Below are positions 1-64,000 of a stretch of 64,000 nt of DNA, piece after piece. The notes under the pieces are model-generated. The model saw nothing but the letters and a program-made list of their open reading frames with translations, had not been told where the DNA came from and made no database searches. How positions within the stretch are numbered: position 1 is the first letter of the stretch; each line of letters begins with the position of its first letter. The stretch comes from a bacterium (GTDB lineage Bacteria; Patescibacteriota; Minisyncoccia; Phycocordibacterales; Phycocordibacteraceae), in contig JAJZPB010000001.1 of NCBI GenBank assembly GCA_021811365.1, positions 32,312 through 96,311 of the forward strand, read 5' to 3'. The position numbers and the translations under genes were made by a program.

Positions 1-50
1 ATTAAGGGCGAGGATCAGCGTTGCTGGCCCCGCCCCTTCGTCAAACGGTT

Positions 51-893
51 TTATCGCTCTTTCTTCATGCCTCCGGAGTTTCGTTCGCCGGATTTGCCAC
101 GCATGTCGTTACGAATCTGCCGGTCGCGAGCAGCGCGGGCAGCGAGCCGCTGAGCCCGAGCTGGCTTTGGGCCACCGCGCTGACCTTCCGTGCGCGTCAC
201 CGAAGTTGCAGTACCGAACGCACCAACCGGCGCCATCTTCTTTGTCGCGCCAGCCACACAGTGCTGGTTAAAGAACAGCGCGAGGGCTGGTGAGTGTCGG
301 AGGCCAGAGATGACGTGGGATTTGACCAGCGGCCTGATGTCGCCATCTTGTGCTGCGGCGATGAGCGGAGCGAGCGCTTTGTCGAGAACGGTCGATGATC
401 GCTTGCCGCCAATGGCAACCACGGCGGCGAGCTGGTGATAGTGCCAGTCCCGCAGCTTAACGGAAGCGTCGCCCTCAAGCGAACGCGCTTCCGTCAGGCC
501 GCGAAGCACTTGTACAATGCGCACGTCGGCTTGCTCCTCATTCGAAAGGCGAATCAGCTCGAGTTTGTCACCCTGACGGACAACCCTGCGCACACTGCCG
601 TCTTCGTAGCAGATATCAACGGCATCGCCATTCTTGGTGAATTGGACGAGCGTTTCGGTGCCGCCGTAGGCGACAACCTTACCACTCGAGACGCCTCGCC
701 GGAAGCGTTCCTTGAGATGGACGTGTCCCGGCAAGGGCATCTGCACGTCAATGTGCAGGTAGATTCGAAGCTTACCCCGCTGGCTTTGCCGCGGGGACCT
801 TGGAGGAAAGTCTGAAAACCCTCGGTTTTCAGGTATGCTTCCTGCATGGGCGTCATTCGAAGCAACCACTGCGCATACGATGCGCACTATCAC
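51..893 (-). pseudogene. Metallophosphoesterase-like C-terminal fragment (GHVH motif; possibly SbcD/Mre11-like), 5' end running into the IS200 element
   Basis: ORF translation contains LPGHVHLKE (GHxH motif of calcineurin-like phosphoesterases) followed by ~220 aa and a basic tail. The N-terminal ~40 codons overlap the IS200 left-end hairpins and tnpA start. No phosphoesterase motifs I-IV are found upstream. Confidence 0.3.
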
Positions 894-1400
894 CTCGTCT
901 TTCCGGTCAAATACCGCAGAGCTCTCCTAGAGCCACATATCAGCCGAGCAGTTCTGGATATCGCCAAGGATATCGAAGATCGGTACGACATCACGTTTGA
1001 AAAGATCGGCACCGATGGTGACCACATACACCTGCTCTGCTCTTTCCACCCAAAGTACTCTGGCTCTCAAATAGTCGGAAGGTTCAAAAGCATCACTGCG
1101 CGCGAACTGTTCAGGCGATTTCCAGAATTGCGGAAGAAACTGTGGGGCGGTGAATTCTGGAGCGACGGTTATTATTTAAATACAGTGTCGGAACGGGGAA
1201 ATTGGAAAACAGTCGAGCGCTATGTCGCCAACCAAGGAAAGTCGAGGGAGAAGTCTGTTCAGCTCACGCTCTGGCATTAGCCCATGCATCACGTCATACC
1301 TCGTCCGCTTGCGGCGGGGTTGTTGATTTAACGCCCGTTTGCCCCGCGGTTTGTACCAAGTCAGAACCACACGTAGGAATACTTACGCCGACTATTTCGC
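775..1400 (+). mobile_element. IS200/IS605-family insertion sequence (tnpA only) with subterminal GC-rich hairpins; boundaries approximate
   Basis: tnpA ORF 846-1280. Left-end hairpins ccccgc..gcgggg (785-810) and ctgaaaacc-ctc-ggttttcag (~812-832). Right-end hairpin gcggcgggg..ccccgcgg (~1306-1345). Confidence 0.55.
846..1280 (+). CDS. tnpA: IS200/IS605 family Y1 (HUH) transposase TnpA
   Basis: 144 aa. YHLVFPVKYRR, GDHIHLL (HuH) and catalytic-Tyr region EFWSDGYYLNTV are classic IS200 TnpA signatures. Confidence 0.9.
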   Translation: MGVIRSNHCAYDAHYHLVFPVKYRRALLEPHISRAVLDIAKDIEDRYDITFEKIGTDGDHIHLLCSFHPKYSGSQIVGRFKSITARELFRRFPELRKKLWGGEFWSDGYYLNTVSERGNWKTVERYVANQGKSREKSVQLTLWH

Positions 1401-1421
1401 GGTAGTGAGGCGGTGGACAGT

Positions 1422-1979
1422 TTAACCGTTAAACGCTCCGGCGTGATTGCGCTGGCGCAATAACGACTTCTCTTTTGACCATTGCCACAGCGCTCGGTCG
1501 AGCATGCGCAGGTCAACGCGACTTTCCTTGGCTAGTTTCGAGCAGGCCTCAAGGTATTTAAGGTAGAAATCGACGGTTATCACAGCATTCGTGACGCCAA
1601 GGGCTTGAAGCGCACGAAAGTCGACGATGGTGAACCGTTCAGGGTAGATGGCGGTCACTATCGCGGAAGCCACGGGCACCTGCACGCCTGAGAGACCAGT
1701 GAGGACAGCGATGGCAGCGCGGTCGCTCTTCGCATCGAGAGCGAGCCGCAGAGTATCGGCGACTTCCTCTTCCTTGTTTTCCGCTAGCAGCGTACGTCTA
1801 CGACCACGCGTCTTCCATTCGCAGATGATGGCGAGGTTCTTGAAAGTGTATTGTCCTTTCCGTATGAGTTCTCCTGCCACTAGCGCGTCGGCCTCTCTTT
1901 TGTCGTAATACCTCGTCGCCAATGTCTTTATCTCCAAGGGAGAGAACTGGAGCCGGAAGAGAGGCGTTCTAATAGGCAT
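1422..1979 (-). CDS. Hypothetical protein (possible helix-hairpin-helix-like segment)
   Basis: 185-aa ORF with coherent codon usage. LTGLSGVQVPVASAIVTAIYPERFTIVD resembles an HhH element. No family assignable by eye. Confidence 0.4.
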   Translation of the reverse strand: MPIRTPLFRLQFSPLEIKTLATRYYDKREADALVAGELIRKGQYTFKNLAIICEWKTRGRRRTLLAENKEEEVADTLRLALDAKSDRAAIAVLTGLSGVQVPVASAIVTAIYPERFTIVDFRALQALGVTNAVITVDFYLKYLEACSKLAKESRVDLRMLDRALWQWSKEKSLLRQRNHAGAFNG

Positions 1980-2273
1980 GAGGGGATGCTAGCACGCATC
2001 TGGGATGAGTAAACTGCCATTGCGTTCCCACTTAGCAGGCGCAAACACGGATTGACGAAAGGGGTAGATTTTTGAACTATTTCGCCAAACCGTTGACCAC
2101 GGACTCCACAAAAGTAACAAGAAACTCCTCGGTCACACAACGCAGTTTTCTGCGTTGGCAGAGACCATACAGTTCCTCGACAACAGAGTAAGGGAAGAAG
2201 CGCGTGTTGAGGACCCTGTCTCAAGGCGATTCCCACCAGTGGGGAGGTGGTAAATCAGAGAAAAGCGTACTCA

Positions 2274-2302
2274 TTGACATTTGTATAGTTGCGTGCTAGG
2301 AT
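2274..2302 (+). promoter_or_regulatory. Candidate sigma70-like promoter (TTGACA-17 nt-TAGGAT) upstream of the secreted-protein gene
   Basis: ttgaca at 2274-2279, 17-nt spacer, taggat at 2297-2302, ~40 nt before the ATG at 2342. Confidence 0.35.
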
Positions 2303-2341
2303 ATCGGCAGTACAACAATCGAGCCATCACGGAGGAATCCC

Positions 2342-2833
2342 ATGCTCGCACGTTTGTTCTTTGCCTTCTCGCTGCTCGCTTCGGCTTTCGCCGGCACCGC
2401 GCTCGCGCAAAATACGGTGTCGCCGCCGATGCCCGCGCCCTGGTATGACCATGGGTATACGGGCACGGTGCCGACCACGCTCAAGGCGGCCACCGCGGAC
2501 GAGCGCGCGTTCCTCGGTGCGGACAACGTTGGGTGGCACATGCGCGGCCCCGAGGATGTTTGTGCAGCAATGCACAGCGTCCACCTGGCCTGCGACTACA
2601 ACACCCGCGTCGTCCTGGTGAACTTCCTGAACTACTATGGGAAGGACATCATGCACGGCACGAACCCGTATGTGAACGACCTGCGTAAGCGGGGGGACTG
2701 GTGGTCGTCGGACTTCGATATCTTCATCGGAGAACCGAATCAGAACCACCTGCTCGCTGTCGCCATCCAGCGCAACGAGCGCCTGTTCCATGACGGGAAC
2801 CTGACCGCGGCGGCGGTGAAGCATTGGCGCTAG
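2342..2833 (+). CDS. Secreted hypothetical protein (N-terminal signal peptide)
   Basis: N-terminus MLARLFFAFSLLASAFAGTALAQN is a typical Sec signal. 163 aa. Preceded by a ~360-nt non-coding region. Confidence 0.6.
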   Translation: MLARLFFAFSLLASAFAGTALAQNTVSPPMPAPWYDHGYTGTVPTTLKAATADERAFLGADNVGWHMRGPEDVCAAMHSVHLACDYNTRVVLVNFLNYYGKDIMHGTNPYVNDLRKRGDWWSSDFDIFIGEPNQNHLLAVAIQRNERLFHDGNLTAAAVKHWR

Positions 2834-2947
2834 GAGGAGCGCACAATAACGGGCGACAAGGGACGGCTTACGCTGTCCCTTTTGCTTTGGCACACATTAG
2901 TGAAGTTGCGCGGTATCCACTGGTGCTGCGAAAACACACCTACTTGA

Positions 2948-3322
2948 TTGCCGTTCACAAACCCTCCCTCCTCCCATACATTCACTCCAATGAAGCAAGG
3001 CCACCGCTCAGGCGGCAAGTACGTTTCCAATCACACAACGGTCATTCCTGCAGCAGGAGAACTGTCTGACATAGCAGACCGACAATCAGAAGTAACAAAA
3101 ATATCACTCGACTTCATCAAGGCTGGTCTCCCATCTCTATCAGGGAAGCGTCGTGCCAAGCTCACGGAGCGACAGGGCAATCTATTACTCATGATACGGG
3201 ACAACTCCTCGATGCAGGAAGTCGTGGTGTACACATCCGATCCTTCCAAGACGAAGCGCGCGCTTTATCGGGATGGCAAGAAAGCCAGTATCGAAGTGTC
3301 GTTCGTGAAGCTGGAGAAGTGA
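2948..3322 (+). CDS. Hypothetical protein
   Basis: 124-aa ORF in a lower-GC patch. No recognizable motifs. Confidence 0.3.
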   Translation: MPFTNPPSSHTFTPMKQGHRSGGKYVSNHTTVIPAAGELSDIADRQSEVTKISLDFIKAGLPSLSGKRRAKLTERQGNLLLMIRDNSSMQEVVVYTSDPSKTKRALYRDGKKASIEVSFVKLEK

Positions 3323-3506
3323 GGCTCACTTAGGAGAACCCTTTTGCCCACCCTTCGCGTCTCGCTTCTTGCGTTTCGGTCGACAGACGGGGCACGAACC
3401 GCTGCCACGATACTGGTGTCCTTTGCTCCACATGCTGCACGAAGTCAGAACCTGTGGGCTATGAAAGTTGAAGACCTACCGCAGGACCTCGACTCGGTGC
3501 TGCGTC

Positions 3507-3962
3507 CTATGGGAACGTCTTGATCAAAAGCATTCCAGGACAGTCGTCATCAGGATCGTTGATGGTGCCGTGCTGAACAAAACCGAGGTGCTCATAGAAT
3601 TTCCAAGAATTGCTGTGCGTACCTGGGCTGTAGCATTGGATCTCCGTAAACGACTCACGCTTCGCGCTCTCTTCAATCTTCGCTATGAGGGCGCTGCCTA
3701 CGCCTTCCCCGCTATGTTTTGATGCCACTATGTACAGTTCTGCGGGTTTTTTCGTCTTCGCGTGCGCCTTAAGATATTCTGGTGCGTCTCTATAGCCCGC
3801 AACGCCTACCACCTCGCCCTCTTTCTCCGCAATATAATAACGTCCATTGCGCGTATCAATGTTGTGCGAAAGCTCATTTAAAAATTCGTTGTCATTCCAG
3901 TATTGAGCAAAAATTTTTTCCACGCTTTCCTTGTCTGCGTCTTCGTATTCTCGGATTTTCAT
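3507..3962 (-). CDS. GNAT family N-acetyltransferase
   Basis: 151 aa. GVAGY...ELYIVASKHSGEGVGSALIAKIEE matches GNAT motif A (acetyl-CoA binding loop) ahead of a C-terminal beta strand. Confidence 0.8.
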   Translation of the reverse strand: MKIREYEDADKESVEKIFAQYWNDNEFLNELSHNIDTRNGRYYIAEKEGEVVGVAGYRDAPEYLKAHAKTKKPAELYIVASKHSGEGVGSALIAKIEESAKRESFTEIQCYSPGTHSNSWKFYEHLGFVQHGTINDPDDDCPGMLLIKTFP

Positions 3963-4001
3963 ATTCTAAATTATATCGTGTGCGGTATTTCAAATAGTAC
4001 A

Positions 4002-4027
4002 GTGCCGCGGGGTTGCCCCCGCGGCAC
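4002..4027. repeat. Perfect GC-rich palindrome (11-bp stem, ttgc loop) resembling the IS200-end / REP-like hairpins
   Basis: gtgccgcgggg-ttgc-ccccgcggcac. Shares the ccgcgggg/ccccgcgg arms with the hairpins flanking tnpA at 785-810 and 1306-1345. Confidence 0.5.
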
Positions 4028-4079
4028 CAATCCATCAATAGATGGTCGTCAGACCAGCGCGCGGCATGCCTCGAGCAAG

Positions 4080-4274
4080 ATGGCCGACAGGGAGACTTCG
4101 GCGGCCATGAAGAGGGTCCGGTCCAACCCGCAGGAACTGAAGAAGGCAAGCAGTGAACTCAAGAGCAACTGGGAGAAAATAAAGAACGAAGCAGGGAAAT
4201 CCAAAAAGCGGGTAGGGAAGCCAGTAAAGAAAGCCGCTATGAAGGTAACCGCAAAGCGGGGGCATAAAAAGTAG
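4080..4274 (+). CDS. Small lysine-rich basic protein (64 aa)
   Basis: MADRETSAAMKRVRSNPQELKKASSELKSNWEKIKNEAGKSKKRVGKPVKKAAMKVTAKRGHKK. Internal ATG at 4080 of the longer track ORF, whose upstream part is AT-rich non-coding. Confidence 0.4.
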   Translation: MADRETSAAMKRVRSNPQELKKASSELKSNWEKIKNEAGKSKKRVGKPVKKAAMKVTAKRGHKK

Positions 4275-4302
4275 TCGAAGGGCAATCTTGTTTGCGCCCT
4301 TG

Positions 4303-4420
4303 GCTGGACACGTTCAGAACTCTGGACTGCCCACAGATCGAGAGGGAACTGGAGGATGTGGGCTTTGTATAAAACGAAAACCGCTCCTTCATCGCAAGAC
4401 GAAGGTTTGGTTTTCGTCTT
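4303..4420. repeat. Structured intergenic repeat, copy A (GTTCAGA-AC-TCTGGAC inverted repeat ... TTTGTATAAAA ... nested terminator-like hairpin)
   Basis: Aligns with copies at 5801-5910 and 6455-6570. Shared blocks are ggacacgttcagaactctg.actgg, gagagggaa.tggagg.g.ggg.tttgtataaaa.gaaaaccgc, and a hairpin with A- and T-tracts. Confidence 0.7.
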
Positions 4421-4630
4421 GCAGAAGAGGTCGTCAACAGTTCGTGTGTGAGGCCCCTCGCACTTATGGCGCTATAGTCGTGCGCGACGACCAGGAGGGC
4501 ATTGGGGGTGGTCCTTGACCCGATAGGTGGGCTGGACGGTTTGGCACGCGGGGCACAGCTCACGTATGTAGTCGCCTACGCAGAATGAAATAGCCGTCCT
4601 TGTGGAAGGGACGGCTATGCCAGAATGAGT

Positions 4631-5233
4631 TCACAAGATCGGAATAACTGCCGATGCTGTTATGCGCCATGAGGCACCGCGCCAGACAGATAGCAGATAT
4701 TCCTCGCTCCAAGCCGCATTTCCTATCGCTAGAACTGGAGAGTATGCCCTCACGTTGGGTATCCTGTCGTCCATTACAAAGTAAAGGCCATCTTCAAAAC
4801 CTGCGATGACCACAATATGTGCCGCGACGGTTGCTGTTGGATTCGTCCGTACCCAGATCGCAATAGGTTTATCGGCATTGCGCCTGAGAAACTCCAGACG
4901 GTCCGCGAGCGAAACCCGATGAATTTCCGTCAGGATTCCAAATTCACCCAACCCAGCTTTCATCATTTTGGGAAATTCAGGGTGGAACAATTGCCAAGCG
5001 AGTCCACGACGCGGAATTAAATCTACAGGTTTGCCCAACCGTGTGGCCACGAACCTTTCGCAATCCTCTCCGCAGAACGGTGGGTGGCGTAGAACAAAAT
5101 CAGGAACTTTGCCGAGTTTTACCAACAGAACCTCCTGCTGTCGCAGTTGCCCATTACTACAGTAACGTATAACCTGTATGCTGTCAAGGTTTGGCTCGGT
5201 ACATTCAACCTCCAAGTGCAACGCCCACCTCAC
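4631..5233 (-). CDS. Putative papain-like/C39-like cysteine peptidase (BtrH-like)
   Basis: 200 aa. An N-proximal Cys-containing segment (PFCGEDC), a downstream AAHIVVIAGFEDG...VMDD His/Asp block resembling the peptidase_C39-like GHxVV motif. Confidence 0.35.
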   Translation of the reverse strand: MRWALHLEVECTEPNLDSIQVIRYCSNGQLRQQEVLLVKLGKVPDFVLRHPPFCGEDCERFVATRLGKPVDLIPRRGLAWQLFHPEFPKMMKAGLGEFGILTEIHRVSLADRLEFLRRNADKPIAIWVRTNPTATVAAHIVVIAGFEDGLYFVMDDRIPNVRAYSPVLAIGNAAWSEEYLLSVWRGASWRITASAVIPIL

Positions 5234-5800
5234 GCAAGTTCGAATCCCACCAGCCCGGCGGGAAGCATCTTGCTGGGTAGGGAAGTAGGAGTATATAGCT
5301 GTTCGTTTGCTCTCAGACCATATCGTTAATATAACTTCGGCATAAAACAGAAGACCGCCTCACCGAGACGACCCGGTGGGCGATCTCTGTGTGAAGGCGG
5401 TAAGGCCGAAGCTCAGATCGCTTGAGAATTCGAAGGCCGAGCGTTTGCTGTCCTCCCAAGCCTCAAGATGCTGTCGGCTTTTGCAACTTTGTCTGGCGTA
5501 GGGCCAAGCTGTGCAGCGGTCCTGTCTCGTTATTCGCATTTCGCTTGAACAAAACCCCGCATGAACGCGGCGTGCTCGGCGCGGTGTAGGGTGTGTTTTG
5601 GCTCTCTGTCAATGAAGGCTGGAAGTGCGGCGACATACACCCCTTGGCTTACGTATATCGCCAGTCGATGTCGCATGCGTCGTTGACGCCACCGACGGAC
5701 CCATCCGGCTATTGACATGGTGAGTGTCTCCTCTGCTGTCTAAGCATAGTGTGCCACAAAGGGCACCAGGATTCCACGATTCAAGAACATTTTCCCCGTA

Positions 5801-5910
5801 CTGGACACGTTCAAAACTTTGAACTGGCCACCAGCGGAGTGTCTATGCTTGTATAATGAAGAAAAACCGCCACTCCGTCGCGAGACGAAGCTTTGGTTTT
5901 TCGTCTCGCC
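5801..5910. repeat. Structured intergenic repeat, copy B (GTTCAAA-AC-TTTGAAC inverted repeat, tataat, hairpin)
   Basis: Same architecture as copies A and C. Compensatory changes in the inverted repeat (caaa/tttg versus caga/tctg). Confidence 0.7.
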
Positions 5911-5919
5911 GAGAGGCGG

Positions 5920-6429
5920 TTAGTTGGTGCTGCCTGTCGTTGCGAGCACTTGTTTCCTATGTTTTTCCAGCAGAAACGTCAGAAGCATGTGCCCCTTCAA
6001 TCCCGAGAGATTGTTGGACGGTACGGGTTCGATCGGACCGATTGTCTCGCAGAGCACTTTTTTCATCTGCTCGACACAGTCCGACCCGCTTCCCTTAGCC
6101 ACCTTGGCCATGAACCCCACTCCCGCGAGCAGGAACCAGCCAGTGTGAACGATCGGCCCCATCTTTTCGCAGAGAGAGGCCACGCCGTCTCCTTGCGATG
6201 ATTTTACATGCGCCAGCCACCCTGAGGTTTCGACGTCACCACTCCATTCAACATACGCCCCCTCATGTTCCCCGAGTGGGAAGCGATACATGGGATCGGT
6301 TACCGCAAACACCACTTCGTCGTGGTGATCGTGGGGTATCACCCCATGCGTGAGCAAAATCGGAAAGTCCTTCATTGCGATACCCTCCAGGAAGGTGAAC
6401 AACCAGCTGGACAATGAATACCACGACAT
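5920..6429 (-). CDS. Hypothetical protein (169 aa)
   Basis: Coherent ORF. Its stop codon directly abuts repeat copy B. Confidence 0.5.
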   Translation of the reverse strand: MSWYSLSSWLFTFLEGIAMKDFPILLTHGVIPHDHHDEVVFAVTDPMYRFPLGEHEGAYVEWSGDVETSGWLAHVKSSQGDGVASLCEKMGPIVHTGWFLLAGVGFMAKVAKGSGSDCVEQMKKVLCETIGPIEPVPSNNLSGLKGHMLLTFLLEKHRKQVLATTGSTN

Positions 6430-6454
6430 TTCATCTTTGTCAGCTCCCCATTGT

Positions 6455-6570
6455 GGCCAAGTTCAGAACTCTGAACTGGGCGCAGGTTGAGAGGGAAGTG
6501 GAGGTGGTGGGGTTTGTATAAAATGAAAACCGCCCCTTCGCACGAAACGAAGGGTTGGTTTTCGTTTCGT
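6455..6570. repeat. Structured intergenic repeat, copy C (perfect GTTCAGA-AC-TCTGAAC inverted repeat ... TTTGTATAAAATG ... hairpin)
   Basis: Aligns with copies A and B. The hairpin cccttcg-cacgaaa-cgaaggg is flanked by aaaacc/ggtttt. Confidence 0.7.
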
Positions 6571-6582
6571 TGAGTGAGGCGA

Positions 6583-6813
6583 TTATACGCTGATGACTTC
6601 GCCGCGAGGGCCGTACACCATGACCATGGCCATGAACATCGTCATGCCGCAGCTCGTGTGACTGGTCGACGCGATTGCGGCTGCGGCACCATTGAAGCCA
6701 GCTTCCGTCAGGCGTCTCCTAATATCATCCTCCGACTTGGAAGATGCGACGATGCGTTTGGCGACCGTTTCTGCTTCGTCGGTCGTCATTTCGTTGAAGG
6801 GTTTTTGGGACAT
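6583..6813 (-). CDS. Small hypothetical protein (76 aa)
   Basis: The ORF stop abuts repeat copy C. A TTGACA-17-TACATA promoter-like element lies ~80 nt upstream on the minus strand. Confidence 0.4.
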   Translation of the reverse strand: MSQKPFNEMTTDEAETVAKRIVASSKSEDDIRRRLTEAGFNGAAAAIASTSHTSCGMTMFMAMVMVYGPRGEVISV

Positions 6814-6981
6814 CGTTCTAGCGTCCTTCCGGGCGAGGTAGAATTAAGGGACGAAGCGGACGGACTGCCCGCATCTGATTGTTTATGTAGCACGACAGAA
6901 TACATTTGTCAAGTTTGCTCCCCATGTTGCACGAAGTAAGAACCTATGCACCTGCGATTTAAACAAATAAAGAACCGCCCT

Positions 6982-7410
6982 TCACGGGCGGCTCCAGCCG
7001 AGACGTAGCCTTGCTAGTTCGCGCACTTCCTTCAGGTCTTTTTGTCCCTCTCTGGGGTATTTTGCAAATTCCTCCAGCAGGTCCTGTGGACATACGGGAT
7101 TGTTTACAAGCGCCATGCAGATGTACCAGTGGCGCTCGGTCGCGACTTCACGATGCTGGTCGAGCGTCACACGGACGCTTGCGGCAACGGCTTGACGCAG
7201 TACCCAATTCGAGGACCGTAACGCCTTGGTGGCAAGTTCTTGTATAAAGGCATCCGGAATGGCGGGAGAAGTATTACCGATGACGCTCGCGCGTACTGCG
7301 TCGTCCGGATCGCAGCCCAGTTTGCGGAGCTCGTCGCCAGGCGTATGGACGCTCGACGCTCTCCTCACTCGCTCGTATCGAGTCCCGTCTGACTTATCTG
7401 CGTAGCTCAT
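6982..7410 (-). CDS. Hypothetical protein (142 aa)
   Basis: ORF followed on the minus strand by a hairpin terminator (ccgccc-ttca-cgggcgg at ~6968-6990). Overlaps the next gene by 17 nt. Confidence 0.5.
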   Translation of the reverse strand: MSYADKSDGTRYERVRRASSVHTPGDELRKLGCDPDDAVRASVIGNTSPAIPDAFIQELATKALRSSNWVLRQAVAASVRVTLDQHREVATERHWYICMALVNNPVCPQDLLEEFAKYPREGQKDLKEVRELARLRLGWSRP

Positions 7411-7651
7411 AGTACATTGCCTCGCTTTTCAGGCCGCGTTTGCGGCCAGCTTCCTTCTCTTTGTGATCCAGGTAGATGACCCGCTCGGAGTCCACAACAC
7501 TGAACCCTGGGCAGTTCCGGAGGGACACAGTTCTTTTCTTTCTTCCCTCGAGCGTCCCGTACGACTGGGGTGATGCTATACGCCCGGCTCGGCATTTCTG
7601 CTTGCGGTGCTCTATGGCGGAGCGACCGCAGTGCTGGCACAGTTCATTCAT
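7394..7651 (-). CDS. Hypothetical zinc-ribbon-like small protein (85 aa)
   Basis: A CQHCG...C cysteine pattern near the N-terminus. Translationally coupled to 6982-7410. Confidence 0.4.
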   Translation of the reverse strand: MNELCQHCGRSAIEHRKQKCRAGRIASPQSYGTLEGRKKRTVSLRNCPGFSVVDSERVIYLDHKEKEAGRKRGLKSEAMYYELRR

Positions 7652-7790
7652 GGGTCTACTCCACAGTTTCCTACCGAAACCTAGCTAAACGGAGGAGAGG
7701 AGTCAATGCCAAGCCGCTAGTCGGACATGAAGGCAATAAAACAGTAGACCGCCCTCACCGAGACGAACCCAGTGAGGGGCTGGTCTTCGG

Positions 7791-8066
7791 TCAGGCGGGT
7801 TCCAGTTTGAAGTGCTGCTCGGGCTTCGTATCGTCGGCGGGCCAGATGACGCCATATCCGCGCTCTTTCCACCACGCATTGGCGAGTGGCGTTACGTGGC
7901 GTGCCCATTCGGCAACGCGCACGTCGACTTCCGCACGCTCATCTGGGCACATGAGTTCGAGCACCTTCTTGGAGGTCACCCGCTTCGTTTCGAGCCAGGC
8001 CGTTCTCAGTTGTTCAATGTAGGCGCGGTAGTCCGGGCATAGTTGCTCAAAAGCCGTTTGGTCCAT
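7791..8066 (-). CDS. Hypothetical protein (91 aa)
   Basis: ORF followed on the minus strand by a hairpin plus TGTTTTATT terminator (7745-7790). Confidence 0.45.
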   Translation of the reverse strand: MDQTAFEQLCPDYRAYIEQLRTAWLETKRVTSKKVLELMCPDERAEVDVRVAEWARHVTPLANAWWKERGYGVIWPADDTKPEQHFKLEPA

Positions 8067-8153
8067 CGTCTAGTGCAAGCCAAATGTGATAGACTGCCGG
8101 TTGGAGCATCTGCACTGCGCAGAAGCGCGTCATACAATGGAAAGGGCAGCAGC

Positions 8154-8855
8154 ATGTTGATTTATGCGCCTCCGGAACTTGCGGCGCGTGCCTCGCGCCT
8201 TGTCGCTGAAACTGGTGTGGCTATGGTAGATCCAGACGGGTGGTTTACTTACACGGGAGGGATTCGCAGTCCGGTGTACCTGCAAATCCGTGACCTGACT
8301 AAATATGCGCCACAATGGATGGAAGTTGTGCGGTGCATGGCGGAGTTCATCCGATGGGCGATGACTGACGCTGTTAGCGGAAGTCAGCGCATACCGGAGC
8401 CGATGAAAGGGGTGTACGGAGTTCCTGAAGGGGCAACGCTCCTTTCCGGTGCACTTGCGTACGAGCTTGGAGTAGGTGCCATACGTATCCATCAAGAAAG
8501 GAAAGCGTATGGCATAGGGCAGACTTTATTCGGTATCCGCCCCTTCGAACAAGCTTGTGTCCTTGAAGACACGAGCTCCACCGGTACAGCTGTTGTCGCA
8601 AAGGGTGTTGCGCCACTCCGAGCATGTGGGGTGCGCGTTGAACACGCATTTCTCTTCGCTTCTCATGGCCTCGGAGTTGCCGAAACATTTGAGAGATGCG
8701 GGGTCACCGGCTTCTGTCTGTGCCGATCAGAGGATATATTTGGCCATGTTCTTGAACGCTCACAACACGACGAGCGAACACGGAGAATCGTCAGAGCATG
8801 GTTCGAAGACCCTGAGACTGCCTCGAACGCCTACGTCGTCTCGCATCCAGCGTAG
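8154..8855 (+). CDS. pyrE: Phosphoribosyltransferase, orotate PRTase (PyrE)-like
   Basis: Start taken at the ATG at 8154, preceded by ggaaaggg. TYTGGIRSPVYLQIRD matches the PyrE PRPP/orotate loop, and VLEDTSSTGTAV matches the PRTase type-I PRPP-binding motif. Confidence 0.6.
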   Translation: MLIYAPPELAARASRLVAETGVAMVDPDGWFTYTGGIRSPVYLQIRDLTKYAPQWMEVVRCMAEFIRWAMTDAVSGSQRIPEPMKGVYGVPEGATLLSGALAYELGVGAIRIHQERKAYGIGQTLFGIRPFEQACVLEDTSSTGTAVVAKGVAPLRACGVRVEHAFLFASHGLGVAETFERCGVTGFCLCRSEDIFGHVLERSQHDERTRRIVRAWFEDPETASNAYVVSHPA

Positions 8856-8920
8856 TGGGAGGAAACGCTTGTTCGAAAATACGCCGCATCTACTCGACCT
8901 ACATTGAGAGCGCCGTTTCC

Positions 8921-8956
8921 ACGGCGTGATTACCCCAATCACGCTGTGCTTTTTAT
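8921..8956 (+). terminator. Rho-independent terminator after the pyrE-like gene
   Basis: acggcgtgatt-acccc-aatcacgctgt forms an 11-bp stem, followed by gctttttat. Confidence 0.6.
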
Positions 8957-9299
8957 CCCATCCATGCGAGGCATTGTACCGACGCAGACGAAAGCTATTT
9001 TGTAGCGGCAGAGACAGTGTTAAACCTCGGTTAAACCTCGCAAAGCGAGCCCTCGAGATCTTCGAGAGTTCGGAAGTGCTCGAGAAACGAGCCCTTCTCA
9101 ACGTCTTATTTCAGAGCTCGGTTGTGGACGGAAAAACCCAGTGTTTGCACTGCGTCCTCCCTTTGACACTATCCTCACCTTGACTAAACAACCTACTCTG
9201 CCCCAGGCCATATCGTTAATATAACTGTGGTGTAAAAAAGAAGGTCTTCTCGCCGTTGCTTGTGACGAGAAGACCAACGCAGGTTCTAGGTGTGCGAAC

Positions 9300-10526
9300 T
9301 CACTTCATGCGGTTGAGTAACGCAGCTTTTGCAGCAAGTTCTCTTTCGTACTGACTTGCATGCCGGTGCGCCAGTTCTCCAGCCGCCGTCGTGTAGTCGT
9401 CGAGGAGCGCTTGCAGGCGTAACGAGAGCTGAGGGTCCCCTTTGCCGACTTTCCTGAGAAGATACCGGATGAAGTCGCATTTATCGTGCCTATTTATGTC
9501 ATCCGGATTGATCCTCACGAACTCGCGAGTGCCAAGCGCTTGCCGAATTATGGCAAACCGCAACGGACGCAGGTCAGGCGTCCCGAAGGTGGTGTCGAGA
9601 AGACGACGCGCTACTCCGTACAGCGTGCCCCGGCTCCTGTTCTCCTGGAGCCAGTTTTTGTCCCCGAGTTCTGCCGCGTGTTCCAAAGTGAACGCGGCTT
9701 GTGTCGCAAGGAGTTCCCGGCTATAGGGCAGGTTCTCCATGCGCGCACACTCCACAACGCGCTTGAAGTAGAAGACGTATGGGGAAGACTGAAGAGGGCG
9801 GGATGCCGTCTCCCTCTGCAGAACCTCCTGGCGCATGAGCGCGTTGCCCCTTTGCTTCCATTCTTCCGGCACAGCTGCGGTCAACAGGAGTGCAAAGGAT
9901 TGGTACACGTACATGTAGCCATTTGCGCCGTCCACAGGAACTGTTGCTTCGAGATGAAGACTCTTGAAGAGACGCTCCAGCTGCTGCCCGTCCTCCCTGT
10001 ATAGCTCCATGAGGAAGATGATCCACGTGTTGTAGACGAAGATGTGGCCATTACGGTGATCGTGCGCGGACAGGTCCGAGCAAGGGGCTTCAGCAAGGAT
10101 CTTGGCGCTGTACACCAAAAGATCCGTCAGAAAGGCACGCAGATGGGGGGTGAGCGCCTCAGCAACGCGTTCCCGATGTTCCGGCACGAGATCCCCAAAG
10201 CAGGTGTGACTCCAAAGACCGGAGTAAACCCAGTGCCCGCACAGAGGTCGGAGGGACCGCTTACCGAATGGGTAATAACTGTCACCTCCGTACCCATAGA
10301 ACGGCACTAAGCTCTGCGCTAGGCCTCGGGCCTTGAAGGCCGGGTTGATGTCAGGGTTTTCGAGCAAGCTGTAGAGGCGATCGTCAACCCCGAGGTACTC
10401 TTCGAACAGAGCGTTCCCCGTCCTTTCAGCTTCTTCCGTCAGGCCGAAGTGGAATCGCAGCAGTTTGCGCACCGCATTGCGATAGCGCAGGGCATTGCGT
10501 TGTTCAGTTGTCTGAGCAAAAGCCAC
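9300..10526 (-). CDS. Hypothetical protein (408 aa)
   Basis: Long coherent ORF, followed on the minus strand by a ggtcttctcg/cgagaagacc hairpin plus T-tract terminator (9228-9275). No recognizable motifs. Confidence 0.55.
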   Translation of the reverse strand: MAFAQTTEQRNALRYRNAVRKLLRFHFGLTEEAERTGNALFEEYLGVDDRLYSLLENPDINPAFKARGLAQSLVPFYGYGGDSYYPFGKRSLRPLCGHWVYSGLWSHTCFGDLVPEHRERVAEALTPHLRAFLTDLLVYSAKILAEAPCSDLSAHDHRNGHIFVYNTWIIFLMELYREDGQQLERLFKSLHLEATVPVDGANGYMYVYQSFALLLTAAVPEEWKQRGNALMRQEVLQRETASRPLQSSPYVFYFKRVVECARMENLPYSRELLATQAAFTLEHAAELGDKNWLQENRSRGTLYGVARRLLDTTFGTPDLRPLRFAIIRQALGTREFVRINPDDINRHDKCDFIRYLLRKVGKGDPQLSLRLQALLDDYTTAAGELAHRHASQYERELAAKAALLNRMK

Positions 10527-10723
10527 AGCACGACTCCTTTGTGTTGTTGTGAAAGGATCTGGGCGGCCTTTTTATGGTAAGTATACGGCCACTTTGGTCC
10601 GGTCAAATTAGTACCAAAAAATACGAAATTGTCAATTAGGCGTATTGGTTCACCTATTCGCGCGCTCCCCTGGGGAGCAGGACCTACTCAGGCAGGGAAG
10701 TGGGAGTATATTAAAGTTCTTTT

Positions 10724-10785
10724 GCTCCGCATGTAGGTCATTGTTCTAACCTAGATTTAGAGGCAAGAAAGGGTATTTCTAAGCA
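10724..10785. repeat. Imperfect direct repeat, left copy (attL-like), flanking the AT-rich island
   Basis: tgctccgcatgtaggtcattgttctaacctaga...aggcaagaaagggtatttc aligns with 13184-13245. Confidence 0.6.
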
Positions 10786-10840
10786 TCAATGGCTCTTATC
10801 TATTTGTTCCAATCATCACGAAAACTGCTACGATGAAAGT

Positions 10841-11350
10841 ATGGGAAAGAAGAACAATTCAGAACATAATCCACTCAAAGAAGCATATGCGCTTTTGCAA
10901 GTATCTTCCTCGAGCGAGCTAGCTCGCGAGTTTATTAAAGAAGACCAAAGGCTCTTAAAAGCACAAATCTGGGATTACAAAAAGTCAGGACTTGTTTTAA
11001 ATATAGTTAAAGAAATAGTTGAATCTGCCATTGATAATGAGTTTACAACACGTGATAAGGACAGTGAGGATGTTTTAAAAACCATTTTATGGTTTTGGTA
11101 CCATCATGCTATCGGATATGCAATCTGGGGTTATAAAGATAAGGCGGAAGCGCTCGAGTTTTCTTCAAAGGCGCTCAAGTACCAGACTTCTGATAATCCA
11201 AATAAAATCACGCGTTTACTCTACCTCTTGGTTCGCGACGAAGAGAAAGACGCGGCTCTTTGGTTGGAAACTATCGTCAATGAACCAGATAAAACTGCTT
11301 CTCACGGAATAATGAAAGAGTATTTGGATGGAAATTTCTTCAAACCCTGA
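10841..11350 (+). CDS. Hypothetical protein (169 aa) encoded in the low-GC island
   Basis: AT-rich codon usage distinct from the surrounding genome. Trp/Tyr-rich helical protein with no assignable family. Confidence 0.55.
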   Translation: MGKKNNSEHNPLKEAYALLQVSSSSELAREFIKEDQRLLKAQIWDYKKSGLVLNIVKEIVESAIDNEFTTRDKDSEDVLKTILWFWYHHAIGYAIWGYKDKAEALEFSSKALKYQTSDNPNKITRLLYLLVRDEEKDAALWLETIVNEPDKTASHGIMKEYLDGNFFKP

Positions 11351-11460
11351 GTTCAATAAGTAAACGCAACACTTCCGCTAATCTAGTTGATATTTCTTAT
11401 TATAACATATAGTATCCCTTTTGGATGGAGGGCCCTCTGTCTATGTAGTGTAAAAGGAGA

Positions 11461-11655
11461 TTGACAGTGGCTAAATCGAACGCTTTAAGGAAGGTGGATG
11501 TCTCAGCTACCGCTCCGCTCATGTTGCGGCGCGTTACTACAAAACCACTAACGATTATTCCCATGATGAACATGACTGTCGTTTCATCGCCTGGCAGACT
11601 TCCTGAAATGAGTGATCAGGTGGGTGACACGACTGCACCAAGGCACGATCGGTAA
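11461..11655 (+). CDS. Small ORF (64 aa), a weak candidate substrate peptide for the adjacent ATP-grasp ligase
   Basis: Convergent with the ATP-grasp gene. The C-terminal half is rich in T/S/D/E (TVVSSPGRLPEMSDQVGDTTAPRHDR). Coding status uncertain. Confidence 0.15.
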   Translation: MTVAKSNALRKVDVSATAPLMLRRVTTKPLTIIPMMNMTVVSSPGRLPEMSDQVGDTTAPRHDR

Positions 11656-11726
11656 GTTCGAATAAGTAGAAATAAGGCCGGAGCAGTGATGCTCCGGCCT
11701 TATATATTTGCTCAAAACTACAGATT

Positions 11727-12770
11727 TCAAAGCGACTTGAGCATGCTTGCGACAGCTTGCGGAATCGATAATTCTGCGTAGTGTTCAATCCACCCCCATT
11801 GCCCGCAAGGGTTTACTTCAAGAAAGACGTATTCTCCATTGGGCATTTCTATGAGATCAATTGCGCCGTAGTTTAATTCAATTTTCCGCATGAAGCGAAG
11901 TAAGTGCTTCTGAACTATAATTGGGAGTTCGACACGAATGTGTTCAACATTGTCGAAGTCGTAGTGACGCCAATCAGTCCTTGTCATTGAACTTGCTTGA
12001 GAGTCAATCCGACATGCCAAGACCTGATTGCCTATTACCATAACCCTGTACTCGTAACGTTTCTCAACGTATTGTTGCGCAAAGAGAGGACATGCTTGTA
12101 TTGCGTCTGGGCTGTTGAGTAACTCCTCATGCGAGAATCGCTCGGAATACAAGAAGTCATTACCAGCCGCGTCCAATTTCATATAGCCAAGCGTTTTTAG
12201 AAGAAGGCCATTTTCTTTTGTGGAAAAGGCCATAACACTTTCTGGATCATTGCTGATGATGGTTTGCGGAGTCTTGAGCCCGCAGCGTTGCGCAATTTGC
12301 TGCTGATACAATTTGTTACTGGAAACGCGGACGATGCTTTCTTTCCGGTTAACCCATTTGCAATCAAGAACAGATACGAACGATAGAAATGCACATCGCG
12401 ATTCATTTTCCGCAAAACGTATTTCCAAGGACGCATCAGCCTCTCGCGCATCATCACTGCTCTCGCGTATATACCACGCAACATCGATGTCTCGGATCTG
12501 AAGACGAGCTTCCACAAGTTCTTGCTCGACATATTTCAGCACATCGATGAACCCAAGAACAGAACCGGAATCATCAAGTGCCATATGTATAACGGCCTGA
12601 TCGAGGATTCGACCCGGGTCAAAGACATAGACACACAGACCTACTTCTATGCATGGAGCAACGAAGGCGTCGTAGTAATAACGCTCACTGAGGCTAGCTA
12701 CAAACAGAACATTTTTCACGAGCGTTCTCCCTTTCATGGATCGATGAATCGTCCAAAGAAAAGGATACAA
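11727..12770 (-). CDS. ATP-grasp family ligase (RimK/MdnC-like)
   Basis: 347 aa. YEYRVMVIGNQVLACRIDSQ...RTDWRHYDFDN...GAIDLIEMPNGEYVFLEVNPCGQWGWI matches the ATP-grasp C-terminal core, including the E-x-N Mg-binding motif. Confidence 0.8.
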   Translation of the reverse strand: MYPFLWTIHRSMKGRTLVKNVLFVASLSERYYYDAFVAPCIEVGLCVYVFDPGRILDQAVIHMALDDSGSVLGFIDVLKYVEQELVEARLQIRDIDVAWYIRESSDDAREADASLEIRFAENESRCAFLSFVSVLDCKWVNRKESIVRVSSNKLYQQQIAQRCGLKTPQTIISNDPESVMAFSTKENGLLLKTLGYMKLDAAGNDFLYSERFSHEELLNSPDAIQACPLFAQQYVEKRYEYRVMVIGNQVLACRIDSQASSMTRTDWRHYDFDNVEHIRVELPIIVQKHLLRFMRKIELNYGAIDLIEMPNGEYVFLEVNPCGQWGWIEHYAELSIPQAVASMLKSL

Positions 12771-13183
12771 CGAATCTAATGTTTTTCAATAGTTCATAGC
12801 TGACGACTTTGAAACTATTAACTGGGCTAAGGAGTATCCCGCGCCGGACTTCACGATACAGCAAATCAAGGCGGGTTCCGGCCGACATTGGTGGAGCGGA
12901 CGCCGCACGCATCGAGGAGATCAAAGGCACCCCCTCAATCTGATTGTGGGAGTGGCCGAAGTATTCCGTAGTGGCAATATAGAGGAGAAAAAGGAGGCTC
13001 TTCCAGAGCCCGGTTAGAACCTAGAACTCAAAGGCAAAAAACTCAGTGTTTCCACCAAGAAAGACCTTGAGGTGACTTCAAAAAGCTTTCTTGCGGTACG
13101 TGCGTAAAATCCGGTGTTTGAACCTAGAAATTGTGAGGCAGATAAAGACGAAACGGAGGCTTTCGCCTCCGTTCGTCCAGTCT

Positions 13184-13245
13184 TGCTCCGCATGTAGGTC
13201 ATTACTCTAACCTAAGGACGCGAGGAAGAATAAGGGTATTTCAGA
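13184..13245. repeat. Imperfect direct repeat, right copy (attR-like), flanking the AT-rich island
   Basis: tgctccgcatgtaggtcattactctaacctaagga..gaggaagaataagggtatttc aligns with 10724-10785. Confidence 0.6.
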
Positions 13246-13327
13246 GTCTTCGAGCCACGGGTCGGCCTGTTGAGACACTCGCGCCCCAGAGGACCACAGC
13301 AGGCCACAAGAGAGGTATGATGGGAGC

Positions 13328-14044
13328 ATGTCTCCAGACGAGATCGGGAAAGCGGCAATCGACTTTGCCAAGAAAAACAAGAATAAGATCGCCAATGAGC
13401 TCACCGACCTCAGCCGCTTCGTACCGGATGATCATCCGATTTCTGTGTTTATGGCGGGGTCACCGGGTGCGGGTAAGACCGAGTTCTCAAAGGAACTTCT
13501 CGGCATATTGGAGGCAGATGACCAACGTAAGGTGGTGCGTATTGATGGCGATGATATACGCGAGCGTATGCCGGGGTATGTCGGCAACAATTCGGCCTTG
13601 TTTCAAGGCGCAATTTCCATAGTAGTTGAGAAGATTCACGACCTCGTACTCGACAAGAAACAGAGCTTTATTCTCGATGGAACGTTCTCGAAATACGATA
13701 AGGCCGCGGACAACATTCGGCGTTCATTGCGCAAGAACCGAATCGTCTTTATTTTCTACGTCTACCAAACGCCCCATACCGCGTGGCGGTTTACTCAAGC
13801 CCGCGAGCGCCTCGAGGGGAGAAACATACCAAAGTCTGCCTTTATCGAGCAGTTCTGCGGGGCTAAGGAAACAGTCGAGCGGCTACATCGAGAGTTCACG
13901 GATAAAATAGTACTCTTCTTGGTGAAGAAAGACTTCAGTACGAGCGCAACTGAGGAGGTGGTAAAAATGATTGATCCAGCCACGTCGATTGACTCATATA
14001 TCGGCGAGCGATACACTAAAGAAGAACTTGAGAAATCACTATGA
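13328..14044 (+). CDS. Zeta-toxin family kinase (PezT/zeta-like, P-loop)
   Basis: 238 aa. The Walker A motif VFMAGSPGAGKTEF and the VVRIDGDDIRE motif are characteristic of zeta toxin UNAG kinases. Confidence 0.75.
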   Translation: MSPDEIGKAAIDFAKKNKNKIANELTDLSRFVPDDHPISVFMAGSPGAGKTEFSKELLGILEADDQRKVVRIDGDDIRERMPGYVGNNSALFQGAISIVVEKIHDLVLDKKQSFILDGTFSKYDKAADNIRRSLRKNRIVFIFYVYQTPHTAWRFTQARERLEGRNIPKSAFIEQFCGAKETVERLHREFTDKIVLFLVKKDFSTSATEEVVKMIDPATSIDSYIGERYTKEELEKSL

Positions 14045-14253
14045 AATGGCTTACAAAAATACTACGAAATGACGAACCTGAGGCGACAACTGTCGCTCGC
14101 ACGCCGTACATGAGCGAGTATAACGGCCTTTCGGATTTTCTTCGCAATGCTCCACAGCAAGAAAAGATTGATGTTTTTACAGAAGCTGCAAAACGTGCAA
14201 GCGAAGATCAAAGACGAACGCTTGAGAGGGCCAGAGTTCTGCACTCCAGCTAA
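14041..14253 (+). CDS. Small hypothetical protein (70 aa) overlapping the zeta-toxin stop by 4 nt (ATGA)
   Basis: Translational coupling to the zeta-like gene. Acidic/helical sequence. Possible cognate antitoxin in a non-canonical (downstream) position. Confidence 0.35.
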   Translation: MKWLTKILRNDEPEATTVARTPYMSEYNGLSDFLRNAPQQEKIDVFTEAAKRASEDQRRTLERARVLHSS

Positions 14254-14326
14254 AAACTAAAGAGCGTCACCCTCGGGTGACGCTCTTTAGTGTGCCTGTC
14301 TCCAGGCGTAACATACATTGCCCAGT

Positions 14327-14398
14327 ATAGGCTAGCTCCGCGGGTAGGATTCGAACCTACGACCAATCGATTAACAGTCGACCGCTCTACCACTGAGC
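14327..14398 (-). tRNA. tRNA-Asn (anticodon GTT)
   Basis: The reverse complement folds as a cloverleaf: acceptor tccgcgg/ccgcgga, D-arm gctc-agtggta-gagc, anticodon stem gtcga/tcgat with loop ctGTTaa, and T-arm gtagg-ttcgaat-cctac. CCA is not encoded. Confidence 0.85.
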
Positions 14399-14531
14399 TA
14401 CCGCGGAATGCGTCTTTGCCAACAAGAGAATGCAAGAGGCCCTTCTCGGCACGCCTCTCAAAGAGGCATGGGCATTGTAGCGGAAAAAGTTAGCAACGCA
14501 AAGGGCGGAAAAGGTTTGGTATAGTGCGCGT

Positions 14532-14774
14532 GTGTATAGGCTTTTTTATCGTCCTACCTGTCCGTACTGTCTGAAAGTGCTTCGCGCCAGCTGTGATCTT
14601 GGAGTCGAGCTAGACCTCCACGATATCGCGGAGGAACCAAACCGCGCGGCACTTATAGAGCGCGGTGGAAAACAGCAGGTACCTTTTTTCGTTGACGAGG
14701 AGAAAGGCATCGCGATGTACGAGTCGGATGATATCGTTGCGTATCTCGAAAGCGCTAAGAAGCTTTCAGCCTAA
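14532..14774 (+). CDS. Glutaredoxin-like protein (CPYC active site)
   Basis: 80 aa with RPTCPYCLKV at the N-terminus and a thioredoxin-fold pattern. Confidence 0.8.
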   Translation: MYRLFYRPTCPYCLKVLRASCDLGVELDLHDIAEEPNRAALIERGGKQQVPFFVDEEKGIAMYESDDIVAYLESAKKLSA

Positions 14775-14776
14775 GT

Positions 14777-15007
14777 ATGTATGTAAAAGTGTTCGTGGTA
14801 GCTGACGCAAAGCGAGAATCGGTTACGATGCGGGGCAATGCTTTTGAAATAACTGTGCGCGAACCGGCGCAGCAGAACAGAGCAAACACTCGAGTGCGCG
14901 AGATTATCGCGGCACATTTTGTTGTCCCGCTTGCTCAAGTGAGGATCATAAGCGGATATCATACAGGAGCAAAAATGCTCTCATTGCCGGACGCCGAGCA
15001 GAAATGA
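14777..15007 (+). CDS. DUF167/YggU family protein
   Basis: 76 aa. ...RGNAFEITVREPAQQNRANT...ISGYHT matches the UPF0235/YggU pattern. Starts 3 nt after the glutaredoxin stop. Confidence 0.65.
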   Translation: MYVKVFVVADAKRESVTMRGNAFEITVREPAQQNRANTRVREIIAAHFVVPLAQVRIISGYHTGAKMLSLPDAEQK

Positions 15008-15045
15008 AATACGCCCGCGGCTGTGCCGCGGGCGTATTTCATTTT

Positions 15046-15597
15046 TTACGAACGCAGGCTCTTGAGGTAGGCGAGCATGGTGTCCGCATCAGAGACCTCG
15101 AACGGGTCATCCGATGCATTGTCGGCAAGGCCAGGCTCGATGAAAAGCTTCTTAATTTTGCCATCTTCGACGTACATCGAGTATCGCCAGGAACGGTCGC
15201 CGAAACCAAGATTCTCCTTCTTCACGAGCATGCCCATGCCTCGGGTGAAGTCCGCGTTGCCGTCCGGAAGCATTTTCACCTTCGACACGCCAAGTTTATC
15301 CGCCCACTGTTTCATCACGAAAGCGTCATTGACCGCGATGCAGTATAGGTCGTCGATGCCGAGAGATCTAAATTCATCGTAGTGCCTCTCGTATCCGGGA
15401 AGGTGGGTAGAGGAACAGGTGGGGGTAAATGCGCCGGGGAGTCCAAATACGACAACTTTTCTACCATCGAAAATTTCACTCGCGGATACGTCCTGCCAAC
15501 GGTACGGATTCTCGCCGCCGACCGATTCGTCGCGCACGCGCGTTTTAAACACGACGGATGGAACTTGCGCGCCTTCTGTTGTTGGTTTTTGCGCCAT
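15046..15597 (-). CDS. Peroxiredoxin, Prx5-type (AhpC/TSA family)
   Basis: 183 aa. VVFGLPGAFTPTCSSTHLPGY contains the peroxidatic Cys in the PGAFTPTCS motif typical of Prx5. Confidence 0.85.
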   Translation of the reverse strand: MAQKPTTEGAQVPSVVFKTRVRDESVGGENPYRWQDVSASEIFDGRKVVVFGLPGAFTPTCSSTHLPGYERHYDEFRSLGIDDLYCIAVNDAFVMKQWADKLGVSKVKMLPDGNADFTRGMGMLVKKENLGFGDRSWRYSMYVEDGKIKKLFIEPGLADNASDDPFEVSDADTMLAYLKSLRS

Positions 15598-15665
15598 ATA
15601 TACTGTATGACAGGTTACTACTAGTAGAGGGAGTATACACTAATGGCCTAATCCGCAGCATTCCT

Positions 15666-16031
15666 ATGAATATCTCCTTTAACACAACGCAATTTGCCGA
15701 TATATCAGAAACGTCGCGCATAGCGGTGGAAGTCAAACTGCGCCCGATTGAACGGCTACTCGCGAGCGATAAGGACGTCGCGCTGCTTGACGTGGAGCTT
15801 GCGCATGCGCCACCGGAGGGTCGTTCTGCAACCCCAGTGCGGCTTACGGCAACGCTCCAGTTCAAAAACTACGTACTGCACGCAGAAGCAGTGAAGCCGA
15901 CGCCAGAGAGCGCCGCCGACCGCGTGCGTTCGGCGCTCGAGCAGGAGATACGCAGAGTACGGGGGAAAAAGCGCGGACTAGTGAAGCGCGGTGCGGCGCA
16001 GCTGAAAAAGATGCTGCGGTTCGGGGCGTGA
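15666..16031 (+). CDS. hpf: Ribosome hibernation promoting factor / RaiA (YfiA) family
   Basis: Start taken at the internal ATG at 15666. MNISFNTTQF...IAVEVKL...LTATLQFKNYVLHAEA matches the HPF beta-alpha-beta-beta-beta-alpha fold signature. Confidence 0.7.
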   Translation: MNISFNTTQFADISETSRIAVEVKLRPIERLLASDKDVALLDVELAHAPPEGRSATPVRLTATLQFKNYVLHAEAVKPTPESAADRVRSALEQEIRRVRGKKRGLVKRGAAQLKKMLRFGA

Positions 16032-16046
16032 ACAAGAGCGCGGCGC

Positions 16047-16919
16047 CTACGGCGCCGCGCTCTTTTTGGCAAACTCTGAGTATGTCATTTCTCTTTTCCC
16101 CTCGGGGATGACGCGCTCAATAACGAATGCGCCGTTTACCAGCACTGCCTTCGTAATTTTTACGCGGCTGCCATGCGGGGTGAAAAAATGCGTGCCAATG
16201 GTATCCGTATACGCGCGGTACTTGTTCCAGTTCTCCTCACCGGGAGCAGAGAGGTCAAGTTGTCCGTCTTCCTTTTTAAACTTACGCGCACGCGTTGCTT
16301 CTGACTCGTCTTGTGCAGTCGGCGTGCACAGTCCCTCTTCAAATGCGGGGAGCGTTTCGATAAGCAGTTTTGCGCCCGCCTCGATGAGCCGCGGACGCAG
16401 TTCCCGTGCCGTTTCGCCGGGAGTGATGGCGAGCGTTTCTTGCGCGAGTATATCGCCTGCGTCAAGCTTCCGAACCATTTTTTGAATAGTTACGCCTGTC
16501 TCACGTTCTCCGTTAAGAAGCGCTGTTTCCATCGGCGTCGCGCCGCGATACTTCGGGAGCAGGGAGTAGTGGACGTTGAGTACGCCAAGGGGGAACGCAG
16601 CAATGAGCTCCTCCGGGAAGATTTTTCCGTACGCAACGACGACTGCGTACGAGGCGCCAAACGCGGCAATGGACGCTTGTGCAGCTGAGTCAAGTTCGGG
16701 CGGCGTTAGCACAGGGATGCCGCGCTCCTCCGCAAGCCGCCTGACCGGAGAAGGCTGCAGTTCAAGGCCGCGTCCTTGTGGCGCGTCAGGGTTGGTGATG
16801 ACTACTCTCGGCGTAAAGTCTGCCTCAAGCAATGCCTCAAGCGTATGAGCGGCAACCGAGGGAGTGCCAAAGAACACAAATGGCTTACACAGTTGCGTCA
16901 TGGTTCGGCGAGGTTTCAA
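16047..16919 (-). CDS. fmt: Methionyl-tRNA formyltransferase
   Basis: FFGTPSVAAHTLEAL...VVITNPDAPQGRGL...LNVHYSLLPKYRGATP matches Fmt N- and C-terminal domain signatures. Overlaps the def 3' end. Confidence 0.9.
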   Translation of the reverse strand: MKPRRTMTQLCKPFVFFGTPSVAAHTLEALLEADFTPRVVITNPDAPQGRGLELQPSPVRRLAEERGIPVLTPPELDSAAQASIAAFGASYAVVVAYGKIFPEELIAAFPLGVLNVHYSLLPKYRGATPMETALLNGERETGVTIQKMVRKLDAGDILAQETLAITPGETARELRPRLIEAGAKLLIETLPAFEEGLCTPTAQDESEATRARKFKKEDGQLDLSAPGEENWNKYRAYTDTIGTHFFTPHGSRVKITKAVLVNGAFVIERVIPEGKREMTYSEFAKKSAAP

Positions 16920-17430
16920 TCAGGTGGTCGGCGTGGTCGATAAAAAGTATGCCGTTTAGGTGATCAGTTTCGTGTTCAAATATCTGGGCGAGGAGCCCTC
17001 CTCCGCCACGCTCAAAACGCGTGCCGTTAGGGTGCCGCGCGCGCACGGTAACGCGCTCGTGGCGCCGCGTGGTGCCGTACACGCCGCGAACCGAGAGACA
17101 CCCTTCCTCCATTTCAGCTCGACGGCGCGAGGTTTTGACGATTTCTGGATTGATATAAACGTCCACCTGTGGCCCGGGTGCCGGCAGCGCGTCCGGCTCG
17201 TTTTCATCGTGAGGAGGTGCCGGAAGGGTGCGGTCGACGCGCACGATGAAAATGCGATAGGGAACAGCGATTTGCGGTGCGGCAAGTGCAACCCCGTCCG
17301 GCTCGCGGTTGAGCGCCTCAGCCATGTCCTGCAGAATAGACATAAGCTTCTGAGACCCGAAAAGGTTTTCGGGTACTGGCACGGCGATTTCGCGCAATAC
17401 GGGCGCATCCTCTTGCACGATGGTCTTCAT
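16885..17430 (-). CDS. def: Peptide deformylase
   Basis: Motifs GxGxAAxQ-like (ALAAPQIAV), EGCLS and HEHETDHLNG are present. Confidence 0.9.
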   Translation of the reverse strand: MKTIVQEDAPVLREIAVPVPENLFGSQKLMSILQDMAEALNREPDGVALAAPQIAVPYRIFIVRVDRTLPAPPHDENEPDALPAPGPQVDVYINPEIVKTSRRRAEMEEGCLSVRGVYGTTRRHERVTVRARHPNGTRFERGGGGLLAQIFEHETDHLNGILFIDHADHLIETSPNHDATV

Positions 17431-17602
17431 ATGGCAAAAAATAACAGAAAACGCATCGGATTCCTACCGATGCGTGAGAAAGGGCGTCTGAAGAGGGTGC
17501 CGGCTGGCGCGTTTGCGCGGTGTCCCGGGGAGGGGTAGCGCGCCAGCCGGCGCAGCTTGTCTCAAGGGTGAGCAGCAAACTGCACGTGCATTCTACCACA
17601 AT

Positions 17603-17944
17603 TCAAAAAGGCTGGTCGTTTTCTTTAAGATGCTTCTTGGGGTCGACCTCCCACCAAAATTTCTTGCTGAAATGTTTAGCCTTTGAGCAGACGCTCTGGA
17701 GGTAGTACAGGTCTTCGGTAGGGATGCCTTCAAGGATTTTACCCATGCGCGGCATGCTGATGGCGGCATGCCCGTCTTTTGCGCGTGCGAAGTTGAGGTG
17801 CCGACAGAAAAAGCGCATAAGTTCGCCGCGTTCGGTGAGTCGGTTGCGGCCTTTGGGTGCTTGCGCTCGCCGCCGCTCAAGCTCTTCCTGCAGTTTCTTT
17901 GCGCGATCGCCGATGGACTCCATAGTGCTAGTATAGCGGACCAC
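17603..17944 (-). CDS. Hypothetical protein (113 aa)
   Basis: ORF between def and murA with a basic/helical N-terminus. Confidence 0.4.
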   Translation of the reverse strand: MVRYTSTMESIGDRAKKLQEELERRRAQAPKGRNRLTERGELMRFFCRHLNFARAKDGHAAISMPRMGKILEGIPTEDLYYLQSVCSKAKHFSKKFWWEVDPKKHLKENDQPF

Positions 17945-17967
17945 CGCTCGAACCGAACTCGGCTCAG

Positions 17968-19323
17968 CTACTGCCTAACGGGATCTTGCTCGAGCACGAG
18001 GCTCACGATATTTTCTGCCTGGACTTCTTCGATGGCAGCGCCCAAAGCGCGTAGCCGCGGGACCAGATTCTCGTAGCCTCGGTTAATTGTGTAAACGTTG
18101 CGCAGCATCGAGCGGCCTTTGGCCGCGAGCATCGCAATCACCAGCATAGCGCCGATGCGCAAGACGCTCGGGCAGACGACTTCAGCGCCCTTGAGTCGGG
18201 TCGGGCCGTCGATAGAAATGCGGTGGGGGTCGTGTAGGAGTGTGCGGGCTCCAAGGCGCTCGAGTTCGGTGTAGTAAATCGCGCGCTTGTCGTACACCCA
18301 ATCATGGAGCATGGTCGTGCCTTGTGCCTGCGTCGCTATCACAGCGAAGAATGGAAGGTTGTCCATATTGAGGCCGGGGTACGGGCGCGGATGAATCTTT
18401 TCCGGGAAGGCAGTGAGTTCCGATGGGCGAAGACTGATATCTGCAAGGCGCGTCACGCCGTTTTCTGAAACTCCCGTTTCCGTTATCGAAAAATCGAGGC
18501 CCATTTTTTCCAGTACCGCAAGCTCGAGTTCGAGAAAGGCGAGCGGCGCGCGACGGACCGTGAGCGCGGAGCGCGTCGTTGCCGCTAGTGCAATAAAGAA
18601 CATGCTGTCTATCGGGTCTTCCGCAACGCTATAGGCAAGGTCGGTAGCGATGTTTGGTACGCCGTGGACTGTAAGTGTCGTGGTGCCGACGCCTTCAATG
18701 TGCACGCCGAGTGCCGCAAGAAACCCGCACAGTTCTTGCACCATGTAGTTTGCGGAGGCGTACTTGATGACGCTCGTTCCGGGTAAACGCGCGGCAGCCA
18801 AGAGCGCGTTCTCTGTGGCAGTGTCGCCTGATTCGAGCAGTACGACTTCGGCAGGGGTAAGGCCGTGGTGCTCAATCTGGAAGCGGTCGCTCAGCGCTTC
18901 GATGTGTACGCCGAATTTCTCAAGCGCCCAAAGGTGGGGGCGGACGGTGCGCGTTCCGAGCGTGCAGCCGCCTGACTGCGGGATGTCGAACGTCTTCAGT
19001 TCGTGAATGAGCGCGCCGATGAACAGAATGATGCTGCGCGTCTTGGTGGCCGCTTCGGCGTCGATGCGTTCAAGCGAAAGGGTCGTCGTCGGCGTGATGA
19101 CGAGATCGTTACCCTGCCACGCTGCAGCGACGCCGATTGACTGCAAAACCTCCACAAGCCGATACACCTCCTCTATATGCGGCATATTGCGCAGAGTGGT
19201 TGTGCCGCGATTAAGGAGTGTTGCAGCGAGAAGGGCAACGGCGCCATTTTTCGAGCGGCTGGTAACGACGTCGCCGGAAAGCTCGCGAGCGCCCTCAATA
19301 ATGAAATTGGTACTGTTGTGCAT
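17968..19323 (-). CDS. murA: UDP-N-acetylglucosamine 1-carboxyvinyltransferase
   Basis: 451 aa. The N-terminus (FIIEGARELSGDVVTSRSKNGAVALLAATLL) and overall EPSP-synthase-like pattern match MurA. Confidence 0.9.
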   Translation of the reverse strand: MHNSTNFIIEGARELSGDVVTSRSKNGAVALLAATLLNRGTTTLRNMPHIEEVYRLVEVLQSIGVAAAWQGNDLVITPTTTLSLERIDAEAATKTRSIILFIGALIHELKTFDIPQSGGCTLGTRTVRPHLWALEKFGVHIEALSDRFQIEHHGLTPAEVVLLESGDTATENALLAAARLPGTSVIKYASANYMVQELCGFLAALGVHIEGVGTTTLTVHGVPNIATDLAYSVAEDPIDSMFFIALAATTRSALTVRRAPLAFLELELAVLEKMGLDFSITETGVSENGVTRLADISLRPSELTAFPEKIHPRPYPGLNMDNLPFFAVIATQAQGTTMLHDWVYDKRAIYYTELERLGARTLLHDPHRISIDGPTRLKGAEVVCPSVLRIGAMLVIAMLAAKGRSMLRNVYTINRGYENLVPRLRALGAAIEEVQAENIVSLVLEQDPVRQ

Positions 19324-19399
19324 CAGGGCGATTTTACCACCTTTACCGCTGTACTTTTGCGCAAGCGCAAGCTCGTGCGGTATGATGCGCTAGCAAGAC

Positions 19400-20443
19400 A
19401 TGTCGCTTTTTTCTCCCAAATTCGGTATCGACCTCGGAACGACAAACGTGCTCGTCTTTGTCCCCAGCAAGGGGGTAGTCATAAACGAGCCCTCGGTAGT
19501 TGCGGTGGGGAAGGGACGGGAGCGGCAAAAAAAGGGGAAGATGCGCGGCGGAAACAAAATACTCGCCATCGGCATAGAGGCCAAGAAAATGATCGGACGT
19601 ACGCCGGACGACATTGTGGCGTACCGCCCCATGAAGGACGGGGTCATTGCCGACTACCGTGTGACCGAGGCGATGCTGCGCTATTTCATGCGCAAAGCGC
19701 TCGGGAGAAATCCGTTCAAGCCGACCGTACTCATCTCGGTGCCGGCAGGCGTAACGAGCACCGAGAAACGCGCGGTGATTGAAGCGGCCATGAAGGCGGG
19801 CGCGAAGAACGCGTACGTGGTCAAGGAGCCGATTCTCGCGGCGATCGGTGCAGGCATTCCGATCCACGAGCCGATGGGTCGCATGATTGTGGATATCGGC
19901 GGCGGCACTATCGACGTCGCGGTGATTTCGCTCGGCGGCATTGTTGCTTCGACGAGCGTGAAGTGCGCTGGCGACCGACTCGACCACGCGATTGTGGATT
20001 ATGTAAAGAAACAGTTTAATTTAGCGATTGGCGATAAGACTGCAGAACAGATTAAGATTGAAGTGGGTGCTGCGGTTCCGCTGGGCGAAGAGCTCTCGCT
20101 TTCCGTAAAAGGGCGCGACCTCGTTTCGGGGTTGCCGCGCACGGTTGAGCTCTCAACCAACGATGTGGTTCAGGCGATGGCGCGCGAGTTGCGAGAAATG
20201 ACTCAGGCGATCCGCAAAGTACTGCAAGAGACGCCGCCCGAGCTCGCTGCGGACATTATCGACAACGGCATCATACTGACGGGCGGTTCCTCGCAGCTGC
20301 GCCAGATGCCGGAGTTGGTGTATCGCCGCACAGGGGTTATCGCCAAGCTCGCCAACGACCCGTACTACTGCGTTGCGCGCGGGACTGGTATCGCGCTCAA
20401 GCATTTGGATACGTACCAAAAAAGCATTATTGCCAAAAAGTAG
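19400..20443 (+). CDS. mreB: Rod shape-determining protein MreB (paralog 1)
   Basis: GIDLGTTNVLVFV, the actin-fold phosphate motifs, and IVDIGGGTIDVAVISLGGIV are present. Confidence 0.9.
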   Translation: MSLFSPKFGIDLGTTNVLVFVPSKGVVINEPSVVAVGKGRERQKKGKMRGGNKILAIGIEAKKMIGRTPDDIVAYRPMKDGVIADYRVTEAMLRYFMRKALGRNPFKPTVLISVPAGVTSTEKRAVIEAAMKAGAKNAYVVKEPILAAIGAGIPIHEPMGRMIVDIGGGTIDVAVISLGGIVASTSVKCAGDRLDHAIVDYVKKQFNLAIGDKTAEQIKIEVGAAVPLGEELSLSVKGRDLVSGLPRTVELSTNDVVQAMARELREMTQAIRKVLQETPPELAADIIDNGIILTGGSSQLRQMPELVYRRTGVIAKLANDPYYCVARGTGIALKHLDTYQKSIIAKK

Positions 20444-20550
20444 AGCCCGATCGGTTTGAATCAAGGGTGGACTCGTTTGCGATCTCGAACGGGCCCGGTA
20501 TGTAGCAACGCGCCGGGCTTGAATCTTGTAAAAGGTTTATACTTTTAGCA

Positions 20551-21237
20551 GTGGCCCACGCTTTTGTTATCGAGGCAGAGAAAGAAGAAGGAATCGCTGT
20601 TGCTACCGCTTGTATCGAGCGCGAGTTTGGGCTGCCAGCGCACGATCCGGACGTAACCATTCTGCGCTACGGGCTATTTTCTGTTGATGACGCGCGAGAC
20701 GTAGCAACCGTGGCAGCCCGCGCGCCTTCGGGCGCACGCGGCAGCGTACTTGTGCTTGCGGCCGATCGCGCGTACCACGAAGCGCAAAATGCGCTGCTGA
20801 AGCTATTTGAAGAACCGCCTGAGGGCGTCCGACTTTTTTTAATACTACCTACCTTAGGCGGCCTACTGCCCACGCTACGTTCGCGCGTGCAGGTGCTCGC
20901 GCACGAAAGCGGCGCGCACGGAGTGAGTCACGAGCGAAACAGCAGCCCCTTAGCGGAAGCATTTTTGCACGCGAGTAAAGAGAAGCGTACGGCGCTTATA
21001 AAAAAGCTTGTGAGCGGCAAAGACGAAGAGGAACGCCGTTTGCATCGCGACGAAGCCATTGCGCTGGTGAACGGCATAGAAGGTAGTGCGTACGAACGCT
21101 TTGCCAAAGGCGAGCGCGTGGTAGCGGAACTGCTTTCCGACATCGCTACGTTACGAAGCTACCTCTACGACCGCAGCGCGCCGGTGCGCCTCATCCTTGA
21201 ACATCTTGCGTTACTGGTGGACGCGGTGTCGTGGTGA
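20551..21237 (+). CDS. holB: DNA polymerase III delta-prime subunit-like
   Basis: QNALLKLFEEPPEGVRLFLI...LPTLRSRVQV (sensor/arginine finger region of clamp-loader subunits). Confidence 0.65.
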   Translation: MAHAFVIEAEKEEGIAVATACIEREFGLPAHDPDVTILRYGLFSVDDARDVATVAARAPSGARGSVLVLAADRAYHEAQNALLKLFEEPPEGVRLFLILPTLGGLLPTLRSRVQVLAHESGAHGVSHERNSSPLAEAFLHASKEKRTALIKKLVSGKDEEERRLHRDEAIALVNGIEGSAYERFAKGERVVAELLSDIATLRSYLYDRSAPVRLILEHLALLVDAVSW

Positions 21238-21296
21238 AATGCGCGCCGCGCAACGCATTCCAGCGGTTCCAAGTTATTTGGTATGATGGGTCGCAT

Positions 21297-21848
21297 ATGG
21301 CATACGATTTTTCGACACTCGACGCGCAGATTACCGAGACGCATGACTGGCTTCAACGAGAACTTTCGGGCGTGCGCACCGGCCGCGCCACACCCGCTAT
21401 TCTCGACTCCGTAAAGGCGGAAGTGTACGGAGCGCGCACGCCGCTCCGCGAGCTCGCGAGTATCACCATTGAAGACGCGCGCACGCTGCGCGTGGCGCCC
21501 TGGGATGCATCTACGATTAAGGCGGTAGAGAAAAGTATAGTGGATGCGGACCTAGGAGTGGGTGTTGCCGTAGACGGTCAAGGAGTGCGCGTGCTTTTCC
21601 CTGAACTTACGTCGGAGCGTCGCACGCAGCTTCTGAAGATTGCCGGCGATCGTACCGAGCAAGCGCGCGTGACGCTTCGCGGGCACCGCACCGAGGCTAT
21701 CAAAGAGCTCGAAGCGGCTGAAAAAGACGGCGGCATGGGCCAAGACGAAGTGGCGCGCCTTAAAAGCGAAATTCAAAAGCGCATCGATGCGGGTAACGAA
21801 ACCCTTGCCGAACTACTTAAGAAAAAAGAAGTCGAGATAGCGCGGTAA
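21297..21848 (+). CDS. frr: Ribosome recycling factor
   Basis: Start at the internal ATG at 21297. ...LSGVRTGRATPAILDSV...VAPWD...TEQARVTLR... matches RRF. Confidence 0.9.
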   Translation: MAYDFSTLDAQITETHDWLQRELSGVRTGRATPAILDSVKAEVYGARTPLRELASITIEDARTLRVAPWDASTIKAVEKSIVDADLGVGVAVDGQGVRVLFPELTSERRTQLLKIAGDRTEQARVTLRGHRTEAIKELEAAEKDGGMGQDEVARLKSEIQKRIDAGNETLAELLKKKEVEIAR

Positions 21849-21892
21849 CGCGCGCGCGAGTTTTTGTCGCTTTCGTGTAGTACACTGCGGAA

Positions 21893-23008
21893 ATGATTGC
21901 AGCATTTGGACTATTCGGACAGGGACTCATTGTGCTTGTGGCGCTGTGCGCGCTCATTCTCGTGCATGAATTCGGGCATTTCGTCGTCGCGAAACTCTCG
22001 CGAATGCAGGTCGACGAGTTTGGCCTAGGTTTCCCTCCGCGCGCCCTTACGCTCGGGAAAATGGGCGGAACGACCTACACCCTTAACTGGCTGCCGCTCG
22101 GAGGTTTCGTGAAAATTCGTGGCGAAGACGGCGGTGATGAACAAAACCCGCGTAGCTTCGCGGCGCGGCCGCGCATTCTCCAGGCGCTCGTGCTCGTGGC
22201 GGGTATTGCGATGAACTTTTTGTTTGCGTTCGTACTCATTGCCGCAGCGCTTATGGCGGGTACCCCGCGCGCGCTTTCGCAGAGCGAGATTGCTCGTGCG
22301 CACGATGTACATGTGGCGGTAACCGCGGTGCTGCCGAACTCCCCGGCAGCACAGGCCGGATTGCAGCCGGGCGATGAAATTCTTTCAGCGCGCGCTGAAC
22401 AGAGCACATGGTCTGCGACCAGTACAGCGAGCTTCTCAGCTTTCGTTAATGCTAGTAAGGGGACACCCATCGCGCTTTCTGTGCAGCAGGTTGCTGGCGG
22501 GGTAGCGACCGCAACAGCGACCCCGGTTGCGGGGCTCGTCGCAACTGATCCTGCGCGCTATGTGCTTGGCGTAGATATTTACCCGGTGGGCGTTACGCCC
22601 GTATCGTTTCCCTCGGCGATAACACAAAGTGCGTCGCTTACCTGGGGCGTGACGGTGCTCACTGTGCACGGCCTCTGGCAGCTTATTTCGGGTCTGTTTA
22701 CCTTCTCCGCGAATCTCTCGCAGGTGTCGGGTCCTATTGGCATTGTTTCGCACATTAGCAGCGCGTCGACTCAGGGATTTGGCAATCTGCTCTCCTTGAT
22801 TGCGGTCATATCCGTGAATCTTGCGCTTATCAACCTGATTCCGATTCCGGCGCTCGACGGCGGCCGTCTGCTGTTTGTCGCTATCGAAGCGGTGCGCCGC
22901 CGCGCGATTAACCCAACTATAGCGGCGACGGTGAACACGGTTGGATTTGCGCTGCTTATTTTGCTCGTGGTGGTCGTCTCGGTCCACGACGTGCTTCGGT
23001 TCGTATAG
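21893..23008 (+). CDS. rseP: RseP-like site-2 intramembrane zinc metalloprotease (PDZ domain)
   Basis: The HEFGHFVVAK HExxH motif lies in TM1. A PDZ-like middle region is followed by the C-terminal NLIPIPALDGGRLLF motif. Confidence 0.85.
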   Translation: MIAAFGLFGQGLIVLVALCALILVHEFGHFVVAKLSRMQVDEFGLGFPPRALTLGKMGGTTYTLNWLPLGGFVKIRGEDGGDEQNPRSFAARPRILQALVLVAGIAMNFLFAFVLIAAALMAGTPRALSQSEIARAHDVHVAVTAVLPNSPAAQAGLQPGDEILSARAEQSTWSATSTASFSAFVNASKGTPIALSVQQVAGGVATATATPVAGLVATDPARYVLGVDIYPVGVTPVSFPSAITQSASLTWGVTVLTVHGLWQLISGLFTFSANLSQVSGPIGIVSHISSASTQGFGNLLSLIAVISVNLALINLIPIPALDGGRLLFVAIEAVRRRAINPTIAATVNTVGFALLILLVVVVSVHDVLRFV

Positions 23009-23064
23009 GCCTCTGTTTGGCCTTTTTTGCGCTTCGCCCGCGGCCAGCTTATACTGAGCTCACT

Positions 23065-24315
23065 ATGAAGCAGTCGAAGCTGTTTACGAAGGCGCGGCGC
23101 GAGGCGCCCGCTGATGAAGTCTCTAAAAATGCGCAGCTGCTCATTCGCGCTGGCTACGTGCATAAAGAAATGGCCGGCGTATATGACTTCCTTCCGCTCG
23201 GTTTGAAGACGCTCAATAACGTCATTGGCATCATTCGCGAAGAAATGAACGCTATCGGCGGGGAAGAGGTGCTGCTTTCTTCGCTTCAGGACCCGGAACT
23301 CTGGAAGAAAACTAAACGCTGGGGCGACGAAGACGTCGATGTATGGTTTAAGACCAAGCTCAAGAATGACGCCGAGCTGGGCTTAGGCTTCACGCACGAA
23401 GAGCCGATCACACGGCTCATGCGCGACCATATTGCTTCGTATAAAGATCTGCCGCGCTATGCGTATCAGTTCCAAAATAAGTTTCGCAATGAGACGCGGG
23501 CCAAAAGCGGCATCATGCGTTCCCGCGAGTTCATTATGAAAGATTTATATTCGTTCAATCGCGATGAAGCGCAGTTTAAGGAATTTTATGAACAGGCGGC
23601 CGAGGCATACTTGCGCGTCTTTACCCGTGCTGGCATTGGCGGCCAGACGTACCGCACCTTTGCTTCGGGAGGATCGTTTAGCAAATTCAGCGATGAATTC
23701 CAAACCGTGTGCGAGGCGGGTGAAGACCTCATTTACATCCACGAGGGGAAAAAGATCGCTATAAACGAAGAGGTGTGTACGGACGACGTCCTTGCCGACC
23801 TCGGTATCAAAAAAGAAGAGCTCCGTCAGGAGAAGTCGATAGAGGTGGGTAATATTTTTCCGCTCGGAACGAAGTATTCAGCCGCGCTTGGACTCACTTT
23901 TAAAAACGCCGACGGCAAAGACGAACCGGTATGGATGGGTTCCTACGGTATCGGTCCCGCGCGGCTTATGGGGACAATCGTAGAACTGCTCTCCGACGAA
24001 AGAGGAATTGTGTGGCCCGCGAGCGTCGCGCCGTTTGCGGTGCATGTGGTCTCGCTCGGGAAGCCGGGCGATGAGGTCGCAGCGCTTGCCGACGGGCTTT
24101 ATGCCGAACTTTCGGAGAAGGGTGTCGCAGTACTCTACGACGATCGCGACTTGCGGCCCGGAGAGAAATTTGCGGAGAGCGATTTGCTCGGCATGCCTGC
24201 GCGCGTGGTGGTCGGCAAGGACGCGGTAGCGACCGATACATTTGAGGTCGTAGATCGCAAGACGGGTACGGTAGAAAAGGTAGCGCGCGCGGCACTGGTC
24301 GCACGATTTTCCTAG
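23065..24315 (+). CDS. proS: Prolyl-tRNA synthetase
   Basis: Start at the ATG at 23065. Class II aaRS motifs (FRNETRAKSGIMRSREFIMKD, GSYGIGPARL) and an anticodon-binding C-terminus. Confidence 0.9.
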   Translation: MKQSKLFTKARREAPADEVSKNAQLLIRAGYVHKEMAGVYDFLPLGLKTLNNVIGIIREEMNAIGGEEVLLSSLQDPELWKKTKRWGDEDVDVWFKTKLKNDAELGLGFTHEEPITRLMRDHIASYKDLPRYAYQFQNKFRNETRAKSGIMRSREFIMKDLYSFNRDEAQFKEFYEQAAEAYLRVFTRAGIGGQTYRTFASGGSFSKFSDEFQTVCEAGEDLIYIHEGKKIAINEEVCTDDVLADLGIKKEELRQEKSIEVGNIFPLGTKYSAALGLTFKNADGKDEPVWMGSYGIGPARLMGTIVELLSDERGIVWPASVAPFAVHVVSLGKPGDEVAALADGLYAELSEKGVAVLYDDRDLRPGEKFAESDLLGMPARVVVGKDAVATDTFEVVDRKTGTVEKVARAALVARFS

Positions 24316-24316
24316 C

Positions 24317-25369
24317 ATGGCCCGCTTTTCAAAAAACTCGCTTTTCTCGAGCGACATAGGTATCGACCTCGGTACGAGCAACACGCTTGTCTACGTACGC
24401 GGCCGGGGCATTGTGCTCAACGAACCATCGGTTGTCGCGGTAAACGATAAAACCGGTCAGGTGGTTGCGGTGGGGAAGGAGGCTAAGGCGATGCTCGGCA
24501 AAACGCCGCCGCATATCCGTGCGGTGCGACCGCTCTCGCACGGCGTTATAAGCGACTTTGAGGTGACCGAGGAGCTGCTCACGTACCTTATTCGTAAAGC
24601 GGATAACGGCCGCATGCGGCTCTTTGGTCCGCGCGTTGTCGTGGGCGTGCCGACGGGGGTCACAAACGTCCAGAGCCGCGCGGTACGCGATGCGGCGCTG
24701 AATGCCGGCGCGCGTCAGGCCATTATTCTTGAGGAGCCGGTCGCTGGCGCAATCGGCGCCAAACTTCCGGTCTCTGAAGCATTCGGCACCATGGTGCTCG
24801 ACATTGGCGCTGGCACAACGGACATCGCGGTCATTGCGCTCAAAGGAACGGTCGCATCAAAAAGCTCGCAGGTTGCGGGCGACCGATTCAACGACAACAT
24901 CATAGACTTCGTGAGAAGCGAGTTTAAACTCGGAATTGGCGAGCGCACCGCTGAAGACGTGAAGGTCGCGATAGGCTCGGTGATGCCGCTCGACGAGCAG
25001 CTCTCGCACAGTGTGCGCGGCCGTGACCTGGCGACTGGGCTGCCTCGGGAAATTGTGCTTAACGATGGCCACGTGCGCGAGGCGCTCGCCTCTTCGTTTG
25101 ATGCGCTTATGGATGCTATGAAGGAGGTCATCGAAGCGACGCCGCCGGAGCTGCTGTCCGATGTGCTTGAACGCGGGGTGTTCGTGTTTGGCGGCGGCGC
25201 GCTCCTGCGCGGGCTGCCGCCGCTTCTCGCGAAGATGCTCGGTGTTCCGGTTACCGTAGCGCCTGAACCGCTCACCGCCGTGGTGCGCGGCACGGGCATA
25301 GTGACGGAGTCGCCGGAGCACTATCAGGATTTTTTCATAAATGAAGAGGACCTACTTAGCGAGACGTAA
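24317..25369 (+). CDS. mreB: Rod shape-determining protein MreB (paralog 2, heads the mreBCD-PBP2 operon)
   Basis: DIGIDLGTSNTLVYV...MVLDIGAGTTDIAVIALKGTV. Starts 2 nt after the proS stop. Confidence 0.9.
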   Translation: MARFSKNSLFSSDIGIDLGTSNTLVYVRGRGIVLNEPSVVAVNDKTGQVVAVGKEAKAMLGKTPPHIRAVRPLSHGVISDFEVTEELLTYLIRKADNGRMRLFGPRVVVGVPTGVTNVQSRAVRDAALNAGARQAIILEEPVAGAIGAKLPVSEAFGTMVLDIGAGTTDIAVIALKGTVASKSSQVAGDRFNDNIIDFVRSEFKLGIGERTAEDVKVAIGSVMPLDEQLSHSVRGRDLATGLPREIVLNDGHVREALASSFDALMDAMKEVIEATPPELLSDVLERGVFVFGGGALLRGLPPLLAKMLGVPVTVAPEPLTAVVRGTGIVTESPEHYQDFFINEEDLLSET

Positions 25370-26174
25370 TGCGCTCCTTTCGCAGGCGCGGTTTACCTGG
25401 GGTGCATTCGCGCTGCTTTTTTCTGTCTGCGCGCTTGTGCTGCGCATTGCTGCGCCGAATGCCTTCTTTGCGTCCGTCGCGCCGCTTGAGCGCGGCGCAA
25501 CCGCTGCGGCGCGGTCGGTGCACAGCGTTCTGCCGGGAAGCACCACCGGGCTTGCCGCAAAGTACCGCGCGCTCGAAAGCGAGAACGCAGCGCTTGTAGT
25601 CGAGAACCGCGCGCTCGTTCAGAAGAACGTCGATCTCGCTGCGCTTTTGAACGCCACTTCGTCTGCGTCTCAAGCGCCGGGTGTTGTGGCGGGGGTGCTT
25701 GCGGCCCCGCCGGAGGATCCGTACGGCGCACTCATGCTCGCGGCAGGAACGCGCTCGGGCGTTTCGGTCGGTATGGAAGTATTCGGTACTAGCGGGGTAC
25801 CGGTAGGCATTGTCACGATGGCACTTGCCGATCAGTCGCGGGTAACGCTCTTTTCAGCGCCGGGACAAAAAATGAACGCGTGGATTGGGTCGCAGCAGTT
25901 GCCGGTGGTGCTTGCGGGAGCGGGAGCAGGAGCGTTTTCCGCCTCCATTCCTTCAACGGCAAGTGTAGCCGTTGGCGACGATGTGTACGCGCCCGGTCCG
26001 GGGGCTCTGCCCGTAGGACAGGTGTTGCGCATCGACCGCAGTCCTTCTTCGCCGAGCGCACAGTTGCGGATTGCGCCGGCGGTGAATCCTTTCTCGCTCG
26101 CGTGGGTGGTTCTGCGCCCCGGAACGCAGCAGCTCCAAAGCGCGCTTTCGTGCGCCACAAGCACGCACCCATGA
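25341..26174 (+). CDS. mreC: Rod shape-determining protein MreC
   Basis: N-terminal TM segment, a coiled-coil (LESENAALVVENRALVQKN), and a beta-rich periplasmic domain (GVVAGVL...GMEVF..GVPVGIV). Position is immediately after mreB. Confidence 0.7.
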   Translation: MKRTYLARRNALLSQARFTWGAFALLFSVCALVLRIAAPNAFFASVAPLERGATAAARSVHSVLPGSTTGLAAKYRALESENAALVVENRALVQKNVDLAALLNATSSASQAPGVVAGVLAAPPEDPYGALMLAAGTRSGVSVGMEVFGTSGVPVGIVTMALADQSRVTLFSAPGQKMNAWIGSQQLPVVLAGAGAGAFSASIPSTASVAVGDDVYAPGPGALPVGQVLRIDRSPSSPSAQLRIAPAVNPFSLAWVVLRPGTQQLQSALSCATSTHP

Positions 26175-26422
26175 TAAAAGGTGCGCTCACCGTTGCTGCG
26201 CTGCTTTCGGTCATTGCGCTTCCGTGGCAGTTCGCGGCGTTCTTTGTGCTCGCAGCGGGTACGGTCGTGCCGCTTCTACCGCTCGCGTGCGGTCTCTTTT
26301 TGGAAGCACTGTATTGGACGCCAGGCGCGTACCCGGTGCCGATTTTTGCTCTTTTAGGCGCGGTGGCGACCTTCGGCTTGTACCTCGTGCGGGGACGGGT
26401 CAAAGCGAGTATCATCGAATAA
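26171..26422 (+). CDS. mreD: MreD-like small polytopic membrane protein
   Basis: 83 aa, almost entirely hydrophobic helices. ATGA overlap with the mreC stop. Sits between mreC and PBP2. Confidence 0.45.
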   Translation: MIKGALTVAALLSVIALPWQFAAFFVLAAGTVVPLLPLACGLFLEALYWTPGAYPVPIFALLGAVATFGLYLVRGRVKASIIE

Positions 26423-26424
26423 CG

Positions 26425-28152
26425 ATGCTCTGGCGACGTAGGCGAAAGTGGAATGCGGAGATTGCGCCGGACGAGATTTTTTTGGACGCAGCGACCTCCA
26501 CTTCCTTTAATAGAGACCAGTTCGAGGGGCGCCTCGAGAAACCGCTTACGCGCAGAACGTATGTGTCCTTGATGATTGTGATCGCAGGACTCATAAGCGT
26601 ACTGTTGCTGCGGGCAGGCCAGCTGGAGATTGTGCAAGGCAAGGCGTTTGCTGCAGAGAGCGCTAATAACAGTCTTGCAGTCACGACGCTGTTCGCGTCA
26701 CGTGGCGCAATTGTGGACGTGAACGGCGTGCCGCTTGCAGAGAACGTATCGCACTCCGACGGTTCGGTAACGCGCTACTACGCGCTTCCATCAATGGGGC
26801 AGATCATGGGCTATGTTTCGTACCCGAAAAAGGACGCGCACGGTAATTACTACGACACGAAAGAATCCGGCATTGCGGGCCTCGAGGCGCAGTACAACAG
26901 TCTCCTCTCAGGCACAAACGGTCAGCTTCTCGCGGAGCGTGACGCGCTTGGGCATATTCGTTCTGAGGGAGACATCGTCCCACCTCAGCCGGGCAAGACG
27001 CTGCGGCTTTCCGTGAATGCGAATCTCGAGGAGCTCTTTGCTCGGGCGCTGCAGAACGTAACCGTTCAACAGGGGTTCGTTGCGGGAGCGGGCGTTATTA
27101 TGGATGTGCATACTGGTGCGGTGCAGGCCATTGTGTCGTATCCGAGCTACGACCCAAATGTGATGAGTAACGGCGGCCCGGCGAGCGCGATTGCTGCGTA
27201 CAATACGGACCCCGGGCATCCGTTCCTTGACCACGCAGTGCAAGGCGTATATACGCCCGGCTCTATCGTGAAGCCGTTTGAGGCGGCAGGGGCGCTCACC
27301 GATGGCGTCATAACGCCCGAGACGACTATCGACGACACCGGCCTCCTCACGATAAAGGACCCCTACCACCCCGGGCAAGTATTTCGGTATACCGGCTGGA
27401 AGGCACTTGGACTCGTCACGGTGCGCCAGGCAATCGCGTGGTCGTCAGACGTGTTCTTCTACACTGTGGGAGGCGGTTTTGGGCCGATAAAAGGGCTTGG
27501 TATCAACAGGCTCGATTACTGGTACCGGCAGTTTGGACTCGGCACGACAACGGGCATTGACCTGCCGGGCGAGGCGAGCGGGCTCGTGCCTAGTCCTGCC
27601 TGGAAGCAGCAAGTCTTCGGCTCTCCCTGGTATCTTGGAGACACCTACTTTACTGCAATCGGCCAGTACGGAATGCAGGTGACGCCGATTCAGATGGTCC
27701 GTGCGACGGCGGCAGTCGCTAACGGCGGCACGCTCTACACGCCAACGCTTCTTGCGGGGCAGAAGGCACTTGGTACGCCAGTTGCTGCGTCTCCCTCCGC
27801 GCTCCAGGTGGTGCGTGAAGGCATGCGGCTCGGTGTAACGGGGACGACGCTTATCGGGAGAATTAACCTGCCGTACCTCGCGGTAGCGGCAAAGACTGGT
27901 ACGGCGCAGGTAGGGAGCCAGAACCAGTATGACAACACTTGGGTTGAGGGCTTCTTCCCCTACGATCACCCCCAGTACGCGTTTTCGGTCGTGCTTGAAC
28001 GCGGTCCCTCGGGCGCTGGTGAAGACGCTGTATGGGTGATGCAGCAACTCTTCGATGCGCTTTATGCTGAAAACTCTCCGTACGTGGGCGGAACGTCAAC
28101 CAGTACGGATGTCCTCGCGTCTTCAACGGTGCCCGCGCTCACGGGCGGGTAG
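26425..28152 (+). CDS. mrdA: Penicillin-binding protein 2 (class B transpeptidase)
   Basis: Start at the ATG at 26425. A TM anchor, then a transpeptidase domain with an active-site-Ser region and KTGTA motif (AKTGTAQV). Confidence 0.85.
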   Translation: MLWRRRRKWNAEIAPDEIFLDAATSTSFNRDQFEGRLEKPLTRRTYVSLMIVIAGLISVLLLRAGQLEIVQGKAFAAESANNSLAVTTLFASRGAIVDVNGVPLAENVSHSDGSVTRYYALPSMGQIMGYVSYPKKDAHGNYYDTKESGIAGLEAQYNSLLSGTNGQLLAERDALGHIRSEGDIVPPQPGKTLRLSVNANLEELFARALQNVTVQQGFVAGAGVIMDVHTGAVQAIVSYPSYDPNVMSNGGPASAIAAYNTDPGHPFLDHAVQGVYTPGSIVKPFEAAGALTDGVITPETTIDDTGLLTIKDPYHPGQVFRYTGWKALGLVTVRQAIAWSSDVFFYTVGGGFGPIKGLGINRLDYWYRQFGLGTTTGIDLPGEASGLVPSPAWKQQVFGSPWYLGDTYFTAIGQYGMQVTPIQMVRATAAVANGGTLYTPTLLAGQKALGTPVAASPSALQVVREGMRLGVTGTTLIGRINLPYLAVAAKTGTAQVGSQNQYDNTWVEGFFPYDHPQYAFSVVLERGPSGAGEDAVWVMQQLFDALYAENSPYVGGTSTSTDVLASSTVPALTGG

Positions 28153-28223
28153 GGTATCGTTTGCGTTGCTGCTTGCGCTTCCGCATGCCTCGCGTACAAT
28201 GACGCCACATAATCTACCTATAT

Positions 28224-28697
28224 ATGCCCGACGCAACTGACAGCTACGTCTCGCAAGAGAAGTTCGACGAGATGGTGAAAGAGCTTGAACACCTCAAAAC
28301 CACGCGTCGTACGGAAATTGCAAAAAATCTCGAGTACGCTCGGTCGCTGGGAGATTTGTCCGAAAACGCCGAATACCAAGAAGCGCGCGACTTGCAAGCT
28401 GCAACCGAGGAGCGCATTAAGAAGCTCGAGGAATTTGTGAAGCACGCCAAGATCGCCTCAAGTGGCGCAAAAAAGAACGAAGTCGGCTTCAATTCGAAGG
28501 TGTGGATTCGCAAGGATGGCAGCAGTGACGTGCACGAATACACAATTGTGGGGAGCGAGGAGGCGGACATGCGCGTGAAAAAGCTTTCGCACGTTTCGCC
28601 GCTCGGCGCTGCGCTTATGGGGAAAAAGAAAGGCGACGTGTTTACGTTTGAAACTCCGGCAGGGAAGCAGACCTACGTCGTCGAAAAAATCGGCTAA
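28224..28697 (+). CDS. greA: Transcription elongation factor GreA
   Basis: An N-terminal coiled-coil with conserved acidic residues (SENAEYQEARD) and a C-terminal FKBP-like domain. Confidence 0.9.
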   Translation: MPDATDSYVSQEKFDEMVKELEHLKTTRRTEIAKNLEYARSLGDLSENAEYQEARDLQAATEERIKKLEEFVKHAKIASSGAKKNEVGFNSKVWIRKDGSSDVHEYTIVGSEEADMRVKKLSHVSPLGAALMGKKKGDVFTFETPAGKQTYVVEKIG

Positions 28698-28720
28698 CGT
28701 CTCGCACAGCGTTCTTGCCC

Positions 28721-28752
28721 GAGAAGCCGCCGGCCGCCGGCTTCTCGTTTTT
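28721..28752 (+). terminator. Rho-independent terminator after greA
   Basis: gagaagccg-ccggccgc-cggcttctc followed by gttttt. Confidence 0.6.
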
Positions 28753-28778
28753 CCCGCCGCTCGTGGTAGCATTCCGCT

Positions 28779-30284
28779 ATGGCTCTAGAGGAGATACGCG
28801 CACAGCGGCTCGAAAAGCTGCATCGAATGGAAGAAGCAGGCGTGGACCCGTATCCGGTTAGCAGCAACCGAACCCACGACGTCGCTTCCTTTCTAGCCGA
28901 CTACGAGCGACTTGAGGCAACGAAATCGCCGGTCACTATAGCGGGGCGCATTGTGTCATTTCGCGAGCACGGTGGGGCTATGTTTATCGACGTAAGCGAC
29001 GGGTCGGGCAAGGTACAGGCGTATCTGCAAAAGGATGTCCTCGGCGCGGATTCGTTTGTTTCGTTTCAGAAAAGCGTCGATACGGGCGATTTCGTAGAGT
29101 TTGCTGGGTATGCATATACCACGAAACGCGGCATGCGCTCGGTGCATGCCGAATCCTGGCGTATGCTGGCGAAATCTCTTTTGCCGATACCCGATCAGTG
29201 GTTTGGCCTTAAGGATGAGGATGAACGGTATCGCAAACGGTATCTTGATATCTTATTGTCTGAAGAAACGGCGAATCGCATTCGCCGTCGATCAAAGTTT
29301 TGGAATGTTATTCGTGCGTATTTGCTTGAGCGGGGCTTCGTGGAGGTGGAGACCCCAGTGCTTGAAACGACGACTGGCGGGGCAGAGGCTGCGCCGTTTG
29401 TAACACATCACAGCGCGCTCGATATTGATGTGTACTTGCGCATTAGCGCGGGCGAGCTGTGGCAGAAGCGGCTTATGGTCGCTGGACTGCCTAAAGTGTT
29501 TGAGATCGGGCGTATTTTCCGTAATGAGGGCATGAGCGCTGAGCACGCGCAGGACTACACGCAGCTTGAGTTTTATGAAGCATACAAAGACTATCGGCAG
29601 GGCATGGACATGATTCGCGACCTGTATCGAAAAATTGCTGACGAAGTCTACGGGACCCGCGTTTTCACCATAAAGGGCGCGGAGGTTGATCTTGGAAAAG
29701 AGTGGGAGATGTTTGATTTCAGCGCCCGAATGAAAGCGGCGTATGGGTTTGATCCGCGCGATGCGCTTGATATGCCGCTTGCGAGCCTGCACGCGCAGCT
29801 CGCAAAAATGGGCATCGGCAGCGAGGACGTACAGGATGCGGGTCGAGCGGTAGACCTGCTTTGGAAGAAGATTCGTAAGGAACTCGTTGGACCGGGTTTC
29901 TTGATAAACGTACCGGTGTACATGGAGCCGCTTGCAAAAAAAGACCCCAAAGATCCGCGCGTCGTCGAGCGCTTTCAGATTATGCTTGCGGGCAGCGAAA
30001 TGGGGAAGGGTTTCAGTGAGCTTAATGACCCGATTGATCAGGCAGAACGTTTTAAACGCCAGGGCGACCTGCGTGCTGCTGGAGACGAAGAGGCACAGAT
30101 GCCGGATGCTGAGTACGTCGAAGCGCTTGAGTACGGCATGCCGCCAGCGTTCGGTTTTGGCGTCTCAGAGCGGCTTTTTAGCACGCTCGAGGGCGTGCCG
30201 ATTCGCGAAGGTCAGACCTTCCCGCTCATGCGACCGCGTCCGCTTCGGGTAGACGTCTCAGATAAAACAGACATGCTCGGCTAA
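28779..30284 (+). CDS. lysS: Lysyl-tRNA synthetase (class II)
   Basis: An OB-fold N-terminus, plus class II motifs 2/3 (FRNEGMSAEHAQDYTQLEFYEAY, ...GMPPAFGFGVSERL). Confidence 0.9.
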   Translation: MALEEIRAQRLEKLHRMEEAGVDPYPVSSNRTHDVASFLADYERLEATKSPVTIAGRIVSFREHGGAMFIDVSDGSGKVQAYLQKDVLGADSFVSFQKSVDTGDFVEFAGYAYTTKRGMRSVHAESWRMLAKSLLPIPDQWFGLKDEDERYRKRYLDILLSEETANRIRRRSKFWNVIRAYLLERGFVEVETPVLETTTGGAEAAPFVTHHSALDIDVYLRISAGELWQKRLMVAGLPKVFEIGRIFRNEGMSAEHAQDYTQLEFYEAYKDYRQGMDMIRDLYRKIADEVYGTRVFTIKGAEVDLGKEWEMFDFSARMKAAYGFDPRDALDMPLASLHAQLAKMGIGSEDVQDAGRAVDLLWKKIRKELVGPGFLINVPVYMEPLAKKDPKDPRVVERFQIMLAGSEMGKGFSELNDPIDQAERFKRQGDLRAAGDEEAQMPDAEYVEALEYGMPPAFGFGVSERLFSTLEGVPIREGQTFPLMRPRPLRVDVSDKTDMLG

Positions 30285-30312
30285 CACTCGGGTCTGGTTA
30301 TCGTGCAGGAGA

Positions 30313-30342
30313 AAAGGCGGCCACAGGGGCCGCCTTTTTTGC
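30313..30342 (+). terminator. Rho-independent terminator after lysS
   Basis: aaggcggcc-acagg-ggccgcc followed by tttttt. Confidence 0.7.
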
Positions 30343-30348
30343 GCATCG

Positions 30349-30789
30349 TCAGAGGGCCAGGGGCCGCTCGTCGCGGGTGCGACGACGCCAGCCATGCGCG
30401 TTGCCACCGGACGGCCGTCGCACCCTCAGCAGGTTATCGCCGGTGAGTCGAGCGTGCACGTGGAGGAGCGAGGCGCGGAGCCCCGCCAGACGTGGCGCTT
30501 CCGTAGTGCTGGTTGACCAAGGCCGCAGCGCGAGCTTGCGTGCAGGGAGCGAGGCGATTGCCGCCGGGATTCGATAGCGACTCCCGGGAGCACAGTCTTC
30601 CTCACTCAAAAATCGTGAGTACACGCCTCTGTTGTGGTACGGCCCGTCACAAGTGAAGACCACAATGAGCTCGAGCGGAGGAGCAGTGTCCGCAGAGAGT
30701 AGCACCGTAGGAATTTCTTCTGCCGCCAACAATTCCAACGCGCGGCAGGCGAGCATATCTCCAGCAAAAGCGCCGTAGGTCACGGTCAT
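30349..30789 (-). CDS. Hypothetical protein (146 aa; shorter start chosen)
   Basis: Internal ATG with gggag 9 nt upstream. The longer track ORF extends through a probable non-coding leader. Confidence 0.3.
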   Translation of the reverse strand: MTVTYGAFAGDMLACRALELLAAEEIPTVLLSADTAPPLELIVVFTCDGPYHNRGVYSRFLSEEDCAPGSRYRIPAAIASLPARKLALRPWSTSTTEAPRLAGLRASLLHVHARLTGDNLLRVRRPSGGNAHGWRRRTRDERPLAL

Positions 30790-31112
30790 TGCGTAGTTCT
30801 CCCTAGGGGTGCTGGCGCGTTCAGGCGCGCAAGCGCGGAAGGTACAAACTCGTCCCTGGAAACGAGCGAACCCCCGACCATTCGGTCGGGGGTTCGCTTC
30901 AATGTTCTTCTTTTTAGATTCTCTGGGAAGAAAACTCAAGCGAAACCCCGACCGGCAGTAGGACGAGGCTGGTAATCGCAAGGAGGAGGAGCGATGGGTT
31001 TGCAAAAGATTGCATCACCAACAGATTACCCTAGAGCCGCCGCGTTCGTCAAATACGCGTGCAAGCGACTGGGGATAGCGGACACGGCCGCTCGTGCGGT
31101 ACAGTGCCCAAT

Positions 31113-31847
31113 ATGCAGCAGAAGATTCTTGTGCTCCAGTCGCGAATGAATGCAGAGCTTTTGGCGCGCGAGCAGCGTACGTACGCCGAGCTCGTTCCTG
31201 AGGCGGAATGGGCGTTTATAAGTACGCTCGACGAGCGAATTTCCTGGCAAGACCCGGAGGTCGTCGTAGGAAGCATGGACACGGTGATTATCGGCGGGTC
31301 AGGAGATTTCGATTTCGACGAGGGCCGCGCGCCAGATGATGAAGCGCGGCGCACCTCGCATCGTTTAGCCGAACGCCTGCGGCCGCTCGTGAACTACGTA
31401 ATGGACACGGCGCTGCCTACGCTTGGTATTTGTTACGGGCACCAACTTGTGGCCGAAATTCACGGCGTACCGGTGGTACACGACCCCGAACAAGCAAAGA
31501 GTGGCTCCGAAGACGTTACGCTTACTGAAGAGGGGAAGCGCGATGTCTTTCTCGGTGAACTGCCGGAAACGTTCGTTGCGCAGTACGGACACAAGGACAG
31601 TCTTTCTGCTCTACCGGAGGGAGCAACCCTTCTGGCCACTGGCGAGCGCTGTCGTTTTAGCGCATTACGATACACCCCTGCGTTCTATACGTTTCAGTTC
31701 CACCCGGAGCTCACTGCAGCGGATATGGCACAGCGGCTTTCGAATTTACCCGGGTACATGCCCGACGGCGCCGAAATCAATCACGTCATGCGCGCATCGC
31801 CGGAAGCATCGCTACTCATTCCGCGATTTATCGAACATTTCGCGTAA
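31113..31847 (+). CDS. Class I glutamine amidotransferase-like protein
   Basis: A GICYGHQ nucleophile-elbow-like motif and a distal FHPE (His-Glu) pair. Confidence 0.65.
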   Translation: MQQKILVLQSRMNAELLAREQRTYAELVPEAEWAFISTLDERISWQDPEVVVGSMDTVIIGGSGDFDFDEGRAPDDEARRTSHRLAERLRPLVNYVMDTALPTLGICYGHQLVAEIHGVPVVHDPEQAKSGSEDVTLTEEGKRDVFLGELPETFVAQYGHKDSLSALPEGATLLATGERCRFSALRYTPAFYTFQFHPELTAADMAQRLSNLPGYMPDGAEINHVMRASPEASLLIPRFIEHFA

Positions 31848-32018
31848 GTGCTTCAAGTACACGTCGCGACGAAAAGCGCCTGATCACGGGCGTTTTTCTG
31901 TTGCGTGGGGATAACTTCATGGTGTAAACAGAAGGGAAGTGTCATATAATCCCATCAAGTGGGATGAAGTGGGAAGCGGAATGGTGGTCCGCTTCTCACT
32001 CCAGCCCACGAACCACCC

Positions 32019-32441
32019 ATGTTCATCGGCGAATACACTCATACGCTCGATCCGAAGAATCGGATTTCATTGCCGGCAAAGTTCCGCAAGGACCTTGGCC
32101 GGTCGGTGGTTATTACGCGGGGGCTTGATCACTGCTTGTTCGTGTACTCGAAAAAAGAGTGGGCGAAAGAAGCAGAGAGCCGCGCTTTTCATGCCGGTGG
32201 TAACGCAGCCGGGCGCGGCCTTGCGCGCCTCTTCCTTGCGGGGGCCATGGAGGTCGATGTCGACAGCGCCGGACGCGTGCTCATCGCTGATCATTTGCGC
32301 GCCTACGCCGGACTGAGTTCAAAAGCAATTATTGCGGGGGTCGCCAGTCGCATAGAAATTTGGGACGAAGGGGCGTGGAAGACGTATACCGCCTCGATTG
32401 AGCGCGACGCCGATGCGCTCGCGGAGTCGCTTACCGCATAG
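32019..32441 (+). CDS. mraZ: Transcriptional regulator MraZ
   Basis: MFIGEYTHTLDPKNRISLPAKFR plus a second DxxxR-type repeat. Heads the dcw-type cluster. Confidence 0.9.
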   Translation: MFIGEYTHTLDPKNRISLPAKFRKDLGRSVVITRGLDHCLFVYSKKEWAKEAESRAFHAGGNAAGRGLARLFLAGAMEVDVDSAGRVLIADHLRAYAGLSSKAIIAGVASRIEIWDEGAWKTYTASIERDADALAESLTA

Positions 32442-32446
32442 AGAGT

Positions 32447-33400
32447 ATGGAAGCGAAGCACGCAACCGTCTTGCTCGCTGAGGCTATTGAGGCGCTAGCT
32501 CCGCTCAAAAACGACACAATTGTAGACGCTACCTTGGGCGGGGCGGGGCACTTCGCTGCGATTCTCGCCCGGCTCGGTGGTGACGGCACGATCGTCGGTA
32601 TCGACGCCGACCCAGAAGCGGTCGAACGCGCCCGTGCGGAATATGCGGCAGATCGTCGAGAAGCACGCCCGACCGCGCACTTGGTCAATGACAATTTTCG
32701 CAACCTTGCGCACATCCTTGAGCGGCTCGACCTCGGCAAGGTACAGGGCGTGCTCTTCGACTTGGGCTGGAGCGGCTACCAGATATCTGCACCGCGAGGC
32801 TTTTCATTCCAGCGAGACGAGCCGCTTCTTATGACGTATGGGGAGAACGGCGAAACAGCTGCCCAGGTGGTCAACTCCGCGAGCGAAGCTGAATTAGCCG
32901 ACCTTATTTTCAATTACGGTGAGGAGCGGTTTGCGCGTGGTATCGCTCGTTCGATAGTCATAGCACGAGCGCACGAGCGCATTCTCACTACTGGCGCGCT
33001 TGTGGCGGCGATTATGTCCGGTACGCCAAACTGGTATCACCATCGTCGTATCCACCCCGCAACGAAGACCTTCCAAGCGCTGCGCATTGCCGTCAACGAC
33101 GAACTGGGAGCGCTCAAGGAGGGTGTGTCAGCAGCGCTCGCAGCGCTTGCGGCGGGCGGACGGCTTGCGGTCATTTCGTTCCACAGCATCGAGGACAGGA
33201 TCGTAAAAAAGATGCTCCGTGCTGCGGAGGACTCTGGTTTAGGGTCGCTCTCTCCCAAAAAGCCCTTGGTGCCGAGCCGCGCGGAACTCGCAGCAAATCC
33301 GCGCGCGCGTAGCGCTAAGCTCCGTGTCTTTGAACGCTCGATGCAGCCCGCGGACAGTGCGCTTCTTATTCCTTCAACTCATCACTATACCTATGCGTAA
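32447..33400 (+). CDS. rsmH: 16S rRNA (cytosine1402-N4)-methyltransferase RsmH (MraW)
   Basis: An N-terminal HxxVLL-type element and the SAM-binding region DATLGGAGH. Position is after mraZ. Confidence 0.9.
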   Translation: MEAKHATVLLAEAIEALAPLKNDTIVDATLGGAGHFAAILARLGGDGTIVGIDADPEAVERARAEYAADRREARPTAHLVNDNFRNLAHILERLDLGKVQGVLFDLGWSGYQISAPRGFSFQRDEPLLMTYGENGETAAQVVNSASEAELADLIFNYGEERFARGIARSIVIARAHERILTTGALVAAIMSGTPNWYHHRRIHPATKTFQALRIAVNDELGALKEGVSAALAALAAGGRLAVISFHSIEDRIVKKMLRAAEDSGLGSLSPKKPLVPSRAELAANPRARSAKLRVFERSMQPADSALLIPSTHHYTYA

Positions 33401-33704
33401 TGCTGCTTTCACGTCGCCTGCGCGCGCCCGGGCTTCGTTTTCTCCCATCGCGCTTTTAACGGGCCTTGTAGCAACGCTCGGCGTGGCGTACGTGGGGCTT
33501 ATCGCCGTTGTTATGGCGTACGCTGCCGTTACGGTACAGTTTTCCCAATCGGTGCGCAGCGACGAAGCGCAGGTCGCCGTTCTTGAGGGGCAGTACCTGT
33601 CGGCGATAGCGGGCATCAACAGCACCGACTACGCTGCGGCCGGGTATGCAAAGCCGATTGCTGAGGTATATGTGCCCGGCGCTCGGGCTACGGCGCTGCG
33701 GTAG
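33393..33704 (+). CDS. ftsL: FtsL-like cell division protein (single TM)
   Basis: 103 aa. A short cytoplasmic tail, one TM helix (LLTGLVATLGVAYVGLIAVVMAYAAV), and a coiled-coil-like periplasmic part. Position between rsmH and ftsI. 8-nt overlap with rsmH. Confidence 0.5.
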   Translation: MRNAAFTSPARARASFSPIALLTGLVATLGVAYVGLIAVVMAYAAVTVQFSQSVRSDEAQVAVLEGQYLSAIAGINSTDYAAAGYAKPIAEVYVPGARATALR

Positions 33705-33713
33705 ACTGCGTGC

Positions 33714-35447
33714 ATGCGCGCTGTATTCCGGCTACGAGTTCGTGTGGTGCTTGCGGTGGTGCTTGCCGTAGCAACGCTTATCGTGGGGCGGCTCTATTTC
33801 GTGCAGGTAGCACAGGGTGCCGAGTATAGCCGTAAGGCTGAACAGCAATTTGCGGCCGCCGGACAGAGCGGTCTTTTTGATCGTGGTTCTATTTATTTCA
33901 CGACCAAAAATGGGATACATGTAAGCGCAGCCACGCTCGCTGCGGGGTATCTCGTCGCCATAAACCCGCGCTTGCTTGCCGCGCCTACGGCAGCGTATGA
34001 CGCCATAAGCGCCGTAGCAACCACGACGCTTTCAAAGTCGGCGTTTCTTACGGCTGCCGCCAATAAAAATCTCGTCTACGTCGAGGTGGCGCATGGCCTC
34101 TCGTCTGCTGCTGGGCAATCGCTCGCGGCACAAAATATCACGGGCGTAGAGCTGCTGCCGGAACGCTGGCGCTGGTATCCAGGAGCGTCGCTAGCGACTA
34201 AAACAATCGGCGTGGTCGGCTACGGGTCCGGCTCCACGCTCATTGGACAATCAGGTCTCGAGGAAGAGTACGATTCAGTGCTCGAGCGCTCAGGAGGCGA
34301 CCTGCTCGGCAATTTCTTTGCTACGCTTTTTTCCGGCGCGGGGAGTACGCTGGTAAGCGCACAAAACGCGCGTGAAGGCGACGTCGTGACAACGATAGAG
34401 CCGGAGGTGGAGACGCGGCTTATGGACGACGTTGCCGCCATGAACGCAACGCACTCGAGCCACAGTAGCGGGGGTATTATTATGGATCCAAAAACGGGCG
34501 CTATTATCGCCCTAGCTTCGTACCCGACCTATAACCCGAATGACCTTACAAATGTAAATCCGCAACTACTGGAGAACCCACTGGTCTCGCACGTATATGA
34601 ATTCGGCTCCATTATGAAGCCGATTACCATGGTTTCGGCACTATCGGCCGGGGTCATCTCCGCAACCTCGACCTACAACGACACGGGCTGTTTCCACGTA
34701 GATGGCAGTCGAATCTGCAACTGGAACTACCATGCGTACGGCGTCATTCCGATGAAGACAATCATCATGCAGTCGCTCAACGTCGGTGCTTCGTGGGTGG
34801 CAGAGCAGCTCGGACATGCGCGCATGCATGACTACTTCACGAAAGTATTCGGGAGCAAAACAGGCATAGATTTGCCCAACGAAGCAACGGCGCTGATGAG
34901 CAATCTCTCAAAGCCGCAGCAAATTTACTACGACACGGCGTCCTTCGGAGAAGGCATTGCGGTAACGCCCGTGCAGATGATTCGCGCGGAAGCGGCTATC
35001 GCCAATGGCGGCACGCTCGTGACGCCGCACGTTGTTTCGAGCATCGTGCTCCAGTCGGGGCAAACGAAGGAGCTTTCGTGGCCAAGCGGTCCGCGAGTAT
35101 TTACGCCGCAAGCGACGCGCGAGACGGCGTCAATGATGGACGGCCTCTTCAGTCAGGTGCTCTATAACGGCAAGTACAACATTCCCGGCATACCGGTCGC
35201 AATGAAAACCGGAACGGCGCAGCTGCCGACTCCGACTGGCACGTACTACAACAACAGATTTTTTGACGACGAAGTGGTGTTCTTTCCTTCGAACAACCCC
35301 CGCTTTGTCATCCTGCTCTACACCGAGGACCCAAAGAACGCCATCTACGGCACGGACACCATCACGCCGCCGATGATTGACCTTATTCACTTTCTGATTA
35401 ACTATTACAACATTACGCCCACCGAGGCGGGGACCACAACACCATGA
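33714..35447 (+). CDS. ftsI: Penicillin-binding protein (FtsI/PBP3-like class B transpeptidase)
   Basis: A TM anchor, a dimerization domain, and a transpeptidase domain (active-site-Ser region and KTGTAQ motif). Confidence 0.85.
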   Translation: MRAVFRLRVRVVLAVVLAVATLIVGRLYFVQVAQGAEYSRKAEQQFAAAGQSGLFDRGSIYFTTKNGIHVSAATLAAGYLVAINPRLLAAPTAAYDAISAVATTTLSKSAFLTAAANKNLVYVEVAHGLSSAAGQSLAAQNITGVELLPERWRWYPGASLATKTIGVVGYGSGSTLIGQSGLEEEYDSVLERSGGDLLGNFFATLFSGAGSTLVSAQNAREGDVVTTIEPEVETRLMDDVAAMNATHSSHSSGGIIMDPKTGAIIALASYPTYNPNDLTNVNPQLLENPLVSHVYEFGSIMKPITMVSALSAGVISATSTYNDTGCFHVDGSRICNWNYHAYGVIPMKTIIMQSLNVGASWVAEQLGHARMHDYFTKVFGSKTGIDLPNEATALMSNLSKPQQIYYDTASFGEGIAVTPVQMIRAEAAIANGGTLVTPHVVSSIVLQSGQTKELSWPSGPRVFTPQATRETASMMDGLFSQVLYNGKYNIPGIPVAMKTGTAQLPTPTGTYYNNRFFDDEVVFFPSNNPRFVILLYTEDPKNAIYGTDTITPPMIDLIHFLINYYNITPTEAGTTTP

Positions 35448-36724
35448 AGCAACTACTTAAAGCAATCGGAGCAAGCATTCTCGCGGTTTGCGCGCGGCTT
35501 GTCATTCGGCGCTATAAGCCGAAGATTGTCATGGTTACCGGCTCCGTCGGTAAAACCTCCACAAAGGACGCGGTGGCTGCGGTCCTCGCGGCGCGTTTTT
35601 TCGTTCGCAAGAGCGAGAAAAGCTTCAACAGCGAGTTTGGCGTGCCGTTCACGATTCTGGGCGTGGGGAACCCATGGGGCAAGCCGACCGCCTGGCTTGC
35701 AGTGCTTAAGAGCGCTTTTACGCTTCTCGTCCTCCCTAACCACTACCCCGCACTGCTCGTGCTTGAAGTGGGTGCAGACAGGCCCGGCGATCTTGAACGA
35801 ATACTACGTATCGCGACGCCGGACGCAGTTGTTTTAACGCGCTTGCCGGAAATCCCAGTCCATGTCGAGGCTTACGCATCGCCTGACGCGGTACGCGAAG
35901 AGGAGTCGCTGCCAGCCTATGCACTGTCGTCGGGAGGACCTCTTATCGTGAACGCCGACGACGAGTACGCGCTCGAGGTTGCGGCGCGCACGAGCGCGCG
36001 CGTTATCACCTACGGCGTGAGCGACGAGTCGCGGGTGCGCGTAAGCGCTACAGACTTTTACATAGAAGAAGGTGTAGTCGTTGGAATGCAGACGAAAGTG
36101 CAGGTGGGCGAAGAGGATGCAATCGTGACAGTGCGTGGATCGGTAGGGAAGGCGCAGGTGTTACCAGCCGCGGCGGCAATCGCTATAGCGACCACGTTTG
36201 ACATAGCTCTTCCCGAAGCGCTCGAGGCGCTGGCTGCGTATGAGCCGCCGCCCGGTCGCGGTCGTTTGTTCCGTGGGAAACGCGGCAGCGTCATTGTCGA
36301 TGACTCGTATAACGCGTCGCCGGCAGCCGTTGAGGAGGCGCTCACTACCCTGAAAGCCTTTCCAGGCGCGCGTCGCCGCATTGCTGTTCTTGGCGACATG
36401 CTTGAGCTCGGCCGCTATTCCGTGATGGAGCACGAGCGTCTCGGCGCGCTCGCCGCGGAGAGCTGTGATGTAGTGGTTAGTGTCGGCATTCGCGCGCGCG
36501 GCCTTGCCGCGGCAGCAATCAAGGCGGGCGCCCAGACCGAAACATTTGACGAGTCGAATCGCGCAGGGCTCGCGCTCGCCGATATTGTGCAGGAGGGCGA
36601 TGTCGTGTTGGTCAAGGGTTCGCAAGGGGTGCGTATGGAACGGGTCGTCGAACAGCTGCTCGCGGACTCCGCTGACCGCGCGCGCCTCGTGCGCCAGGAA
36701 AAAGAGTGGCGTAAGCGTAGGTAG
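35444..36724 (+). CDS. murF: UDP-N-acetylmuramoyl-tripeptide--D-alanyl-D-alanine ligase
   Basis: The Mur-ligase P-loop VMVTGSVGKTSTKD and a Mur ligase C-terminal domain (DDSYNASP). ATGA overlap with ftsI. Confidence 0.85.
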   Translation: MKQLLKAIGASILAVCARLVIRRYKPKIVMVTGSVGKTSTKDAVAAVLAARFFVRKSEKSFNSEFGVPFTILGVGNPWGKPTAWLAVLKSAFTLLVLPNHYPALLVLEVGADRPGDLERILRIATPDAVVLTRLPEIPVHVEAYASPDAVREEESLPAYALSSGGPLIVNADDEYALEVAARTSARVITYGVSDESRVRVSATDFYIEEGVVVGMQTKVQVGEEDAIVTVRGSVGKAQVLPAAAAIAIATTFDIALPEALEALAAYEPPPGRGRLFRGKRGSVIVDDSYNASPAAVEEALTTLKAFPGARRRIAVLGDMLELGRYSVMEHERLGALAAESCDVVVSVGIRARGLAAAAIKAGAQTETFDESNRAGLALADIVQEGDVVLVKGSQGVRMERVVEQLLADSADRARLVRQEKEWRKRR

Positions 36725-36743
36725 TTGCTGGGCCCAGCAAACG

Positions 36744-38519
36744 CTAGAGGCCGCGAACCCCGAGCTTTCGATATTCTTCGGACGAAAGGTCGAGGAAATT
36801 CTGGATTTGACTTTCAGAGTAGGATTGGTCCAGGTCTGATAGAGTCACTAGCTGAAAAGATGAAAGCGGGACAGGAGCTTTTTGCAAGAAAAATGAAAGA
36901 TGACCACGCACTACGCTTTCGTTTCCGGCCAGGTAAAAAAGGGCAGGGTACGACCGGCTCAGATACAGCCAAAACGGGTTGAAGGGCAGACTTTGTTTCT
37001 GCATCATCGCGTTAATGCCCGCAATAATTGAGTTCATGGCAATGGCCGTCTGGATTTGTTGATCGAAAAGAGCAGACTGGTCGTGATATAGCGCGATTCG
37101 CCGTTCAAGTGCGTACACGGTGTCCGGAGATGTCTGTCTCGCAAGAGACTCTTCTCCTGTTGCTGATAGGAGATTAGAAATGGTGCCTACATATTGCGAA
37201 ATAGCGTCTTCGGATATAAAAGGCGCGTTCGTGATTTCACTTTCCTCTGTGGCAGCGCGCTTTATCAGCGGACTCCTTTTTTGGAAAGCTTTGCCTAAAA
37301 AAAGCGGCCGTTGAGCAATGCTGTCGGCAAGTCTATAGAGCGATGCGACGCGTGCAGATTCTATGCCCGAGTCGGGGCATTCATAGAAGTTCGACACCCT
37401 TTGCCCAAGGAAAGATAGTCCGTGAGCTTGAAGGTCGGTATAAAAAGCGCTCGACGTTTTCTTGCGCAGGTCGTAAAAATACATGTTGTTAATAGATTCG
37501 AATTGAAAATCTGGCACAGGTGAATGTGCATCTCGGATCGTCCATAGGTACATATAAAAAGGACCTGTGGTAGGCACGCAATCACTTTTTGTAAGTGCCA
37601 CCACGCCGAGGCCCATAAATTGTTCTCCAAGGACGGTGGCGTTTGTTTTTTCCATCGATGTGAGTACCGATTCCACGTGTGTGACTGGTGGTGGTAAGGC
37701 GGCAAGAGTTGTCGAAACTCCTGAAAGGGAACTGGTTCGCGGGAGCAGGCTTTGCAGGGGGGTGCATGCAGTGTTGTTTCCCTGTAGACAGCTAAATCGT
37801 GCAAGCGCTTTTTGTTGGTCGTCTTCCGCACTAGCAGCCAGAGCTGATAAGCGCGCACCGAAAACGCCGCTCGTGGTGTACCCATTAGGGAACGTATATT
37901 CGTTGTTGGCGATGCTTTTACTGCCAAGCCCGTCGAGAGCGGAGGCGGTTTCGTTAAGTGCTGATTGATAGTGCGTCAGCGCAGTTTGCAGCGACGTATT
38001 GTAGAGGAGCGCGCCACTGTAGCTTGGGTGCGTGAGTAGTGCGATACGGTTTTTCTCAAGCTGTGGAAGCGTCTCGAGGAAGGCGATAGGATAAAAACTA
38101 TTCGCGAGTACCGTACGAATGCTGCTGGGGTAGGCCGCCGAGAGCGAATCGACGGATTGCCTGAGGGCCGCTATTGCGAGTGTCAACTTCGCAGGGTCCG
38201 TCCCCCCGAGAGCCATGATGGGATCAAGCCGATTTGCAATTGTAAAGTATGCAATCCGAAAAACCTTAGAAACGGTATTTGGGTTGGTGACTACTTTTCC
38301 GCCTGTTGCCACGACGCCATGACTGACTGAGTAGGTGGTGCTCCCGATGGTAATATCGGGCACAATAAACTGAGAAAATTGCCGACTAAACGCCGAGGAA
38401 TTTGAAGCGAATACCCCCTCTGCTTGAGCGTAATAAACAAGCAGACCTATTCCTATAAAGAGAAAAGCAGAAAGTAAGAAGAATAAAGTACCCCGATGTC
38501 TGTGGATAAGGGATTGCAT
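36744..38519 (-). CDS. Large N-anchored extracellular hypothetical protein (591 aa; start at internal ATG)
   Basis: Start chosen at MQSLIHRHRGTLFFLLSAFLFIGIGLLVYYAQA, a signal-anchor. Ser/Thr/Ala-rich, with no enzymatic motifs. Convergent with murF across the palindrome ttgctgggcccagcaa. Confidence 0.55.
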   Translation of the reverse strand: MQSLIHRHRGTLFFLLSAFLFIGIGLLVYYAQAEGVFASNSSAFSRQFSQFIVPDITIGSTTYSVSHGVVATGGKVVTNPNTVSKVFRIAYFTIANRLDPIMALGGTDPAKLTLAIAALRQSVDSLSAAYPSSIRTVLANSFYPIAFLETLPQLEKNRIALLTHPSYSGALLYNTSLQTALTHYQSALNETASALDGLGSKSIANNEYTFPNGYTTSGVFGARLSALAASAEDDQQKALARFSCLQGNNTACTPLQSLLPRTSSLSGVSTTLAALPPPVTHVESVLTSMEKTNATVLGEQFMGLGVVALTKSDCVPTTGPFYMYLWTIRDAHSPVPDFQFESINNMYFYDLRKKTSSAFYTDLQAHGLSFLGQRVSNFYECPDSGIESARVASLYRLADSIAQRPLFLGKAFQKRSPLIKRAATEESEITNAPFISEDAISQYVGTISNLLSATGEESLARQTSPDTVYALERRIALYHDQSALFDQQIQTAIAMNSIIAGINAMMQKQSLPFNPFWLYLSRSYPALFYLAGNESVVRGHLSFFLQKAPVPLSSFQLVTLSDLDQSYSESQIQNFLDLSSEEYRKLGVRGL

Positions 38520-38832
38520 GGGTAACCGCAATGAGAGTACAGTATTCCTATCAGATGTGTAAGCAGTATACTGCATTAAATTACTCCCACCATGCATCCA
38601 CGTAAATTTCCTTGGGTTCAAAAGTCGGCACTGTTCATGGCTGTGATAGCTTTTGGATCGGCGGTAGCAAGTGTCTTCGTGGTCGTTCATGAAAAGCCAG
38701 GAAGCGAGGTTGCGGTGGCCCAGGCGGCACACGCATGCGTCGCACCAATCGGGAATACGTCTCCAACGAACGTACGCACGGCAAATCAAAGAAAACAGCT
38801 CTTCGTGAGCTGCGCAGGGTTTTTAAACTGAA

Positions 38833-39951
38833 TCAAATAGCAGGGTCTCTTTTTAGTACGACCCTCTTCTTCCCATTCGAGGCAATAGAAGCTACCTTTC
38901 TCGCAACGAGCGGTACAAATATGCCGGCCTCTATGAGCTGACTCAGCGTACGAGTCTTCGTTACAAAAAGCGAATCAGCAAGATACTTTCCAATCTCCGT
39001 CTCAGTCGACGCGGCACTGCGGGGTACAAAATCAAAAACAGCTTTTCCAGATAGTTTTCCGTCGTGGAGAATTTCTCCAACGCGGAGCTGATACTCAACG
39101 AGTGTACCCGCGAGAGGCTCAAGAACTCGCTCGAGCTCTTCTCGCAAGAAAAGAGCTCCGAGAATCGGTACTATGTCAAAATCTTTGCGTCCGTAGAGTA
39201 GTAACGTAGGCTGTTTCCCACAAGGGCAAGGGTTTGTATCGAGCTTACCTAGGTCGCCAGTGCGGTAGTTTTCGAGTTCAGTCGTCGTAGCAATGATTTC
39301 TCCTACACCTTCCTCGTCTGGTTCTGCGATTGCTAAAACCGTCTCCGAGTCCTCGAGAAGGTGGTAGCGTTCCTCATTTTCTGTCTCCAAGCACTGAGCA
39401 GTGGGATAAATAACCTCCGAAAGGGTGTACCCGCCTTGTATGGTCGCGTCAGGAAATAATGCTCGAAGGTGTTTTTTTTGCGTCGAAGTGCAGAGCTCGG
39501 CCATGGTCTGTATCAGACGTATATTTTTTAGTACGGAGGAACTAGTTTTAAAAAGCGTCTCGCCGAAACGCAGCGCTCGAGACGGTGTGGCGCGTATTGT
39601 GTGCGGTTCATACTCGTTCATAATAAAAGGCAGATTCTTCTCTTCAAGGTCGCGTTCGTCAAGTGTTAGGTACATTTCTATTGAGCTTGATGTAAGCGCT
39701 CGGCGAATAACATGTAGTGCGGCGAGGTTATTTAGCGGTAAACGAACATGCCTACCGAGATTTGCAATCCATATGTCATGTGTTTCCCCGCCTGGTTTGT
39801 CAGGCCGAAACAACGCGACGAGCGTTGGAAGGCCGGTAGTCGTTCCGCTCGAGACGGCCATGTGGATGTGCTGAGTAGACGGATCTCCGGGCGTATATCG
39901 CTCGATGCCGTAAATGCGTTTCGCCAGGTCCTTTTTTGTTAAGTAGTGCAT
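38833..39951 (-). CDS. PaaK/F390-synthetase-like adenylate-forming enzyme (ANL superfamily), last gene of the ycaO operon
   Basis: The AMP-binding P-loop SSGTTTGLP, the YRTGDLGKLD motif, and a CPCG Zn-knuckle typical of PaaK/CapK-like ligases. Confidence 0.75.
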   Translation of the reverse strand: MHYLTKKDLAKRIYGIERYTPGDPSTQHIHMAVSSGTTTGLPTLVALFRPDKPGGETHDIWIANLGRHVRLPLNNLAALHVIRRALTSSSIEMYLTLDERDLEEKNLPFIMNEYEPHTIRATPSRALRFGETLFKTSSSVLKNIRLIQTMAELCTSTQKKHLRALFPDATIQGGYTLSEVIYPTAQCLETENEERYHLLEDSETVLAIAEPDEEGVGEIIATTTELENYRTGDLGKLDTNPCPCGKQPTLLLYGRKDFDIVPILGALFLREELERVLEPLAGTLVEYQLRVGEILHDGKLSGKAVFDFVPRSAASTETEIGKYLADSLFVTKTRTLSQLIEAGIFVPLVARKVASIASNGKKRVVLKRDPAI

Positions 39952-39958
39952 ATTCTTC

Positions 39959-40762
39959 CTATGAAGTAGACGCGAGTTCGAATGCGCGAGTCCCTTTGCA
40001 GGAGCAGTCCTTTTCGAGAAATCGCACCGTGAGTCCTGGACGGTAGTTAATAATTGGCGTCGGCAGCATGTGCGTGCGCGTGACCGTCAAGTCAGTGGTG
40101 GTATCAACAACGTAGTTTTCCGATTCGTGGAAAACGATCTTTTGCCCGGCAAGTGCTACGGGGCAGGCGTACGCGATTCCTCCCGTTTCCGGCAGTCCGA
40201 GCACGAGGTGTATCTGCGTGGAAGGGAAAGTGCGTATAAGCAAAGGAAGGTTAAAAGTGATATCGACAACAGTTACGTAAGCAGTTTTGGTTGTGTCGTA
40301 GTGACGCGCCAAGGCCGTAGCCGTTTTCTCTATAGTTGCCGAGTCTGCGACGATTGAGTCCACTTCGTACCGCTGTGCAAGCATACCGGTAATGTCCTCG
40401 TCTTTGTCGGCGATGATTGGCAAGATATTTCTGGTTGTACACCACAGTGCCTTCTCAAGACATTCGTGGATAGAAGCAAAGGCTACGAGAGGTCGATTGC
40501 CAAGATCCCCATACTCTTCTCGTCCAATATCCGATAGGTGTCGACCAATTAAAAAAGGCCTCTCGTTGTAGTAAGCGACTTTCGCTAGAAGGTTGTCTGT
40601 ACGATAGAGCCGACGAGCGAAGGGAGTATTTGCGTATTGTTCTCGTTTTAGCGGTGGGAGCTCATTACGGGGAGTCCGAGAGTTCTCAGTATTCCAGACA
40701 GAACGATAAAAGTCCGACGCAGTCTCTTCAAAGACAAGCCTTTCAATCGGTGTAGGACTCAT
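39959..40762 (-). CDS. Degenerate PaaK-like protein lacking the AMP P-loop
   Basis: Its C-terminal INYRPGLTVRF...DCSCKGT parallels NYRTGDL...CPCG of the neighbouring ligases, but there is no SSGTTG motif. 7-nt gap to the next gene. Confidence 0.35.
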   Translation of the reverse strand: MSPTPIERLVFEETASDFYRSVWNTENSRTPRNELPPLKREQYANTPFARRLYRTDNLLAKVAYYNERPFLIGRHLSDIGREEYGDLGNRPLVAFASIHECLEKALWCTTRNILPIIADKDEDITGMLAQRYEVDSIVADSATIEKTATALARHYDTTKTAYVTVVDITFNLPLLIRTFPSTQIHLVLGLPETGGIAYACPVALAGQKIVFHESENYVVDTTTDLTVTRTHMLPTPIINYRPGLTVRFLEKDCSCKGTRAFELASTS

Positions 40763-40773
40763 AAAGCAGCCTT

Positions 40774-41607
40774 CTAACTAAGTTTTGCCGGAGCGTGCAA
40801 CCACTGAATTATCGAGTGCCGATTTTTTCGATTCGTCTGGAACGTATGCATGGAACGAAGGCTGGTCTGAAAAGCGAAAAGAGTGTTGTTTATGGGTGGG
40901 ACGACTTTCAGTCGTGTGGCGCGGTCCGCAGAATATACGCCAGTCTCGCCACCATCGCCCTCGTGCCACCCGTCATTCAGTAGATAGAAAAGTATCGCAA
41001 TAGCCTGGAATGGTGCGGCTCCTTGCTTTGAGCTGCGTGTCAGGTCAGTATAGCTTTGTGAAATGGAGGTGAGTGGCTTATACCCGATAACGCCATTCGA
41101 CAAGGGGACAGAGATCGCCGGGGACCGTTCAATATGGTCGTGGTGTACCGACCCGGTCTTATCGCCGGCTGGATGGTAATGAAATACCACCTTCGTTTCA
41201 GTAGTCGTACATTGATTGAATAACTTTGAGAAGAAAAGATTCCACTCAATGCTGTAAAAAATGCTGAGCGGATGCCTCGGATCTACGGTCGGTTGTGGCG
41301 AGTGCGTATAGCCGTCATACGCTATATCAAACGCATGAAAGCCGTCGAGAGTGTAGTCTCGCTTGTCGTGTAAGCCTCCTCGCATTGCTTCAGTGAAAAC
41401 AGAACAAAGGTTTTCATATGCCGTGGGCTTAAAAAAGTCAGGGATGACAACGTGCGGATATGGATCAGACATGATGCACACGTCGTATTTCCGCACGTTC
41501 GTAACCTCATCCAAATCAACGTTTTCGCGCGAGTGCAGGATTGACTTATGTACCTTGATTTGTGCCTTTCGGAAGCGGTCGTATAAGGTCATAGACGCAG
41601 TATACAA
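40774..41607 (-). CDS. Putative 2-oxoglutarate/Fe(II)-dependent oxygenase
   Basis: An HxD triad element in VHHDH, a distal His (SMHTF) ~90 aa later, and RHS (RxS) 10 aa after it. The pattern fits the 2OG-Fe(II) oxygenase facial triad plus 2OG-binding Arg. Confidence 0.5.
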   Translation of the reverse strand: MYTASMTLYDRFRKAQIKVHKSILHSRENVDLDEVTNVRKYDVCIMSDPYPHVVIPDFFKPTAYENLCSVFTEAMRGGLHDKRDYTLDGFHAFDIAYDGYTHSPQPTVDPRHPLSIFYSIEWNLFFSKLFNQCTTTETKVVFHYHPAGDKTGSVHHDHIERSPAISVPLSNGVIGYKPLTSISQSYTDLTRSSKQGAAPFQAIAILFYLLNDGWHEGDGGETGVYSADRATRLKVVPPINNTLFAFQTSLRSMHTFQTNRKNRHSIIQWLHAPAKLS

Positions 41608-41629
41608 TGTCTATTCAGACTGTAAGTAT

Positions 41630-42343
41630 CTAACAAAATTTGATAGAGTACACCGCTTGTTCGTTATTCGGGTCGATTGCGAGCATGTCTGAGACGATAC
41701 TGTCTTTGAAACCGGCCATAGGCCGTGCATTTATATTGTGCGCCGCCGCTAGTAGTAGCATGTTTTGCGCCACGTGACCTGCCTCAAGTAGGGCAAGGTT
41801 GTACGCAAAGTCGCCATATTTAGTAGCACTACGTTCCCACACAGCGGTGAAGACGATAGCAGCAGCAGCGGGACTAACCGCCTCGTCTTCAGGATAGAAA
41901 AATAGATCATTCACGCCGGCATGCACTGGCAGTTCCCAAAGACGCTCGAGGGCGTGAGTTTTCGGGTGGTAATGAAAGACGCTTGGAGAAAAGCTGTCAA
42001 CCTGACCGAACAGGTACGTTTCGATAGGATAGAGCGCTCCGCCGGAAGGGTAGGGACGCGTTTTGTCAGCGCGCATGCGTGCCGCCTGGAAAAGAAAACT
42101 CACGTCATTAAGTGAAAAAGATGTAAGGGGCGCATGTTTATTTTCCGAAGAGCGCAGAGAAAGTGCTTCGACAAGGCTCGCTGTGTTACTCACCGCACTT
42201 TCTGGAAGCGTAATCCGTTCCATGCGCGGATACTCTTTATGTTGCCAACGTATTGCGTCCTGCACAAGCGTCGCTGCTCCTCGACCAACTAGTAGTGCGT
42301 GGCGCAGGTCTGTATGTAGGCGAGAAATAAGGTGGCGTCTCAT
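41630..42343 (-). CDS. SagB-type (McbC-like) FMN-dependent dehydrogenase, nitroreductase fold
   Basis: The hallmark RPYPSGGALYPIETY motif of SagB/McbC azoline dehydrogenases. Start chosen 4 nt after the ycaO stop; the track ORF extends to 42406. Confidence 0.8.
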   Translation of the reverse strand: MRRHLISRLHTDLRHALLVGRGAATLVQDAIRWQHKEYPRMERITLPESAVSNTASLVEALSLRSSENKHAPLTSFSLNDVSFLFQAARMRADKTRPYPSGGALYPIETYLFGQVDSFSPSVFHYHPKTHALERLWELPVHAGVNDLFFYPEDEAVSPAAAAIVFTAVWERSATKYGDFAYNLALLEAGHVAQNMLLLAAAHNINARPMAGFKDSIVSDMLAIDPNNEQAVYSIKFC

Positions 42344-42347
42344 AGAG

Positions 42348-43835
42348 CTACGCAAATGGATGGGGCTCTTCACTGGAGTGCGCCTCCTTTTCAACAAGAT
42401 AGCCAAATTGCTTAGGTATTTCGTTCACGCGAAGGCCATCTACGGGACGATTTTTTTCCTTCAAGTAAAGCGGCTGTAGTTCAGGTATGATGACTCGTTC
42501 TAGATGCCATGGAGTTGGATTGCCTTCGGACTTCGTCAATGAAACAGAAACGCACTCATAGCCTTTCTCTCGACACCACGAGACAATGCGCGCAAGATGT
42601 TCTTCGTCAGTATCGGATTCCCAGGATTCGGCCGTAAGGTTTACGGTCGGCCCGGCTGTCAAAAAAGCAAGACCTTTAGCCCTATTGTGTTTTGTCCAGT
42701 AGCGGAGACGGTCAAAGTGGCCAATGTCGGCAATTTGCTCTTGAACTTCCTTGGGTGTTTCGTTTTCCATTGCGCGGATATCAGGTCGGATGCGTAGCGC
42801 TTCAAGTAGAGCGCCTTCTGCTGCTTGCGCAGGATCGCGATGCGCTTTTAGGCCGAGTGACATATTTGGCGTCATTCCGGATTCGTCTTCCAAGACTACA
42901 GCTAGCGCGTATGTCGGTGCGTCGGTCAGCATGCGAATCACCTGTGGTATCAGCCGGTAGCGCACGCAAAGCTTCATGAGTCGCGAAAGAGAAGCACTGC
43001 GGAGAGCAAGTTGTTCAACGTTTATACGAGGCAAGATGAGTCGATTGAGCCAGAGAATCATGTACGCATCGCGTTCGATAGCCTCAAGAGCTCCTTGGAG
43101 TATGGCCGCTTCCTTCGTCTTTCCACCCGCGCAGCCATTTGTATTTTGTTCCCGCAAAAGCGGCTCATTGAGCGAAGTTAGTACGCCTGGGTTCCCACTC
43201 ACGAGTTGCGCGGGAACCCATAACGGGCGTTTTGAGATGAGTGAGTCACCCCGAATCCACAGGAATTTTTGTTCCGGAGAGGACTTTTGCGGGAGTCCTA
43301 CAAGACGTTCGAGATCTAGCGCGGCAACCCTCTTGCGCCGCATACTCTCAGCCGTCGCTTTTTTTTGAGCGGCAAAGTAGTCGACCCGACTTGCCCACAC
43401 ATGCCGTTCCACTGCCTCGGCTAGCGCTGTAGTGAGTGCTACTCGCTCGTTGTCGAAAGAAATTCCCGAGGCTATAAGGTTCTCACGAACGGCGTAATCA
43501 CGAACACAAGAAGCCGACCAGATGTAGAGCGGCGGTTCATCTGGTAAGGACTCAGTGAGCTGTATTGTTTGGATGACGCCCGCAGCATGCAACGTCTCCG
43601 CAACCGAAAAAAGATCCAAAAGTTCCGGTTTTTGGAAGGGGATAACAGCTCTGTCATACACAACTCGAGCATGTAGACGACGCTCGAGAAAACGAATGAA
43701 TGAGGAAACAGCCTCCTTTTGGATGCTTGATACACCAGACCTACTCCATATTTCCTCGAATGGTATAGCGTCGAACATTTCATTTTTTATGCTAGCAGTG
43801 TTTAACGACGAGTCAATGTACAAAAAAGTACACAA
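42348..43835 (-). CDS. ycaO: YcaO-domain protein (ATP-dependent cyclodehydratase family)
   Basis: The three YcaO signatures occur in order: ALAEAVERHVW, NTNGCAGG (SNGxAAG-like) and ALEAIERDAYMILW (ATP/Mg-binding ExxERD). Confidence 0.85.
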   Translation of the reverse strand: MCTFLYIDSSLNTASIKNEMFDAIPFEEIWSRSGVSSIQKEAVSSFIRFLERRLHARVVYDRAVIPFQKPELLDLFSVAETLHAAGVIQTIQLTESLPDEPPLYIWSASCVRDYAVRENLIASGISFDNERVALTTALAEAVERHVWASRVDYFAAQKKATAESMRRKRVAALDLERLVGLPQKSSPEQKFLWIRGDSLISKRPLWVPAQLVSGNPGVLTSLNEPLLREQNTNGCAGGKTKEAAILQGALEAIERDAYMILWLNRLILPRINVEQLALRSASLSRLMKLCVRYRLIPQVIRMLTDAPTYALAVVLEDESGMTPNMSLGLKAHRDPAQAAEGALLEALRIRPDIRAMENETPKEVQEQIADIGHFDRLRYWTKHNRAKGLAFLTAGPTVNLTAESWESDTDEEHLARIVSWCREKGYECVSVSLTKSEGNPTPWHLERVIIPELQPLYLKEKNRPVDGLRVNEIPKQFGYLVEKEAHSSEEPHPFA

Positions 43836-43931
43836 TAGCGGTTATGAAGGTTATCCACAAAACTAACAGACACAGCGCGTCGCCAGACAGGCAGTCTGCT
43901 CTATACTAAGAATTAGTTATAATATTATTTT

Positions 43932-44222
43932 ATGGCAACGATTTTAAAAAAGAATATGCGAGCTGGGCATTCATTTCTCAAGGGGACAGGTTCGCTACTG
44001 CTAGCCGTAGTTGGATTTTTCATGATTTTTTTTGGACCCGGAACGGTGTCGACGGGGAAGTCCAACACGTTCTTGAGCATGATGGACTTCAACGTAGCTC
44101 ATGCGGATACGAATACCTGCGGCCAAACATGCTATACCACCTACGTTAAAGGTGGTGGCTCCTCTTCAAGCTATTGCACGTCGACTTGCACCGTTGGTGG
44201 TTCATCGTGCGCCTGTAGTTAA
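43932..44222 (+). CDS. Candidate RiPP precursor peptide with a Cys/Ser/Thr/Gly-rich C-terminal core
   Basis: 96-aa ORF divergent from ycaO across an AT-rich 96-bp promoter region (tatact, tataat). The C-terminus is TNTCGQTCYTTYVKGGGSSSSYCTSTCTVGGSSCACS. The N-terminus carries a hydrophobic signal/anchor-like stretch. Confidence 0.6.
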   Translation: MATILKKNMRAGHSFLKGTGSLLLAVVGFFMIFFGPGTVSTGKSNTFLSMMDFNVAHADTNTCGQTCYTTYVKGGGSSSSYCTSTCTVGGSSCACS

Positions 44223-44255
44223 CGGATAAAGCGTTGTTTATGTTACATCAACACA

Positions 44256-45347
44256 ATGAGCGGCGTATATAATGGCAAGCGTATAATTTATGCTTCCGCA
44301 ATTATCGTTGCGGTGGCGTTGGTGATTGCGGCTGGAATTTTATTGTACGTACGTTACGAGCATCGTATACGGTTCAATCATCTTATTTTGCAGGCCGAGT
44401 CTTCTTATCATGAATATAACTATGATACTGCGATTACGGCTGCGTCAGATGCTATTTCATTTGCTCCAACAAGGGCTGACGCCGACCTAGCCAAATACTA
44501 TGTTGCCGCCTCGCTTTATAATAGAGGGAACAGTAAAGACACCGTCACTAGCATAACGCTTCTTAAGTCAATTATCGCTGACCCAGCAGCAAGCGCACAG
44601 CTCAAGAGTTCTGCCTATATCAGGCTCGGTTTGCTGTACTCCCCATCAGGAGTTAATAGTTCGCTCAACAAGCTGGTATTCAGCGGACCTCCGTACAGCG
44701 ATTATCTGGCGAGCGCCAAGGGGAACATGGGTAAAGCGACGCTATCGCTGTATGAGAAGGCAAATGAATTGTATCCATCGGCAGCGGCAAATTACGCCAT
44801 TGCAGCATCGCAAGCAATGGGGATTTACACGCAAGGGATAAACGTCAAGGACCCAACCCAGCTGCAGGTTGCCCAAGCGGTCCAAAGGACGGTTGCTAAC
44901 GGCGACGCGCTATTGGCGGCTGGATCGTCGACCCTCGCGCAACTGCCGCAACTTTACATGTTACGTTCTTTTGCACTCAGCACGGCTTCGTATTATGTAC
45001 CCGAAATATCCCCGCAAATTGTTGATAGTTCCTACGAACATGCGTTATCGCTCATGAACGCAGCCAGTACGAGTATATCCTACCTAAAGCTGACTACCGT
45101 CATGCTTAACTTGACTTATGCAGCCTCCCTAGTCGAAAGAGAACCCGGAGCCCAAAATACAAAAATTAGCAGCCTGCTTTCAGACTTTTTAAATGAGACG
45201 AACGCATTTCCGACTCTTCTCCCGCAAAATGTACTCGCGATTCGCGCTTATAAGCCAGGAACCCCTATTCTCGACGCGATTCCAAAACTTGCAAAACTCT
45301 ATCCACCCTTTGCTGCGTACTTAGTTCAAATAGGCTGGAATAAATAA
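44256..45347 (+). CDS. N-anchored membrane protein with helical repeat (TPR-like) ectodomain
   Basis: A TM helix IIYASAIIVAVALVIAAGILLYV, then a 330-aa Ala/Leu/Tyr-rich helical domain. Immediately downstream of the precursor gene. Confidence 0.5.
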   Translation: MSGVYNGKRIIYASAIIVAVALVIAAGILLYVRYEHRIRFNHLILQAESSYHEYNYDTAITAASDAISFAPTRADADLAKYYVAASLYNRGNSKDTVTSITLLKSIIADPAASAQLKSSAYIRLGLLYSPSGVNSSLNKLVFSGPPYSDYLASAKGNMGKATLSLYEKANELYPSAAANYAIAASQAMGIYTQGINVKDPTQLQVAQAVQRTVANGDALLAAGSSTLAQLPQLYMLRSFALSTASYYVPEISPQIVDSSYEHALSLMNAASTSISYLKLTTVMLNLTYAASLVEREPGAQNTKISSLLSDFLNETNAFPTLLPQNVLAIRAYKPGTPILDAIPKLAKLYPPFAAYLVQIGWNK

Positions 45348-45370
45348 AACGCGAGCAGTTTGTTCTTATG

Positions 45371-46816
45371 CTACAGGAGAGGAACAAACATTCTCATTTT
45401 TCCCTCAGATCCCGCTCCCCATAGTGCTGGGTATTCAAATATGATGGATAGTTCGGTACCGATGTGTTTATAAAGTTCATTAGAAAAGCGACTCTCAAAA
45501 GATTGTTTATCACCGTGCCGTAACTTAACTCGAATTACCAACTGGCCAAGCGTCGGTTGCATGATTTGATAAAACTCGATTTCGTCAAAAAAAAGTGGAA
45601 GCAGAAAGCGATTTATCTGGCGAAAAGGCGCTATTTTTCCGCTCGGGAAGCGAATGAAGTCCATCTGTTTTCCTGAGAAGGCAAGAAGAGGCAGCGTGCG
45701 GCCGCAAGGACACTTTTCAGGTACGATTCGACCACGATCACCGATGTGATACCTGAGAAGCGGAAGGGCGCGATTCTCAAGGGAGGTTAGTGTGATCAGT
45801 CCCTCTTCGCCGTCGGGAAGGCGTCTACCTTGTTCATCAGTTATTTCTAGAAACAGGCGCTCGGCGTGAACGTGGTAATGATGCCGCAGCTTTGGACACT
45901 CGATAGCTATCTGCCCGACCTCGGTACTTCCGTAGGTTGCTACCACAGGACAACCGAGGACTTTTTCCGCATACTCACGCGAATCGTCGTCAAGACGCTG
46001 GCCTCCGGCTACGACTAGTTGAAATGGTAGTTTTTGACGCGACTCAGCGAGCTTTTTTGCAAATAGGAGAAGATTTGTTGGGTAAATGTACAATACTCGA
46101 TACCGTCCCGTCGTTATCTGGTCAAGTAGATTTTGAAATGCCTGATCAGCATTAGTTTCAACAGGACTCCAGTTACAGGCCACAGACGGCTGTGCCGTGG
46201 TTGGTCCGGTAAAGCTAGCTATGAATGGACGTCTCCCATCTCTTTTTGGTGAAATGCCGTGCCATACGAGGATGCGATGAAAATATGAGGCGGACTCGAC
46301 GAAGCTTGTATTTCTGTCGCCGCCCCACTCGAACGGTGCGCCGGTCGTACCAGAGGTGCGAAACAACACAAGACGTTCCCGGTCTTTAAATGCCGGCGCA
46401 AGAAGTTCCGCTCGAGAAGTATTCGTAAACGACTGTTTGGAAACTGGGGGTAAGCGCTCCAAAACAGACAGAGCCGTCAGTGACTCCCTTTGTATTCCTG
46501 CGCCCTCCAGCCGGTCTCGCCACCAGGGAATGGTTTCAGCAATTCGTAGTATCTTTTTGAGCCGAAGCAGTTGCAGCTCGTGCATGAGAGACGGGTCGGC
46601 GTATTCGGTTTCGGGCAAAAGGTTTCGATAAGCATTGGTGACGAATTCGTGCCGATACCCATACAGGGAGCGGTAGGGTTGCAAAAATTCCGCTACTGCC
46701 CGCACCACCATGCGTTTTTTTTCGTTTCGGGTGGGGTTAAAAATTTTACGTTTCATCTGCGACTTCGCGTAAGTGTAATACCAGAAACGTGTCGTGTACA
46801 ATGTAAGCACCTGCAC
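45371..46816 (-). CDS. PaaK/F390-synthetase-like adenylate-forming enzyme (second copy)
   Basis: The P-loop RTSGTTGAPFE, YGSTE, YHIGDRGRI and CPCGR motifs. The true start may be an internal Met (M21 or M36). Confidence 0.75.
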   Translation of the reverse strand: MQVLTLYTTRFWYYTYAKSQMKRKIFNPTRNEKKRMVVRAVAEFLQPYRSLYGYRHEFVTNAYRNLLPETEYADPSLMHELQLLRLKKILRIAETIPWWRDRLEGAGIQRESLTALSVLERLPPVSKQSFTNTSRAELLAPAFKDRERLVLFRTSGTTGAPFEWGGDRNTSFVESASYFHRILVWHGISPKRDGRRPFIASFTGPTTAQPSVACNWSPVETNADQAFQNLLDQITTGRYRVLYIYPTNLLLFAKKLAESRQKLPFQLVVAGGQRLDDDSREYAEKVLGCPVVATYGSTEVGQIAIECPKLRHHYHVHAERLFLEITDEQGRRLPDGEEGLITLTSLENRALPLLRYHIGDRGRIVPEKCPCGRTLPLLAFSGKQMDFIRFPSGKIAPFRQINRFLLPLFFDEIEFYQIMQPTLGQLVIRVKLRHGDKQSFESRFSNELYKHIGTELSIIFEYPALWGAGSEGKMRMFVPLL

Positions 46817-46818
46817 CT

Positions 46819-47613
46819 ATGAGACGCGAATGCAAAGAGCCAAAGTTTTCATATGTCATCTGTACTACTCCGCGTTCAGGTAGCACCCTCCTTACCACGA
46901 CGCTTGGGCAAACCGGGGTGGCAGGGAAACCTGATGAATCAATCACGCTTTCTTTTCGAGAGGAGGTGCGCCGCGCCAAACAGCTTGGTACGCAAGACTT
47001 TCGTGAGTATATCGAGAGAGCAATTACTGCCTCCACAACGGAAAATGGCGTTTTCGGAACCAAACTCCACGCGTTTCAGACGATGGCATTTCTTACGAGG
47101 ATTTCCGAGTTTCGGAGTGAGCCCATTGTTTCTCTACAGGCCGCTTTTAATAGGCAATTTCCGAACACGCGTTATATTTTTCTGACCCGTGGCGAAAAGG
47201 TTAAACAAGCGATATCGTATTACCGAGCGCTCATGACCGACGAGTGGCACCGCTTGTCGAAAACGGGAGAAATCGAACGTGTCGCTGGTCCAATTTCGTT
47301 TGACCAGTACGGTATAAAAAAAAGTCTTGCGTTTATCGAACGCTCTGACGCGTATTGGGAGAGCTACTTTAAAGCGCATAAGCTTTCGCCACTGCGATTG
47401 ACTTACGAAGAGCTGGTTGGGTCGTATGAGAGCTCGATACGGCGCGTTCTTGACTTCCTCGGACTTCCTGCCGATGTCTCTGTACCGGGGCAGGTTGTAC
47501 AAAAAATGGGTGACGAACGCGCTATCGCCTGGGAAAAGGAGTTTTTGTCGCTCGAAAAAGTCGCCCCTGCAACTGTGTCAATCCTTAGCGACATATTGCT
47601 TGCGCCGTACTAG
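46819..47613 (+). CDS. Stf0-like sulfotransferase (PAPS-dependent)
   Basis: An N-terminal 5'-PSB loop YVICTTPRSGSTLL and a later RGEKVKQAISYYRA (3'-PB-like) region. Confidence 0.7.
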   Translation: MRRECKEPKFSYVICTTPRSGSTLLTTTLGQTGVAGKPDESITLSFREEVRRAKQLGTQDFREYIERAITASTTENGVFGTKLHAFQTMAFLTRISEFRSEPIVSLQAAFNRQFPNTRYIFLTRGEKVKQAISYYRALMTDEWHRLSKTGEIERVAGPISFDQYGIKKSLAFIERSDAYWESYFKAHKLSPLRLTYEELVGSYESSIRRVLDFLGLPADVSVPGQVVQKMGDERAIAWEKEFLSLEKVAPATVSILSDILLAPY

Positions 47614-47689
47614 TGGCGGTTACACAGAAAGTCCTCCTTATCAGTTAACGGCTACCTCTGAAGACTAGGTGCTATAGTTAAAGCGCATT

Positions 47690-48529
47690 TTGACCATGTG
47701 GACAGAACGTCGTAACCATAAATATATAGCGAGCGCTGTCTTATTTGTTGTCGCGGTAATGGTTGCCTGGGTGGCTACAGTCGTTCCGTCAACAAGCATA
47801 TATCGCACGCTGGTACGGACGGTGTGGAGTCATGGCTATCCTGGAATAGCTTACGAACTTAATCAGACCGACCCGACGCTCGCCATGGCCGTCGGTAACT
47901 ACTATTTCGGCGGCGGGCAGTACAATCTTACAAGGGCGATAGACTCTTTTCAGCTTGCTGTTCGGTTGGATCCAACCATACTTTGGGGACACTACCAGCT
48001 TGCGCGCATCTATTTCGTGCAGTCACACTTTGATCGGGCGCTGAGCGAGATTAACGCGGAACTTGTAGCGAATCCCGCAAACCTCCGCTCCCTGTACGTT
48101 AGGGGGCTTATCTACATGTATCGTGGACGCACGGGTGACTTGAGTCTTGCCGCAACTGATTTCGAGCATTTTATTCCTTGGGCGCCTACTGAGTGGGCTG
48201 GCTACAATGACTTAGCATTCGTCCTTGCGGAGGAAGGGGAGTATGCGGCATCGGAAAACATATTGCAGGAAGCTTTTATCCACGTTCCAAATGCTAATAA
48301 GAATCCATGGATTTGGAACGGTATTGGTCTCGACCAGTTAAATGAGCATCACTATGCTGCCGCAAAGAGCTCTTTCAAACAGGCGGCGATGTTCGCAAAG
48401 ACGCTTACGCTCACCGACTGGCAAAACGCCTACTCCGCTGACAATCCCGCCGCTGACGCCTCCAGCATCGCGACGTTCCAGAAAGCGATTGCGGAAAATT
48501 TGCAGATAGCAACCGCAAAAATGAATTGA
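47690..48529 (+). CDS. N-anchored TPR-repeat protein
   Basis: A TM helix, then degenerate 34-aa TPR-like repeats (LAVRLDPTILWGHYQLARIYFVQSHFDRALSEINAEL...). Confidence 0.55.
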   Translation: MTMWTERRNHKYIASAVLFVVAVMVAWVATVVPSTSIYRTLVRTVWSHGYPGIAYELNQTDPTLAMAVGNYYFGGGQYNLTRAIDSFQLAVRLDPTILWGHYQLARIYFVQSHFDRALSEINAELVANPANLRSLYVRGLIYMYRGRTGDLSLAATDFEHFIPWAPTEWAGYNDLAFVLAEEGEYAASENILQEAFIHVPNANKNPWIWNGIGLDQLNEHHYAAAKSSFKQAAMFAKTLTLTDWQNAYSADNPAADASSIATFQKAIAENLQIATAKMN

Positions 48530-48643
48530 TTTTTGCATAGTGGCGAGCGGGATGGCCCCCCCACAGTCGTCCTAAAAGTTCTCCACACAGGTGACTAGTA
48601 CAAAAGAACACCATCAATCCTTTACAGTATACTGAGCACACGT

Positions 48644-50704
48644 ATGACTCGCGCACACCGTAAGCTGCTTCGCAAAGCTGCGCATTCTCTGAGGAAGAAA
48701 AAACGAGCTATCCATACAGCTTCTCGCATTGTTGCTGGCAGGTTTAAAAAATCTAGTCAACTGCTTGTTGCGGGAGGAGTGCTTGCGATTTTCTTTGGAG
48801 TGGCCATAGTGAGCTACTCCGGAACGTCTTCACTCGGTAAGGTAGCTGTTCCCGCACCAGCAGCGCTTACTCCCAGCTCCGTTGGGTTGGGAAAGGGGGT
48901 CCCCGCATGTGCTAGCGCTCAAGGTCCAACATGCACATCAAATGGGACTGCGTCCGTGACGATTAATTGGAATTTTCTCAGCGATTCAGGTCAATGCCAG
49001 TTTGTAATAATGGCTCCTGACGCTGGCATTCCTTCACCGTATCTTGATGTACCTTATTCAAGTGGGGCTTGTTATGCGGGGTGGGGCGGGTGTGTTTACC
49101 AGGAGCTTCCATGTGTCGGGAGCCACACGTTTACTGGCTTGCAACGAAACACGAGCTATGCGTACTGGTTCCACATTCATCATGCGTGGAATTGGAATAC
49201 TGACCCCAGTACGGACCCTTCAAATACCTACGGAGAAAAGAATTCTCTTACGGTGCCCAATTGTACTGCTTCTAACTACGGTCAGTCCTGCACCTCAACA
49301 GCAAACTCTTGCGGTCAAACAAACTCGGGTACATATGACGTCAATGGCAACTGCACCGCAAGCACACCACCGAATCCTGGGAATTTAGGTCAGTCCTGCG
49401 CCTCCTCAGCTAACGCGTGTGGCCAGACGAGCGGAGGCACCTACCAATGCAACGGATCTTGTTCTGCAAGCGCACCACCTAACTCAAGTTGTCCTCAACC
49501 TGCAGATGTCAGCAGTATTTCAGCTTCCTGCAATTCGACAGGTAATCTAGTGGTTTTTTCTTGGCCCGCAGTTTCCGGAGCGAATATATACCAGATCCAG
49601 TACTATTCAGCGAATGGTTCCTGCTCATCTGGATGGGCACTCTATACAGACGGAACAACCTGCTACAAAGATATTGCAGGTACTTCTGCAGCGGCTTCTG
49701 TTACGCCGGGGCAAAGTTCATATGCCTGGGTGAATGCCGGTAACACGAACACTGGCCAGTGGGCGAACTGGAGTACTCAGCCGAAGACAAGCTTCACCTG
49801 CCAATCCCCAACCCCCACTGTCACCTGGTTAGGGAGCCAGGGCTGCGTGCTTCCCAACAATAATTCCGGTTGCAACCTTACGGCTCACTGGACTGCCTCG
49901 AATCTGCCACCGGGCAACGGGCTGGTAGATTTACAGATAACGGGAGTTCCCCCGGTTTCTTACAATAAAACCTTCACAGGCTTACCGCCGACCGACCCTC
50001 AGTACCTTGTGACGCAAGCAGGTAAATACATCTTTACCCTGTTTACGGACAATAATGGGACTCCGGGGACGCAAATCGGGACAACGGCGTCGATGGCAGT
50101 GTGTCCGTTTGGTTATACGCTCGATACAACGAATGAAGTTTGTGTCCCGCCTCCTCTGCCAACCGTCGCGTTCTATCCGAGTCCAAGCACAATCGACAGC
50201 GGACAGTCAACGACTCTTTACTGGAGCTCAACGAACGCCTCGTCTTGCTCTGAAGAGCCGGGCACGAGCGGTTTCAGTACGGGCGCGGGTTCTCCTGTCA
50301 AAGGCAGTACATCCACCGGCACACTCACCACCACTACGAACTATGGCATTACTTGCACGGGTCCCGGTGGCTCAACAATTGGCCACGCTACCGTCACCGT
50401 GCTGCAGCCCACCGTTAGCATCTCTGCCGCTCCGACGCGCGTAGTATCCGGCGGCTCAACGGTTGTCTCCTGGGACGCCACCAACGTCGACACCTGCTCG
50501 ATCAGCAGAAACGGTCAGCCCTGGCCTACCGGTGGAAGTACGTTTACGGCAAACAGTAGTCGTCAGGTGACTGGAAACAAGACAGATACTATTACCTCCG
50601 ACACAACCTACATGATTACCTGCACGAATAATGCGCATACAGCAACTTCCGCCGTCTCCGCGACTCAGGTTGTAAGCGTTGTGCCGGGCTACGCTAACTT
50701 CTAG
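48644..50704 (+). CDS. Giant N-anchored Cys-rich extracellular protein (686 aa) with beta-rich repeat modules
   Basis: A highly basic N-tail, one TM helix, then >25 Cys in repeated Cxx(Q/N)(T)xxGTY/CT(S/A)S(T/A)PPN modules and Ig/FN3-like Ser/Thr-rich segments. Confidence 0.6.
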   Translation: MTRAHRKLLRKAAHSLRKKKRAIHTASRIVAGRFKKSSQLLVAGGVLAIFFGVAIVSYSGTSSLGKVAVPAPAALTPSSVGLGKGVPACASAQGPTCTSNGTASVTINWNFLSDSGQCQFVIMAPDAGIPSPYLDVPYSSGACYAGWGGCVYQELPCVGSHTFTGLQRNTSYAYWFHIHHAWNWNTDPSTDPSNTYGEKNSLTVPNCTASNYGQSCTSTANSCGQTNSGTYDVNGNCTASTPPNPGNLGQSCASSANACGQTSGGTYQCNGSCSASAPPNSSCPQPADVSSISASCNSTGNLVVFSWPAVSGANIYQIQYYSANGSCSSGWALYTDGTTCYKDIAGTSAAASVTPGQSSYAWVNAGNTNTGQWANWSTQPKTSFTCQSPTPTVTWLGSQGCVLPNNNSGCNLTAHWTASNLPPGNGLVDLQITGVPPVSYNKTFTGLPPTDPQYLVTQAGKYIFTLFTDNNGTPGTQIGTTASMAVCPFGYTLDTTNEVCVPPPLPTVAFYPSPSTIDSGQSTTLYWSSTNASSCSEEPGTSGFSTGAGSPVKGSTSTGTLTTTTNYGITCTGPGGSTIGHATVTVLQPTVSISAAPTRVVSGGSTVVSWDATNVDTCSISRNGQPWPTGGSTFTANSSRQVTGNKTDTITSDTTYMITCTNNAHTATSAVSATQVVSVVPGYANF

Positions 50705-50780
50705 AATCAAAATAGTGCATTTTAATTGCCGGGGAAGTGTATAGCGATTCTGCGGCTGGTTTGCTATAACTACAAACGAA

Positions 50781-50852
50781 GGCCCTATCGTCTAACGGCT
50801 AGGACAGCGCCCTCTCACGGCGCAAATCGGGGTTCGATCCCCCGTGGGGTCA
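50781..50852 (+). tRNA. tRNA-Glu (anticodon CTC)
   Basis: The cloverleaf parallels E. coli tRNA-Glu: acceptor ggcccta/tggggtc, D-arm gtc-taacggcta-ggac, anticodon stem gcgcc/ggcgc with loop ctCTCac, and T-arm cgggg-ttcgatc-ccccg. No encoded CCA. Confidence 0.75.
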
Positions 50853-50932
50853 CAGGTAGAGGTTTGTCATCAGTAAATTTGCCGTATAGCATTATAAGAA
50901 AGGGCTCCGCACGTTGCGGAGCCCGTGCGCTA

Positions 50933-51625
50933 CTACTTAAAGTAGCGCTCAATGGTAAAGGTAAGTCCGCCCGCTATCCGTCGGAGTTGGTAGCCAGACT
51001 CGTCGCCGTCACCGAGCGCAATCACAGGCGCCGCTGCTGGTACGGGAGCTCGTATCCAAAGCTGGTGTCTCCGACACAGTGCCTCGAGTTCGTCTGCGAA
51101 CGATGCTATACGGATAGCGATGCTATCCTTCCAAGGCAGCTCCGGCCAAATGGCCTCGGCCAGTCGGCGGGCAAGACGTACCGAGTGCGCTCGCACGTAG
51201 TCCGGTTCGCCTTCGCGTACCAGGTCGGCAACGGTGACCTCGCGTATGTCATACGGCGGCACTAGGCCGAACGGTGACCCGAGTTCCTCCTCCGTAATAC
51301 GGCCCCGCGCATCGTGAAAGAATCCCTCAGGGTCCTGAACCACCGCATGACGGATTTCGGTTCCGATCATAAGACCGAGAATCGGCCACCCGAGTCCTTC
51401 GTGGAGGGCGGTAGCGAAGGCGTAGCACTCGCCGTTGAGATAAGTGGGCATGCAGTGACCACGAAGGATCTCTGCGCTTTCCTGGTCTTCGTCGTGTCGA
51501 AAAACGATTGTGGGCATGAGCTTCTCCTCTGGCAGACTTGCTCGTTTGGGTCTGTCGGAGACTCTAACACAAAAGGAGAGATACCTGTGTATCGTTGCGT
51601 AAAAAAGATCGTCAAAGCGCTTCAC
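50933..51625 (-). CDS. Hypothetical protein (start uncertain)
   Basis: 230-aa track ORF. A plausible shorter start is at MPTIVFRHDED. No motifs. Confidence 0.35.
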   Translation of the reverse strand: MKRFDDLFYATIHRYLSFCVRVSDRPKRASLPEEKLMPTIVFRHDEDQESAEILRGHCMPTYLNGECYAFATALHEGLGWPILGLMIGTEIRHAVVQDPEGFFHDARGRITEEELGSPFGLVPPYDIREVTVADLVREGEPDYVRAHSVRLARRLAEAIWPELPWKDSIAIRIASFADELEALCRRHQLWIRAPVPAAAPVIALGDGDESGYQLRRIAGGLTFTIERYFK

Positions 51626-51763
51626 TCATGCTGCGGCTTAACCGACGCATTTTGGTTGTTCTTGCCCACTCTAAGTTGGCAAAAGCGGTGGTTACCGATG
51701 GTTCCCGCTATCAGGTACGCCTGCCCGATTCGAGAAGGGTATTCCGGTATAGGGGGTCACTAG

Positions 51764-52219
51764 CTACGCGAGCAAGGAGTCGACTACCGCTTTTACATCG
51801 GCGCCGTCTGCTTTGCCCGACACGTCTTTCATAAGTGCCCCGATAAGTTTTCCGGCGTCAGCTTTTTGCGTGACGCCGAGTTCGGCGATTTTCGTTTCCG
51901 CTATACGGGTGATCTCCTCGCGAGTCATTTGTGCAGGCAGATACGAACCGACGATAGACAACTCCTCCTTCTCCGGATCGGCGAGGTCGGTGCGACCTGC
52001 CTTTTCGAATTGTTCTATGGAGTCCCTGCGCTGATTTGCTGCGCGTTTGAGAATGGCAATGGCCTCGTCGTCCGTCAGCAGCTGGTCGGGCTTGCGTTTT
52101 TTTGCGACCAGCTCGTTAGTCATTGCGGTTACCAACGAGCGCAGCGTGCGTAAGCGCACCTCGTCGTGAGCGCGCAGCGCCTCAGGAATGCCTTTCTTAA
52201 GCGTTTCGTGGATGGTCAT
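51764..52219 (-). CDS. GatB/YqeY domain-containing protein
   Basis: 151 aa. ...LRTLRSLVTAMTNELVAKKRKPDQLLTDDEAIAILKRAANQRRDSIEQFEKAGRTDLADPEKEEL matches the YqeY family pattern. Confidence 0.7.
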   Translation of the reverse strand: MTIHETLKKGIPEALRAHDEVRLRTLRSLVTAMTNELVAKKRKPDQLLTDDEAIAILKRAANQRRDSIEQFEKAGRTDLADPEKEELSIVGSYLPAQMTREEITRIAETKIAELGVTQKADAGKLIGALMKDVSGKADGADVKAVVDSLLA

Positions 52220-52240
52220 GTGGGAAGTATACTATACGGT

Positions 52241-53305
52241 ATGGACCCGCTTTCACTGCTGCTCACGATAGCCGCGCTTATCGTTGCGCAAGTGGTTGGA
52301 CTCGCTGTTATTTTTGGCTGGCTTAAACGACAAAAAAACGCTCCATCGCCGGAGGAAACTGGCGGCATGGTACTGCTGCAGCAGCAGATGCAGGAGCTTG
52401 GGCGTACGCTCGATACGCGCGTAGCCGAGTCCTCTCGAGCGATGCAGGAGAGTTCGCATCGACAGTTTTCAGAGTCAGCGCGTCTTATTAAGGAAATTAC
52501 CGAAGAGGTCACGAGCGTCAAGGAGATTGGTCGGCAAACCCAGAACTTCGCCGAGCAGCTCAAGGGCCTTCAGGATATTCTGAAGAACCCTAAGCAGCGC
52601 GGTATTCTCGGGGAATACTATTTGGAGACGGTCCTGAAGAACGTATTGCCGCCGGGCGGCTACCGGATGCAGTACGCATTCGAGAACGGGGAAATAGTCG
52701 ATGCGGCGGTGTTTCTTGACGAAAAAATTGTTCCGGTGGACTCGAAGTTTTCTCTCGATAACTACAACCGGTTGGTAAACGCATCGGAGGCGGAACGGCC
52801 TGCGTTTGAGAAAGCGTTCGTGAACGACCTCAAGCTTCGTATTCAGGAAACCGCGAAGTATATACGGCCAGAAGAAAGGACTATGGATTTCGCCTTTATG
52901 TTTATCCCGAGCGAGGCAATTTACTACGATCTGCTGACCAACCAAGTCGGGGGAGGGGAGGAAGAAAATTTGATACAGCGCGCGGCGGGAAAGTATAAGG
53001 TGATTATTGTCTCCCCGACGTCATTTCTTGCGTACCTTCAAACGGTCATGCAGGGTCTCAAAGCGATGGAAATTGAGAAGCGCGCTGAGGAAATCCAGAA
53101 GCGGGTAGGGGAGCTCGGTAAGCACTTGGGCACGTACGAATCGTACTATAAGAAGCTTGGTCTCTCGCTCGGTACGACAGTCTCGCACTACAACAGCGCC
53201 TACAAGGAGCTTGGCAAAATCGATAAGGATGTCTACCGGATCGTCGGCGAAAAGATCGGGATTGAAACGGACCTTCTTGAAAAGCCTGTGCTTAGCGAAG
53301 ATTAG
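52241..53305 (+). CDS. rmuC: DNA recombination protein RmuC
   Basis: Start at the ATG at 52241 (N-terminal TM). A coiled-coil is followed by the RmuC C-terminal nuclease-like domain (FMFIPSEAIYYDLL, VIIVSPTSFLAYL). Confidence 0.8.
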   Translation: MDPLSLLLTIAALIVAQVVGLAVIFGWLKRQKNAPSPEETGGMVLLQQQMQELGRTLDTRVAESSRAMQESSHRQFSESARLIKEITEEVTSVKEIGRQTQNFAEQLKGLQDILKNPKQRGILGEYYLETVLKNVLPPGGYRMQYAFENGEIVDAAVFLDEKIVPVDSKFSLDNYNRLVNASEAERPAFEKAFVNDLKLRIQETAKYIRPEERTMDFAFMFIPSEAIYYDLLTNQVGGGEEENLIQRAAGKYKVIIVSPTSFLAYLQTVMQGLKAMEIEKRAEEIQKRVGELGKHLGTYESYYKKLGLSLGTTVSHYNSAYKELGKIDKDVYRIVGEKIGIETDLLEKPVLSED

Positions 53306-53372
53306 TGTATCAGGCGCCCGATAACTGCTTCGGCCTTGTCCTTTTTGAGCCGCATGCTATACTCGAGCCACT

Positions 53373-53690
53373 ATGGAAGTGGCCGTAATTAAGACCGGCG
53401 GGAAGCAGTATGTCGTCTCCAAGGGCGACACAATCTCTATTGAGAAGCTTCCGGGCGATCTCAAGAAGGGTGACGCTGTCGTTTTCGGCGAGGTACTCCT
53501 CGTTGATAACGGTAAGGACACGACCATCGGCGCGCCTACGATCAAAGGCGTGGAGGTCAAGGGCACAGTCGCGGCAGTTGGTCGCGCAAAAAAGGTTGAT
53601 GTCGTTCGCTACAAGGCGAAAAGCCGTTATTTCAAACGCATCGGCCACAAACAGCCCCTCCTCAAAGTAACGATTGACTCAATCGCTTAA
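53373..53690 (+). CDS. rplU: 50S ribosomal protein L21
   Basis: MEVAVIKTGGKQYVVSKGDTISIEKL...RYKAKSRYFKRIGHKQPLLKV. Confidence 0.9.
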   Translation: MEVAVIKTGGKQYVVSKGDTISIEKLPGDLKKGDAVVFGEVLLVDNGKDTTIGAPTIKGVEVKGTVAAVGRAKKVDVVRYKAKSRYFKRIGHKQPLLKVTIDSIA

Positions 53691-53752
53691 TTCGCGGCGC
53701 GCTGATCTTGCGCTGCAACGGCCGCTTTGGCGTCCGCTAACTACGATACGTA

Positions 53753-55108
53753 ATGCAAATAGGACGATGGAATCACCAGGAAACTGGTGGCAGTGATTAC
53801 CGACCGGCAACGGGCGGTACAGAGACGTTTCCGAGCCGAAGACCTCAGGTGGGCGGTTCCTTTGACAGTGGCCGTCCCCGCAGGGGTGGGCGCGGTGGTT
53901 TTGACCGCAGAAGCCCCTCACGCCCTGGCTACTCTGGCGCACAGGGACGCCCACGCCGCAAGACCGGCGTTGGAGCTTTTGGCGAAACAGAGACGGAAAT
54001 CTCAAAGTTTGTTAATAGGGCAGTCGTGACTACCGAAGAGGAACCGGCGTTCATGCCGGAACATGCGTTTGCTGATTTTCCGGTTGACCCCCGCCTTAAG
54101 AAAAATATAGAAACAAAAGGGTACGCGCTCCCGAGTCCGATTCAAGACAAGGCGATTCCCCACGTGCTTACGGGTCGCGATGTCGTCGGCCTCGCGGAAA
54201 CTGGCACGGGCAAAACCGCGGCGTTTCTCATCCCGCTTATCGACAAGGTGGTTAAACACATGGCGCTCGGGGAGCGTGAACGCGTGCTCATAATGGCTCC
54301 GACGCGCGAGCTTGCGGTGCAAATCGAGCGCGAGCTTGCCGGTTTTGCTCAGGGTCTCGGCTTCCGCGGAATGGTTGCGGTCGGCGGCGCAAATATTAAT
54401 CCGCAAATCGTGGCGCTTCGCAACGATCCATCGTTTGTAATCGGCACGCCGGGCCGACTCAAAGACCTCATGGAACGCAAGGTGCTCAGTCTTGCGGGAT
54501 TTCATTCTGTGGTGCTCGACGAAGCAGACCGTATGCTTGATATGGGCTTCATTGACGACATGCGCTTTATTCTGAGCAAGATGCCGAAGGAGCGCCACAC
54601 GCTTTTCTTTTCGGCAACCATGAGCCGCGAGATCGAAAAGCTTATTGGCGAATTCCTTATCGACCCGACGATAATCTCGGTAAAGACGCGCGACACGTCA
54701 AAAAACATCGATCAGGATGTGGTGCGCATTCCGCGCGGTGCTGACAAGCTTGATGTGCTCGTCGACCTCTTGCAAGATCGAGACTTCAGCAAAGTACTCG
54801 TTTTCGGCCGCACGAAGTATGGGGTAGAGAAGCTTGCTAAGGCTCTCTCGCGCAAGCATATTTACGCAGAGAGCATTCATGGCGATAAGACCTATCGTGC
54901 GCGCATCAAAGCGCTTGAGGCTTTTAAGCGTGGGGAGGTGACGGTGCTTGTAGCCACCGATGTCGCAGCGCGCGGGCTCGATATACCCGCCGTTTCGCAC
55001 GTCATTAACTATGACCTGCCTTCAACCTACGAAGACTATGTGCATCGCATTGGCCGTACCGGCCGTGCGTCTCTAAAAGGGAAGGCTTTGACCTTCGTAC
55101 AAGGGTAA
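53753..55108 (+). CDS. DEAD-box ATP-dependent RNA helicase with an Arg/Gly-rich N-terminal extension
   Basis: Q-motif region GYALPSPIQ, motif I AETGTGKT, PTRELA, DEAD, SAT, and HRIGRTGR. Confidence 0.9.
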   Translation: MQIGRWNHQETGGSDYRPATGGTETFPSRRPQVGGSFDSGRPRRGGRGGFDRRSPSRPGYSGAQGRPRRKTGVGAFGETETEISKFVNRAVVTTEEEPAFMPEHAFADFPVDPRLKKNIETKGYALPSPIQDKAIPHVLTGRDVVGLAETGTGKTAAFLIPLIDKVVKHMALGERERVLIMAPTRELAVQIERELAGFAQGLGFRGMVAVGGANINPQIVALRNDPSFVIGTPGRLKDLMERKVLSLAGFHSVVLDEADRMLDMGFIDDMRFILSKMPKERHTLFFSATMSREIEKLIGEFLIDPTIISVKTRDTSKNIDQDVVRIPRGADKLDVLVDLLQDRDFSKVLVFGRTKYGVEKLAKALSRKHIYAESIHGDKTYRARIKALEAFKRGEVTVLVATDVAARGLDIPAVSHVINYDLPSTYEDYVHRIGRTGRASLKGKALTFVQG

Positions 55109-55138
55109 GCGCGCTCGTAAGCCCATCTGAAATGAGAC

Positions 55139-55170
55139 CGCGCGACGCCGAAAGGCGTCGCGCGTTTTTC
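55139..55170 (+). terminator. Rho-independent (bidirectional) terminator between the helicase and recR
   Basis: cgcgacgcc-gaaa-ggcgtcgcg followed by cgttttt. Confidence 0.7.
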
Positions 55171-55190
55171 GTTAGTTCCCGGCGTACGCG

Positions 55191-55790
55191 CTACTTGCGT
55201 CCAGCTAGCGCGGCACGGACGGTCTCCGCGTCGGAGTACTCAAGCTCGCTGCCGGTCGCGAGCCCGCGGCCAAGTGCCGAAATAACGAGCTGTTCCCGAT
55301 ACGGGGCAAGCAGTTCCCGGACGCGATCAGCGGTGTGCTCGCCCTCGCTCGTTGCCGAGAGTGCGAGTACTACTTCCTGGAGCCCGTTCTCCGCGCGCTT
55401 CTTTACGGCAGCAATGAGCTCGCTTTCGCGAATCGCGCCTTTGCCTGAGAGTGTGAGCACACCGCCGAGGACGAAGTACCGGCCCGTATAGGTGCCAGCG
55501 CGCTCCACGGCGGCCAGGTCCTGGTCCTTTTCTACCAGCATCAAAAGAGAATCGTCGCGGTTCGAGTTCGAACAGTAACTGCACGGGCCAGCGCGCCCGT
55601 TGGTAAAAAAGCGGCGACAGTCAGGGCACTGATGCACGTCGCTCCCAAGCTGTTCAATGAGTTTCGCGAGCCGCTGGCGCTCACTTGCTGGAGCGCTCAG
55701 CAGGTGAAAGACAAACCGCTTGCCTTGTCGCGGCCCTATGCCTGGCAAGCGTGCGAAGGCGCTTGCCAGTTCGTCAATGCGATCAGCCAT
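55191..55790 (-). CDS. recR: Recombination protein RecR
   Basis: Start at MADRIDELASAFARLPGIGPRQGKR (HhH). A C4 zinc finger CPDCRRFF...CSYC, then Toprim. Confidence 0.9.
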   Translation of the reverse strand: MADRIDELASAFARLPGIGPRQGKRFVFHLLSAPASERQRLAKLIEQLGSDVHQCPDCRRFFTNGRAGPCSYCSNSNRDDSLLMLVEKDQDLAAVERAGTYTGRYFVLGGVLTLSGKGAIRESELIAAVKKRAENGLQEVVLALSATSEGEHTADRVRELLAPYREQLVISALGRGLATGSELEYSDAETVRAALAGRK

Positions 55791-56037
55791 ATACGCTTCG
55801 AATGATATTAGCGATAGCGACAAGCGCAATGAGTGCCCAAATAAGGTTTAGCCAGAACGGTTGGTAGTCTTTGCGGTCCCATGTCTCGATCGTAACACCA
55901 GCTGCGCCCGTCAAGTTGAGTCCCTGGTAGAGCAGTGAATCAGGCCGTAGCAGAGAAAAACTGACTAGCGCGTACGCGGCAATGGTCGCCATGACTCCAT
56001 ACCAGCCTAGCCAGTCGATAAGCATCGTTCGAGACAT
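55783..56037 (-). CDS. Small hypothetical membrane protein (84 aa)
   Basis: Two predicted TM helices. Overlaps the recR start by 8 nt. Confidence 0.4.
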   Translation of the reverse strand: MSRTMLIDWLGWYGVMATIAAYALVSFSLLRPDSLLYQGLNLTGAAGVTIETWDRKDYQPFWLNLIWALIALVAIANIIRSVYG

Positions 56038-56040
56038 ACG

Positions 56041-57417
56041 CTAGAATTCCGCAGCAAGCTCGCCGTAGTCGACGGTCGACTCTATAGGCTGGAATGAGGC
56101 GCGCTTGGCATCGAAGTAGAGGTCGATTTTACCCGTCGGCCCGTTGCGGTGCTTTTCAACGAGAATTTCCGCGAGATATCCTGTGCGGCTGCCTGCAGCG
56201 CCATCATCCATCTGGCTTTCGCCGCGGTGAATGAACATAACGACGTCGGCATCCTGCTCGATAGAGCCGGAGTCGCGGAGGTCACTGAGACGCGGTTTTC
56301 CGCCGCGCTGCTCGACTGCGCGCGAGAGTTGCGAAAGCGCTAGTACCGGAACGCTCAACTCGCGGGCGAGCGCTTTAAGAGAACGCGAGATTTCAGTGAC
56401 CTGCTGCACTACAGAATCGGATGCTCTCGTAGTGGTCGGCATCATAAGCTGGAGGTAGTCGACCACGATAAGCCCGATGCCTCGCTCGCGCTTGAGTCGA
56501 CGTGCGACCGCCCGCATAGCGAGGATGTTGTTTGCAGGCTTGTCGTCAATATAAATCGGCGCTTTGGAAAGGCTTTCGAGCGCATCGCGGATGCGGGAGA
56601 AGTCCTCTTCGTCCTTCATTTGCCCAGTGCGCAGCTTCCAAGAATTTACGAATGACTCAGCAGCGAGCATGCGGTCGATAATCTGCTCAGTGCTCATTTC
56701 AAGCGAGAAGATGCCGACGGGAATGTTGTGGCGTACCGCTGCATTACGAGCGATGTCGAGCGCGAGCGAGGTCTTGCCGACCGATGGGCGTGCAGCAAGT
56801 ATTACCAGGTCTGAAGGGTGGAAGCCGGAAAGAAGGGTATCGAGCGCAGGGAAGCCGCTCGGTACCCCGCGGATGCCGTCTTCGCGTTTAGAAAGCGCCT
56901 CGATGCGATCCCACGCTTCGTGAACCTTGTCGCCTATCGCCGTAAACTTGTGCGAGGCTGACTGATCGCCGATGGCGTAAATAGACTTCTCAGCCTCGTC
57001 GAGTACGGCCATCGGTTCACGAGCATCGTCGTAGGCGCTTTCGTTGATGGTGTACGCAGCGTCGATGAGCGAGCGCATGAGGTGCTTGCGCGAGACTAGG
57101 TCAGCGTAGTGGGAGTAGTTTCCGGGTGCGGGCGCCGAGTCGACGAGTTCCGCGAGGTAGCTACGACCGCCTGCACGCTCGAGCAGACCTTGGTCAGTGA
57201 GGCGCTGCGAAAGAGTGAGTAGGTCGATTGGCTCGCCGCGCTCTGCTAGCTCGCGCATGGCAGCGAAAATAAGTCGATGCTTTTCCGCGTAAAACGAGTC
57301 TTGGTGGATGGAGTCCGAAACATCGTGAATCGCGTCCGGCTTAAGCAGAAGAGCACCCAAAAGCGCGCGCTCTGATTCGAGCGACTGCGGGGGTACACGA
57401 TCAGTCGTGCGTGCCAT
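56041..57417 (-). CDS. dnaB: Replicative DNA helicase DnaB
   Basis: Start at MARTTDRVPPQSLESERALLGALLL. Walker A ARPSVGKTS, the RecA-like core, and LIVVDYLQLM. Confidence 0.9.
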   Translation of the reverse strand: MARTTDRVPPQSLESERALLGALLLKPDAIHDVSDSIHQDSFYAEKHRLIFAAMRELAERGEPIDLLTLSQRLTDQGLLERAGGRSYLAELVDSAPAPGNYSHYADLVSRKHLMRSLIDAAYTINESAYDDAREPMAVLDEAEKSIYAIGDQSASHKFTAIGDKVHEAWDRIEALSKREDGIRGVPSGFPALDTLLSGFHPSDLVILAARPSVGKTSLALDIARNAAVRHNIPVGIFSLEMSTEQIIDRMLAAESFVNSWKLRTGQMKDEEDFSRIRDALESLSKAPIYIDDKPANNILAMRAVARRLKRERGIGLIVVDYLQLMMPTTTRASDSVVQQVTEISRSLKALARELSVPVLALSQLSRAVEQRGGKPRLSDLRDSGSIEQDADVVMFIHRGESQMDDGAAGSRTGYLAEILVEKHRNGPTGKIDLYFDAKRASFQPIESTVDYGELAAEF

Positions 57418-57491
57418 TAGGGCAATGGTACCACGGGTGCCGCGAGATCTCTCGAGAGCGATCGGCGCCACCCGTTCTATCGGCTTATTTC

Positions 57492-58949
57492 CTAACTATT
57501 TTTGCTTAACTCCGTGCCGCCGGGGCGGTCTTCAACCGTAAAGCCCTCAGCAGCGATTTCGGCTCTGAGATTGTCCGCGCGGGCGTAGTCTTTCTCAGCT
57601 CGGGCTGCCTCGCGCTCGCGAAGGAGGGCGCGTACCCGTTCTGGTGCGTCTTCGAGCGCGACTACGCCGTACGCGTTCGGTATATCGAGCGCGAGCCCTA
57701 AGTGCGCCTCCGCATCCAGTATGAGCCCCCATTTTTCGCGCGGGTGATACTCTTCGCTTCTCAGTGACTCCCAGAGAATGCTCAATGCTTGCGGCGTGGC
57801 GAGGTCGTCGCGCATTGCGGCGAGAAATCGTTCGCGTGCTTCCGAATGCGTGCTCTTTCTGTTTGACTCCGCGCCAATGTCAGCGGTGATGCGCCGCAGG
57901 GTATCAAGTGCGCTCTGGGCTGCCTCGAGGGCGGCCCACGAGAAGGAGAGAGGTGTGCGGTAGTGCGCCTGCAAGTAGAAGTAGCGTAGCGCGAGAGGGT
58001 CGAAACCTTTCTCAGTAATATCGGAGAGGTACACCACGTTCCCAAGCGACTTCGAAGCTTTTTCACCGTTCATTGTGAGGAAGGCGTTATGCATCCAGTA
58101 CCGAACGAACCGGCGTCCGCTTGCCGCTTCAGACTGCGCGATCTCGTTGTTGTGGTGCACTTGGATGTGGTCTTCGCCGCCCGTGTGGATGTCTATTTCT
58201 GTGCCCAAAAGGGAACGGCTCATGGCTGAGCATTCGAGGTGCCAGCCAGGGTTTCCTTTTCCCCACGGGCTATCCCACTGTTGAAGATCGTGCAGTTTAG
58301 CAGCACGCCAGAGCGCAAAATCGGTCGGGTGACGTTTGCCATGTGCAACAGCAACACGCGCGCCCGCTTCGAGATCCGCGGAAGAGAAATTTCCGAGCTT
58401 GCCGTATCCGGGAAACTTTCCGGTATCAAAGTAGAGGCCATCTGCGATCCGGTACGCGAATCCCTTTTGTTCAAGCGTTTGGGCGAGCGCAATTTGTTCG
58501 CGAATATATTGGGTCGCGCGCGGGAAGCGGATTTCTTCGGTATCTATATTGAGCGCGTGCAAATCGTCGACAAAACGTTTCGTATAGCGGTCGGCTATGG
58601 CCGCAGGGCTTGTGTGCTCACGCGCGGCCCCTATGGCCATTTTGTCTTCGCCGTCGTCCTCGTCGCTTACAAGGTGGCCCACGTCGGTAATATTGATGAC
58701 GCGCTGCACGCGGTAGCCCGCCGCCTCAAGGACCCGGACGAGCGTGTCGGAAAAAACATAGGAGCGCAGGTTCCCGATGTGTGCCGGGCCGTACACGGTA
58801 GGGCCGCACGAGTATAACAGTGTTTTCCCGGGCTTCAGTGGAACAAAAAGTTCCTTTTTGCTGGTGAGCGTGTTCGTGAGAAAAATCTGCGGTGTGCCGC
58901 GGGCGTTTTTTGGTGAGGAACCTGAAAAGAGGCGGCGCAAGAGAGACAT
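57492..58949 (-). CDS. cysS: Cysteinyl-tRNA synthetase
   Basis: Class I HIGH (GPTVYGPAHIGNLRSYV), the Zn-binding Cys/His pattern, and a KMSKS-like loop (GEKASKSLGN). Confidence 0.9.
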   Translation of the reverse strand: MSLLRRLFSGSSPKNARGTPQIFLTNTLTSKKELFVPLKPGKTLLYSCGPTVYGPAHIGNLRSYVFSDTLVRVLEAAGYRVQRVINITDVGHLVSDEDDGEDKMAIGAAREHTSPAAIADRYTKRFVDDLHALNIDTEEIRFPRATQYIREQIALAQTLEQKGFAYRIADGLYFDTGKFPGYGKLGNFSSADLEAGARVAVAHGKRHPTDFALWRAAKLHDLQQWDSPWGKGNPGWHLECSAMSRSLLGTEIDIHTGGEDHIQVHHNNEIAQSEAASGRRFVRYWMHNAFLTMNGEKASKSLGNVVYLSDITEKGFDPLALRYFYLQAHYRTPLSFSWAALEAAQSALDTLRRITADIGAESNRKSTHSEARERFLAAMRDDLATPQALSILWESLRSEEYHPREKWGLILDAEAHLGLALDIPNAYGVVALEDAPERVRALLREREAARAEKDYARADNLRAEIAAEGFTVEDRPGGTELSKNS

Positions 58950-58958
58950 GCTGGTATT

Positions 58959-59960
58959 CTAGAAAATCCAGCGATTACGCGCAAAGTACAGCGCGAGGAA
59001 CCCAAGCATGATACCCATAATGCCAATCACTATCCAAAACGCATCCGGGTTCTGAGCCAGCGGCGTTCCGGGCAGATGCATGGAAAAGATAAAGGTAATG
59101 AGCTCAAGCGGAAGCACCAAGAACGTAATGACGGTCAGCGTTTTCATAATCGCATTCTGGCGCGCCTCAAGAAGGGATGTGTTGGTTTCTCGCAACTCCG
59201 TTGCAACGGCGCGATGGGTGCGGATGACATGTTCGACCTGTTGCCGCTCGGAAACGATACGCGTTCCGCGTTCCGTGAAGGAGCTCCCCAAGAAAGCCGG
59301 TTCTGCAAGCTGATGTAAAAAACGCGCTAGCGGGCCCTCTTGGTTTGCGAGCGCCGCTTCAAGGTGAAGAAACTCCCTGCTCACTACTGATATTGCGCGT
59401 ACCGTATAGCGCTCTTGGCCGCTAAACATCTGTTCTTCAACGCGAACGAGTCTTCCTGCGACATGGTTAGTGTGCTCGCGAATCGACGCATAGAGATGCG
59501 CGAAGAGAATTTCGATTAGCTCGTCGGTCGACAAGGCCATATCGGCGTTCAGAAGCTGCTGGGTTTCAAGTAGCTTCTGCAGATGGTAGAGCGGTGCGAC
59601 TACTTCGTAGCGTATTGTCGCGACAAAGTGCTTTCCCACGACGAAGTCAATTTCTTGGTCTTTAGCGGTGCCGTCCTCGTGGCCGTGCGACGGGAAGTGC
59701 ATGACCAAGAGAGCAGCTTCACCATCGCATGTAAAGAGCGGCGAAAGCGTGGGGGAGAGCAGTTCCGATTCAATGCGTTCACTTATTCCGAACTCGAGCG
59801 CAAACGCGCGTACCTCGTCCTGCGACGGTTGCTCAAGATCAATCCACACGCCGTCAGAGTACTTATGCCGGAATAGCATCGCTACAAAGCATAGCACGAG
59901 CACGTGGTTCGCCTTGAAGCGAGGTAGCGGCAGTTCGGCGTCTCGATACGCGGACAGCAC
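58959..59960 (-). CDS. corA: CorA-like divalent metal ion transporter
   Basis: A cytoplasmic helical domain followed by two C-terminal TM helices. The loop motif is degenerate (MHLPG rather than GMN). Confidence 0.6.
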   Translation of the reverse strand: MLSAYRDAELPLPRFKANHVLVLCFVAMLFRHKYSDGVWIDLEQPSQDEVRAFALEFGISERIESELLSPTLSPLFTCDGEAALLVMHFPSHGHEDGTAKDQEIDFVVGKHFVATIRYEVVAPLYHLQKLLETQQLLNADMALSTDELIEILFAHLYASIREHTNHVAGRLVRVEEQMFSGQERYTVRAISVVSREFLHLEAALANQEGPLARFLHQLAEPAFLGSSFTERGTRIVSERQQVEHVIRTHRAVATELRETNTSLLEARQNAIMKTLTVITFLVLPLELITFIFSMHLPGTPLAQNPDAFWIVIGIMGIMLGFLALYFARNRWIF

Positions 59961-60009
59961 AGGCGTCCTGCTAGTCGTCTCTAAATTCGCACAGTGAGCC
60001 TATCGCGCC

Positions 60010-61347
60010 TTGGTGGACAGCCGCTGTACACTTTCCGTGAGAAGTGTGCGTGGTATGCTAGGGCGCATAACACATATGGATGACGAAACGCAAACCACTC
60101 CCGACTCGAAACGGTTTCCAAGACGATCTCTTGTGCTTCATGCTGCCGCGTATGTGCTTGTCGCGGCGGCATTCTTCAGTTTGGGCGTTGGGCTTGCGGG
60201 TAACGGCTCGGTTGCGGCGGCAGTTGCGCAGGTGCCGATTATCGGCAGCGGGCTTAATCCAAATCCGGTCCAAAATGTTGACCTCACGGACTTTTGGGAA
60301 GCATGGCACGCCTTGCAGGACAATTACGTCATAACGCACGCTTCCACGACGATGCCGAGCGTGCAGGACCGCGTCTACGGAGCAATACAAGGTCTCGCTG
60401 CTTCCTACGGTGACCCGTATACGGTTTTCTTTCCTCCGACCCAGGCGAAAGCATTTTCCGACAACATCTCCGGAAGCTTTGCCGGCGTGGGTATGGAGAT
60501 AGACATGAAAGGCAACGTACTTACGGTCATTGCGCCGCTCAAAGGTACGCCCGCTGAAAAGGCAGGCGTTAAATCAGGCGACCAAATCATGGCAATCAAT
60601 GGCACGTCTACGCAGGGTATGTCGCTCGATGCGGCGGTAGCGGCAATTCGCGGACCCGCGGGATCAGTCGTTGACCTTTCGGTGGTGCGTAACGGTACTC
60701 CGCTAGACATCAAAGTCACGCGCGAAACGATTCAGGTTCCGGAAACCAATGACGGGTTGGATCAGAAAACCGGGGTCTACCACATCGCGCTCTACGAGTT
60801 CACGTCGAACTCCGCGCAGCTTTTCGACCAAGCCTTCAACCGTTTTAAGGCATCCGGCAGCAAGAAGCTTGTCATCGACCTGCGCGGTAACCCCGGCGGC
60901 TATCTCGACGCAGCCGTACACATTGCGAGCCACTTCCTGCCCAAGGGCGCGACCATCGTCACTGAGGACTATGGCGGCAAACAGCCGAAGCAGGTCTACA
61001 CAAGTCTCGGCTACGACGACGTGCCGGCGGGAACCAAAGTTGTAGTGCTTATCGACGGCGGATCCGCTTCGGCTTCTGAGATTCTCGCGGGGGCGCTTAA
61101 AGACAACCACGTTGCTACTCTGGTGGGCACTAAATCGTTTGGCAAAGGTTCGGTGCAGACGCTCATTCCGATTGGCGGCGGCTCGCTGAAAGTAACGGTG
61201 GCCCGATGGCTTACGCCGAGCGGCGCGTGGATTATGGGCAACGGTATTACGCCTGACATCGTCGTTCCGTACACCCAGAGCGATGCGAATGCGGGTATTG
61301 ATCCGCAGATGCAGCGCGCCGTGCAGTTCCTCACAACCGGTAAGTAA
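60010..61347 (+). CDS. ctpA: Carboxyl-terminal processing protease (S41 family, PDZ domain)
   Basis: An N-terminal anchor, a PDZ (GVKSGDQIMAING), and the S41 catalytic region DLRGNPGGYLDAAV...SASASEILAGALKDN (Ser/Lys dyad). Confidence 0.85.
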   Translation: MVDSRCTLSVRSVRGMLGRITHMDDETQTTPDSKRFPRRSLVLHAAAYVLVAAAFFSLGVGLAGNGSVAAAVAQVPIIGSGLNPNPVQNVDLTDFWEAWHALQDNYVITHASTTMPSVQDRVYGAIQGLAASYGDPYTVFFPPTQAKAFSDNISGSFAGVGMEIDMKGNVLTVIAPLKGTPAEKAGVKSGDQIMAINGTSTQGMSLDAAVAAIRGPAGSVVDLSVVRNGTPLDIKVTRETIQVPETNDGLDQKTGVYHIALYEFTSNSAQLFDQAFNRFKASGSKKLVIDLRGNPGGYLDAAVHIASHFLPKGATIVTEDYGGKQPKQVYTSLGYDDVPAGTKVVVLIDGGSASASEILAGALKDNHVATLVGTKSFGKGSVQTLIPIGGGSLKVTVARWLTPSGAWIMGNGITPDIVVPYTQSDANAGIDPQMQRAVQFLTTGK

Positions 61348-61355
61348 AAAATCCG

Positions 61356-61625
61356 ATGGGGCATGCGGCTACTGGCGAACTGGTGCGCAGGCTTGAAGAA
61401 GCGGCGCGGTACGTTGCAGTGGGCGCGCGGTATGTACACTACAAACATCCGGCCCGACAATATGAGGTGACAGCGCTTGCAATCGTCGAAGCGACGGAAG
61501 AAGTCGCCGTAGTATACCGAGCGCTTTACGGCGACGAGCTTACGTTCATCCGGCCGCTCCAAAACTGGCTTGCTGTGGTGGAGACAGGGGAGGGGAGACG
61601 CGTTCAGCGCTTCATGCGTGCCTAA
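61356..61625 (+). CDS. DUF1653 domain protein
   Basis: ARYVHYKHPARQYEVTALAIVEATEEVAVVYRALYGDELTFIRPLQNW matches the DUF1653 pattern. Confidence 0.6.
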   Translation: MGHAATGELVRRLEEAARYVAVGARYVHYKHPARQYEVTALAIVEATEEVAVVYRALYGDELTFIRPLQNWLAVVETGEGRRVQRFMRA

Positions 61626-61683
61626 CGCCCTTGTATGTAGGCGAAATATTGCGTAAAAGCAAATGCACTGGTAGTATCGACAC

Positions 61684-62127
61684 ATGAAGGTACTCATGCT
61701 TAAAGATGCAAAGGGCGTCGGCCGGGCCAACGAAGTTATTGAAATTGCCGATGGTTTTGCGCTCAATTATTTGATCCCAAAAAAAATCGCCGTTGTAGCC
61801 ACGGGCGGAGCCCTGGGTGTCGCTGCCGCACGCAAAGCGCGTGTCTCTGAGCGTCAGGCGCTTACTGCGCAACTGGTTGCGCAGAATCTTGCAACACTTG
61901 CTTCGTCGCGCATCGTGGTGAAGTCGAAAGTAAATGAAAAGGGACATCTCTATGATGCGGTGGGAGAAAAAGAGATTATGGCTGCCATTAAGGATCAAGC
62001 GCATGTTGAGTTGCCTGCAGACGCGCTCCGTATCGAGCGGCCCTTTAAAGAAGCGGGTGAATTCCGTGTGCCAGTGGCGGTAGGCGAGGCGTTCGGTGAG
62101 TTTACTCTTGCAGTGGAAGCGGAGTAA
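61684..62127 (+). CDS. rplI: 50S ribosomal protein L9
   Basis: MKVLMLKDAKGVGRANEVIEIADGFALNYLIPKKIA... Confidence 0.9.
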   Translation: MKVLMLKDAKGVGRANEVIEIADGFALNYLIPKKIAVVATGGALGVAAARKARVSERQALTAQLVAQNLATLASSRIVVKSKVNEKGHLYDAVGEKEIMAAIKDQAHVELPADALRIERPFKEAGEFRVPVAVGEAFGEFTLAVEAE

Positions 62128-62177
62128 TCACGGAGGTGGAAGCCGGATTTGAGTACGAAAAATAAAATTTAAGCACA

Positions 62178-62212
62178 AAAAAGGGCAGCATCAGCGGCCC
62201 TTTTTTGTGTAC
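62178..62212. terminator. Bidirectional rho-independent terminator between convergent rplI and rpmA
   Basis: aaaaaagggc-agcatcagc-ggccctttttt, with an A-tract and a T-tract on either side of a GC stem. Confidence 0.55.
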
Positions 62213-62235
62213 GCTACTGCGTACTACCACTGTCT

Positions 62236-62508
62236 TTAAGAGACGTTAGCAACGCGCTTGCGAACGATTGTTCCGTCGAAGTTGCGCTTACGGCGCGAGG
62301 TGAAGGAGACGCGGCCTTCGACCATTGAAAAAAGGGTGTGGTCACGACCAACACGAACGTTCGTTCCAGCCTCAATTTTTGTGCCGCGTTGGCGGACGAT
62401 GATCATACCTGGACGCGCCTGGGCGCCGTCCGCAAGCTTCACGCCGAGGTATTTCGGCTGAGAATCGCGTAGGTTTCTTGTTGATCCGGCTGCTTTTGTT
62501 GATGCCAT
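62236..62508 (-). CDS. rpmA: 50S ribosomal protein L27
   Basis: [44 protein letters not shown]... Confidence 0.9.
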
Positions 62509-62530
62509 GGTGGTATAGTTTTACCAGCCT

Positions 62531-62875
62531 ATGATAGCAGACCTGCGGGAGAAGTGCAAAGTCAAGCTCGGAAAGGTCCCCCGGGATGTGCTTGTGCTCG
62601 CGGTCCTTGTGCTCGTTGCGCTCGCGAGCTTTGGTCTCGGGTATGTGACGGGGGAGGGCGCTGCCGCACAGCGCGCCGTTCATATCGGGGTTGCGCCGGA
62701 TGTCGCGACGAGTTCTGACGGTTTGGTCGTCGCCTCGCGCAATGGGTCGAAGTACTACCTGCCGTGGTGTGGCGGCGCGGACCGTATATCCGAAGCAAAC
62801 AGAGTTTGGTTTACGAGCGAAACCCAAGCAAAGATGCAAGGATATTCACCGGCGAGTAACTGCGACGGTCTGTAA
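62531..62875 (+). CDS. Hypothetical N-anchored protein (114 aa)
   Basis: A TM helix VLVLAVLVLVALASFGLGYV, then a small domain with two Cys. Its 3' end overlaps the longer LOG-frame track ORF. Confidence 0.35.
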   Translation: MIADLREKCKVKLGKVPRDVLVLAVLVLVALASFGLGYVTGEGAAAQRAVHIGVAPDVATSSDGLVVASRNGSKYYLPWCGGADRISEANRVWFTSETQAKMQGYSPASNCDGL

Positions 62876-62915
62876 CCTCTTTGCATCTGGTACACTGAAA
62901 GGGAAGAAGATTCAC

Positions 62916-63695
62916 ATGGACGATGCTACTCCCCACCCTGTGCCGAACACCGCGTCGCCGAATGCTCAAAGCGAGCGGTTAGACGCGCATGCGCGGACGC
63001 TTATTGCGACGGTACACGAAGGACGCCGCACAATGCCCGAAGATCAGCCGCTGCTTGTCTGTAAGCCAAACAAGGTTGAGTCGTGGCGTGTGTTTAAGAT
63101 TATGTCCGAGTTTATCGAAGGGTTTGAGACTATTCGGCGGTATGGGCTTGCCGCAACGTTCTTCGGCAGCTCGCGGGCAAGCCTCGGAGACGCCGTCTAC
63201 GAGGAGGCTACACAGCTCGCTGCTAAGTTAGTCAAACGGGGCTTCACCATCATTACCGGTGGTGGCGGCGGGATAATGGAGGCGGCAAATAAAGGCGCTT
63301 TTGAGGCGGGCGGGTCGTCAGTCGGTCTCAATATCCGGCTCCCGCACGAGCAGCACTACAACCCCTACCTGACCGACAAACTCGAATTCAATCATTTTTT
63401 CGTACGGAAGGTTATGCTCACCTACGCGTCCGAAGTGTACATTTACTTTCCTGGCGGCTTCGGAACGCTCGACGAATTTTTTGAAATTATTACGCTAATC
63501 CAAACTGGGAAGATTCGCAAAGTGCCGGTGGTGTGTATCCGAAAGGCGTACTGGGAACAGATCTCGTCGATGATTAATCAGACGCTGTATCGCGAAAACC
63601 ATACGATAGACGAAAAAGACGAAGACTTGTACCACATCGTCGATACGGTTGATGAGGCGTACGAGTACATTCTTGAGAAAGTTAAGACGTCGTAG
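62916..63695 (+). CDS. LOG family protein (cytokinin riboside 5'-monophosphate phosphoribohydrolase-like, TIGR00730)
   Basis: Start at the ATG at 62916. The Rossmann-like GGG motif ITGGGGGIMEAANKGAFEAGGSSVGLNI and PGGFGTLDEFFEI are diagnostic. Confidence 0.85.
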   Translation: MDDATPHPVPNTASPNAQSERLDAHARTLIATVHEGRRTMPEDQPLLVCKPNKVESWRVFKIMSEFIEGFETIRRYGLAATFFGSSRASLGDAVYEEATQLAAKLVKRGFTIITGGGGGIMEAANKGAFEAGGSSVGLNIRLPHEQHYNPYLTDKLEFNHFFVRKVMLTYASEVYIYFPGGFGTLDEFFEIITLIQTGKIRKVPVVCIRKAYWEQISSMINQTLYRENHTIDEKDEDLYHIVDTVDEAYEYILEKVKTS

Positions 63696-64000
63696 TTACT
63701 TGAGAATTAACGCGCAGAAAACTAGCGAAATTGAACAGAGGGGGAAATAGAAGGGGACCGCTTGCGTACCGTCTTATTTTTTGCTGGTCGCTTGTCGACA
63801 TTATTATTTTGAGCTCAATGAAGGGCTAGGGAGTAGGTCGGTGTCTCTCTATAAAGTGCGCACAATATATCTTTTGCGCATTCCCCCTTACCGCTACATA
63901 CTAACCCACTGGGTCGCAAAACAATACTGGCCTCGTGTACCTATTGTCTACTCGGCGTGGTGCTGCGCGATAAGCCGAGCGGAAGCGGTCTGAATGCGCC

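Follow-up and report, generated by a model that had tools for sequence, protein, structure and literature searches.

The window, a 64,000-nucleotide stretch of contig JAJZPB010000001.1, carries a gene for a 96-residue peptide plus stop codon (43932..44222, forward strand). It reads divergently from a stand-alone YcaO cyclodehydratase of 476 residues (42348..43778, reverse strand) and a SagB-family FMN dehydrogenase (41630..42406, reverse strand). The peptide gene was not called in the source metagenome annotation, and an exact-sequence look-up of the peptide found no match in the protein collection, because it is not called as a gene anywhere. A single-sequence search of the word-indexed database with the same peptide also gave zero matches; homologs were reached via the YcaO neighbor first, then by profile.

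The YcaO protein matched the Pfam YcaO family (PF02624) at 6.1e-42. Its start is conserved and lies at MFDAIPF (43778), whereas the mechanical open reading frame begins at a TTG codon at 43835; an exact-sequence look-up of the latter failed because the frame is over-extended. The best-matching family was the SagD-family model TIGR03604, with a score (179.4 bits) below the cut-off of 219.25 that, judged by sequence, places the window YcaO in a divergent clade. The AlphaFold2 model (pLDDT 94.3) had LynD (4v1v, E 6e-22) as its best fold match, with further matches to MusD, TruD, and McbD. The ATP-binding ExxER/ExxERD motifs are conserved, and E121, E124, R125, E232, E235, and R236 are invariant in 85 sequences. 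Azoline-forming YcaOs typically have a Pro-rich C-terminal PxPxP motif; here the C terminus reads EPHPFA, with P472, H473, and P474 invariant or nearly so and PHPF[AC] conserved, which is a PxPx form that falls short of the full PxPxP.

Residues 1-109 of the YcaO protein were unmatched by Pfam and NCBIfam, and we considered a fused RRE in this segment. The AlphaFold2 model aligned over ∼460 columns to the YcaO domain of LynD (Foldseek output without per-residue ranges), so we rejected that candidate and read the N terminus as part of the YcaO fold. PDB profile and fold searches with YcaO likewise matched the YcaO domain alone, with no RRE, and Pfam and NCBIfam detected no RRE/E1-like (Ocin-ThiF-like) partner among the cluster proteins; such a partner may be too divergent to recognize. 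The SagB protein matched Pfam Nitroreductase (7.5e-13) and exceeded the cut-off of TIGR03605 (96.3 versus 78.4 bits). Its start is uncertain, its open reading frame overlaps the 3' end of the YcaO gene, and it adjoins YcaO in 13 loci.

On the forward strand, 33 nt 3' of the peptide gene, lies a gene for a 363-residue helical protein with an N-terminal membrane anchor of 23 residues (44256..45347), which occupies this place in all related loci with sequence beyond the precursor. A 10-sequence alignment (A5) contained no invariant His, Asp, Ser, Cys, or Glu; given this lack of catalytic-type residues, we rejected a catalytic role and treated the protein as a scaffold. A membrane-anchored TPR protein (47690..48529, forward strand; Pfam TPR) is also conserved in the operon, with homologs at L001-L003, L011, L014, and L016-L019. 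It is followed by a 686-residue N-terminally anchored, Cys-rich surface protein (48644..50704, forward strand), which has no Pfam family but shares its C-terminal ∼90 residues with same-position proteins at L017, L019, and L001 (blastp). The arrangement of TPR protein, 363-residue anchored protein, and precursor divergent to YcaO-SagB recurs at about 15 loci, with YcaO identities of 37-74%.

A putative tailoring enzyme of the 2OG-Fe(II) oxygenase family (40774..41607, reverse strand; Pfam 1.3e-7), with a weak match to a YhhC-like peptide oxygenase, is specific to the window and missing from the other loci. Two further window-specific open reading frames of 372 and 267 residues (38833..40762, reverse strand) encode distant relatives of PaaK/CapK adenylate-forming enzymes. 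A PaaK/CapK-like AMP-dependent ligase (45371..46816, reverse strand; Pfam AMP-binding, NF045666 2e-38) has a homolog in L019, and a Stf0-type sulfotransferase, again a putative tailoring enzyme (46819..47613, forward strand; Pfam 7e-38), has a counterpart in L021 that adjoins a YcaO 47% identical to that of the window. Searches of the window cluster and of L017-L019 detected no ABC transporter, protease, or E1/RRE family.

The reading frame has exactly the position and sequence given in the initial annotation, and the peptide itself divides into four segments. The n-region, M1-S21 (43932..43994), holds four Lys/Arg and no Asp/Glu, for a net charge of +4. It precedes a 13-residue h-region, L22-F34, LLLAVVGFFMIFF (43995..44033), with a mean Kyte-Doolittle value of 2.98, a nearly invariant G28, and a G-F motif. 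A 21-residue polar spacer or putative pro-region, G35-V55, GPGTVSTGKSNTFLSMMDFNV (44034..44096), then ends in VAHA|D, and A56-H57-A58|D59 (44097..44108) forms a candidate cleavage site. The core, D59-S96 (44106..44219), has 6 Cys, 16 Ser/Thr, and 1 Lys among its 38 residues. AlphaFold2, run with a 30-sequence alignment, predicted a single helix over residues 12-34 (pLDDT up to 92) and coil for the rest of the precursor; the hydrophobic part of the helix spans 13-17 residues. The initial annotation had described a basic n-region and a hydrophobic h-region resembling a signal or anchor, followed after a linker by a Cys/Ser/Thr core, and the composition of the window peptide and the family-wide recurrence of its signal-like part agree with that description. 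It had also placed the signal-like part where a classical leader would be. The signal-like character held up; a plain replacement did not, since a conserved spacer of 12-27 residues and the AxA|D motif intervene before the core. This intervening part could be a pro-region or a recognition sequence.

To place the peptide in a family, we searched exhaustively by profile and obtained 299 representatives of clusters defined at 50% identity (E<=1e-3), 55 of them at E<=1e-10; the word-indexed search gave 31 relatives. All but one of the 162 family sequences analyzed (161/162) have an h-region and the motif [AVST]-x-[AG]-[DE], and the same layout stands divergently upstream of YcaO wherever this upstream region exists in a related locus and was read. 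Across the family, the n-region has a net charge of +2 to +6, the h-region measures 16.8±2.7 residues, and the spacer measures 18.3±4.4 residues. The family cores contain 40 Lys/Arg and 971 Asp/Glu among 5999 residues; those of the relatives are of a Gly/Ser/Asp/Cys type and Asp-rich in most. In one related locus with a soluble leader (L015), the core is Lys-rich instead. The family is apparently confined to CPR/Patescibacteria (Paceibacterota-like genomes).

We then compared the window with its closest relative, L020, whose YcaO is 74% identical. The precursor leader is 67% identical between the two and its hydrophobic part 73%, with synonymous sites near saturation, while the core is hypervariable and could not be aligned. 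Over codons 1-38, pS was 0.72 and pN 0.13, for a dN/dS of 0.06; dN/dS was 0.41 in the spacer and 0.38 in the core. By this measure, the N-terminal hydrophobic part is the most constrained region of the precursor. The recurrence of the layout at related loci, the 161 of 162 sequences that share it, and the gap between pS and pN put the reading frame far beyond chance. These sequence comparisons show that the 96-codon gene is real, and we read it as encoding the precursor to a thiazole/oxazole-type peptide modified by YcaO.

In many relatives the core is rich in Asp/Gly and has 0-1 Cys, and 16 of 125 cores are Cys-free, so the chemistry may differ from that of classical thiazole-rich LAPs. The same property would fit an ordinary low-complexity envelope protein that is no YcaO substrate at all, with YcaO and SagB acting on something else. 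We consider that very unlikely, given the strict divergent pairing with YcaO-SagB over the loci described above and the combination of a conserved leader with a hypervariable Cys/Ser/Thr core, which is a RiPP hallmark. Moreover, no other candidate substrate gene is conserved near YcaO-SagB.

The initial annotation had also raised the possibility that translation begins at an internal Met (MIFFGPG... or MMDFNVAHAD...). In that case, the real precursor would start at M31 or M50, for which ATG codons are present at 44022 and 44079, with a short conventional leader, and the hydrophobic stretch upstream would be either chance sequence or not translated. However, M9, M31, M50, and M51 of the window are I, V, V, and L in L020, and a Met anywhere in the 16 residues before AxA occurs in just 26 of 154 relatives (128 have none). 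The homolog alignment that had been proposed as a check showed that the conserved unit includes the upstream hydrophobic part, which is under the strongest purifying selection in the peptide. A -10-like TATAAT (43918..43923, forward strand) ends 8 nt before the ATG of M1, in position for a transcript that begins there. Together these observations led us to reject an internal start, which we find hardly credible, and the comparison shows that the precursor is translated from M1.

This TATAAT arrangement recurs in 8 of 13 loci, with CATAAT in 2 more, and in most loci a -10-like hexamer lies 6-8 nt upstream of the first start codon. The cross-locus position of this -10-like box suggests a leaderless or near-leaderless precursor mRNA. 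In a sigma-70 consensus scan, the TATAAT at 43918 went unlisted for lack of a good -35 element. The divergent intergenic region also holds a TTATCCACA motif (43851..43859, forward strand) that is conserved in related loci.

Next, we examined the type of signal and the candidate cleavage site. A regular-expression screen of 159 family sequences for other signal classes found no Tat (S/T-R-R-x-F-L-K), prepilin (G|FTLIE), or C-terminal LPXTG sortase signals and a single lipobox with its Cys, and these classes were rejected. Among 161 sequences, position -3 of the motif is A in 136, V in 14, S in 8, and T in 3; position -2 is variable (H in 121, Y in 19, and others including N, Q, L, and K); position -1 is A in 152 and G in 9; and position +1 is D in 152 and E in 9. 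The family motif thus reads [A/V/S/T]-x-[A/G]|[D/E] and extends to [A/V/S/T]-x-[A/G]|[D/E]-A-P. Small residues at -3 and -1 are the rule for signal peptidase I, and the motif, with its free -2 position, matches that specificity at the level of sequence. Canonical signal peptidase I sites lie about 3-9 residues past the h-region, whereas 21 residues separate the h-region from AxA|D in the window peptide. With a spacer of 18±4 residues in the family, cleavage by signal peptidase I at AxA|D would be atypical. More proximal candidates exist, such as STG|K43 (window peptide and L020) and ASA|K (some relatives), but they are not conserved family-wide, and we therefore did not adopt either as the main site.

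Within the h-region, G28 is invariant in one alignment (A3) and nearly invariant in another (A7), and the G-F motif occurs in 92 of 125 sequences. Generic signal peptides are not known to combine a nearly fixed Gly, a G-F motif, and a very low dN/dS, and these features suggest that the helix makes a specific contact, be it within the membrane or with an enzyme. They would fit an uncleaved signal anchor, in which the precursor is a type II (N-in/C-out) protein that displays an azole-modified acidic C-terminal tail on the surface. Its helix would contact those of the co-encoded anchored proteins, and AxA|D-A-P would be a recognition motif, not a cleavage site. The long spacer, the low dN/dS of the h-region, and the operon partners, all of them single-pass anchored proteins, lend this reading some weight, as does the proposal that TIGR04222 membrane proteins with Ser/Gly/Cys tails are MNIO substrates (PMC12452194). 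However, the h-region is short (16.8 residues versus 20.6 for the TM anchors of the neighboring 363-residue proteins) and less hydrophobic than these true anchors (+0.77 versus roughly -2 in a simple Hessa sum over 19 residues), and the small -3/-1 residues around a free -2 resemble a peptidase site. We regard a permanent anchor as possible but doubtful.

Alternatively, the hydrophobic helix could be a cytoplasmic recognition leader that docks on the RRE-less YcaO or another cluster protein, with no membrane targeting. The sequence-specific conservation of the helix is in keeping with such docking, and so is the lack of an RRE/E1-like partner by Pfam, NCBIfam, PDB profile, and fold searches. 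Nevertheless, we judge this improbable. A ∼16-residue helix with mean Kyte-Doolittle values of 2-3.4, a positive n-region, and a Lys/Arg-free acidic tail make up a textbook membrane-topology signature, and known leaders engage the RRE in the form of short strands rather than long apolar helices. No exporter was detected, though the conserved same-strand partners appear extracytoplasmic. Docking on a cytoplasmic enzyme would, in addition, be compatible with export.

We reasoned, from sequence and gene context, that the precursor is targeted to the membrane or exported. Our preferred reading, to which we give roughly even odds (about 0.5), is a pre-pro-peptide of a linear azol(in)e-type RiPP that is azole-modified in the cytoplasm, routed through Sec/YidC, and then cleaved at AxA|D or kept tethered. 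It would have three parts: a Sec-type signal peptide or anchor, a polar spacer of ∼20 residues up to AxA|D, and a Lys/Arg-poor Cys/Ser/Thr core. The cytoplasmic, ATP-dependent YcaO and the FMN-dependent SagB would convert core Cys, Ser, and Thr into azol(in)es before or during late targeting; in a chain of 96 residues, translation would be almost complete before the hydrophobic segment leaves the ribosome. The signal-like N terminus would then insert N-in/C-out through Sec/YidC, substituting for the missing dedicated ABC exporter, a topology that agrees with the positive n-region and the Lys/Arg-free acidic tail. Outside the cell, signal peptidase I or another protease may release the peptide at AxA|D, or it may remain tethered; on the outer face it would be handled by the co-transcribed anchored proteins of the helical-repeat and TPR types. 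In the window, the 2OG oxygenase, the sulfotransferase, and the PaaK-like ligases may further tailor the Tyr/Ser/Thr-rich core.

Linear azol(in)e-containing peptides (LAP/TOMM) include microcin B17 (McbABCD), streptolysin S (SagABCD), plantazolicin, and phazolicin. The window system resembles these in its YcaO with ATP motifs and a Pro-rich C terminus, its SagB-type dehydrogenase, and an adjacent small gene with a conserved N terminus and a hypervariable Gly/Ser/Cys/Thr core. It differs in having a signal/anchor-like segment, a spacer, and AxA|D instead of a soluble recognition helix, in the lack of a detected E1-like/RRE (C or F protein) partner, ABC exporter, or leader protease, and in a family core that is nearly free of Lys/Arg and Asp-rich in most relatives. 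A weaker likeness is to the YxzE-like putative bacteriocins of Bacillus (PF25184), which are also small, with a hydrophobic N terminus and a Gly/Ser-rich remainder. Two relatives gave weak full-length matches to this family (P0019 at 26.1 bits and P0015 at 19 bits); all relatives scored under its 40-bit cut-off and the window peptide gave zero matches, and we rejected the assignment. We know of no YcaO association for YxzE.

LAP clusters with YcaO and a nitroreductase were already known in CPR genomes, the same (Parcubacteria-type) host group as here: Sharrar et al. (2020) counted 110 and did not mention a signal or transmembrane feature (PMC7298704). For export by Sec there is a precedent in the bufferins, which are RiPPs bearing heterocycles (PMC11626156). 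In bufferins and oxazolins, an N-terminal Sec-type signal replaces the typical leader, a dedicated exporter is absent, and bufferin heterocycles form from Cys in the cytoplasm, ahead of export by Sec, as we propose here (PMC11626156, PMC12452194). However, bufferins belong to different phyla and depend on an MNIO and a DUF2063 partner in place of YcaO and SagB; neither the MNIO (DUF692) nor the DUF2063 Pfam family is present in the window cluster or L017-L019. The bufferin signal also directly precedes a folded core and has a canonical cleavage site, as opposed to an 18-residue spacer and a disordered core here. We treat bufferins as a functional analogue only. TIGR04222 proteins, whose Ser/Gly/Cys-rich tails are predicted to lie outside the cytoplasm and are proposed MNIO substrates, similarly combine a membrane-embedded N-terminal part with an unstructured tail that is predicted to be modified (PMC12452194); they are multi-pass, 70-643 residues long, and MNIO-associated, in contrast to single-helix peptides of 70-120 residues beside YcaO.

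YcaO/TOMM precursors are assumed to carry a soluble leader that is read by an RRE-containing partner and to exit via a dedicated ABC exporter. The family described here departs from three expectations at once: its leader is of the signal type, it lacks a detectable RRE partner, and it has no exporter. The literature that we searched, with incomplete coverage, contained no relevant report of a YcaO precursor bearing a Sec signal or TM segment, and a signal-type leader on a YcaO precursor, shared by about 300 clusters, has not been described before for this peptide class. To our knowledge, the Sec-routed RiPP strategy has been shown so far only for MNIO-made bufferins. Our preferred reading, if true, would extend it to YcaO chemistry and would supply a genome-mining rule, n-h-spacer-AxA|DAP, for peptides missed by gene callers and RiPP tools. 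It also raises the biochemical question of how an RRE-less YcaO recognizes its substrate.

More tentatively, the product may be not a diffusible antibiotic but a surface tail, membrane-tethered or bound to a partner, acidic, Gly/Ser-rich, and decorated with azoles. It would then form one component of an envelope module specific to CPR bacteria, alongside the anchored helical-repeat and TPR proteins and the large Cys-rich surface protein. Such a tail would be the first case of a YcaO acting on an exported or surface-displayed protein segment, with possible roles in metal binding or in host attachment by episymbionts. If the preferred reading is true, these minimal genomes would probably make a specialized surface or secreted product, and their retention of the cluster would imply that it has an important role.

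The unannotated 96-aa ORF at 43932-44222 (+), the putative substrate of the adjoining YcaO, was present with a sequence identical to that quoted in the initial annotation. Its n-region (M1-S21) has four K/R and no D/E, and is followed by the h-region (L22-F34, LLLAVVGFFMIFF; mean Kyte-Doolittle 2.98), a polar spacer (G35-V55), an AxA|D motif (A56-H57-A58|D59) and a core of 38 residues, among them 6 Cys, 16 Ser/Thr and a single Lys. An AlphaFold2 (AF2) model from a 30-sequence alignment gave one helix at residues 12-34 (pLDDT up to 92), the remainder being coil. The ORF is uncalled in the annotation of the source metagenome contig, JGI Ga0136806_1013256 (233 kb), and the protein had no exact match in the protein collection.

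The gene is divergent to that of YcaO (Pfam YcaO, 6e-42; best NCBIfam match TIGR03604, of the SagD type, with 179 bits, short of the 219-bit cut-off). Ten homologues place the true YcaO start at MFDAIPF, 43778; the mechanical ORF, 42348-43835 (-), begins at TTG 43835, the homologues share a conserved M-[ILF]-[IFL]-D start, and the product in the source annotation is shorter still (437 aa). Upstream of 43778, and ending 10 nt from it, is a promoter-like site: TTGACT and TAGCAT separated by a 16-nt spacer, with a TG. The AF2 model of YcaO (pLDDT 94.3) matched LynD in Foldseek (E 6e-22, 464 aligned columns), with further matches to MusD, methanogen YcaOs, TruD, E. coli YcaO and McbD; a PDB profile search returned YcaO domains only. 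Because the ~460-column LynD alignment is the span of one YcaO domain alone, we read the modeled protein as a stand-alone domain without a fused RRE. It retains the ATP-binding acidic motifs and the C-terminal ...PHPF[A/C].

After YcaO come a SagB-family dehydrogenase (TIGR03605, 96 bits, above cut-off), a 2OG-Fe(II) oxygenase, weakly YhhC-like, and two distant PaaK/CapK-like ORFs. On the precursor side, a 363-aa N-terminally anchored helical protein lies 33 nt downstream on the same strand, followed by a PaaK/CapK-like ligase on the opposite strand and, again on the precursor's strand, by a Stf0-type sulfotransferase, an anchored TPR protein and a 686-aa N-terminally anchored Cys-rich protein (48644-50704, +). 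Many segments of the latter combine Cys with abundant Asn/Gly/Ser/Thr, and no Pfam family matched it; its C-terminal ~90 residues have homologues at the C-termini of the proteins in the same operon position in six related loci (L001, L002, L014, L017, L018 and L019). Of the three adenylate-forming, PaaK/CapK-like paralogues, those of 481 and 372 aa clearly share a CxCG motif; the third has 267 aa. The window-specific accessory genes span 38833-41607 (-) and 45371-47613; together with the Tyr/Ser/Thr-rich core, they hint at tailoring by hydroxylation, sulfation or acylation, without counterpart in the main clade. A tRNA-Glu(CTC) gene (50781-50853, +) directly follows the cluster, and a dcw-like block of cell-wall genes, among them two PBP transpeptidases, MraW and a MurF-like ligase, lies upstream (26224-36724), so the cluster is embedded in the core chromosome rather than in an obvious mobile element.

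A single-sequence search with the precursor found no relatives; these were reached instead via the YcaO neighbor. YcaO relatives 26-49% identical came from one genome locus (a Ca. Paceibacterota MAG) and 15 metagenome loci, and nine of these carried, upstream of YcaO on the opposite strand, a small ORF of the same layout (seven distinct peptides; in L007 the contig end truncates the peptide at "GIA"). The region upstream of YcaO is absent or too short for a precursor gene in L008, L009 and L012. A profile of these peptides recovered 31 proteins from a word-indexed database. When 1.84 billion cluster representatives were searched exhaustively with HMMER, 299 matched at E<=1e-3, of which 55 reached E<=1e-10; nearly all matches are 70-125 aa long and span the full profile length. 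The YcaO search yielded 115 clusters, whose named sources were Paceibacterota, Minisyncoccia, Kaiserbacteria or 'Patescibacteria group'. In the closest relative, L020, YcaO is 74% identical and the peptide is MTTITKNIKAGHSFLKGAGSLVLVVVGFFVILFGLGTGSIGKSNTFFSVLSPNTALAD|TAVWTYCQVSPSACYSCGACS. Another contig of the same NCBI assembly (L021, 135-5692) encodes two YcaO-domain proteins, one a 47%-identical YcaO and the other of 819 aa, along with a 160-aa ORF and a sulfotransferase, the precursor region being lost at the contig end.

The layout is family-wide. The n-region carries a net positive charge (+2 to +6 among the curated sequences), the h-region, of 16.8±2.7 aa, contains a nearly invariant Gly (window G28) and, in 92 of 125 sequences, a G-F, and the polar spacer measures 18.3±4.4 aa. 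Across 161 sequences (of 162), motif position -3 is A (136), V (14), S (8) or T (3); -2 is H in 121 and Y in 19, the rest including N, Q, L and K; -1 is A (152) or G (9); +1 is D (152) or E (9); +2 is A, V or T; and +3 is P in 117. Cores contain 34% Gly, 21% Ser+Thr and 9% Cys (125 sequences), with 16% D/E and only 40 K/R among 5999 residues (161 sequences). The window precursor and the L020 peptide form a sub-type with AxAD-T and an Asp-poor, Thr/Tyr/Cys-rich core. Pattern matching over 159 family sequences turned up a Tat, prepilin or LPXTG signature in none of them and a lipobox in one. Two outgroup loci have YcaOs 26% identical: the L016 precursor (6213-6830, +), downstream of SagB, has a basic n-region, an h-region and a spacer leading to ALA|SD, with a ~130-aa Cys/Gly/Thr core devoid of K/R, and in that of L015 (4958-5125, +) a soluble leader of the conventional kind precedes a Lys-rich Gly/Ser/Cys core.

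We then considered the alternative, raised in the initial annotation, that translation begins at an internal Met (MIFFGPG... or MMDFNVAHAD...) to give a short conventional leader. Comparison of the window precursor with that of L020 gave pS 0.72, pN 0.13 and dN/dS 0.06 for codons 1-38 (73% amino acid identity), compared with dN/dS 0.41 for the spacer and 0.38 for the core; the hydrophobic N-terminus is the precursor's most constrained segment. L020 has I, V, V and L at window M9, M31, M50 and M51, and only 26 of 154 family sequences have any Met within the 16 residues preceding AxA. In addition, a -10-like hexamer (TATAAT, TATGAT, TATACT or TACTAT) begins 12 nt 5' of the start codon in seven loci, TATAAT at 43918-43923 begins 14 nt 5' of it in the window, and CATAAT is at the equivalent position in two more, making 10 of 13 loci examined; these hexamers end 6-8 nt before the precursor start (window; equivalents in L001-L007, L010, L014 and L020). 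A sigma-70-type consensus scan did not list the TATAAT at 43918, because it has no good -35. The position of the hexamers is the one expected for a transcript that starts at M1 with no leader or almost none, and suggests such an mRNA. No Shine-Dalgarno was visible by eye in short strings upstream of precursor starts, and the start at the equivalent site is GTG in L004 and L010. Constraint, non-conserved Mets and hexamer placement together refute the internal start. The signal-peptide/anchor-like N-terminus proposed in the initial annotation is therefore translated, constrained and family-wide, and we put at about 0.9 the probability that the ORF is a genuine precursor bearing it.

The YcaO/precursor intergenic region also contains TTATCCACA (43851-43859, +), identical to the DnaA-box consensus; copies occur in L002 (3965-3973), L004 (2737-2745), L006 (2130-2138), L010 (1906-1914), L017 (7940-7948), L019 (7718-7726) and L020 (388-396), with variants TATCCACAC and TTATCCCCG. 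The motif is found once per locus wherever the divergent region is present, 28-73 nt from either start, and may be an operator for divergent promoters; chance would give 0.21 copies in the window. A second exact copy (38501-38509, -), in or near the 5' part of a 681-aa ORF (36744-38789), is possibly due to chance.

By blastp and gene tables, the conserved order is a 154-aa protein, an anchored Cys-rich surface protein (sharing its C-terminal part), an anchored TPR protein, an anchored 363-381-aa helical protein and the precursor, divergent to YcaO and SagB; some loci are without one or more members. Main-clade loci (L001 12137-15613, L017 345-5701, L018, L019) add a 538-557-aa PRTase-PQQ beta-propeller fusion (PRTase-like N-terminus judged by eye), a 211-243-aa protein and a 367-370-aa protein with an SGGxDS (PP-loop-like) motif, among which Pfam found no family apart from PQQ repeats. 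In L007, L017 and L019 a ~455-aa protein and a 64-79-aa ORF, likewise without a Pfam family, are present too. The window is without the fusion and the 211-243-, 367-370- and ~455-aa proteins, and carries the oxygenase, sulfotransferase and PaaK-like genes instead. No ABC transporter, peptidase or E1/ThiF/RRE family matched in the loci (Pfam, NCBIfam, gene tables). Alignment of the 363-aa family revealed no invariant catalytic-type residues; its TM anchors (mean 20.6 aa) are more hydrophobic than the precursor h-regions, and L014 has a second paralogue (7960-9240, -) on the far side of the YcaO cluster.

Overall, the precursor gene is real and under selection, its hydrophobic N-terminus is integral to the peptide, a topology-type charge asymmetry and an AxA-type motif run through the family, and the gene is strictly coupled to YcaO and SagB, with membrane-anchored operon partners. 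We envisage that azol(in)es would form on the C-terminal core in the cytoplasm, that the signal-like segment would drive N-in/C-out insertion or translocation via Sec/YidC, that the peptide would be released extracytoplasmically at AxA|D or tethered, and that the anchored helical-repeat and TPR proteins would handle it; we give this complete pre-pro-peptide export model even odds. AxA lies ~18 residues past the h-region, and the h-region is conserved in a sequence-specific manner, both a misfit for a plain signal peptide, so we retain two other readings: an anchor that stays uncleaved and has a specific helix as its partner, and a hydrophobic helix that serves for recognition. Export and these two readings are mutually compatible.

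Among bacterial RiPP precursors, Sec signals have been described as rare or 'highly unusual' and as going with MNIO enzymes, the examples being bufferins, oxazolins and chryseobasins (PMC11626156, PMC12452194); bufferins are linear heterocycle-bearing peptides able to traverse Sec (PMC11626156). We found no description of a YcaO substrate with a signal/anchor-type leader in the literature searched, whose coverage is incomplete. The window cluster works like LAP/TOMM systems and shares most of their enzyme-side features, but departs from them in three ways: its SagD score lies below the cut-off, no RRE partner was detected, and its leader is not of the soluble kind expected. YcaO-nitroreductase LAP clusters were already known in CPR (110 clusters, 93 further genomes, 51 Parcubacteria), with signal or TM features unmentioned (Sharrar et al., 2020; PMC7298704); the signal-type leader on a putative YcaO substrate is a new variant of these systems.
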